IMG/VR virus record: IMGVR_UViG_3300026026_000059
Coordinates: 1-29,826 of that record
DNA length: 29,826 nt
Reading direction: 5' to 3' (one strand)
Source: a virus
Lineage: Duplodnaviria; Caudoviricetes
Notes under the pieces: generated by a model
What the model saw: the letters and a program-made list of their open reading frames with translations, nothing else
Databases searched by the model: none
What the model was told of the DNA's origin: nothing
Part shown: positions 1 through 29,826 of the stretch, in pieces
How positions within the stretch are numbered: position 1 is the stretch's first letter
Layout of the letters: every line of letters starts with the position of its first letter
Made by a program: the position numbers and the translations under genes

Positions 1-1503
1 GTGGTACTCAACCTCAATATGTCGCATATTCGATTCCGGGAATTGGCATTAAAACCCGGAATAGATACGACATCGAAGTTTGGATTCTGTGTCATATATA
101 ACTATTGGAAGCGGTCAGGAGAAAACGAACTGAAGACTGTGTACGACAATATCACTGGACTTTACTCACGCAAAAGAGTTCCGAACAATTATGAGAACTC
201 GTACTGCTGTGAATTGAAGCCTCGCGATTATTTCCAGAACCCAGATATTGCCCGGGCAGAAGAAAGTGACTTTCAAGGGCACATACGCCGCGTTCATGTG
301 AGCGAATTGGTTACAATGCTTAATGACACAGTTTACATCAAAGAAAATGTTCAAAAGGTCTTGGAAGAGGCACGCAAGGGGCAAATCCGAGGTATGGTCT
401 CGTATCGAGGAAGCGACGATTATTCGAAATACGACGAGCGCCGCTACTACATTGATATTTACAGAATTGAGGGCAAGTGTAATATTGTCGGCAACGAGGA
501 AGACGGGGAAACTTACGTTACAGAAATGATAGGAGATACCATTATCCGCCTGACTCGTGAGGATTACGACCGGGGGATCAGATCCTACGTGGTGTGTTGT
601 ATTGATCATAGTTCGAAATACTGGTTTGGGGTTACCGACGCAGAATACGTTGTGACGCATGAGAACTATCTCAATACCCTGCTTGGCATGAACCTTGACA
701 ATGCGATGAGATCGATTCAGCAGTATGTTTTCTATGACAAGAAAAAAATATCCGGAAGCGATCTGCAGAATATTTATCGAAACGGCGGCCTTGTAGGGGT
801 CGACGCGAACGATATTCCCATTTCTCAACTGGTAAGTGCATTCCAACCAGGACGTATCGACCTTTCCTCTACGCAAATGGCGCTCAATCAGGTACAACAA
901 AGTATCCAACAGATGGGTACAAAGGTCGATTTATCGCGCAAAGCCGAAGATGGAGGGCTTCAGAACAAAACTGCGACCGCGGTAAATCAAATGGCGGGTA
1001 TGGGAGATATGCTCGAAGCCGATCTTTTAGAAAATTTTGATTTCGGAGTGATCCGGATAGGGTTCATTCACCTCGTTTTACAAGCTCAATTTTTACCCCA
1101 AGTTTTCTATGTGCGTGCGAAGGCAAAAGAAATAGAACAAGAATTTCAGAAATTCTACATCCTTGGAGAGTTCGATGTTGACATACAATCGACGCTCCAA
1201 AAGAACAAGGCGGGGGAGATGCTCCGTCTTCAGAACTTAGTCACATGGTGGCTGAATATTTCGATGAATCCGCAATTGCAGCAGGCTGGGGTAAACATTC
1301 TTCCGTTGATAAAAGATATTTGGACAAAGGCCGATGTTCCGAGCGATGAAATCATGCCCGATGAACAGGCTCAAATGGGCGCCCCTGGAATGGTCCCGAG
1401 TAATCCACTTCCTGCAATGCAGGGAGGAAGCATGGTTCCGGTCAATCCCTCTCCGTTTCCGGCTCCATTGCCCTCCCCTATTACTACAGGGGGTGTGATG
1501 TGA
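1..1503 (+). CDS. Phage portal protein (5'-truncated by window edge)
   Basis: At least 500 aa, upstream of scaffold and capsid. Contains a 'KTATAV' stem-like motif and 'GEFDVDI' followed by a Gln/Pro/Met-rich C-terminal tail typical of podoviral (P22-like) portals. Assigned from position and motifs. Confidence 0.8.
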   Translation: MVLNLNMSHIRFRELALKPGIDTTSKFGFCVIYNYWKRSGENELKTVYDNITGLYSRKRVPNNYENSYCCELKPRDYFQNPDIARAEESDFQGHIRRVHVSELVTMLNDTVYIKENVQKVLEEARKGQIRGMVSYRGSDDYSKYDERRYYIDIYRIEGKCNIVGNEEDGETYVTEMIGDTIIRLTREDYDRGIRSYVVCCIDHSSKYWFGVTDAEYVVTHENYLNTLLGMNLDNAMRSIQQYVFYDKKKISGSDLQNIYRNGGLVGVDANDIPISQLVSAFQPGRIDLSSTQMALNQVQQSIQQMGTKVDLSRKAEDGGLQNKTATAVNQMAGMGDMLEADLLENFDFGVIRIGFIHLVLQAQFLPQVFYVRAKAKEIEQEFQKFYILGEFDVDIQSTLQKNKAGEMLRLQNLVTWWLNISMNPQLQQAGVNILPLIKDIWTKADVPSDEIMPDEQAQMGAPGMVPSNPLPAMQGGSMVPVNPSPFPAPLPSPITTGGVM

Positions 1504-1868
1504 TCAACTGGTTGATGCGAGTCCTATTCGGGAAAAAGATCGAGGAATTGAATCGTATTGAAAAGGCTTTGAATGATAAACTATCTGAAGTAAACACGGT
1601 TTATACCACTATAAAGATATACAGCGGTATCGACACGTCTTATTATTCATGGTTGTGCGGCATCTTGAAAAGTGAGGAGTACAGATATCTGTTATTCGAT
1701 CTTCGAGAAAACGTTTTGCGGGATATGGTGTCCACTTCCGACAAAGAGCAGATAATGCGCAACATGGGGCGTCTGGATATGATAGGAATAATTGACAATT
1801 ACATTAACCGATACAAGATAGATTATGAAAATTCGATTCGAAGAAATACTGAAGTTGCCAAAAAGTAG
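1500..1868 (+). CDS. Hypothetical phage protein (portal-adjacent)
   Basis: 122 aa ORF overlapping the portal stop codon; helical. Confidence 0.7.
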   Translation: MINWLMRVLFGKKIEELNRIEKALNDKLSEVNTVYTTIKIYSGIDTSYYSWLCGILKSEEYRYLLFDLRENVLRDMVSTSDKEQIMRNMGRLDMIGIIDNYINRYKIDYENSIRRNTEVAKK

Positions 1869-2133
1869 CCCTATGCCGAAAGAGGCGAACGCGGCCATTC
1901 GAGACGCTCTTCCTGCGGCACTGGTAAGCAATGGAGTTGGAAAGCTATTGGAAAAGATCGAGGGGCGACGATGGTTCGGAAAACTGAAGTATCCTAAAAA
2001 CGATCCCAAGTTTGAATTTACCTTCCGGTTTGGTGTATGTCAATGCTTCACCACTCTTTTCGAAGAGGGTGAAGCAGCTTTTTACATGAATACGAACAAT
2101 GAAAACGTTGACTTCGGAGGAAAGAAAAAATGA
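1825..2133 (+). CDS. Hypothetical protein
   Basis: 102 aa ORF tiling the operon, with an ATGA overlap into the next gene. Confidence 0.6.
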   Translation: MKIRFEEILKLPKSSPMPKEANAAIRDALPAALVSNGVGKLLEKIEGRRWFGKLKYPKNDPKFEFTFRFGVCQCFTTLFEEGEAAFYMNTNNENVDFGGKKK

Positions 2134-2453
2134 AGGAATTAAAAATCGTTCAGGACGATGACGGGAAAATAACCGTCGAGAGTACCGGAGACGACGGCAA
2201 CCCGCTTATCACCGAAGCGGGAAGTGTTGATGAAGCGATCGACCAAATCAAGAACGAATTCGAAGGGGATCAAGGTGGAGAATCTGAACCCATGGGCGAT
2301 GATATGCCCGGTGAAATGCCTATGGAAGAAAACGGACCGATCGCGGCATCGAAGGGAAAGAAACTTGAAGACAAGTTGCCGTTAATTGACAAAAAGAAAA
2401 AGGGTGCGAATACAAGAAGCCCGGCCGATTGGAAAGATTACTCGGGGCTTTAA
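2130..2453 (+). CDS. Acidic hypothetical protein
   Basis: GGAGG RBS upstream; acidic N-terminus and Lys-rich C-terminus. Confidence 0.7.
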   Translation: MKELKIVQDDDGKITVESTGDDGNPLITEAGSVDEAIDQIKNEFEGDQGGESEPMGDDMPGEMPMEENGPIAASKGKKLEDKLPLIDKKKKGANTRSPADWKDYSGL

Positions 2454-2456
2454 AAA

Positions 2457-2591
2457 ATGCCTTTTAAATCAAAAGATCAGGCATGGTACTTTTACTTTAA
2501 TAAGCCAAAGGTTTACAAAGAGTTTAAACAACATACTAAAAGCATGAAAAATCTACCTGAAAAGGTTGATAAAAAGAAAAATTATACCTAA
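2457..2591 (+). CDS. Small basic phage protein (44 aa, MPFKSKDQAWYF...LPEKV), missing from the ORF track
   Basis: Translated by hand. It fills the gap between 2453 and 2603 exactly, and small MPFKS-x-x-Q proteins are common in phage head modules. Confidence 0.7.
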   Translation: MPFKSKDQAWYFYFNKPKVYKEFKQHTKSMKNLPEKVDKKKNYT

Positions 2592-2602
2592 AAGGGGAAA
2601 TT

Positions 2603-3709
2603 ATGGCTGATGTAGCACAAGAACCAGCAGTTGAAGGTCAAGTGGCTTCCGAAACATCTTCGGTTGACCAAAGCGGCTATTTGAATGATGCATTTAGCGG
2701 ATATCTTCAAGACCCGAATACGGATGCCACTGATGAATCGAAAAACACCGAAAACCAGGCACAAACGCCGAAAGAAGAAAAACCACAGGTAGAAAAACCG
2801 AAAGAAGATGTAAAAAAGGAAGAGGAGAAAAAGGTAGATCCCTTCGAAAAAGCATTCCAGAACGAATCGGGAGATTTCGACATTGAAAAGCTCATGGGCA
2901 TATCGCTTGATGGACTCAATTTTCAGTCAGATGAAAAGCCACAAGAATCTTCCCGGCCTGAAGTGAAAAGCAATATTCCCCTATGGCAACAGGAATATGA
3001 GGCTGAAAGAACGTTCAAGGAGAACGTCAACAAATCACGTCTTGGACCTATTGAATCGGCATACACTCGAATTCAGCAAATCCAGATCCCGGATGAAGTA
3101 AAAAATATTGCTCTTTCTGTTCTGAACGAGGAGTACATCAAGGCCAGGGATGAAAATGAGAAGTTCTTCCGAGAGAGGGAACAACAGAACACGTTCAAAG
3201 CGCGCCAGGAAGAACAAGAACGATTGAGAGAAGAGGTTAGGTCGGCCAAACTGCCGGAACTCGCCAAAACGAATGCCATGGCGATCATTTCGAAACTTCC
3301 CGGCGGAGAATCGAAAGAAAAGATAGATCTATATAACCGAATTATGTTCGGTCCCGATGCGGGAGGTGAACTACTTCAATACTTATTCGCCGATAAATAT
3401 CCTGATTTCAATAAAAAAACACCGGAAGAACAAAATCGGGTAAGATTAAAATATGTAAATGAACTTCAAGCTAATGGAGAAAGGCTTCAAGCCCATTTCG
3501 AATGGTCAAAACGATTTTTAACAGCCCACCCGGAAAATATGAAAAAGATCATGAGTCAGGTTTCGCGCTCCGCCGAAGCGAATACGAAAAGCAATGCTTT
3601 AGCGGCGCAAAAGAAACCGGATGGGTCGGTAAATAGACAACCGAAAACGGGAAATTCAAACTGGGATAAATATTTTTCCAATCCCAAGGAATTAAAAACA
3701 CGAATTTGA
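2603..3709 (+). CDS. Probable capsid scaffolding protein
   Basis: Acidic, disordered N-terminus with an E/K/Q-rich coiled-coil body; immediately upstream of the major capsid gene; AAGGGG RBS. Confidence 0.7.
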   Translation: MADVAQEPAVEGQVASETSSVDQSGYLNDAFSGYLQDPNTDATDESKNTENQAQTPKEEKPQVEKPKEDVKKEEEKKVDPFEKAFQNESGDFDIEKLMGISLDGLNFQSDEKPQESSRPEVKSNIPLWQQEYEAERTFKENVNKSRLGPIESAYTRIQQIQIPDEVKNIALSVLNEEYIKARDENEKFFREREQQNTFKARQEEQERLREEVRSAKLPELAKTNAMAIISKLPGGESKEKIDLYNRIMFGPDAGGELLQYLFADKYPDFNKKTPEEQNRVRLKYVNELQANGERLQAHFEWSKRFLTAHPENMKKIMSQVSRSAEANTKSNALAAQKKPDGSVNRQPKTGNSNWDKYFSNPKELKTRI

Positions 3710-3721
3710 AAGGATTTCAAT

Positions 3722-4984
3722 ATGACTATTACCAGAAGTAGTGTGTCGTCTGGTGGCGCACCGACCGTTCCGGCGTTTAGCGCCACGCAGCAGAATAAGA
3801 GAGACGTACTTGACTATATTAAGTTCAACGTCGCGAGAAACTGTAAATTGATTGCCCTTCTCGATGAATTCCAGGTGGGAAAATCGGACATTTCTTTGTC
3901 GAAAGGAATGATCAAGAAAACGGAGGTTACCCAAAAACGTTACGAATGCTATAATCATACCGATTATGACAAATACATAACGGTAACATCGTGCGTCATT
4001 ATCTCTTCCGGTCCGACATATACGTTGACCGCTGACTCGACGGCACAAATTAAAGTATACGACACCCTTTACTATTTCGATCAGTCAACAGGTAAGACGC
4101 TTTCCGCTCGTGTTGACAGCATTACGAATACCACGGTATGCGTTGTTGAAAGCTTCGGCGATACCGCCTTCTGCCCCGACGCAAACACCGTTGTAGGCGT
4201 CAGTGCGACGGCCTACCCGGACAATAGCGTCAATCCGTCCTACATCAGCAAGGACTTTGACAATGTTTACAACGTTCTTCAGATTTCCCGCGAGCCGGTT
4301 GCAATCAGCAATACCATGCTGAAATCGGAGTTCTACGCCACGAAGGATTATTTCAAACTTCTTAAAATGATCAACATGGCGCGATTCTACGAAAAGATGG
4401 AGCGTACTTGGCTGTTCGGAAACAGGCCGACGGGATCGCTCAATGTCAATCCGGCAGGAACCGCCCTTACCGGTACATTCTCGACCACTCAAGGGGCATT
4501 CAACTGGGCGGCGAACAGTTATGACATGAACGGGAACATGACATCATTCAAGCTCAAGACAGAACTTTCACGGGCGCTTCCCGTCGTCGGCGAAGGCGAT
4601 CCAATGATCTGCTTGGCCGGGTTCGATGTTCTGGGAAGAATCGATGATATGGTATACGACAAGGTTCAATATCAGATCGATGTGGGTAGTGGAAAAACGA
4701 CTCTCCAGAAATGGGGGATCAACACGAAGATCATCAAAACGCAGACGTTCGAAATGGAACTTGTCAATCACAAGGCTTTCAATGAGGGAGAATTAGCAAG
4801 AACGATGTTCATATTCAACCCGGAAAATACCGATTTCGTACATCTTCCCGACAGGGATATTTTCCCGAATGTCGGTATTCAGGAAAATGACAGGGATGGA
4901 GTCATTGACGAAGTGATGGGTGAATGTGGGTTCCGTACAAACGATGGCGGTCAGTCCATGGCAATCATAAAAAATTGCTGGTAA
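3722..4984 (+). CDS. Major capsid protein (HK97 fold, SU10/DUF5309-like)
   Basis: 420 aa with 'NVYNVLQISREPVAISNT', 'MERTWLFG' and 'DGVIDEVMGECG' motifs and an inserted beta domain; follows the scaffold and precedes a terminator. Confidence 0.85.
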   Translation: MTITRSSVSSGGAPTVPAFSATQQNKRDVLDYIKFNVARNCKLIALLDEFQVGKSDISLSKGMIKKTEVTQKRYECYNHTDYDKYITVTSCVIISSGPTYTLTADSTAQIKVYDTLYYFDQSTGKTLSARVDSITNTTVCVVESFGDTAFCPDANTVVGVSATAYPDNSVNPSYISKDFDNVYNVLQISREPVAISNTMLKSEFYATKDYFKLLKMINMARFYEKMERTWLFGNRPTGSLNVNPAGTALTGTFSTTQGAFNWAANSYDMNGNMTSFKLKTELSRALPVVGEGDPMICLAGFDVLGRIDDMVYDKVQYQIDVGSGKTTLQKWGINTKIIKTQTFEMELVNHKAFNEGELARTMFIFNPENTDFVHLPDRDIFPNVGIQENDRDGVIDEVMGECGFRTNDGGQSMAIIKNCW

Positions 4985-4989
4985 TCAAT

Positions 4990-5011
4990 TGGAGGGGAAA
5001 CCCTCCATTTT
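4990..5011 (+). terminator. Rho-independent terminator after major capsid gene
   Basis: TGGAGGG-GAAA-CCCTCCA stem-loop followed by TTTT. Confidence 0.8.
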
Positions 5012-5038
5012 AAGAAACAAAAAAATGAAAGGCTTTCT

Positions 5039-5551
5039 ATGAAAAAGATTTTTGCAGGCATCTTCACCATGATCGCGGTTTCGCTATTGATGGCCGCGGC
5101 CGCTACGAACCCCTATTCTCCTTCGGAAAAGAGTTCATTCCCTTCAAACGTAACTATTTACTCTCTCGGATCATCCAGCACCACCGATACCCTGTACACG
5201 AGTTCCGGTCAGGTGGTGTATGGTCCGTATAGCATTTGTACGGGTGCAAATATGTTTATGGCAAAAGGGTTTCAAGCCTATATGCCTACCGGTGGGCTCG
5301 CTTCCGGAGATAGCATTCAGTTTCTTTACCAGATTATTCCTGGAAATCAACTATCAGATACCATGACTACTTGGAACGCCGTGGACACCTTTATTACCGG
5401 TAAAAAAGGCACCTATACTGACATAAGTTCAAGGGCAGGGGGCTCAATCGTATTCAAACTCATTAATTTGGATGCATCCAAGGTTGGATTGGTTGCGAGG
5501 AAGAAGCTTAAGATTGCAATCATTACCACGTCATCGGAGACAAAGCAGTAA
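5039..5551 (+). CDS. Signal-peptide-bearing beta-rich protein (possible capsid decoration or exported protein)
   Basis: N-terminus MKKIFAGIFTMIAVSLLMAAAA looks like a Sec signal; the gene is bracketed by two terminators directly after the capsid gene. Confidence 0.6.
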   Translation: MKKIFAGIFTMIAVSLLMAAAATNPYSPSEKSSFPSNVTIYSLGSSSTTDTLYTSSGQVVYGPYSICTGANMFMAKGFQAYMPTGGLASGDSIQFLYQIIPGNQLSDTMTTWNAVDTFITGKKGTYTDISSRAGGSIVFKLINLDASKVGLVARKKLKIAIITTSSETKQ

Positions 5552-5553
5552 CC

Positions 5554-5577
5554 AGTGGGGTAAACCCCCACTTTTTT
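5554..5577 (+). terminator. Rho-independent terminator
   Basis: AGTGGGG-loop-CCCCACT followed by a T run. Confidence 0.8.
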
Positions 5578-5602
5578 ATACTTAAAAAAGGAATATTTAT
5601 TT

Positions 5603-6112
5603 ATGGGAATCAAACATGCGGCTCTCGGAGTTTATCCGAAACAAAATCTTTCCGACAAAGTGTATTATGCCAATCGTATGAACATGCCTTTTTCGTATCA
5701 CCTCAAGGGTGAGGATGGAAAATTCATACCTTATAAAAACCCGATGACCGGAGAACCCAGACGAAACGGCAGAGGGGAAATTGAACACCGACACGAAACC
5801 GTGATGTTCACAAAATGGATAACCACCTTTAGCGATGTAGGCTATTGGTGTGTATTTGTTGTAAACAAAGACACGCCTAAAGAACTTGCCAATGCTCTTG
5901 AAGAAGCGGCGGTTAGTAAAAAAAGCGAAATCATGAGCGAAAAAGCGTTTCTGGAATTCAGTAATCCGATTCTCGCTAAACATTTATCCGACACCGACAA
6001 TCTGTATAAAGAAAAGGAAAAGCTTGAGCGCGACGTTGCGGTTATAAGAGCGGAAAAGGGAAAACTTGAAGACGAAATCAATCGCCTCAAACAGAAGGCC
6101 GGTATTAAGTAA
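5603..6112 (+). CDS. Hypothetical protein with C-terminal coiled coil
   Basis: 169 aa ORF; heptad-like C-terminus; TAATG coupling to the next gene. Confidence 0.7.
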   Translation: MGIKHAALGVYPKQNLSDKVYYANRMNMPFSYHLKGEDGKFIPYKNPMTGEPRRNGRGEIEHRHETVMFTKWITTFSDVGYWCVFVVNKDTPKELANALEEAAVSKKSEIMSEKAFLEFSNPILAKHLSDTDNLYKEKEKLERDVAVIRAEKGKLEDEINRLKQKAGIK

Positions 6113-6831
6113 TGTTCGCCGACACCTATTCCGATCTTGCACTCACATTCAACGAGTGGCTTGACAATTCCCCGACCGGCGGGGAATATGTCACCAATTT
6201 GACTCTTGACTATGCAAATAGGGCACAAGATTCAATTTGGAGTGAACCAGCAAATGGATGGACACTCCTTACAAGATCGGAGAAACTTACCATAGCGAAC
6301 CTTATCGCTACACTTCCCACTGGATGCGGATTACTGATTCATGTTTATTCCGATTGTGATTCCGATGGTAAACCTGATTTTTATTATTTCAAAGACGGAC
6401 GATTAATCGATGGATTCAAATTCATTCCCGGATTCACAAAGGCGAGCGGGCATACAAGATCAATTCAATTTTTTCAGGCGCCGAACGAGCCTATATACTG
6501 CGATTATCAAGTAAAACTTGATGCTTTTGCGGGAACGAGTACAGAATACATGTTTTTCCCAAAAAGTATCATGCTTGGCAAAATGCAGTATCTCCGATGT
6601 CTCGATAAGGGCATGTTGAATGAATGGAAAGCGTTGAGTGCCGAATACGAAAAAGAACTTTCCAGATTCAAGAGCCAACACCAGAACGTAGGAGAAATGC
6701 CGGGAATAACCATCAATGATTCATGGGGAAAAGAGGTGGTTATTCCTCGGCATAATCTCAATTACGATTCTGGCGGCCGGGGAAGAATCACGGGTTCCAC
6801 CAATGACCGAGATACATATAGGCGGTACTAA
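6112..6831 (+). CDS. Probable head-tail adaptor (tail tubular protein A-like)
   Basis: 239 aa with a helical N-terminus ('LDYANRAQDSIW') and helical C-terminus around a beta core; directly upstream of the nozzle gene. Confidence 0.65.
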   Translation: MFADTYSDLALTFNEWLDNSPTGGEYVTNLTLDYANRAQDSIWSEPANGWTLLTRSEKLTIANLIATLPTGCGLLIHVYSDCDSDGKPDFYYFKDGRLIDGFKFIPGFTKASGHTRSIQFFQAPNEPIYCDYQVKLDAFAGTSTEYMFFPKSIMLGKMQYLRCLDKGMLNEWKALSAEYEKELSRFKSQHQNVGEMPGITINDSWGKEVVIPRHNLNYDSGGRGRITGSTNDRDTYRRY

Positions 6832-8741
6832 TGACCGTTGCAACTCGTAAACTTATAGTCGTCGACTTCTCAGATATGTCCGGCGGGTGCAACAATATCG
6901 AGAACCCGAACAACCTCTTCAAAAATCAGATTTGCGATGAATCAATAGGTTTTGCTCTCAAAAAATCCGGATTGGTGAAACAACCCGGAGCGGTCGGATT
7001 GTCTTCCTCCATTACATTCACCGATTATCTGCGGGGTCTTTTTTCACATCGGCAATTTTCAGGAACCGAAAGTCTTTATGGGGTTTCCGGAGGAGTTCTT
7101 TCGCTTATATCAACTACAGATGGATCGTTGACCTCAAAATATTCTATGGGCGGATCCAACAATGAGGTGTGGTCGTGCGATGCCTATGGTAAAAAGTTCG
7201 TATGCAACGGAAATTCCACGATAAAGATTGAGGGTATGACCTCCTATCAGGTTGGCATCAGTGCACCTACGGGCGCCTCGGCAGCGGCCACGGCGGGCTC
7301 CGGGCTTCCAGACGGTACCTACGGCGTCTACGCGGGCTACGCAAGGTCTGTTAGCGGTATGAACGTGCTCTACAGCGTAGGCCAAAGCCTTGGAGATATT
7401 GTTTTGGGAAGCGGAAGCAATCGCATCACCATAACATTTCCCAATAGTTCCGATCCACAGGTGAATAATAAAGTGATCTGGATAAAATCACCTGGAGAAC
7501 TGATTCACTACTTTTTCCAGGAAACGGGAGATAATACCACTACGGCTATTGTCGTGAGTTCTGCATCGGCAAAACAGACTGCGATCGTTTATGAATACGC
7601 GGCCGCGGATAACGGACTTCCGCCAGCGATCACCTTCATTTATTCTTTTGCCGGGCGTCTTTGGGGGATAATCGACAATATCTTTTACTACAGCAACGAT
7701 GGAACATTTTCCCAATATGCCGTGGAAACATTTTCAACAAAAAATAATCGAGTTACTCCCTATAAACTGACAGGTATTTTTTCCGTTGGTCAAAATCTGT
7801 TTTTCAATACTGATAACGGAATACTCATCCTTCCCTATGGCGACGTGAATCAAAAAGAGTTTCTCATTGAAACCCGGTGGCACTTTTTCGATATGAGGAC
7901 CGTCGCATCTTGGAATAACGGAGTTATCGGATTGACAAATCAGGGTATACGTCTTTTTGACGGACAGCAGTTCACCACCTTCAATTATGCATATCCGATT
8001 CAGGAAAAAATCGATAAAATATATAGTTCATCCACTGATTTCATACCGTGCGGTTTCGTTTTAAGAAAAAAGAATCGCGATGAATACCATTTGATGTTTC
8101 AGGACACCACTCTTTCAGTGATTGTAAATACCACTCATGCGGTTCTCAATCTTTCGAGTGCGTTATGGGGAGATTCGAATAATTATCTTCTCGCATGGGA
8201 ATATCAACCGATATCCGGTAATTATGCAGTGGTATTTGAAGGTAATAATACTCTTTATATAGGTCAATCAAACGCTTCGGCAAGCAAGGTGTATAGAGAA
8301 ACCATTACCACTTCGCAAATTTCCGATGTTTACGATTCTTCCGGGACTCTGATTTCTACGGCAACCGACAAACAGTCATACCTCAAAAGTCGGTATCATA
8401 TCGAGAACGTCGCCGGGAGAATGCGCTTCAATAAGTTCTATTGTAATGTGAAAAATGAGTATCCATTTACAATTTGTGTTTCTTCGGGTCAGGATAACGA
8501 ACGGACTACCGGAGAACTAACCATTCCCCCGAGCGGAGGATCATCGGTTTTATGGGATGAAGCACTATGGGACGATGCAAGTTTCCCTTCCGAAACCGGA
8601 GGAGTAATAAGGAAAAAGATGCCGTCTCATTTCTGGTGTAAATCTGTCTTCATTGAGATACGGCAATCGGCGAATGATATCAATTTCAAACTTCTTCAAC
8701 TCGCTCTTATCGGAGAGGTGGAAACGAGTAACTATTCATGA
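6831..8741 (+). CDS. Probable tail nozzle / tail tubular protein B (P22 gp10/T7 gp12-like)
   Basis: 636 aa beta-propeller-like protein; N-terminal 'DMSGGCN...GLVKQPG', 'FAGRLW' and C-terminal 'LWDEALWDDASF' are typical of podoviral nozzles. Confidence 0.75.
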   Translation: MTVATRKLIVVDFSDMSGGCNNIENPNNLFKNQICDESIGFALKKSGLVKQPGAVGLSSSITFTDYLRGLFSHRQFSGTESLYGVSGGVLSLISTTDGSLTSKYSMGGSNNEVWSCDAYGKKFVCNGNSTIKIEGMTSYQVGISAPTGASAAATAGSGLPDGTYGVYAGYARSVSGMNVLYSVGQSLGDIVLGSGSNRITITFPNSSDPQVNNKVIWIKSPGELIHYFFQETGDNTTTAIVVSSASAKQTAIVYEYAAADNGLPPAITFIYSFAGRLWGIIDNIFYYSNDGTFSQYAVETFSTKNNRVTPYKLTGIFSVGQNLFFNTDNGILILPYGDVNQKEFLIETRWHFFDMRTVASWNNGVIGLTNQGIRLFDGQQFTTFNYAYPIQEKIDKIYSSSTDFIPCGFVLRKKNRDEYHLMFQDTTLSVIVNTTHAVLNLSSALWGDSNNYLLAWEYQPISGNYAVVFEGNNTLYIGQSNASASKVYRETITTSQISDVYDSSGTLISTATDKQSYLKSRYHIENVAGRMRFNKFYCNVKNEYPFTICVSSGQDNERTTGELTIPPSGGSSVLWDEALWDDASFPSETGGVIRKKMPSHFWCKSVFIEIRQSANDINFKLLQLALIGEVETSNYS

Positions 8742-9586
8742 AAAGTAAAAAAAATTTTCTGGCTTTGATGTGGGTAATAATTATTATTGCCCTTGCGTTC
8801 GCGGCGAACAAAGTGACGGTTCCCAATCGAGCTGTTGCACATACCGCCATTTCTTCTTCTCAATTCAATGCCAACCTCGATACTATGGCTGGAGGAATAA
8901 ATCAGATTTGCGATACGCTGAATAACAACGTCCCGCGATATACTCAAAACGCAACTACTCACGACAAGATAATTCCTTATTTGAGGGTTGACACAATAAG
9001 AAGCAACCCAAGCATTGACAGCATAGCAGGAAATCCTTGGATAAACGTTGTTAACACTGATTCTATACGTTCAAGATCTGGATTGTTTACCGGTGTATTG
9101 AATTCTGATTCGGCATATTATTCAACAGGAATGAGAACGTCAAACGGAACCTTTACGGGAACATTGACAGCAACGAGATGTGAGCGGGGGATGGCAACTT
9201 GTACATTGTCGGCAGGTCCAGGAGTAACGTTTAGTATGCCTGACGGGACCGTCGATACTACCGGATATTTGTACTGGACTAAAATAGGTGGCATGGTGTC
9301 TGGATACCTTTACAGTATCCGTACTATGGTCACCATTGCTGATTCGAACGTAGGTTCTGTGACGATAAGAAATTTTCCAGCGGAAATAGCTAGTGTTCCT
9401 TTTAGTTTTATTCCAATAGAATCTTCTACGGAATCTACAGTTGGAAGAATTCAAGACACCCTTGGGTCCAGATGGATATTATGTGTTGAATATCAAAATG
9501 CATACATTCGAGGAGTAAGAGAAGGCGGTGGAGCAAAAACACAATTGAGGTATGTAACGTTTACTTACTATATGGATTTGTTTTAA
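8738..9586 (+). CDS. Tail fibre-like protein with N-terminal signal peptide
   Basis: 'HTAISSSQFNANLD' resembles the virion-anchoring N-terminus of podoviral fibres and 'LYWTKIGGMV' resembles a fibre tip domain; preceded by a hydrophobic leader ending in ALAFA. Confidence 0.6.
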   Translation: MKSKKNFLALMWVIIIIALAFAANKVTVPNRAVAHTAISSSQFNANLDTMAGGINQICDTLNNNVPRYTQNATTHDKIIPYLRVDTIRSNPSIDSIAGNPWINVVNTDSIRSRSGLFTGVLNSDSAYYSTGMRTSNGTFTGTLTATRCERGMATCTLSAGPGVTFSMPDGTVDTTGYLYWTKIGGMVSGYLYSIRTMVTIADSNVGSVTIRNFPAEIASVPFSFIPIESSTESTVGRIQDTLGSRWILCVEYQNAYIRGVREGGGAKTQLRYVTFTYYMDLF

Positions 9587-9990
9587 TGCCCAATCAAATA
9601 ATTAATATTTCCCCAACGATGACCAATCTCCTCGGGTCTTTTACCGAGGATTCGGTAATAATTCTGTGTGATACCAGTTCCGGAGAATTTTCATCCGAAA
9701 TACCGGATGGGTTCCTTTCAAAGTGTGTAAACGTGAAGTTATTCAATATTGGAATTTATGATATTGTCCTAAATTTCAAATCGAAATCATTGCTTTACTT
9801 TTACAATGGGTATATTTCTTCGGTGGTGATAGGGGCCGGACAATCATTTGAAATGTTCAACGAACCAATAACCGGTAAATGGCGATCTGTTACCGATCCT
9901 TCTATACGGTTGATTTGGGATGATTTCAGACTCAAGGGTCAGGTCTATCAAGACAATGCATGGCATACATGCTTCAAAGGCGGATACTGA
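9586..9990 (+). CDS. Hypothetical tail-associated protein
   Basis: 134 aa; translationally coupled on both sides. Confidence 0.6.
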   Translation: MPNQIINISPTMTNLLGSFTEDSVIILCDTSSGEFSSEIPDGFLSKCVNVKLFNIGIYDIVLNFKSKSLLYFYNGYISSVVIGAGQSFEMFNEPITGKWRSVTDPSIRLIWDDFRLKGQVYQDNAWHTCFKGGY

Positions 9991-12005
9991 TGGCAAACGA
10001 TTTCACAAATATGGTCTTTGATCCGGCAACCGGTCAAACGAAGCGTAAAACCCTTCCCTACCTGAACCCGAATGAGACTTCACAAGGGTATTTGCCATAC
10101 GTGGGAGATCAGCAGAATGCAACTCCCGGGTCACTTGCACAAGGAAACTCTAATGTCATGGGCGCCGCTCAACAGACGGCACTATCACCGCAACAGTCTA
10201 AACCGATCCAGGATCAAACTACGCAGATGACACAGAAACTTATGACTGATCCGAACATGGGGCGGGATTGGCAAAAGTATAATGCGGGGGCAATGTCAAA
10301 ATTTGACGTCGATCGGGCTTCAGGAATTCAGCAATTTAAAGAATCGAATGCGGGAATGGGGGGTGCCGGACAAGTTGATGACAACCTCATTAAATTGGCT
10401 CTTCAGCAAAACGTAGATCGCGGAACTCTTGAAAACGATCTTGAAAATCAAGCATATCAGGAAGGCATGAAAAATTACATTCAGGCGCTCGGTCAAGGCC
10501 GTGAACAGGGGCAATATCTCGATCAATCTCAACAGGACGCCCTTGACAATATCTTGAAGGTACGGAGTGCCTACGAAGGCGAACGTTCACAGACTCAGCA
10601 AATCGCCAGTACCGAAAAACTCGCCGCAGATCAGAATTATCTGCAGCAGCAGGGAATTGATCTTCAAAAAGCCGGAATGTATGGGTATACCGGAGCTGAT
10701 GGACAACACGTCTACGGAAGCGCGGAAATAGCGGCTCAAAAACTTGGTTTAGAAAGCAAGGACCTTCAGAATCAAACCACGGAACTTTTCGGAGGAATGG
10801 TTGATACCAACGGAGACGGAGTGCCCGATAAACAGATTTTTGGGAAATACGATGCGTTGAACAATGAAGATAAACGTGCGGCGGATGAATTGTACGGATA
10901 TGACGTCAAGGACTCTATAGGCAATGTGGTAGGGCACGTAAATGGATCTTTGCAACTGCAAAATGATAAGGCCGATATCGAAAAGCAGGGTCTCGATATG
11001 GATAAGGCGAAAATTTACGGTTATGACAAGGCCGACGGTACCCATATTGATGGAGAACTCGATGCGGCCATGAAACAGCAGGGAATTGACCTTGAACGCC
11101 TTGGAATTGACAAAAATACCGCCTACGGATACGCACAGACCGACGCAAACGGCAATCCCGTACTCGATGCCAACGGACAACCAGTAAGAGTAAAGGGTGC
11201 ACTTGAAATGCAAGTAGAAAAGCTCGGAGTGGATAAGATGCTCGCAGAGCTTGAAGCCAAGAAAGTAAACACGGAAGAAATAGAGTCAACCTACAATTTC
11301 ATTACCAATGAGATCGACGCTGGACGCGCTTCACCGAATAGTGCGATTGATTATCTGAATGGGCAATTAAGCAAAAACGGAGTATCTCTTACTACTGCGG
11401 ATAAAGATGCGATTTATGGGGAAATTGCTCAAGATTTCAAGGTGCAGCAATACCAGTACGCTTTATCCAATCCCTCAATGGCTCAGTATGATAATGCCGG
11501 AAAATTCATAGGGTTGACAGACGCGGGGAATAAGGCTTTCGGAAATTACGTAAGCACTACACTTTATGGAAAACAACCGGCGACGGGAGGCGTAGATGTT
11601 ACGGGATACAAACTCGAAAATGGTAAAGTAACCGATTCGACAGGTAAAGAGATAACCCCTGATAATTTGTCGGTTGCATTGAGAAATGCCGACGATCCCA
11701 CGAATCAGAACAATCAGATTTATTCTCAAATGGCTTCTACGGCAAAGACGTTGAGCCCGAGAATAAATAAAGCATCGAACAACACGCTTTCTCTCGATGG
11801 AGCATCTAAGGGGGATGTGGTGAATGCTGGCGGAAGACTTATGATAATAACCAACGGTCCCATTTGGTCTACATCGGGTAGAAACCACGATGAATTCGAG
11901 ATTATGGACGTTGCAACAGGGACCAAGAAGCTTTTCACAGGGTTGACTTCGACAGACAATTCGGTATTAAATTTTGATTCTTGGGTAACATCCTTAACGG
12001 CATAG
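9990..12005 (+). CDS. Probable internal virion (ejection) protein with internal repeats
   Basis: Q/G/A/N-rich helical protein after the tail genes; start reassigned to ATG 9990, which overlaps the upstream TGA; repeated (L/M/I/A)YGY units. Confidence 0.6.
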   Translation: MANDFTNMVFDPATGQTKRKTLPYLNPNETSQGYLPYVGDQQNATPGSLAQGNSNVMGAAQQTALSPQQSKPIQDQTTQMTQKLMTDPNMGRDWQKYNAGAMSKFDVDRASGIQQFKESNAGMGGAGQVDDNLIKLALQQNVDRGTLENDLENQAYQEGMKNYIQALGQGREQGQYLDQSQQDALDNILKVRSAYEGERSQTQQIASTEKLAADQNYLQQQGIDLQKAGMYGYTGADGQHVYGSAEIAAQKLGLESKDLQNQTTELFGGMVDTNGDGVPDKQIFGKYDALNNEDKRAADELYGYDVKDSIGNVVGHVNGSLQLQNDKADIEKQGLDMDKAKIYGYDKADGTHIDGELDAAMKQQGIDLERLGIDKNTAYGYAQTDANGNPVLDANGQPVRVKGALEMQVEKLGVDKMLAELEAKKVNTEEIESTYNFITNEIDAGRASPNSAIDYLNGQLSKNGVSLTTADKDAIYGEIAQDFKVQQYQYALSNPSMAQYDNAGKFIGLTDAGNKAFGNYVSTTLYGKQPATGGVDVTGYKLENGKVTDSTGKEITPDNLSVALRNADDPTNQNNQIYSQMASTAKTLSPRINKASNNTLSLDGASKGDVVNAGGRLMIITNGPIWSTSGRNHDEFEIMDVATGTKKLFTGLTSTDNSVLNFDSWVTSLTA

Positions 12006-12013
12006 GTGAAAAT

Positions 12014-12466
12014 ATGGATTGGCTTGACGAATACCAAAAGTGGAAAAACAGTGGATGGGGTTATCAACCTACAACCGGATCTTCTTCCGTTACCTCTCCG
12101 ACGACAACCGCACAATCCGGAACCATAACATCGAGGTATGGGGATTCCGATAAAGACGGCGGCGGAGGTGGCGGGGGAGGAATGAGCATGGGAGATATGT
12201 TCACCAATCTTGGAGACAAGATTCAGAATAATTCCCTTAAAACAATCGGAATGTTTACCGACATGCGAAATGCCGACCGTGACCGGCGTCGGCAGGCTAT
12301 GCTTGATGCTGAAGCAAAGAGAGAATTTGATGTTGGGGCGGCACAATCCGGAAGAAATGCCAACTTGAACGCTATGGAATTTCTCGCAAACGCTCGAACC
12401 GGAGCGCAGGGAATGGCGAATCGAAGACTTCCTTTTAAAGACGCCCTTGCGACACTGGTGAGGTGA
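12014..12466 (+). CDS. Probable small ejection protein
   Basis: Start MDWLDEY after an AGGTG RBS; Gly/Thr-rich; lies in the ejection-protein cluster. Confidence 0.55.
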   Translation: MDWLDEYQKWKNSGWGYQPTTGSSSVTSPTTTAQSGTITSRYGDSDKDGGGGGGGGMSMGDMFTNLGDKIQNNSLKTIGMFTDMRNADRDRRRQAMLDAEAKREFDVGAAQSGRNANLNAMEFLANARTGAQGMANRRLPFKDALATLVR

Positions 12467-13677
12467 AAATGCCAAAAATGCTTATTTATGAAAGCAAGTT
12501 GCTTCCTGGGGTCACATTCAAATCATATGACGAAGCGCTCCAGGCAGAGGAGAATTTAAACAAACGACAGAACGAATCTTCTGCCATGGAAGCGATCGGA
12601 AAGTATACCGGGACCGCAAGCCCGGCAATGGCGGCCGCAAGCCAAGCCGGTCCAGATGCATGGGCCACGGCGCCCAAAGATGATTTGCAGAAAATATCCG
12701 AAGGCCAGGTCCTCAATGAAATGTATGGCAAAAATCCGATAGGAATGGCTCGGGATTATGGCATTACCGCCAACCCTGCGGAACCGGCAAAAGCGTTTGT
12801 GGGAAATCTGAAAGATGAATCCGATTTACAGGCTAAATTCGATTTACAGAAAAGTGAAGCGGAGAATAAGAAAGAATTTCAACAGAATCAAATAGAAGCG
12901 GCTAACCAAAGGGCAAAAGAGGCGATCGACGCTGAAAATAAAAGAAATACCGAATCAATTCAAGGGCGCAAAGATATCGCTGCTATGATTCATTCAAGTA
13001 ATGATTTTCAAGAGCAAGATATCAAGCCTGGAAGCCTTGAGGACATAATAGCCCAAAAACTTGCTACCGGTAACCTTCCTTTTTCTGAATTCGTAAAGAC
13101 ATATCCGGGATTTTCAAAAAATGCTATTAAAAGGGCGGCCATTCTTGGTCGTGCCTATGAAATAAATCCCGATTTAAACATCGCAGAACAGCAACTTTCT
13201 TATAAATGGGGAGGAAATCCAGCGGCAACCAAAACTATCGCGGCCGCGAATAATGCTCTGGCGAATATTGATAAAATGGTTGACCTGTCCGATCAATGGA
13301 AACGTACCGGTTCTCCGTTATTCAACAAACTATTGAAAGAAGGTCAATTTCAGATTGGAAATCAAACGGTCTCAAATATCAAGGAGATGCAGATAGCGGT
13401 CGGGGACGAAGTGGCTGGAGTTCTTGGATACGGAACATCTTCTGATCTTAAGACGAAACTCGGACTTGACCTAATGGACCCAAACATTTCCCCGGAAAAT
13501 TTTCAATCGAACATGAAAATATTGAAGCATCTTCTGGATACTCGAAGGCAGACAATGGCGGAGCCGATGGGGAGTTATGCGGAACGTCCTGGAATAAGAT
13601 CGGTGAACAAAGAAGAGGCTCCCTCTTCCGATTCTTCGGGAACAACATCTTCAGGAAATAGGTTTATATGGCAGTAA
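12463..13677 (+). CDS. Probable ejection (DNA transfer) protein
   Basis: 404 aa helical, Ala/Gln-rich protein in the ejection-protein cluster. Confidence 0.55.
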   Translation: MKMPKMLIYESKLLPGVTFKSYDEALQAEENLNKRQNESSAMEAIGKYTGTASPAMAAASQAGPDAWATAPKDDLQKISEGQVLNEMYGKNPIGMARDYGITANPAEPAKAFVGNLKDESDLQAKFDLQKSEAENKKEFQQNQIEAANQRAKEAIDAENKRNTESIQGRKDIAAMIHSSNDFQEQDIKPGSLEDIIAQKLATGNLPFSEFVKTYPGFSKNAIKRAAILGRAYEINPDLNIAEQQLSYKWGGNPAATKTIAAANNALANIDKMVDLSDQWKRTGSPLFNKLLKEGQFQIGNQTVSNIKEMQIAVGDEVAGVLGYGTSSDLKTKLGLDLMDPNISPENFQSNMKILKHLLDTRRQTMAEPMGSYAERPGIRSVNKEEAPSSDSSGTTSSGNRFIWQ

Positions 13678-15644
13678 CCAAAACGTTAAAAGATAACGTC
13701 ACGGGAAAGACGTATACTTTTAATTTTGAATCCGAACCTACAGAACAGGATTTGAATGAAGCGGTTGCGCATGTTCAATCTATTGTCTCTCAACAACCGA
13801 AACCTCCCGAACCTTCTTACGACCAGCTAGTTCAATCAGACGCCGACAGGCTTGGCGTAAAATCACTTGAAAGCCAAAAACGCGATCCTGGTGCAATCAA
13901 TAGTGTTCTTGCCCCGGTCAGACAATTTACCGGGACTGTTTCTTCTATGATCAATCAGACGTTGCCTTATCGCGCGTTGGGAAAGGGGATTGAATATCTC
14001 GGAAAGGGAATAGGATATGTTCTCCCCCAAGGAGTAAAAAAAGAACTTGGTAATTTCGCCGCAGGAGTAAAACAGGGGTTCGACGAATATCTATCTGAAC
14101 CGGTAAAAAACGCGGTAGGAATCGCTGGGGATGTCTTAAATGTTGTCCCAGGATCAGTTGGAGTAGAACAATTGGGAAGGCGCGCTCCGGCCGTGGTGAC
14201 GGGACTTATCGATAAGGGTACAGGTAGACTTGCAAGCGAACTTTCGGGAGTTTCTGAAGAGGCTCTCCGCAAAGCCGGAACCGGATTTGGGAAAGGTGCC
14301 AAGGAACTCAAGGCGGCTGCGGGCACCCAGGAGACTATCGGGCATGACCTTGTTCAAAAAATTCGTAATCTTGATGAATACCTCCCGGAAAAGCAGGTGA
14401 TTAAAGACGCCATTCAAAAAATACCTGATGTGAACAGCAACGAAATAATATCCAATCTTCAAAGCCGAAAGGTGCCTGAAAATTTATCCGTCGCCGATGA
14501 CATTGCGGCAAACAGTAAAATTGATGAATGGTCGGCTATGATTCTAAAAAATGCCGATGCAAACGGAGTTGTGCCAGCTCAAAAACTTCTCGATATCCGC
14601 AAACGGATGGATTCAAAGATTGAAGATGCTTTCGGGAAAGAATCAAATGATTATATGACGGCGTTGAAAATGGCTCGACATGATATTGCTCAAGGGCTTG
14701 TAAAATCAGCGGAAGAAAGCGGTGTGCCGGAATATTCGGTCGCCATGAAATCAATGGCAGATAAACTTCAAAAGGTGGACGCCCTTAAGGATTGGCTTGG
14801 CAAAAGCGCAAAGACACAGGATTCTCGAGCGCAACAGTTTATTTCTACGCTTTTCGGGAAAAATAAAGCGACCCGACAACGGGTTGTTCAAGATTTATCT
14901 GATATTTTCGGAAGGGATTTCATAAAAGAATCAAAATTGGCGTCACTTGCTGCAGAATTAGGTGAAAACGGAGTTCCCGGACTATTGCCGCGTCAGTTCA
15001 CCGGAAGATCAGCGCTTGGTCCTGTTCTTTCCGGTACACTCTCGACTCAATTTCACAATCCGGCGGTATGGACACTGGCGGCACTTTCCTCTCCGCGCAT
15101 CGCCGCAGGGGCCGTTTCCGGTACCGGGGTCTTGAATAGAATTGGACAAGGCATAAACTCAATAGGAAAACCCGGTAGATTTAATCCTTCATTACGCGGT
15201 CTTTCTAGAAGCGTGGAAAAAACTATTCCTGATAATCTCCCCAATTTTCCACTTCTGGGAAACGAGAAAGGCGGAATCGGAGGCGTTCCTGATTTTATAG
15301 GAACTCCGGCAATTCGCGATCCGGAGACCGGTAAGGTTTATACCGGAAACTGGAGAGGACATAAAGACGCCATAATCAAAGGGGAAAATGGCGACATTCA
15401 AAAACGTTTGCAATGGGAACACTTCCTTGACAATTCAGGGAAACCTACTGAAAATGTAGGTTTTATTGATAAGAACGGTAACTTCATTTCTCGTGCTGAA
15501 GCGGAAAAAATAATATCGAAACCACGTTCTCCGGTTCAAATGTTCCATGATGAAGGTCTTTCTAATTTGAAAATACTCGGTGCAACCGGATTAGGTGCAG
15601 CAGGTGGACTCGCAGGATACGAATATTTTAAAAATAGGAGATAG
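13668..15644 (+). CDS. Probable large ejection protein
   Basis: 658 aa helical protein with Gly/Ala-rich amphipathic segments and a hydrophobic C-terminus (ILGATGLGAAGGLAGY). Confidence 0.6.
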   Translation: MAVTKTLKDNVTGKTYTFNFESEPTEQDLNEAVAHVQSIVSQQPKPPEPSYDQLVQSDADRLGVKSLESQKRDPGAINSVLAPVRQFTGTVSSMINQTLPYRALGKGIEYLGKGIGYVLPQGVKKELGNFAAGVKQGFDEYLSEPVKNAVGIAGDVLNVVPGSVGVEQLGRRAPAVVTGLIDKGTGRLASELSGVSEEALRKAGTGFGKGAKELKAAAGTQETIGHDLVQKIRNLDEYLPEKQVIKDAIQKIPDVNSNEIISNLQSRKVPENLSVADDIAANSKIDEWSAMILKNADANGVVPAQKLLDIRKRMDSKIEDAFGKESNDYMTALKMARHDIAQGLVKSAEESGVPEYSVAMKSMADKLQKVDALKDWLGKSAKTQDSRAQQFISTLFGKNKATRQRVVQDLSDIFGRDFIKESKLASLAAELGENGVPGLLPRQFTGRSALGPVLSGTLSTQFHNPAVWTLAALSSPRIAAGAVSGTGVLNRIGQGINSIGKPGRFNPSLRGLSRSVEKTIPDNLPNFPLLGNEKGGIGGVPDFIGTPAIRDPETGKVYTGNWRGHKDAIIKGENGDIQKRLQWEHFLDNSGKPTENVGFIDKNGNFISRAEAEKIISKPRSPVQMFHDEGLSNLKILGATGLGAAGGLAGYEYFKNRR

Positions 15645-15648
15645 ATAA

Positions 15649-16104
15649 ATGATAAAATTACTTTTGGTTTTTATTTTATTATTGTCAAGTTGTTCGAAAA
15701 AGGTCATCACCGAAGACGATATCGCTCTATCTTTACAGGCAATGGCTTCGAACAATGATTCCGTGATGGAATTTCCCGAAAAACAACCTGCAGTAATATC
15801 CATGGAGAAATTCAAAACTCTCGTTACCGTTTATTTCAAATTCGATTCCTATGAAATTCAAAAAAGTGAAGAATGGAAGATGTCAAATATTTCCCAACCA
15901 GTTGAACTCATAGGAGGGTGTTGCCCGATCGGGACTGACTATTACAATTACACCCTTGGATTGCACCGGGCAATGATTGTCAGAGAATACCTGAAAAATC
16001 GAGGCATTGAAATTATTACCTACAAATCAGTAGGTAAACGAAATTTGGTTACTGCTGATAGTAATGAATATGGTCTCAATCGAAGATGCGAAATAAGGTA
16101 CTGA
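15649..16104 (+). CDS. OmpA/Pal-like peptidoglycan-binding lipoprotein
   Basis: Lipobox LLSS-C; OmpA_C-like motifs VYFKFDS, G..YNYTLGLHRA..VREYL and NRRCEI. Confidence 0.85.
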   Translation: MIKLLLVFILLLSSCSKKVITEDDIALSLQAMASNNDSVMEFPEKQPAVISMEKFKTLVTVYFKFDSYEIQKSEEWKMSNISQPVELIGGCCPIGTDYYNYTLGLHRAMIVREYLKNRGIEIITYKSVGKRNLVTADSNEYGLNRRCEIRY

Positions 16105-17165
16105 TGAAAGGGTTCATTTTTTTCATTCTGTTAATCGCTTCCTGTTTCGGGGAGTTTCTAGAAACGGACAGTATTTTAGGGAATAGCCATAAAATACAGG
16201 CCAACGACACCTTTTTATTAAAGATTAAACCAATTACTACTCACCCGAAAACCATCGCCTGTTTCGACAGTGCGAGCGGAATCGTGAAGCAGTGCTCGAC
16301 TTCGATGGTAGGTGCGGCCCCTTACGATTCCGCGGGGAAGGCTCATTACGCCGATTCTTCGGGTCTTTGCCATTTGGCAGATACAACAAAGCGTTTTGGA
16401 TCTATTACAGGACATGGCCGAGCGGATAGTACGTACTATGCATGGCGCCTACGGCATTATGTCACTCCGTGGAAATTTGAGTATTCATCTCCAGGATATT
16501 CAAACGGGGATTCTCTCGCCGTCGATATTGCACAAAACGACGGATATAATTATTTAGCATGGTCAACCCAGCCAGAAAATGCAAATAATCACGCGTTACA
16601 ATTGCGAGGATATTCAACCGGTACAGCAAGTGGTTACAACAATGGAGCGTATTTACAGCTTTTTGGGGACCAAACAGGATCTGGAGTTAAAGCCAAATTG
16701 TGTTTTATCGATTATTCATCAGCGGAATATAACTATGGGATCAATACATACAACGGATATGATTATTTCGATTTTATTCGAAGGGGAAATTACAATAGAT
16801 TTTCATTTTGCAGTATGATAAGAACCTCTCCGCTTCGAATCAAATGGCATTGGACGGTTGACGATACGACAGGACAGTTTTTTTTAAACGATTCCTCTAC
16901 GCTTGCCGACTCTATCCGCCCATGGCTTCCGGTCGACATCCGGCACGGCGGGCTTCAAATAGACACGTTATCGGAAATGACAAACACCGATTCAATAGCA
17001 TGTTTCGACGCTTCCCATTTGGTGAGAAGGATAACCAAGGTGAATTTAAAGACCGGATTGGGATTTACATGCGATAGTCTTCGAATGTATGATGGAACAA
17101 ATGATACGTTAAATGTGTATTCAGGCGGCAAGATCTGGAAATTTTTACCGATCTCGAATCAATGA
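16104..17165 (+). CDS. Signal-peptide-bearing fibre-like protein
   Basis: Start reassigned to ATG 16104 (MKGFIFFILLIASCFG); duplicated IACFD(S)AS motif and A.YADS-type repeats seen in fibre shafts. Confidence 0.55.
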   Translation: MKGFIFFILLIASCFGEFLETDSILGNSHKIQANDTFLLKIKPITTHPKTIACFDSASGIVKQCSTSMVGAAPYDSAGKAHYADSSGLCHLADTTKRFGSITGHGRADSTYYAWRLRHYVTPWKFEYSSPGYSNGDSLAVDIAQNDGYNYLAWSTQPENANNHALQLRGYSTGTASGYNNGAYLQLFGDQTGSGVKAKLCFIDYSSAEYNYGINTYNGYDYFDFIRRGNYNRFSFCSMIRTSPLRIKWHWTVDDTTGQFFLNDSSTLADSIRPWLPVDIRHGGLQIDTLSEMTNTDSIACFDASHLVRRITKVNLKTGLGFTCDSLRMYDGTNDTLNVYSGGKIWKFLPISNQ

Positions 17166-17176
17166 GAGGATAATCT

Positions 17177-17506
17177 ATGACGGAACGACGAGTAGGAACG
17201 TTGACGTTTAAAAAGACGCATCTTACATGGGGCGGACTTGGTGTTGTCATCGCCACGATCACCGGAGGATGGGTTCTTTGCGATCGCATGACCGCCTACG
17301 CTCAACAGAACCTCGTGATTCCCCCTGCGAAGTTAGTGGTTGATAGCGCATGCCGAGTGTCGCGTGCTGAAAGCGATAGAAAATTTGAATTGATTTTGAT
17401 GCGGCTTGATAGTTTACAAATATCTGTCGATAAGATCGGGACCGCACTCGTTCAGCATGTTGGGAAAGAGCAGTTCAAAAGAGCACAAATTGTCAAGGTA
17501 TGGTGA
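17177..17506 (+). CDS. Single-TM protein with coiled coil (holin/spanin-like candidate)
   Basis: One hydrophobic segment followed by 'DRKFELILMRLDSLQISVDKI'. Confidence 0.5.
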   Translation: MTERRVGTLTFKKTHLTWGGLGVVIATITGGWVLCDRMTAYAQQNLVIPPAKLVVDSACRVSRAESDRKFELILMRLDSLQISVDKIGTALVQHVGKEQFKRAQIVKVW

Positions 17507-18480
17507 TGAACAATAGAATCATATTGTCGTTATTCGTGATTTCCCTTACGGCAACGTTTTTTTGCTTTAGTCGTCAGACAGTGTGTTTGAATAACGAAAT
17601 GCAATTCCAATTCAAAACGCAATGTTTCCTCTCTTTCGACGCGGGAGGATTGCCGTTATACCAGGAGAAGGTTCGCCCGGCGTGGAGAGGTCGGTTGTTT
17701 TCCAATGGAATGGCGAACGTGTTCATGTCAATATTAAAAGTAAATCCCGAGATCGTTCGAAGTGCAAAAATAGCCCTTAAAGATTTCAACCGTTTTGCCG
17801 ACACGGTTGCCGCATGGAATACACTTTGGTTTATTGCGTCTTTCCTGCTTATAATTAAGTTGTCAAAAAATAAACCTGTCGCAGTGTTCGGGGTATTTGC
17901 ATGCATGATGTACGCCTTTACTCCTCGGGCAGACAACCTCATTCAGCCATGGGATGGACCGGCATTGTTTTTCTATTCCTTGATAATTGGGTTATCTCTT
18001 TCCAGAAATAGAAAATGGATCGCCGTGATTATTCCTTTGGCGGTAGGATTCAAAGAAACGGCGCTCGTACTTGCATTCCTTCCGTTGTTCTGGTCGGAAT
18101 GGAACCTCAACCGGAGATTGGTTTTTTCGGCTTTGATTATTTCTTTTGGGGTATCGGTAAAAATTGTACTTGATGCAATCTCGGGATGTCCTATACCTTT
18201 TCTCACAATGCAGACTCACTATGATACGATAAATCGATTTCATCATTATTGGTCAATAGCCCAAAATGTCGATTTTTTATTAATTCCGTCTATAAATCAC
18301 CCGTTATTCGCAATAGGCGGATTGTTGATGATCATTTTTGGTTCGCCACTTTGTCGAGGATTTAAAACGATAGCGGTGATTCATATTGCTGGAATTTTCA
18401 TGTTCTGCATAATCAATGAATCCCGTCTTTTTCAGGAACTTATTCCATTATACTTTTTAGGATTAAAAAATGAACGATGA
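17500..18480 (+). CDS. Polytopic membrane protein, possibly GT-C-fold glycosyltransferase-like
   Basis: About 8-9 hydrophobic segments with conserved-looking polar loop motifs (RPAWRGR, QPWD, KET, ESR). Confidence 0.55.
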   Translation: MVMNNRIILSLFVISLTATFFCFSRQTVCLNNEMQFQFKTQCFLSFDAGGLPLYQEKVRPAWRGRLFSNGMANVFMSILKVNPEIVRSAKIALKDFNRFADTVAAWNTLWFIASFLLIIKLSKNKPVAVFGVFACMMYAFTPRADNLIQPWDGPALFFYSLIIGLSLSRNRKWIAVIIPLAVGFKETALVLAFLPLFWSEWNLNRRLVFSALIISFGVSVKIVLDAISGCPIPFLTMQTHYDTINRFHHYWSIAQNVDFLLIPSINHPLFAIGGLLMIIFGSPLCRGFKTIAVIHIAGIFMFCIINESRLFQELIPLYFLGLKNER

Positions 18481-19264
18481 ACGCCTTTCCGATCCGGCAT
18501 ACTATTTTCCCTTTTGCGCGCTTGCGGCTCATTATAAAGAGGGCGCGTTTATCGAGGATGCGATTTTAGATCCTCATCATGGATGGCTACCTGGGGCAAC
18601 AGTACATCGTTTCTGGCATGAGGAAACGCTCGACTTCTCCTATGCGATCGAACATGGTGGTTGGCTACTGATCGTCAGCCTTGGGACCGAGGGGGGGCTT
18701 TTTGGTCCCGGATGGAAATCTGACCTTTCCCCGCAGATCGAAATGCCGGAATTTAAAAAACTCGGTGGCCACGTTGATTTCATTCAGGCGGGGCAACGTG
18801 TTGCAGATCATTTCCGAGACCTGATAATTGCATACGGTATGACTGTTGTTCAGATCGGCCATTCCCGGGGGGCTGCGGAAGCCATTGCTGGGGCGTGGAG
18901 GATCAATAGGCTTGGAGGCGATCTTCCGTCCCGGGTGATCTCCTACTGCGGTCCAGCGGTGTTTGATCACGAAACGTCCGATGTCTATGATAAGAGCGGT
19001 CTCGGCGGAGCCACAATCAGAATGACCATGCACCATGATCCGGTAGATCTTGCCGGGCTGCCGTTTTTAAAACACGTCGGAACCGAATTACCAATGCCGA
19101 ATATCGAGACAACCGCGGAAAAAGCGCATGGTATCGTCGGTCAAATTGCCTATGGTCACGCCTACTCGAGCGTTTTCGAATGCCTGATCGAATACCATAA
19201 ACAACGCGGAGAATTGAGAGAGGTGAAATACCTCGAAGATAGAAAGTGGGTTTGTACGGTATGA
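18470..19264 (+). CDS. Class-3 lipase-like alpha/beta hydrolase
   Basis: Nucleophile elbow GHSRG, oxyanion-type 'SLGTE', 'GHVDF', acid 'DPV' and His in 'GHAY'. Confidence 0.85.
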   Translation: MNDERLSDPAYYFPFCALAAHYKEGAFIEDAILDPHHGWLPGATVHRFWHEETLDFSYAIEHGGWLLIVSLGTEGGLFGPGWKSDLSPQIEMPEFKKLGGHVDFIQAGQRVADHFRDLIIAYGMTVVQIGHSRGAAEAIAGAWRINRLGGDLPSRVISYCGPAVFDHETSDVYDKSGLGGATIRMTMHHDPVDLAGLPFLKHVGTELPMPNIETTAEKAHGIVGQIAYGHAYSSVFECLIEYHKQRGELREVKYLEDRKWVCTV

Positions 19265-19365
19265 AAAAGAAAGTTTTCCACACGATCCCGTGGGTTAAAA
19301 AGTGGTTTAGACGCGGCATTCAAATCGGGAGAGAGATCCGACGCGAATGCAATAAATTCAATTAG
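19261..19365 (+). CDS. Small cationic amphipathic peptide (34 aa), missing from the ORF track
   Basis: MKKKVFHTIPWVKKWFRRGIQIGREIRRECNKFN; ATGA overlap with the lipase stop codon. Confidence 0.5.
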   Translation: MKKKVFHTIPWVKKWFRRGIQIGREIRRECNKFN

Positions 19366-19392
19366 TCATATGCGGAGAAAAGGAGTGATGAA

Positions 19393-19638
19393 ATGGAGGA
19401 CGTAAAAAATGTCGATATGTTGGTTCGAGAACTTTCCAGGTTAATTATTGAATTCGGCAATGAGGTGGTTTTAGGTGGACCTTTGAAAGTTGACCTTATC
19501 GAGTTTTCCAGAAAAACTTCTCTTTATAAAATGCTCGAATCTAATGTAAACCTTCGCCTTCTGATAATGCATAAATTATACAAAATGTTCAATGAGGATT
19601 ACATTCAAACCCTTTTTATAGAACTGTGGGGTGGATAA
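19393..19638 (+). CDS. Hypothetical protein
   Basis: AGGAG RBS; 81 aa. Confidence 0.6.
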   Translation: MEDVKNVDMLVRELSRLIIEFGNEVVLGGPLKVDLIEFSRKTSLYKMLESNVNLRLLIMHKLYKMFNEDYIQTLFIELWGG

Positions 19639-19871
19639 TGTGGAAACAGTTTATAGATCAAATGCTTTGCATTGACGGTCGTCTATCAATGACCAAGCTC
19701 GGTGCTGCAATCAAATCGATGCCGGTTTATCTCGGTGCATCGGTCGCGGGGATATCGTTATTTTCAGGTAATGGGAAAACCGCCCTCTCCATCGGTATCG
19801 CCTCGGCCGTACTTCGAGGGGTTGGAGAATGGATCGAAAAGGCCGGTGAACGGAACGCGATGAAAGGGTAA
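19638..19871 (+). CDS. Holin-like small membrane protein
   Basis: Start at the TAATG overlap; 'DGRLSMTK' followed by two hydrophobic segments and a charged C-terminus. Confidence 0.5.
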   Translation: MWKQFIDQMLCIDGRLSMTKLGAAIKSMPVYLGASVAGISLFSGNGKTALSIGIASAVLRGVGEWIEKAGERNAMKG

Positions 19872-19924
19872 TATACTCTCCGGAATATCAGGAAGGCTAA
19901 AATTTAACATAAAGAAAGGATTGT

Positions 19925-20263
19925 ATGAAAAAGCTGCTGTTCTTCATTGTTTTATCTTTTGGGTTGTTTTCGGCACCGACTGCGCAGGATTTCGGCACCA
20001 TTTCTCCGGATACTCTTGATCCCCAACATTCAGTAGTCGTGCCCCCTACCCTTAACGGTATATTTTTTGAACGCACCTACGAAGGAGACTCCGTAGTGAA
20101 AAAGAATGATCGATACACGCTTAAATTCAATGTCAATCGTCAGGGTGGGACAGATTTCGATTCGATAAAGTTTGTTTACAAACCGAAAACGAATATGATC
20201 GACACCCTGAATAATCACAGAGGATATATCTGGAGAATACGTTTCGAACTGCTTCCGAGGTAA
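19925..20263 (+). CDS. Secreted hypothetical protein
   Basis: AAGGA RBS; signal peptide MKKLLFFIVLSFGLFSA. Confidence 0.65.
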   Translation: MKKLLFFIVLSFGLFSAPTAQDFGTISPDTLDPQHSVVVPPTLNGIFFERTYEGDSVVKKNDRYTLKFNVNRQGGTDFDSIKFVYKPKTNMIDTLNNHRGYIWRIRFELLPR

Positions 20264-20266
20264 CAG

Positions 20267-22102
20267 ATGAAAAAACTTTTTTTGTTGTTGGCTATTCCGT
20301 TTGTTTTGCGCGCTGCAGACACCACAGGAACTTGGAATAGTGCCGGGGGGAACCGAATGGATTCCCTCGCCGCCTATTCCTGGAGCCCGGCAACCCCGAG
20401 CGGTTTCACCGGTGATGTAGTCCTTGTATTTTCATCCGGGTCCGTAGCCGCGACCTCCGGCGGCAATTTGAGCGTAAAATCAGTGACAACCAGTTCCGGA
20501 TATTCTGGAGCGTGGTCTATGGGAACTTATACCTTGACTACTAATGGTAACGCCTATTTTGACGGAACTGGGGCACTTACCTTTGGAAATGCGGTAACGG
20601 TAAACGGTGCGTCATCGACTTTTCATATCGGTTCAGGCATTGGAACATTATCAGCATCTTCTTGTAATGTGACGATAACCGGAACAACGTCGGCGACGCT
20701 CGACAATGATAAAGGAGGAGTTCCTACTTTTGCATCACTATCCATAGGGGCAAGCGCAAAAGTGACAAATACCTCGGGAGCGAGAACAATTCTGTACGGG
20801 GCAACCACTCCTTTAACAATAGGAACCAATGCTCAATTTACAAATACCATTAGGCTTGACGACGTTATTACTGGATCAGGATATTTTATTAAATTCGGAA
20901 CATCTGCAACCTTTTCCAATTCGTCAGAGTTCTATTATTATATAGGAGGTAGTAGCATTATTGACTCAATCCCTGCTATTACGATAAGTGGATCGGGAAG
21001 TATCTCTATTAAAGATTGGACGCCGCTTACCGGATGGACTGTTGTTTTAAATGGTAACATAATTACTTCAAATGATTTGAATATAACTACCCATAATGCC
21101 GCTTCGACCGGGACGTTTAATTTTAATAATAAAAACGTGACTTGTGGCAACCTGAATACAGGAATAGCAAATGCAAGCAACACGGGTATTTTTAATTTTG
21201 GAAATGGAACATTTACCATTTATGAATTGACAGGTACATTTAATGCCGCTGGAACAATAAGAGATAGCCTGAAAAATTCTACTTGGAACTGTTCACATAA
21301 CTGGACTTATGGTTCTAACCATAAGATATACCCAGGAGGTTCTACGGTGAATTTCACCGGGGCAACGAAATCGATCGTTACGGCAATAGATACTATTCAT
21401 TCTTTTTACAACGTAAATGTAAACAAATCATCGGCAGCAGTATGCACGCTATCTGGCACCACTCGATTAAAATGTTATGGGGAATTCAAAGCGACTGCTG
21501 GCAAGGTTTATCTTCCCTGTTCGTTGTCGTGTTACAGTTACACTAATTTGACTACAGACACTTTGAGTAACCCAAAACCGAAATATATTCAAACGTCGTT
21601 TTATCGATCATCTACCGCTGTTAAAAGCGATACATCATCCACATATTTTACTGATGCCGTGAGTCATGACATACATTCGGATACCAGTTATACCTTGTCC
21701 AGATTTGTGATACAACAAGGAACTGCAAACTGGCAAACGGGAGCCAAGATTTTACGGTATTATCTTCCGATAGCCTCGAAATCGACGCATATATCCGGAG
21801 AACTGTTCGAGATAGATTCCGCTTGGGATATTGAGGGGACTTTGGGTAATCTGGATACCTTGGTAAGTTCTACGCCTGGATCAAGGTTTATTTTGCGGTT
21901 GAGTGTGGACGATACATTAAGATATATTGCGTTTAAAGACTGTTCTTCAAAGACTGCAATTTTATGCGATTCATGCGCTGATCTTGGCAACAATATCAAC
22001 ATCACATTTACAAATAAGTTGATCAATCCCTCAAATTCAAATTTCAGAAGTTCCGGATTTCGCTTCGGATGGCGCCGGGGATTTTACGGAGTATGGCGTT
22101 AA
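20267..22102 (+). CDS. Secreted beta-solenoid/adhesin-like protein (possible receptor-binding protein)
   Basis: Signal peptide MKKLFLLLAIPFVLRA; T/S/G/N-rich beta-helix-like repeats; Arg/aromatic C-terminal tail. Confidence 0.6.
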   Translation: MKKLFLLLAIPFVLRAADTTGTWNSAGGNRMDSLAAYSWSPATPSGFTGDVVLVFSSGSVAATSGGNLSVKSVTTSSGYSGAWSMGTYTLTTNGNAYFDGTGALTFGNAVTVNGASSTFHIGSGIGTLSASSCNVTITGTTSATLDNDKGGVPTFASLSIGASAKVTNTSGARTILYGATTPLTIGTNAQFTNTIRLDDVITGSGYFIKFGTSATFSNSSEFYYYIGGSSIIDSIPAITISGSGSISIKDWTPLTGWTVVLNGNIITSNDLNITTHNAASTGTFNFNNKNVTCGNLNTGIANASNTGIFNFGNGTFTIYELTGTFNAAGTIRDSLKNSTWNCSHNWTYGSNHKIYPGGSTVNFTGATKSIVTAIDTIHSFYNVNVNKSSAAVCTLSGTTRLKCYGEFKATAGKVYLPCSLSCYSYTNLTTDTLSNPKPKYIQTSFYRSSTAVKSDTSSTYFTDAVSHDIHSDTSYTLSRFVIQQGTANWQTGAKILRYYLPIASKSTHISGELFEIDSAWDIEGTLGNLDTLVSSTPGSRFILRLSVDDTLRYIAFKDCSSKTAILCDSCADLGNNINITFTNKLINPSNSNFRSSGFRFGWRRGFYGVWR

Positions 22103-22107
22103 AGATT

Positions 22108-22353
22108 TTATCCACCTATTCCTACCACCTCAAGCGAACGTATCCGCGGCCAATACGACTTCATATTCTTGGGTCCTACCCGTACGTTTACAATATACGA
22201 TTCGTGATTTCGTTCCATTCCCGCTCCTATAATGCTGGTCTGTGGTAAAGTCCCCGCGGGAACCACTTCGACAACCTCACCCGTTTTCTTTTTCCATAAT
22301 CCTCCTGCCTGACTTGTCCATCGAACCTTTGTTCCAACAATTATTTTTTTCAT
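22108..22353 (-). CDS. Hypothetical protein (SH3/KOW-like)
   Basis: AGGA RBS; 'VGTKVRW...GEVVEV' pattern. Confidence 0.6.
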   Translation of the reverse strand: MKKIIVGTKVRWTSQAGGLWKKKTGEVVEVVPAGTLPQTSIIGAGMERNHESYIVNVRVGPKNMKSYWPRIRSLEVVGIGG

Positions 22354-22369
22354 ACTTGGTCCTTTCCTG

Positions 22370-22840
22370 TTATTTTATTCTAAATATGCCATACCAACTT
22401 TCATTTGTTAAAGCCAAGATTGCCGCGTCCCGCGCATGACTCGATATCCGTCCCTCGTATTTAAAAACTGACCTCCAATATAATTCCGACCACTTCGTCG
22501 TTCCGCGCGTCGGCTGCTGTTTCTTCACCTTCACCCCGAACGATTCCAGTTTCTCGACGAGTTGTTTCGCGCATTGCCGGTTCTCGCCCGCATTGATGAG
22601 AATCTTCTGCTTCACACGTTCTCCGATAGGATTTCCTCTTTTGTCCGTCCAGTGCCTTGCATAAAACAGCGACTCGCTCGGCATCTCGACAATGGCGTGT
22701 TCGAAGTGGTAGATGCAATGCAGCTTTTCAATCGCTTCCATTGCTTTCGCAATAGTCATTGTCTTTTGATAAAGTATTTTACCTTTGTCAAGAATACAAA
22801 GTGCTGTCGTCGAGGAGCCCGCATCGATACCGAGAATCAT
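22370..22840 (-). CDS. RuvC-like Holliday junction resolvase
   Basis: MILGIDAG (catalytic D), 'IVEMP' (E) and 'HARDAA' (D) RNase H-fold motifs. Confidence 0.8.
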   Translation of the reverse strand: MILGIDAGSSTTALCILDKGKILYQKTMTIAKAMEAIEKLHCIYHFEHAIVEMPSESLFYARHWTDKRGNPIGERVKQKILINAGENRQCAKQLVEKLESFGVKVKKQQPTRGTTKWSELYWRSVFKYEGRISSHARDAAILALTNESWYGIFRIK

Positions 22841-23391
22841 ACTTTATCTTTCTTTAACATCGGCATTATTATCCCATCTCCACCATCAAATTTAAATGGA
22901 ATTGCAGTCCTACCGATGACAGAATCGGGAGATATTTGAGGATTTGGAAGTTTGTGTATAATATCCAAATGTAAACATGAAAGCAATTTGGTTCCCATAA
23001 GTATGCTTTCCTGTTTAAATATATATCCCGTTCCTTTGCACGTATCGCATGATTCTTTTACGTGTCCTCCGGTTTGGCACACAGGGCATCCGCATGAAAA
23101 ATATTTTCCTTTGCCTTTACATACATCACAGTCATTATATCCAACCTCTTTTTCGATATCGGGAACATCCATCCATCCCCTTTCGGGGAGTGTATTAAAC
23201 CAAATATCATTCATATTCGGAACCAATTCTTTATGGTTATACTTTTTTATCAGCGGCACCCTTATTGCAATGTATCCGTTTGTTGCATATGTAAAATTAC
23301 CGTGATTGAACGGCTTGCATATCACGGGATGTATATCTTGGGTAGCACAAAACATCATCAATATTTTATCAACATCTGTTATTGACATCAT
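22837..23391 (-). CDS. Protein with DnaJ-type CxxCxGxG zinc finger inside a beta-clamp-like frame
   Basis: Start reassigned to ATG 23391 (GAAGGAG RBS); 'YATNGYIAIRV', CDVCKGKG/CPVC/CDTCKGTG and C-terminal 'GIIMPM'. Confidence 0.6.
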   Translation of the reverse strand: MMSITDVDKILMMFCATQDIHPVICKPFNHGNFTYATNGYIAIRVPLIKKYNHKELVPNMNDIWFNTLPERGWMDVPDIEKEVGYNDCDVCKGKGKYFSCGCPVCQTGGHVKESCDTCKGTGYIFKQESILMGTKLLSCLHLDIIHKLPNPQISPDSVIGRTAIPFKFDGGDGIIMPMLKKDKV

Positions 23392-23410
23392 TTCTCCTTC
23401 AACCAAAACT

Positions 23411-23605
23411 TCAAACGAAATCCGGTTTCCTTCCATGTGGTTTTTTGACGCCGTAATTTCCGTGATCGGTTCCCTTGATGTTTGTATTATATTTACGAGC
23501 CGGTTTAAACATTGGCTTTCCATCATGCTCATTGTAACAGGCAACACATTTTTTGCTTATCCAACAATTGGGACTAAAAGATTGACAATTTGCACATAAT
23601 GACAT
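23411..23605 (-). CDS. Small Cys-rich hypothetical protein
   Basis: MSLCANC...C...C..C after a GAGGGG RBS. Confidence 0.5.
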   Translation of the reverse strand: MSLCANCQSFSPNCWISKKCVACYNEHDGKPMFKPARKYNTNIKGTDHGNYGVKKPHGRKPDFV

Positions 23606-23670
23606 ATTATTCACCCCTCTATAAATGTTTTCGCGCAAATTTATTGACGATACCGGTTAGGCAACCGGCT

Positions 23671-24033
23671 TCAGGCATTGCAGAAGTGCTGCCATAGCCT
23701 ATTATGACAAAGTATTCCGTCGCGGACTAATGAACATCCATAACTTACAGTACAACGACCTCCGGTACACGATGACGGAATCGGTGTAGTTGCCTTCTCC
23801 TCCGTATTGTTGTCTATTGTTCGTCCACTTCGACAACCATCTGCGGCGCTCTGCTGGAAATAGCCAGAGCATAAGCAGACTCCATACTGTGTCAATGTGC
23901 AATTCTGCTTACTATCCCAATCCCGAGAAAACCCAGCCGGAATATCGTTGTGCGTAATGTGCTGATTAGTACATTTCCCGTCGATATTCCAATAGCAATC
24001 GTTGACACCTGATTCCTTTTTTATTCCATGCAT
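23671..24033 (-). CDS. Cys-rich hypothetical protein (decayed cassette gene)
   Basis: 120 aa ORF whose C-terminal part runs through a degenerate attC-like remnant. Confidence 0.55.
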   Translation of the reverse strand: MHGIKKESGVNDCYWNIDGKCTNQHITHNDIPAGFSRDWDSKQNCTLTQYGVCLCSGYFQQSAADGCRSGRTIDNNTEEKATTPIPSSCTGGRCTVSYGCSLVRDGILCHNRLWQHFCNA

Positions 24034-24049
24034 AAATATATCCTATAAT

Positions 24050-24421
24050 TTACTCCTTGTCCAATTTAGAATCACAGCGTCCATCAAAATGTGTTCGCGG
24101 ATATGCGAAGTGCCGTTTGATAATATCGATAATTTTACGACCATGAACAGAATCACTTGAGTAATGAATAAACTTCAAAACTTCATCGGAGCATTTGGTT
24201 GGAGAATGCGCACTGTTAAATTTTTCTTCTTCTACGGCTCGACACCGAAGTGCGCAAAGAAGAAAATCAGCCAGTTTGAATTGTTCAACTATTTCGTCAC
24301 GATACCGATCTTCCTGACCGTTATACTTCGTAACTTGCGGAAAGAAAAATAAAAATCCACTTAAGTCACGAATCCCATATGGTTTATTATTCTTGTAAAT
24401 AACTTCTAACTTCACATGCAT
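24050..24421 (-). CDS. Hypothetical protein (decayed cassette gene)
   Basis: Likely start MHVKLEV after GGAG; C-terminus passes through an attC-like remnant. Confidence 0.55.
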   Translation of the reverse strand: MHVKLEVIYKNNKPYGIRDLSGFLFFFPQVTKYNGQEDRYRDEIVEQFKLADFLLCALRCRAVEEEKFNSAHSPTKCSDEVLKFIHYSSDSVHGRKIIDIIKRHFAYPRTHFDGRCDSKLDKE

Positions 24422-24471
24422 TAGTTCCGCTCCGCAAGTTCTGGCAGCCGCTCCGCGCATAGGACGTGCAC

Positions 24472-25161
24472 TCATGGCTTGAGTCTTGCAAGATTATGTT
24501 TTTCGCGTAATTCAATACCGTATTCTTTCAGCTTGTCAACCAGGGCCATGATCTTTTCTACCGTTGGCTCTGGCAGATTGTGGTTCTTGCTATCGGCCCC
24601 AAGATTAAGAAACTTTGGTCGTATTCTGTCAATCCACGAAGCAAGAGCATCAACATCGAAATCCATAACCGGCTCGATGGTTACAAATTTATCAACAGCT
24701 TTCATATTGTCTGCACATATGGCTTTCATTCTGGAGAACGTCTGTGGTGCTCTAGAAATCGATTCTGGAATATCGCGGTTGGTTTCTATCGTCGTTCCAA
24801 AAATCAGTTTGGATTCTGGAAAATTGAAATCCTGAAATCGGCCAGGATTCTTTGACTGAAATACATAGGTATTGTCTGGCCATTTTTGGCAATGATCCAA
24901 TACCATTTGAATCATTGCGGCCGGAACATGCTCGGCAAAAAGGTCATTCATATGCTCCTTGAAAATAACGTTGCCAGAACCAAGATGTACCTTGGTCTCA
25001 TTATCAATCAGCCGCACCTCTCCACAATAGCGCGGCGCACGTCCCCATCGCGGATTATTAACATAGCAGTATTTGCATTTGTGCTCGCACTCTCCGCCAA
25101 GTTCTGCATGCATGTGTGTTACCCATGGGTACATATTTCCGGTTGCTTTTGCTAATGGCAT
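24472..25161 (-). CDS. Radical SAM protein (phage Gp37/Gp68, DUF5131-like)
   Basis: CxxxCxxC motif CEHKCKYC, plus 'DLF', 'SKNP', 'GTTIE' and 'TIEP'; start MPLAK after GGAG. Confidence 0.8.
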   Translation of the reverse strand: MPLAKATGNMYPWVTHMHAELGGECEHKCKYCYVNNPRWGRAPRYCGEVRLIDNETKVHLGSGNVIFKEHMNDLFAEHVPAAMIQMVLDHCQKWPDNTYVFQSKNPGRFQDFNFPESKLIFGTTIETNRDIPESISRAPQTFSRMKAICADNMKAVDKFVTIEPVMDFDVDALASWIDRIRPKFLNLGADSKNHNLPEPTVEKIMALVDKLKEYGIELREKHNLARLKP

Positions 25162-25218
25162 TTCGTTTTCTCCTGCGGCCACGATGGGAGTTCTTGCGGA
25201 TGCCCTATAATTCAGATT

Positions 25219-25476
25219 TTACGAGCAGCATTTCTTACAACGTTTGACGCTACCGTCCGTCCGTTCCTTAATTTCCTCCGCCTCCATTCCGAGAATTATT
25301 TTACCATTCTTGCGATATGCGGTAAGGTTAATACAATCCAGATGAATTTGTAAAGCTTCACAAATATTGCCATCCTCTGTTCCATGAATTGCGACTAATA
25401 CAGGCGGCTTATCGTCCACCGTTCCACAAATAGGGCACGGTGCGCCAGATTGATTAAAATGCTCGAAAGTTCTCAT
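25219..25476 (-). CDS. Small zinc-binding hypothetical protein
   Basis: MRTFEHF start with AAGGGG RBS; CPIC...HLDC. Confidence 0.65.
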   Translation of the reverse strand: MRTFEHFNQSGAPCPICGTVDDKPPVLVAIHGTEDGNICEALQIHLDCINLTAYRKNGKIILGMEAEEIKERTDGSVKRCKKCCS

Positions 25477-25530
25477 ATTTTCCCCTTCTTGGCTGCGGCT
25501 ATAATATATGGTTTTCATTTGCCATAGTGC

Positions 25531-25671
25531 ACCTATCGTGCTCACAAATGTGTGCAGTGCTGGCGGCTCCCGATGAAAGGAATGCCCCCTGAGTAATCGC
25601 GGCAGTTACTTAAGCCACACCGTACTTGCTCAATGGTATACCGCCAGCATTGAACACTTTGCGCGTTGCGT
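25531..25671 (+). repeat. attC-like site A (left core mutated, ACCTATC)
   Basis: gtgct-cacaaatgtgtgcagtgctggcgg ... ccgccagcattgaacactttgcg-c-GTTGCGT; arms resemble site H. Confidence 0.65.
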
Positions 25672-25699
25672 ACTGCGGCTGTTAGTTGTATGTTTGCGG

Positions 25700-25933
25700 C
25701 TACTCCGCATTACCTTTCGTTTCCGACAATGTAACGGAACCGAAAAAATCCTCGAACGCATTCTCAACCCAAGAACAAGAATGTTCTCCACGACTATAAG
25801 GTGACTGCCCTGGATCAATAACGGTGCCGGTAAAAGGTCTGGTAAATAGTACAACCTGAGAAAGTTTGGTGAAAATCTTAAGCCTCGGATATTTCTGCTG
25901 ATCCGATTCACGACACACTGTTACTTTAAGCAT
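25700..25933 (-). CDS. Cassette-borne hypothetical protein
   Basis: AAGGAG RBS; flanked by GTTAGTT (25681) and AGCTAAC (25986). Confidence 0.7.
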   Translation of the reverse strand: MLKVTVCRESDQQKYPRLKIFTKLSQVVLFTRPFTGTVIDPGQSPYSRGEHSCSWVENAFEDFFGSVTLSETKGNAE

Positions 25934-25985
25934 AAAAGACTCCTTTTCTTATAAACGAACTATAATATGGTCAGCCGCAAATTGT

Positions 25986-26121
25986 AGCTAACGTCTATGC
26001 CACCACTTGCCGTGGCCGGAACATACACGGAAACCTGTTGTTGCATGACATTTTGTATACCCATACACAATCGGCCAGGGCGGGCATCCAGTGAGGGCAT
26101 GGCAAGCTGGCGTTGTTGGTG
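25986..26121 (+). repeat. attC-like site B
   Basis: AGCTAAC ... tgccaccacttgcc ... ggcaagctggcg ... GTTGGTG. Confidence 0.65.
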
Positions 26122-26148
26122 GATGCGGAAGGAGCGGATTCCACCAGT

Positions 26149-26196
26149 ACTGAACGTGTTGTGCAATGCGTGGCGTTTCCAATGCCATTCTTATAC
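26149..26196 (+). repeat. Degenerate attC-like site C
   Basis: ACTGAAC-gtgtt ... tggcg/tgcca hairpin ... CTTATAC; right arm truncated. Confidence 0.4.
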
Positions 26197-26391
26197 ACTT
26201 TTGGTCAACTTTCCTACAGGCTCTTTTTTGGCCCGTATTGTTTTGGCGCAGGACGCGCCTCGTTGATTTATCCACTCCTGCAACGCCAAGCGCACCTGAC
26301 CTGCAAAAGTGCGCTGCTCGGACTCTGAAATGATTTCGAGCTTTTTCTTGATCTCGGTTTCAATCCTGATTTTTATTACCTCGTTTTTCAT
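26191..26391 (-). CDS. Arc/ribbon-helix-helix DNA-binding protein (copy 1)
   Basis: 'VIKIRIETEIKKKLEIISESEQRTFAGQVRLAL' matches the Arc-like RHH pattern. Confidence 0.8.
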   Translation of the reverse strand: MKNEVIKIRIETEIKKKLEIISESEQRTFAGQVRLALQEWINQRGASCAKTIRAKKEPVGKLTKSV

Positions 26392-26432
26392 AAATTTTCC
26401 ATGTGGTTACTGTTCTGTTTATCTATATATTA

Positions 26433-26462
26433 AATATAACCACAAAACACAACCAAAGTCAA
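26433..26462 (-). promoter_or_regulatory. Sigma70-type promoter of RHH cassette 1
   Basis: TTGACT-18 nt-TATATT on the - strand; near-identical to the promoter at 29588-29616. Confidence 0.7.
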
Positions 26463-26544
26463 CAATTATTTTCATTTTCTTGCCCGGCATGACTCCGGGC
26501 TGTCCTGCCGCCGCTCTATAATTTCCAAAAACGGCCAGCATTGC

Positions 26545-26686
26545 AAACAACGTGCTCTCAATATACGCTGGAAAGAGGGCTTACCCACGCCCAGAAATAA
26601 ACCTATCTTGCGCATTTTACCTTTCGGTAAGGCGTCACTTTTTTCATTGCGCTGCCCTCTTTCTTGCGTATATTGTCGTGTTGTAT
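26545..26686 (+). repeat. attC-like site D
   Basis: AAACAAC-gtgct-ctcaatatacgctggaaagagggc ... gccctctttcttgcgtatattgtcg-t-GTTGTAT. Confidence 0.8.
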
Positions 26687-26776
26687 ATTGTTTGACAAGA
26701 CTTCCGCATTATCACGCGCGGCATCCATAGCTTCGTAATGAATAAAAATTTCTTCCAGTTCATAATTAAACTTCAT
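26603..26776 (-). CDS. Small cassette ORF (start uncertain)
   Basis: MKFNYELEE...; reads into the loop of site D. Confidence 0.4.
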   Translation of the reverse strand: MKFNYELEEIFIHYEAMDAARDNAEVLSNNIQHDNIRKKEGSAMKKVTPYRKVKCAR

Positions 26777-26829
26777 ATCAAATTTCTGTTTATTGCCGCG
26801 CCTACAATCCCTAGAATTTTCCACATTTC

Positions 26830-26965
26830 CTCCAACGTCTTGCTAAACGGCGGATAGTTGCCGCAGCTTGACGTACTGCTGATAACTGATAACACATATG
26901 CCCCCACGAGTATTAACAAACGCATCATTAAGAACAGAGGCAATTTCAGCCTTTAGCTGTTGGCT
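26830..26965 (+). repeat. attC-like site E
   Basis: CTCCAAC-gtctt-gctaaa[c]ggcggatagttgc ... gcaatttcagcctttagc-t-GTTGGCT. Confidence 0.8.
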
Positions 26966-27076
26966 GTATGTTGCGGGCGACTCCCCTTGTTCCGAGGCGC
27001 ACGGGGGATATGCAAACCTACCGTAAACCTCAAAACACGCTTGCTTTAAATCACAATTTACTTTATCGCACGGCAT
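26843..27076 (-). CDS. Small Cys-containing cassette protein
   Basis: MPCDKVNC after a GGAGG RBS; about half the ORF is encoded by site E. Confidence 0.6.
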   Translation of the reverse strand: MPCDKVNCDLKQACFEVYGRFAYPPCASEQGESPATYSQQLKAEIASVLNDAFVNTRGGICVISYQQYVKLRQLSAV

Positions 27077-27112
27077 AGCGCCTCCTATAATCGTGATCTC
27101 GCCCGCTATTTC

Positions 27113-27200
27113 CGGCAACGTTCACCGTACAGCCGAAGCTGGCGACTATAATTAACCTTCTACAGCTAACTTCGCCAGTTTTGGCTTGCGGCTGTTGTGT
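27113..27200 (+). repeat. attC-like site F
   Basis: CGGCAAC ... ccgta[c]agccgaagctggcga ... tcgccagttttggcttgcggc-t-GTTGTGT. Confidence 0.8.
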
Positions 27201-27403
27201 GATCGTTTGGCAACCTTCCGCTGTCTTTGGGGCGGCTTCGTGATGCACAGCGTATATGAGTCGGCGGAGTTCCTAATCATTTCGTACCTTGTAAACTTGC
27301 TTGGAGTCACCAACAACTCTAAAAACGCCTTTTCGGAGTCGTTATCTCCATCTAAATACAGGCATACAAAATCCTCGCCGACATCACCAATTGTACTTTC
27401 CAT
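27152..27403 (-). CDS. Cassette-borne hypothetical protein
   Basis: 83 aa with an AGGGG RBS; ends in the loop of site F. Confidence 0.6.
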   Translation of the reverse strand: MESTIGDVGEDFVCLYLDGDNDSEKAFLELLVTPSKFTRYEMIRNSADSYTLCITKPPQRQRKVAKRSHNSRKPKLAKLAVEG

Positions 27404-27439
27404 AGCCGCCCCTACAATTCAAAATGTTTACAAAATGTT

Positions 27440-27503
27440 ATACAACGTGTTGCGAAACGGTTGATCGTGCGGCTTTGCACATGTCAACCTTTCGCTGTTA
27501 TGG
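27440..27503 (+). repeat. attC-like site G
   Basis: ATACAAC-gtgtt-gcgaaa[c]ggttga ... tcaacctttcgc-t-GTTATGG; body nearly identical to site K. Confidence 0.85.
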
Positions 27504-27810
27504 GAAGTTTGGCCGATTCCATAGCTTCCAGTCGCGCCCACTTTCGTGATAAATCCAATGCTGATTTAGCACGATCGAGGCTTTTTTGCAACGATAATAC
27601 ATTAGCCTCGCACTTGGCTATAAGTGCATCGGAGGCACTTTCGATTGTGGCAAAGCAATCACACTTTCGCCAAGTTGACTCGCGTTTGCTCCATTCTGGG
27701 CTACCCCACGGCGACCACTCAAAAACCTTGTATTGCTTTGCCGTCTCAGAAGAAACTAAACCGCGAACCATTTCGATTGAACGGTAAGAACTTAACTTAT
27801 AAACAATCAC
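27484..27810 (-). CDS. Cassette-borne hypothetical protein
   Basis: GTG start with AAGGAG RBS; C-terminal coiled coil; stop codon inside site G. Confidence 0.7.
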   Translation of the reverse strand: MIVYKLSSYRSIEMVRGLVSSETAKQYKVFEWSPWGSPEWSKRESTWRKCDCFATIESASDALIAKCEANVLSLQKSLDRAKSALDLSRKWARLEAMESAKLPITAKG

Positions 27811-27861
27811 AAAAGCTCCTTTGAAATGCGCGACATATAATTTAGGACTCGGCCAAATTTT

Positions 27862-27996
27862 CTATAACGTGCTCGCAAATGTAAGTAGTGTCCGGGCACT
27901 CGTGAGTCACGATACGCCCACATTAAGTGCTTTACCGTGCGGCCACCTTAACGAGATCGGCACAGGCCCGGACATTGCTTACTTTGCGTGTTATTG
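27862..27996 (+). repeat. attC-like site H
   Basis: CTATAAC-gtgct-cgcaaa[t]gtaagtagtgtccgggc ... gcccggacattgcttactttgcg-t-GTTATTG. Confidence 0.85.
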
Positions 27997-28022
27997 GCAC
28001 GTAAATTTTTCTACCTTAGTGT

Positions 28023-28107
28023 AGTGCGCGGTTTGATTTGAACAAACACCTCTCGCTTTTGGGTACTTAAACCCTTGCCGAGCGTACTTCCGATATACGA
28101 CGCGCAC
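28023..28107 (-). ncRNA. tRNA-like RNA with expanded anticodon arm, sole cargo of a cassette
   Basis: GTGCGCG/CGCGCAC acceptor stem, T8, D arm GTAT-ATCGGAA-GTAC, stem CTCG/CGAG enclosing an oversized loop with a GGGT-TTAAGT-ACCC hairpin, variable loop AGGT and T arm GTTTG-TTCAAAT-CAAAC. Confidence 0.75.
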
Positions 28108-28135
28108 ATATAATATAAAAGAACAAATTTATTGA

Positions 28136-28217
28136 CTATAACGGGACCGGCAATGCACGAAGGCCGGTACGACCGCTTATTGTTTTCTATCCGGCTTTTG
28201 TGCTTGCCGTGTTAGGC
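28136..28217 (+). repeat. attC-like site I
   Basis: CTATAAC-gggac-cggcaa[t]gcacgaaggccgg ... ccggcttttgtgcttgccg-t-GTTAGGC. Confidence 0.9.
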
Positions 28218-28235
28218 GAAGTTTTTCACCCTTCC

Positions 28236-28568
28236 CTAACCTATTGTCAAAATGGCGGGATTAACAACGCCGCCATTTGATTTTTTTTTGGAAACGCCAT
28301 GATCGCTATTCCACTTATTCCGAAATTCTTCGCCGCGCGAATGGACCTTTGAAATGATGTTCGCTACACAACCGGCCATAAATCCAGTTATACCACCGGC
28401 CTTTGATTCGTCATCTGCGCGGCAGATAAGAGTGTGACAGTCAAAGTCACCAAGCTCATTATCAAGAATCTCCATTGCGCGGCGAGCTACCATAATGGCG
28501 GCGTTTCCATAAGGATCGGTATTGGCGGCGACGCACTTATCCCAACCTTCTTTATCAACAATAGCCAT
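28236..28568 (-). CDS. Cassette-borne hypothetical protein
   Basis: Start MAIVDKEGW after GGAGG; the longer ORF-track start lies inside site J. Confidence 0.75.
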   Translation of the reverse strand: MAIVDKEGWDKCVAANTDPYGNAAIMVARRAMEILDNELGDFDCHTLICRADDESKAGGITGFMAGCVANIISKVHSRGEEFRNKWNSDHGVSKKKSNGGVVNPAILTIG

Positions 28569-28601
28569 TTTGACCTCCAAAATAAAGGGGTGAAAAATTT
28601 T

Positions 28602-28665
28602 GCCTAACGTGTTGCTAAACGTGTGTTCGTTTGGCTTTGCAAATGACACACTTTAGCTGTTAGCG
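28602..28665 (+). repeat. attC-like site J
   Basis: GCCTAAC-gtgtt-gctaaa[c]gtgtgt ... acacactttagc-t-GTTAGCG. Confidence 0.9.
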
Positions 28666-28973
28666 GCAGTAGTTTTTACTACCGCATTAAAACTTTTCGC
28701 GAACTCAATAGACTTTTGAAGAACGAGCAATGACCGTTCCGCGTCTTCGGTTGCTGAATGCAATTCGTCCGACGGAGTGATAACAGCTCGAATAGAATCA
28801 ACCACGTTCTTTGCACCATCGCCGCTTAGTTCCCATTCAACATCGTGAAGCGCCTTTGCCACTTTTATAAGGTGCTTACCGAAGGCACTGAACTGCGGGT
28901 TAGAATGACCTACGAGCTGCGACGCCGCATCTTGAACATTAGAATATACGTAATTCAACGAACCCCCGGACAT
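28653..28973 (-). CDS. Cassette-borne hypothetical protein (MSGGSLNY... type)
   Basis: AAGGTGG RBS; stop codon in the arm of site J. Confidence 0.75.
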   Translation of the reverse strand: MSGGSLNYVYSNVQDAASQLVGHSNPQFSAFGKHLIKVAKALHDVEWELSGDGAKNVVDSIRAVITPSDELHSATEDAERSLLVLQKSIEFAKSFNAVVKTTAANS

Positions 28974-29025
28974 AGTAACCACCTTTCTTGTGAGCGAAAC
29001 TATAATTAAAAGTAAAGTTTATTGC

Positions 29026-29089
29026 CGCTAACGGGACGCGAAACAGTTGATCGTGCGGCTTTGCACATGTCAACCTTTCGCTGTTATAC
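29026..29089 (+). repeat. attC-like site K
   Basis: CGCTAAC-gggac-gcgaaa[c]agttga ... tcaacctttcgc-t-GTTATAC. Confidence 0.9.
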
Positions 29090-29284
29090 GCTTTTAGTCA
29101 ACTTTCCTATAGGCTCTTTTTTGGCCTGTATTGTCTTGGCGCAGGACGCGCCTCTTTGGTTTATCCACTCTTGCAACGCCAGACGTACCTGTCCTGCAAA
29201 GGTACGCTGCTCGGATTCTGCAATAGATTCGAGCGCCTTCTTGATCTTGGTTTCAATCCGAATTTTGATTACTTCGGTTTTCAT
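29084..29284 (-). CDS. Arc/ribbon-helix-helix DNA-binding protein (copy 2)
   Basis: MKTEVIKIRIETKIKKALESIAESEQRTFAGQVRLAL; close paralogue of 26191-26391; stop codon lies in the core box of site K. Confidence 0.8.
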   Translation of the reverse strand: MKTEVIKIRIETKIKKALESIAESEQRTFAGQVRLALQEWINQRGASCAKTIQAKKEPIGKLTKSV

Positions 29285-29285
29285 T

Positions 29286-29546
29286 TCACATATCCCGCGC
29301 AAACGCCCTGATACCATCACGTATTTTTGCGTCATCAATCCGAGTATCCATACACTCATAAGCGCCATCGGAATTTAACCAAAACTCGACCATCCCACCC
29401 TGCCCCTGCCAATCAGGAATAGCGTAATGGCACAAAGATTTATTTTTTCTTTCTTCCCTTGCGTTTTGTTCTTCACGCGCCTCTTTTTGGGCCTGTGCAA
29501 ACTCATCATCCGAAAGATGGCCGAAAATTTCATTTCTTATATTCAT
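29286..29546 (-). CDS. Hypothetical protein co-transcribed with RHH copy 2
   Basis: MNIRNEIF start after AAGGGG; its stop codon is 1 nt from the RHH start. Confidence 0.65.
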   Translation of the reverse strand: MNIRNEIFGHLSDDEFAQAQKEAREEQNAREERKNKSLCHYAIPDWQGQGGMVEFWLNSDGAYECMDTRIDDAKIRDGIRAFARDM

Positions 29547-29587
29547 TTTGCATCCCCTTGGTTTGTGGTTTCTTTTCTTACTATTTA

Positions 29588-29616
29588 AATATACCACAAA
29601 GTACAACCAAAGTCAA
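29588..29616 (-). promoter_or_regulatory. Sigma70-type promoter of RHH cassette 2
   Basis: TTGACT-17 nt-TATATT with TG upstream of the -10 box and an AT-rich UP-like tract. Confidence 0.75.
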
Positions 29617-29723
29617 CAATTAATTTATTTATTTTTAATTTTCTTTTTTTTCGGTTTTGTTGCCCAGGACGGGCAACTTTTGTCTTGGGCCAAAAACTAT
29701 AACATAAAAAGTTGACTAATTGC

Positions 29724-29779
29724 GTATAACGGCCCCGCGCACAGCCGATCGTTTTAATGTCGGCTTGCGCGTGTTAGCC
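29724..29779 (+). repeat. attC-like site L
   Basis: GTATAAC-ggccc-cgcgca[c]agccga ... tcggcttgcgcg-t-GTTAGCC. Confidence 0.9.
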
Positions 29780-29826
29780 GATGTAAACTGGCCTTCCTAA
29801 ATTTCCGCCGCAACAGGCTCGTATGT

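Follow-up and report, generated by a model that had tools for sequence, protein, structure and literature searches.

A likely sigma-70 -10 box in the predicted fold of phage cassette ends

The cassette array and its leader motif

The window, that is, the whole 29,826-nucleotide stretch of a Caudoviricetes record (IMGVR_UViG_3300026026_000059), carries toward its right end an array of small cassettes separated by attC-like hairpins. A motif of the form MTAYAAY lies 30-36 nt ahead of the core AAC at 12 of the 14 attC-like sites, whereas 2000 random draws of 14 positions in the array averaged 0.28 and never exceeded 3. A sequence-only reading had listed 12 copies beginning 26-32 nt ahead of the 7-nt core box; all 12 are present where it placed them, and the spacing was confirmed. 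We take the two sites that it considered motif-less, its C and J, to be those at 26153 and 28606. The former indeed has no copy, this strain having lost its leader (about 530 extra bases are present there in a related strain), but the latter, while without an exact copy, has a degenerate one at 28574. A 13th exact copy, absent from that list, is found at 27146, in the loop of hairpin 27117-27196. The GC-rich bases noticed ahead of the motif turned out to be complementary to bases at the cassette's other end, with which they can form a short helix termed the clamp in the following features:

24043..24049, plus strand: CTATAAT preceding a decayed site (core AGC at 24076) whose matching trailer is gone
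25205..25211, plus strand: CTATAAT preceding a half site with its core at 25238; about 940 extra bases are found at 25254 in a related strain
25499..25505, plus strand: CTATAAT preceding hairpin 25535-25667 (core ATC); leader deleted in a related strain
25681..25992, minus strand: cassette; motif at 25960; 7-bp clamp 25953-25959 / 25716-25722; then hairpin 25990-26117 (plus)
26153..26193, plus strand: damaged site without motif
26516..26522, plus strand: CTATAAT preceding hairpin 26549-26682; Arc-like cassette with mismatched leader and trailer (mosaic)
26680..26836, minus strand: cassette; motif at 26802; 8-bp clamp 26794-26801 / 26716-26723; then hairpin 26834-26961 (plus)
26959..27119, minus strand: cassette; motif at 27085; 7-bp clamp 27078-27084 / 26994-27000; cassette and hairpin both missing from a related strain, which joins 26832 to 27116
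27117..27196, plus strand: attC-like hairpin of 80 nt; second motif copy (27146) where the loop starts
27194..27446, minus strand: cassette; motif at 27412; 8-bp clamp 27404-27411 / 27230-27237; then hairpin 27444-27499 (plus)
27497..27868, minus strand: cassette; motif at 27835; 7-bp clamp 27828-27834 / 27531-27537; inner duplex 16/20; then hairpin 27866-27992 (plus)
27990..28142, minus strand: cassette of 153 nt with no evident gene; motif at 28108; 7-bp clamp 28101-28107 / 28024-28030; then hairpin 28140-28213 (plus)
28211..28608, minus strand: Tad4 cassette; degenerate motif at 28574; 10-bp clamp 28564-28573 / 28247-28256; inner duplex 17/20; then hairpin 28606-28661 (plus)
28659..29032, minus strand: cassette; motif at 29000; 6-bp clamp 28994-28999 / 28695-28700; then hairpin 29030-29085 (plus)
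29083..29730, minus strand: Arc-like cassette with its own sigma-70-like promoter; motif at 29697; 9-bp clamp 29688-29696 / 29118-29126; inner duplex 18/20
29728..29775, plus strand: attC-like hairpin, last in the window; the array extends at least 1.3 kb further, up to an attI-like site (L085)

The motif is also found in arrays of unrelated phages, in which the exact form stands at 30-31 nt in 72 of 196 sites, against 2.4 in shuffled sequences; 63 of the 196 have two or more mismatches. The motif shows neither gradient nor decay along arrays. Bacterial arrays of the same site type have it at just 3 of 48 sites, and the motif, its loop copy and the clamp are all absent from low-GC arrays, where no Bacteroidota-type box was seen as a replacement; the hosts of these arrays, presumably Bacteroidota, use another promoter consensus. 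In five genomes, a loose motif pattern did not rise above background, two motif-blind patterns had no match in viral contigs, and no array matched in the capsid relatives G001, G002, G004 and G005. Close relatives of the phage were found neither by two single-protein searches nor by blastn against phages.

Loop copies like that at 27146 occur in 17 of 44 and 14 of 98 long attC sites, where shuffles gave 0.55 and 1.3. They begin at the stem end and follow stem length. The loop of long attC sites is a second stem-TATAAT-TCC-stem unit, and in 80-nt attC sites the loop repeats elements of both leader and trailer. No association was found between leader copies and loop copies, and no leader closely matched an attC interior (best score 35).

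Crossover, attachment sites and integrases

The plus strand is the recombined (bottom) strand, and the motif therefore lies in the cassette's own leader and moves with the cassette. Crossover occurs at AA|C on this strand, as seen at strain joints and at loose ends at an attI-like site, and near-identical leader pairs diverge from their hairpins 4-8 nt into the core in 23 of 23 cases. Folds, joints and loose ends thus identify attC hairpins with core boxes and a G|TT crossover; the joints also ruled out an inverted gene orientation, which the bulges had suggested. The central spacers of 4-5 nt depart from the canonical spacer and extrahelical-base arrangement of integron cassettes and CALINs, where attC sites follow a 1-nt spacer pattern, and the sites had no Rfam match. 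Judging from contigs, cassettes probably enter at attI-like sites: an identical non-hairpin sequence stands after the core at two different array positions in three runs, with a duplicated first cassette, and similar sites follow the integrase stop codon in L216-L218.

No IntI integrase with the I2 insertion is encoded in the window, and no integrase was found for this phage; PF00589 had no match in 12 of 13 near-complete array-bearing virus records. Three integrases neighbouring related arrays scored 114-142 bits with TIGR02249 in two stretches (cut-off 265). These proteins of 279-307 aa are XerA-like and, unlike those of integrons, align without the IntI insertion.

The sequence-only reading had suggested that the motif may be an accessory integrase-binding repeat comparable to DR1/DR2 of attI1; such a repeat would stand three helical turns off the crossover. 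Accessory sites of this kind exist in attI1 (according to the portion of PMC8946536 that we cite), the spacing peaks at 30-31 nt, and the phage attI-like site L218 has a core-like repeat 31 bp upstream. However, relative to the crossover, the leader copy is on the side of the cassette rather than that of the platform and does not have the ATT that defines the integrase arm, the loop copy tracks stem length rather than distance, and the motif is mostly absent from bacterial arrays with the same kind of integrase, making this reading very improbable.

Pairing between cassette ends

The two ends of each cassette are inverted repeats able to form an inner duplex of about 19 bp, a bubble of 13/13 mismatched nucleotides and a clamp of 7-11 bp (6 bp in 28659..29032), the sequence of which varies from cassette to cassette. 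All 9 intact cassettes of the window show this predicted fold, with the clamp stopping at the first base of the motif, and the complementarity covers about 40 nt, whereas in integron cassettes it is not known to extend past the 7-bp core. Own-end duplexes reached an energy of -10.8 against -5.9 +/- 0.13 for permuted pairs (n=152), while the ends of neighbouring cassettes do not match each other (-6.0 against -5.7 permuted, n=232). Furthermore, a perfect own-end match of at least 7 bp was found in 96 of 150 cassettes, against 4.4%. Sequence covariation thus shows that each cassette maintains complementarity between its own two ends. This would be a reason for circles to integrate more easily than arrays fall apart.

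Numbered as a promoter, the clamp ends at position -14 in 73 of 86 cassettes, with medians of 13 and 13 unpaired nucleotides on the two sides, and pairing at -13 and -12 is 0.07, under chance. The motif's fixed distance from the core would have its structural cause in this fold, CTAYAAT starting exactly at the clamp end. The predicted bubble extends from -13 to about -1, shifted upstream by two bases compared with a normal open complex; the span of such complexes is 12-14 bp according to the pages available of PMC4496690. The template opposite CTAYAAT would give GGA, and it yields G at -3/-2 in 65-69% of cassettes (n=80).

The inner duplex contains a T.G pair on the bottom strand in 110 of 152 cassettes and C.A there in 0, a bias that marks the bottom strand. 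It is also the one observation here that bears on a possible recombination of folded single strands with resolution by replication. The same position 8 becomes a C.A mismatch on the top strand in those 110 of 152, which weighs against pairing of the ends as RNA, in which a closing stem of the transcript would present AUURUAG in an internal loop for processing or to a protein. Watson-Crick pairing works equally for either strand, the top strand also allows G.U pairing at the edge of the bubble (48, 45 and 35 of 152 at three positions), and leaders by themselves fold best as top-strand RNA (z -9.8). Yet the structure is kept in cassettes with an internal promoter (29083-29730) or without a gene, and the motif is independent of the start codon, so that we regard an RNA stem as quite improbable. 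Local leader hairpins in a fixed register were also rejected: folding exceeds that of shuffles but no register covaries, and the motif falls in a loop in 62 of 132 leaders against 69 after arm swaps.

Bacterial cassettes also have the duplex, bubble and clamp, with own-end matches of at least 7 bp in 14 of 21 (against 5.9%), mostly without the -10 box; TCTTAT-like bases stand in its place in 14 of 56, compared to 2 of 210. The bubble must therefore have another or older reason. Because bacterial cassettes retain the fold and mostly lack the box, the latter looks like a phage-side addition.

Promoter readings of the motif and related systems

Among the 196 sites, the base frequencies are those of a -10 hexamer (T.91, A.75, Y.93, A.77, A.87, T.64), and the most frequent hexamer is TATAAT itself (51 sites), with TACAAT at 25. 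Position -10 has T in 49, C in 25 and A in 2, purines at this position being more inhibitory to fork binding (relevant section of PMC3753650). T at -7 is conserved in 64-79% only, as opposed to 90% in promoters of E. coli, although this base is of great importance for fork binding (in the passages concerned of PMC2613000 and PMC3753650).

This weak T-7 would suit a scar left by cassette genesis, or a site in the folded circle used by integrase or some other protein, with the likeness to TATAAT incidental. The duplex, bubble and clamp shared with bacterial cassettes, the TCTTAT-like bases found there and the reappearance of leader and trailer elements as the loop of 80-nt attC sites point the same way, and genesis may be the origin of the inverted repeats and bubble, both common to bacterial cassettes. 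Nevertheless, the top hexamer is precisely TATAAT, the motif is steady along arrays where a neutral scar might decay, and no leader comes close to an attC interior; we therefore consider this explanation of repeats, bubble and motif together rather unlikely.

Ordinary promoter readings were also weighed. The sequence-only reading had proposed a -10 box firing antisense into the hairpin; sequence profile and strand agree with a -10 box, but not with an ordinary -10-only duplex promoter that would bare the bottom strand or damp the upstream gene. TTG occurs at spacers of 16, 17 and 18 nt in only 7, 4 and 1 of 133 cases, G at -14 (extended -10) in 4%, and no pyrimidine-purine start signal follows the motif on duplex DNA. 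A promoter scan of the window listed none of the motif copies, and a host promoter consensus from 400 kb of G077 gave no clear signal. Antisense promoters of gene-less Vibrio cassettes do reduce upstream expression (as the available text of 10.1101/2023.11.21.568050 states), and cruciform extrusion requires melting of long loops (PMC8946536, in part). Since the duplex reading also leaves unexplained why the clamp ends exactly at the motif and why the opposite bases are mismatched, we hold it to be improbable.

The suggested phage promoter ahead of each gene was likewise not upheld: the motif is independent of start-codon distance and near-absent before other phage genes (215 profile hits in arrays against 2 intergenic sense hits elsewhere in 572 kb). 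A Shine-Dalgarno or translation element was rejected on start-codon distances (exact motif in 27/79, 21/49, 10/32 and 18/36 leaders, binned by start distance). A stop codon was rejected too, TAG being in frame in just 4 of 11 copies in loops and in 31 of 76 in leaders, and so was a coding-strand promoter with its -35 in the core, for which a spacer of about 20 nt would result.

We consider it likely that CTAYAAT is a sigma-70 -10 box acting on folded single-stranded DNA, as a promoter or primer site giving sense RNA. The predicted fold matches a sigma-70 open complex in geometry and would arise only through pairing of the ends, for instance in a cassette excised as a single-stranded circle. 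Once a cassette is excised as a bottom-strand circle, or its strand is bared in replication, the ends would pair and lengthen the attC hairpin, providing double-stranded arms for a short XerA-like integrase and a pre-opened bubble whose non-template side carries TATAAT and whose template side carries TTCC. Loading of the host's RNA polymerase would then need neither melting nor a -35; the enzyme would initiate at about GGA and proceed in the sense direction across attC to the cassette's own gene. This RNA might prime synthesis of the missing strand or act as message, and the data are compatible with either. Read as a promoter, the fold has no upstream -35 and a clamp of only about 9 bp.

A close precedent is Frpo from the leading region of the F plasmid. 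This promoter comes into being only through the folding of a single DNA strand, and both early-gene expression and primer RNA synthesis are ascribed to it (relevant portions of PMC9849209 and PMC10085688). According to the predicted fold and the covarying clamps, the phage element, too, would depend on one strand folding and would lie on the template strand, 3' of the gene. Frpo, however, is one local stem-loop rebuilding both -35 and -10 boxes, whereas the cassette site joins two distant ends, rebuilds no -35 and leaves the -10 unpaired in a mismatch bubble that is already open. Both integron cassettes and phage CALINs share attC-like hairpins, the G|TT crossover, attI-like entry and small genes in one orientation, often in integrase-less arrays, and the consulted text of their description (Qi et al. 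2023, PMC9892861) does not mention a leader motif. Gene-less cassettes also have in-cassette promoter activity, on either strand, but from ordinary duplex promoters of special cassettes (sections of PMC6557892 and 10.1101/2023.11.21.568050), where we find a fixed element in most gene cassettes. In PeSL cassettes of T4-type phages, a promoter and stem-loop flank shuffled small genes and mini-circles result; these are sense duplex promoters with terminators, recombining PeSL to PeSL, and the excerpted text names neither an attC-type core nor an integrase (PMC2839356).

The complementary ends would offer a concrete substrate for an integrase without the I2 helix acting on folded sites. Whether excised integron cassettes are single- or double-stranded is an open question in the pertinent part of PMC8946536, and excision-linked priming or expression was not described for cassettes in the literature searched. 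If true, a -10 box in a preformed bubble would couple excision to priming or expression. We tentatively propose that excised cassettes may be self-starting single-stranded minicircles, in which a single fold, made by pairing of a cassette's own ends, would supply both the substrate of the integrase and a pre-opened promoter. Host RNA polymerase would then prime the second strand or transcribe the cargo (anti-defence genes, e.g., Tad4) on excision, and cassettes would move between unrelated phages as active units.

The cassette array of the phage

The + strand of the window carries a portal gene and an SU10-type capsid gene; beyond them lie small genes on the - strand, which attC-like hairpins divide from about 24 kb through the window end. 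In L085, a contig of the same phage, the array is 1.3 kb longer. The capsid relatives G001, G002, G004 and G005 contained no array match, so the array seems to have been gained or lost within the phage's group. The following features were observed in or near it:

22227-22233: CTATAAT after GC-rich bases, near where the two gene blocks meet, without an attC-like site beside it
23083-23098 and 25191-25206: 16-nt inverted repeat, linking the clamp of leader 25205 to an intragenic spot 2.1 kb away (either coincidental or a former cassette end)
26191-26481 and 29084-29635: pair of Arc-like repressor cassettes that are 86% alike
28236-28649, - strand: cassette encoding Tad4, a Thoeris defence inhibitor (PF25186, E 1e-8)

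Each Arc-like cassette is preceded by a 63-nt repeat that contains a sigma-70-like promoter, and one related strain carries a recombinant between the two. In L085, a 372-nt cassette occurs in two copies (2748-3119 and 4010 onward), one adjoining an attI-like site; its second copy and its double depth in one run identify it as a recent duplication.

Ownership and spread of the motif

All 12 copies of (C/A)TA(T/C)AA(T/C) listed by the sequence-only reading were present, starting 26-32 nt upstream of the core box, as it had claimed. The motif precedes 12 of 14 attC-like sites in the window, versus 0.28 by chance; an extra copy (27146) lies within a hairpin loop.

Contigs of related strains are joined at AAC on the + strand (joints 26832 to 27116, 28136 to 29725, and 27447). 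One non-hairpin sequence follows AAC at two array positions, in three runs, and its adjoining cassette is a duplicate; given this recurrence and this neighbour, we read it as a putative attI site. Furthermore, in related phages, near-identical leader pairs diverged from the hairpins 4-8 nt into the core (23/23). Taken together, joints, attI-like site and breakpoints establish that + is the bottom strand, that the genes have the usual orientation, and that the motif is part of the leader of the cassette carrying it along. Hairpins are also re-assorted at the R'' end (19/22 pairs), as if crossovers took place at either end and domains were being shuffled. Genes running into long attC sites mostly terminate inside the site (49/61; seen at L085:3139-3399 and at phage loci whose attC sites are long), and one attC-encoded C-terminal module, starting at the R'' core, is common to 13 proteins with unrelated N-termini. 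One array holds two attC-like sites in opposite orientation (L151:4185-4275 and 5991-6070).

Related arrays were collected with a motif-blind hairpin pattern (39 stretches in genomes, 53 in metagenomes) and a motif-bearing pattern (82 stretches in viral contigs, of which many are chance matches). Hairpin detection left 260 distinct sites, spread over 56 loci with two or more sites apiece; these were divided by eye, post hoc, into three kinds of array: phage-type, bacterial-type with 12 sites, and low-GC with 7. Phage-type denotes small cassettes; phage genes were shown for L095, L105 and L122, the others being IMG/VR records or unannotated short contigs. Dropping 30 of 241 sites flagged as query matches and collapsing near-copies left 196 sites. 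Positional enrichment was borne out in arrays of other phages, with exact TAYAAT at 27-35 nt in 72/196 sites versus 2.4 (maximum 7) in shuffles, a rate inflated for viral arrays because these were retrieved via the motif; spacing peaked at 30-31 nt. The motif-blind metagenome subset gave 17/34 versus 0.4 in shuffles, and 38 of 46 loci, which are partly interdependent, held a non-query copy. In the family of genome G007 (recorded as Chitinispirillaceae), the site type occurred in 23/41 genomes and the exact motif in 3/48 leaders (p 1.6e-5), many leaders having TCTTAT or TCTTT in its stead. Low-GC arrays had the motif in 2/48.

On the bottom strand of long attC sites, a second copy (TAYAAW at +27 to +34) was found in 17/44 sites of 71-100 nt, 14/98 longer ones and 1/78 of at most 70 nt. 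This copy sits exactly at the stem end, shifting with stem length, and is often followed further along the loop by TCC (6/16 under a strict pattern).

Complementary cassette ends

The trailer, the other end of a cassette, mirrors its leader's profile, with a GC block, then an A-rich stretch, GGA and the arm. The GC-rich bases noted before the motif proved to be complementary to the far-end GC block of the same cassette: the 12 bases preceding TAYAAT paired with their own trailer at a duplex energy of -10.8 versus -5.9 +/- 0.13 when permuted (n=152), pairing with the neighbour across the hairpin being slight (-6.0 versus -5.7 +/- 0.12, n=232). Perfect own-end matches of at least 7 bp occurred in 96/150 cassettes versus 4.4% after permutation. 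Clamp sequences vary between cassettes, so the matches reflect covariation rather than a shared repeat.

The 152 cassettes were reduced to 111 with the motif at no more than one mismatch, 86 with a clear clamp, and 80 after collapsing. Positions -23 to -14 served to fit the clamp register; outside the fit, -13 and -12 were paired in 7%, and the clamp ended at -14 in 73/86. Among the 18 positions nearest the core, 16 showed own-end pairing at 0.61-0.91; position 8, counted outward, was T.G on the bottom strand in 110/152 cassettes. Median unpaired stretches were 13 and 13 nt, and the median inner duplex 19 bp. In the window, a clamp of 6-10 bp stopped at the motif's first base in 9/9 intact cassettes; the mosaic Arc-like cassette and three distal leaders had no matching trailer in place. 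Bacterial cassettes shared duplex, bubble and clamp, with pyrimidines on both sides (14/21), and low-GC arrays paired own ends over 12 positions only. At the level of sequence, we regard own-end pairing as demonstrated. Full-text searching of open PubMed Central and bioRxiv papers turned up no account of the motif or of long complementary cassette ends; supplements may bear on the sites of Qi et al. (PMC9892861).

Promoter reading and integrases

The proposed -10 box stood only in part: duplex DNA around the motif has no -35, extended -10 or start signal, but TATAAT would be placed as in an open complex when the ends are folded. Such complexes have 12-14 bp melted, from -11 to +2 (PMC4496690); fork junctions with an unpaired -10 are bound by RNA polymerase (PMC2613000). 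The predicted fold matches this layout: duplex runs to -14, TATAAT is unpaired on the non-template side, the bubble spans 13 nt, and duplex resumes downstream. A phage promoter element upstream of genes would fit poorly, the motif being independent of start codons and almost unused before other phage genes. A stop-codon role was ruled out. We consider it reasonably probable that the motif acts as a -10 box for RNA polymerase on folded single-stranded cassette ends, our confidence being lowered by a weakly kept T-7, an offset of two bases, the number of decayed copies and a bacterial bubble without the box. Folding would bring together the two ends of a single cassette, such as a bottom-strand circle after excision would offer; sense RNA would then begin close to GGA, and polymerase might use the site as a source of primer or message. 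In its mode of working the element would resemble Frpo, the single-stranded promoters of the F plasmid leading region, but it lacks Frpo's -35 and paired -10.

Lacking an IntI integrase, the array does not qualify as a classical integron. PF00589 matched in 5/36 virus records searched, and in 1/13 near-complete ones. Three phage-borne recombinases of 279-307 aa (L216:1105-2025, L217:1456-2292, L218:1111-2004) lie immediately upstream of their arrays, run the same way as these and have no IntI insertion; their attI-like site begins 26-37 bp past the stop codon and contains a small inverted repeat. Relatives of these short integrases adjoin bacterial arrays in the family of G007 (L313-L319), in longer open frames of 385-522 aa. 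I2, the insertion typical of IntI, is linked to single-strand recombination (PMC7790495), and own-end pairing may be the source of duplex arms for an integrase without I2.

Follow-up and report, generated by a model that had tools for sequence, protein, structure and literature searches.

An integron-like array of gene cassettes in a phage genome, and a candidate recombinase of a non-IntI kind in a related phage

Results

Organization of the locus

The window, that is, the whole stretch of 29,826 nt of phage DNA analysed here, carries a structural module and an array of genes and hairpin sites (Table 1). A strict hairpin scan of both strands over the whole window found seven, on one strand only, between 26830 and 29779. 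At site A, the + strand is the folding ('bottom') strand. The hairpin of this site is identical in the sister strain L012, where the gene differs, and its cassette continues past the contig end. Cassette B-A measures 698 nt (29030-29727), and its stop codon falls within the box; cassette E-D (274 nt) has no gene-strand ORF of at least 50 aa between its sites. Two cassettes bear a promoter of their own, as judged by consensus match only. The ORF that contains the relic hairpin has a homologue among the cassette genes of phage G012, and in tblastn it was 72% identical over 57 aa to locus L010.

Table 1. Features of the window
Feature	Position	Strand	Remarks
Phage structural module (portal, SU10-type major capsid, head closure)	1..22102	+	context
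Relic hairpin within ORF 24050-24400	24088..24217	+	loose ends in run X6
Truncated site, AAC 25239	25230..25260	+	two more cassettes at that point in L012
Decayed site J (ATC replaces AAC, 25535) and fused remnant, terminal GTT 25681	25526..25692	+	
Gene beside decayed site J	25700-25933	-	
Site K, AAC 25990, GTT about 26115	25981..26126	+	near-empty decayed cassette next
Decayed site, AAC 26153, CTT (26190) replaces GTT, with second Arc-like cassette	26153..26470	+	
Second Arc-like cassette gene	26191-26391	-	
Site I, AAC 26549, GTT 26680	26540..26691	+	
Cassette I-H, 285 nt	gene 26603-26770		common to L012, flanked there by different neighbours
Site H, AAC 26834, GTT 26959	26825..26970	+	
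Cassette H-G, 283 nt	gene 26843-27070		precisely missing from strain X3
Site G, AAC 27117, GTT 27194	27108..27205	+	
Cassette G-F, 327 nt	gene 27152-27403		
Site F, AAC 27444, GTT 27497	27435..27508	+	
Cassette F-E gene (cassette 422 nt)	27484..27810	-	weak PHROG match
Site E, AAC 27866, GTT 27990	27857..28001	+	
Site D, AAC 28140, GTT 28211	28131..28222	+	
Cassette D-C gene, Tad4-like putative Thoeris inhibitor (cassette 466 nt)	28236..28568	-	Pfam PF25186
Site C, AAC 28606, GTT 28659	28597..28670	+	
Cassette C-B gene (cassette 424 nt)	28653..28973	-	no family match; extends into hairpin C
Site B, AAC 29030, GTT 29083	29021..29094	+	hairpin near-identical to that of site F
Cassette B-A genes: uncharacterised ORF and Arc-like ribbon-helix-helix repressor	29084..29540	-	
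Sigma-70-like promoter in cassette B-A	29588..29616	-	consensus match only; second copy 26462-26433
Site A: outer arm ATT-N6-AAC (AAC 29728), hairpin, TGTT (GTT 29773)	29719..29784	+	

The product of the D-C gene scored 36.9 bits against PF25186 (cut-off 25), with residues 1-109 aligned to positions 1-111 of the 113 of the profile, a full-length match, and gave no sequence match in the PDB. This cassette encodes a predicted homologue of the anti-Thoeris protein Tad4, whose family is described in the available text of PMC13728456 as inhibiting Thoeris by binding ThsB. Of 88 ORFs from other arrays, in raw counts, 4 matched DNA methylases, one Acb2/Tad1 (at the cut-off) and one DUF3850, another 4 had weak matches to small domains, and the remaining 78 had none. 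The likely benefit would be that the phage samples accessory genes and genes against host defence, such as the Tad4-like and Acb2/Tad1-like ones and the DNA methylases.

Architecture of the sites

Fifty curated sites were compared; they had been selected by visual inspection of scans biased towards the folding strand and, with that selection in mind, the gene-antisense strand was predicted to fold better in 42 of them and the other strand in 7, and G.T exceeded A.C pairs (26 vs 9). A G follows AAC in 48/50 and a T precedes GTT in 49/50. The central spacer is 5/1 or 4/1 nt, instead of the 5-6 nt per arm of canonical attC sites; the bulge and a single C/T are on the arm of the AAC, whereas canonical sites have their extrahelical bases on the opposite arm. 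A strand-neutral scan yielded 100 candidates, with an asymmetry of +3/+4 in 42 and of -3/-4 in 3. The core reads GTT-R-N3-G-N-WGT and does not follow the GTTRRRY consensus: the first R is present in 50/50 curated sites and the second in 21/50, and only 1/10 boxes of the window fits it. Therefore, the sites are not canonical attC, and standard searches may miss such sites because of this different geometry. A search of the window against Rfam gave one chance match only.

Pairing of the ends of each cassette

The initial annotation had proposed that the core boxes on either side of a gene pair better with each other than do the two boxes of one hairpin. The box words quoted in support are all present where they had been placed, and the pairs named were reproduced: 7/7 for B/A and D/C, 6/7 each for E/D, F/E and G/F, 10/10 for C/B (nine Watson-Crick pairs and one G.T), and a complete pair 25681/25983, three G.T included; within one hairpin, the four right-most sites match only 4-5/7. 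Missing from that list were two consecutive pairs of lower strength, 26680/26830 and 26959/27113, which match 5/7 each. In a permutation check over four variable positions in eight cassettes, with both weak pairs counted, same-gene boxes beat shuffled pairings (25/32 vs a mean of 12.75, p=6/40320); within-site pairing in the window was 16/36 positions. Three further phages behaved alike. Own-end pairing was 40/48 in L012 vs 17.5 shuffled, a value that 0/200000 shuffles reached, and, over six positions, 42/60 vs 23.9 in phage G012 (5/200000 shuffles) and 46/54 vs 29.0 in phage G011 (1/200000). Across 36 distinct cassettes, own-end pairing exceeded the shuffled level up to 18-20 nt past the triplet and was at background from 21. 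The box pairing is thus real, but it extends over 21-23 bp and not over 7. When the integrated single strand was folded in silico, a panhandle formed by these ends was predicted with P of at least 0.8 in 10/15 cassettes, with a predicted P of hairpin closure in it of at most 0.16.

Gain, loss and movement of cassettes between strains

Cassettes move between strains: exact gains, losses and one move were observed in at least four strains. Indels exact at the AAC/GTT triplet were found in X3 (283 nt), in X1, X2, X4 and X8 (139 nt), and in X4 and X8 (299 and 433 nt), and all four sizes equal cassette lengths computed from the sites. This agreement, together with gene-strand terminator scoring, in which no cassette hairpin qualified, bears out the earlier view of mobile units rather than terminators. 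The joints share just 4-6 nt, at AAC/GTT, an overlap too short for an assembly misjoin to be plausible. Strain X3 also departs from the window directly after 27447, in site F, and has about 289 nt more at decayed site J. In X4, cassette s13 lies closer to the head than it does in L012. A 372-nt record of cassette A had a depth of 24.3 vs 12.6 and two left flanks, and this cassette is likely present twice in the genome. Joints of X6 with short sides were set aside as probably belonging to other organisms.

The mobile unit consists of a single hairpin and the gene upstream of it. The reverse unit, in which the hairpin goes with the downstream gene, was rejected, since deleted units begin just past the AAC of the site on the + strand. 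The words TAAC and AACG shared at the joints overlap on AAC, which places the crossover inside the triplet, at one of its bonds. This agrees with the crossover within GTT that had been put forward. Self-closing cassette joints were not found in the contigs of seven runs, which drop rare forms; as no circle was seen, integration as a circle is something we infer. Changes away from the sites were also present, namely deletions of 40 and 938 nt and an exchange between the two Arc-like copies.

The head site and a candidate recombinase

Cassettes enter at a hairpin-less head site: L012 and run X1 have the same head, but a different cassette directly follows its GTT in X1. An attI-like head of this kind lies past the end of the window. 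Five heads read AAC (AGC in L013) followed by TA, with no hairpin. At L013, from a related phage with sites of the same family, the head coincides with the stop codon of a 277-aa Xer-like tyrosine recombinase, located directly at the head of the array and lacking the I2 domain of IntI. Its R-K-H-R-H-Y set is invariant, it scored 160.6 on TIGR02249 (cut-off 265), and across the insertion it lacks about 40 residues relative to VchIntIA. It resembles XerC, XerD and XerA in size, in catalytic residues and in having no I2, and its closest structures by sequence are XerA 4A8E and 5HXY. However, it scored under every curated cut-off (NF040815, TIGR02224/02225), and, while those enzymes act at the dif site, it belongs to a clade of its own (about 45 proteins, 47-79% identity) and sits at a cassette array. 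The clade was not found in viral_contigs, where the best match had 40% identity. A second I2-less enzyme, at L260, is 35% identical to that of L013 and adjoins a similar array head. No IntI with the I2 insertion, its defining feature, was found beside an array: the window, L001 and L012 contain none, and the enzymes of L013 and L260 are I2-less.

No tyrosine recombinase of any sort was found in the window, in L001 or in L012, whose 42-kb contig was scanned except for about 4 kb, nor did any of the best 120 of 611 recombinase homologues sit on a contig of 42,008 nt. This is a weak hint that the sister strain may have no recombinase of its own. Among viral records with such sites, only 2/15 have a recombinase; of the five records that are 90% complete or more, one has it. 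In G185 the distance between enzyme and sites is about 17 kb, and the link to the enzyme therefore rests on two adjacent cases, L013 and L260. From the sequences we infer that cassette movement is linked to the Xer-like enzyme, which for the phage of the window is probably supplied in trans, from outside the phage.

Distribution

Two narrow site patterns had no match in viral_contigs, and in 80 viral loci of Xer-like enzymes, together 877,546 nt, a stricter version of the hairpin scan found 0. In genome_contigs, the pattern search returned 21 loci, none of them with an array, and hence no bacterial host was found. A capsid homologue occurs in a Ca. Latescibacteria bin; on that basis 168 genomes of this candidate phylum were searched, and in a search run with no positive control the enzyme clade or the site pattern appeared in 0. 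In two complete capsid relatives, G002 and G004, the stretches that were scanned contain no sites, which indicates that the array does not track the virion genes.

Discussion

We conclude that this phage carries a cassette system that resembles an integron but is of a non-IntI kind. Like integrons (PMC5027507, PMC8876359), it has tandem one-gene cassettes in a single orientation with a hairpin after each, an AAC/GTT crossover triplet, a bias of G.T pairs that favours the gene-antisense strand, which also folds better in canonical attC (PMC5027507), a hairpin-less head insertion site, and moves and likely duplication towards the head (compare PMC8024014). Unlike those of integrons, its sites have the asymmetric spacer and a core other than GTTRRRY, and on the folding strand the bases left unpaired are those of the AAC arm; own-end pairing spans 21-23 bp, and the enzyme beside such arrays has no I2. 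Arrays of attC sites in phages are already published: the available text of Qi et al. 2023 (PMC9892861) describes phage CALINs which, like these, are integrase-less and carry DNA methylases. In that text the sites are taken as IntI substrates and no shuffling between strains is shown, in contrast to the shuffling and the tie to a non-IntI enzyme reported here. Our literature search found no paper on a phage cassette array of the non-IntI kind. Beyond site patterns, this locus adds a comparison of at least four strains, an active head and a predicted counter-defence gene among its cargo.

It could be argued that an ordinary host IntI moves these cassettes, which would be attC cassettes of an atypical form, as in a phage CALIN, and that the adjacent Xer-like genes are bystanders. 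The triplet, the bottom-strand bias and the gene orientation are as in integrons, most arrays have no enzyme of their own, and certain attC sites recombine without extrahelical bases (PMC5027507). According to PMC9892861, moreover, IntI1 recombined five of six phage sites, including P12002L_attC2. The only one left unrecombined was P12002L_attC1, from the same phage, and this is the sole published site of the family described here, having the 11-nt loop and the asymmetry of site A in common. Since the spacer and the side of the surplus bases also depart from attC, and an I2-less enzyme adjoins the head in both L013 and L260, we regard this explanation as unlikely.

A HUH single-strand nuclease (IS200/IS605- or REP-type), or miniature elements with terminal inverted repeats, would account for inverted ends of 21-23 bp plus a hairpin and for the favoured folding of a single strand; however, the hairpin beyond the inverted ends is part of the unit, no target duplication was seen, insertion takes place at a fixed head, and a tyrosine recombinase stands at two heads, which makes such an origin very improbable. 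We give hardly any credence to the hairpins being terminators or processing signals, with strain differences arising by homologous or microhomology recombination through a phage exonuclease and Bet-like protein. L012 does encode a 5'-3' exonuclease with a Bet-like tail, and some changes are off-site. Nevertheless, four indel classes and several swaps fall at one triplet with 4-6 nt shared, own-end pairing, for which p was below 0.001 in each of four phages, is left unexplained, and the terminator scores are negative, so that this alternative is largely refuted.

We consider it probable, instead, that the cassettes of the array are gained, lost and reordered at AAC/GTT, likely as single-stranded circles in folded form that a Xer-like I2-less recombinase, probably acting in trans, would cut. 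The recombinase would bind on both sides of the asymmetric 5/1-nt loop, at the 12-bp arm (ATT-N6-AAC paired with GTT-N6-WGT) and at the inner stem, and would exchange one strand at AAC. With the G past AAC and the T ahead of GTT conserved, the swapped end would be able to anneal, and the junction would be resolved by replication. The excised circle would have an outer stem of 21-23 bp and would re-enter at the head, giving moves and duplications. The complementarity of own ends would weaken nearer the old tail of the array; against this model, cassette I-H pairs poorly at its ends (2/4) and has yet been maintained. XerC/D have been described as capable of recombining single-stranded substrates (PMC5027507), and the I2 domain as enabling integron integrases to recombine folded single strands (PMC7790495, bioRxiv 2022.02.06.479319).

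More tentatively, we suggest as a possibility a second kind of integron, in which an I2-less enzyme of few phages or hosts would shuffle cassettes, with counter-defence genes, across unrelated phages, many of them retaining nothing but an array and its head site. Formed in the integrated single strand, the panhandle would assemble the excision synapse in advance, taking over the task of the I2 domain and of the extrahelical bases that canonical sites have. An integron-like array whose sites are built otherwise and whose head adjoins an I2-less enzyme would be a living test of the origin of the I2 innovation. The locus also points to a programmed source of accessory-gene mosaicism in phages, and the enzyme, the head and the sites are concrete parts for a plate assay.

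Own-end pairing of the cassettes

According to the initial annotation, the boxes flanking one gene pair better than the two boxes of one hairpin, which was read as a circular-cassette signature. Its wording and coordinates proved correct. When the eight consecutive cassettes from site I to site A (hairpin sites are lettered leftward from the right end) were permuted at the four variable core positions, same-cassette boxes scored 25/32 versus 12.75 for shuffled pairing, a value reached by 6 of 40320 permutations, while pairing within hairpins reached 16/36. The same test gave 40/48 in L012, a 42-kb sister-strain contig (0 of 200000 shuffles), and 5 and 1 of 200000 shuffles in the site-bearing records G012 and G011. 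In 36 distinct cassettes, own-end pairing extends 18-20 nt past the AAC/GTT triplet before falling to background, and positions 10-24 alone were not matched in any of 100000 within-phage shuffles. Pairing along the window array weakens leftward (4/4 at its right end, 2/4 at its left), the trend expected from entry of new cassettes on the far side of the right end.

Cassette movement between strains

The L012 backbone is 96-99% identical to that of the window, with a largely different array, and where the two have a flank or hairpin in common the sequence switches at AAC. Comparison of public metagenome contigs revealed exact indels of 283 nt (cassette H-G, run X3), 139 nt (runs X1, X2, X4 and X8) and 299 and 433 nt (runs X4 and X8), every one of the length computed from the sites; 4-6 letters are common at each indel and their overlap is the triplet. 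In run X4, the 299-nt cassette was found again closer to the head, the hairpin-less site of entry, behind 864 other letters. Run X1 agrees with L012 over positions 1-2901; directly behind the GTT its next cassette is another one, and this switch point marks an attI-like head. Read on the gene-antisense strand, each deleted unit begins behind the AAC of a site, which makes a gene and the hairpin downstream of it the mobile unit, just as in integrons. Unit, triplet, head and orientation are shown. A 372-nt record beginning at site A, with twice the phage depth and two left flanks, is probably a duplicated cassette with one copy at the head (compare PMC8024014). Off-site changes were also observed, namely 40- and 938-nt deletions and an exchange between two Arc-like genes. 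No circles were seen in contigs of the compared runs.

Site architecture

On the + strand, sites run from ATT-N6-AAC to T-GTT-N6-WGT through G and some 4 unpaired nt, a stem of 6 bp, a single unpaired C/T and an inner stem. A strict scan of both strands found seven in the window, all on the same strand; looser scans added sites G, I and K, as well as decayed sites as far left as 24.1 kb. Of 50 sites, a set curated by eye and biased towards the gene-antisense strand, 42 fold better on that strand and 7 on the other; a strand-neutral scan gave an asymmetry of +3/+4 in 42 of 100 candidates and of -3/-4 in 3. Outer arms hold G.T versus A.C pairs at 26 versus 9, a count into which one cassette entered twice and which takes in some non-adjacent pairs. 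In canonical attC, each spacer arm measures 5-6 nt and extrahelical bases lie opposite AAC (PMC5027507). Since window-type sites differ in both features, they act like attC but are not classed as attC.

Two hairpins, one in near-identical and one in identical copies, each carry different genes, a possible clue to cassette making. Many cassette genes run through their own hairpin, so that unrelated proteins share a C-terminal peptide encoded by the hairpin, QQLKAEIA, with LRQLSAV or a similar stretch often coming next. In 27 of 42 left flanks, a TAYAA word precedes ATT by 18-27 nt, where own-end pairing stops; it is possibly an antisense -10 box, a stop codon ahead of the ribosome site, or an accessory binding site.

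Table. Coordinates of features in the window and related records
Feature	Record	Position	Remark
OmpA-like lipoprotein and lipase-3-like genes	window	15649-16104; 18470-19264	late region, weak matches
Gly-Ser/Tyr-Gly repeat protein	L006	16280-16657	long; capsid relative G004, without cassette array in the stretches scanned
Strict-scan sites	window	26830-29779	+
Cassette D-C gene	window	28236-28568	-
Arc-like cassettes	window	26191-26470; 29084-29620	diverged
Near-identical hairpins	window	27444-27499; 29030-29085	different genes
Common hairpin	window; L012	29728-29775; 4204-4157	different genes
Genes running through own hairpin	window; L012; L009; L222	26843-27070; 5233-5544; 4839-5087; 3553-3858	
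TAYAA word (examples)	window	29001-29007; 29697-29703	
TATG..AAC head word	L013; L195; L260	2120-2140; ~4780; 4548-4565	5-6 nt from triplet
Radical SAM gene	L012	5563-6645	360 aa, as cassette

Candidate recombinase and proposed mechanism

The window, L001 and L012 yielded no tyrosine recombinase. In the phage contig L013, which has an 82%-identical DUF5131 gene, a small terminase and the same site family as the window, the head lies where the reading frame of a co-oriented tyrosine recombinase (277 aa) stops. This enzyme scores under all NCBIfam cut-offs, matches IntI models in pieces only, is about 40 residues short relative to VchIntIA and has its own clade of some 45 proteins among the matches listed. 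A second enzyme of this build, 35% identical, adjoins a similar array in record L260, with array genes facing the other way. The I2 domain is said to define IntI (bioRxiv 2022.02.06.479319, PMC7790495), and XerC/D are credited with using single-stranded substrates (PMC5027507). Only 2 of 15 site-bearing viral records (1 of 5 near-complete ones) carry such an enzyme, which counts against a simple enzyme-array link. Because heads persist in the enzyme-less records G011 and G180, recombinase action in trans is likely the rule. Heads have a short TATG..AAC word in common, and the last L260 cassette is empty, a short loop joining its two arms.

In equilibrium folding of the integrated single strand, GTT is predicted to pair with AAC at its own cassette's far end with P ≥0.8 in 10 of 15 cassettes, versus hairpin closure by GTT at P ≤0.16 in all 15. 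We infer that an I2-less enzyme would swap one strand at AAC, that replication would resolve the one-strand junction, and that the excised cassette could re-enter at the head.

In Qi et al. 2023 (PMC9892861), 17 phage CALINs are described and IntI1 was active on 5 of 6 sites; the exception was P12002L_attC1, a second site of the same phage being recombined. P12002L_attC1 has the same asymmetry and 11-nt loop as site A, L013, L198 and L260. Related work appears in PMC3053210 and PMC8876359. We found no paper on an I2-less or phage-run cassette system in the literature searched, which left subscription journals mostly outside coverage. The window locus adds shuffling across a strain series and identifies the parts for a direct assay.

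Distribution and cargo

The window, a viral record of 29,826 nt, has its portal, SU10-type capsid and head genes along the + strand up to 22.1 kb, and small genes on the - strand from there to the contig's end. All runs that contain at least half of its sampled words are wetland metagenomes, with smaller shares in soil metagenomes; one run may be where the window comes from. A looser pattern applied to 20 of 64 parts of viral_contigs yielded 120 loci, 40 with short flanks only; at least one folded site was present in 20 of the 120, and at least two in 9 loci (8 contigs). A provirus record of 467 kb and a phage of 46 kb hold further arrays.

In the window, a gene found as a cassette in G012 is a fixed tail gene. 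The cassette D-C gene matches Tad4 (PF25186) from end to end, with a score above the Pfam cut-off, and resembles an anti-Thoeris gene; a review (PMC13728456) states that Tad4 binds ThsB. Of the 88 ORFs taken from other arrays, 4 matched DNA methylases, 1 gave a borderline match to Acb2/Tad1 and 78 had no match. A radical SAM gene also occurs as a cassette. Both Arc-like cassettes carry a repressor with its own predicted promoter, and run X3 contains a hybrid of the two.
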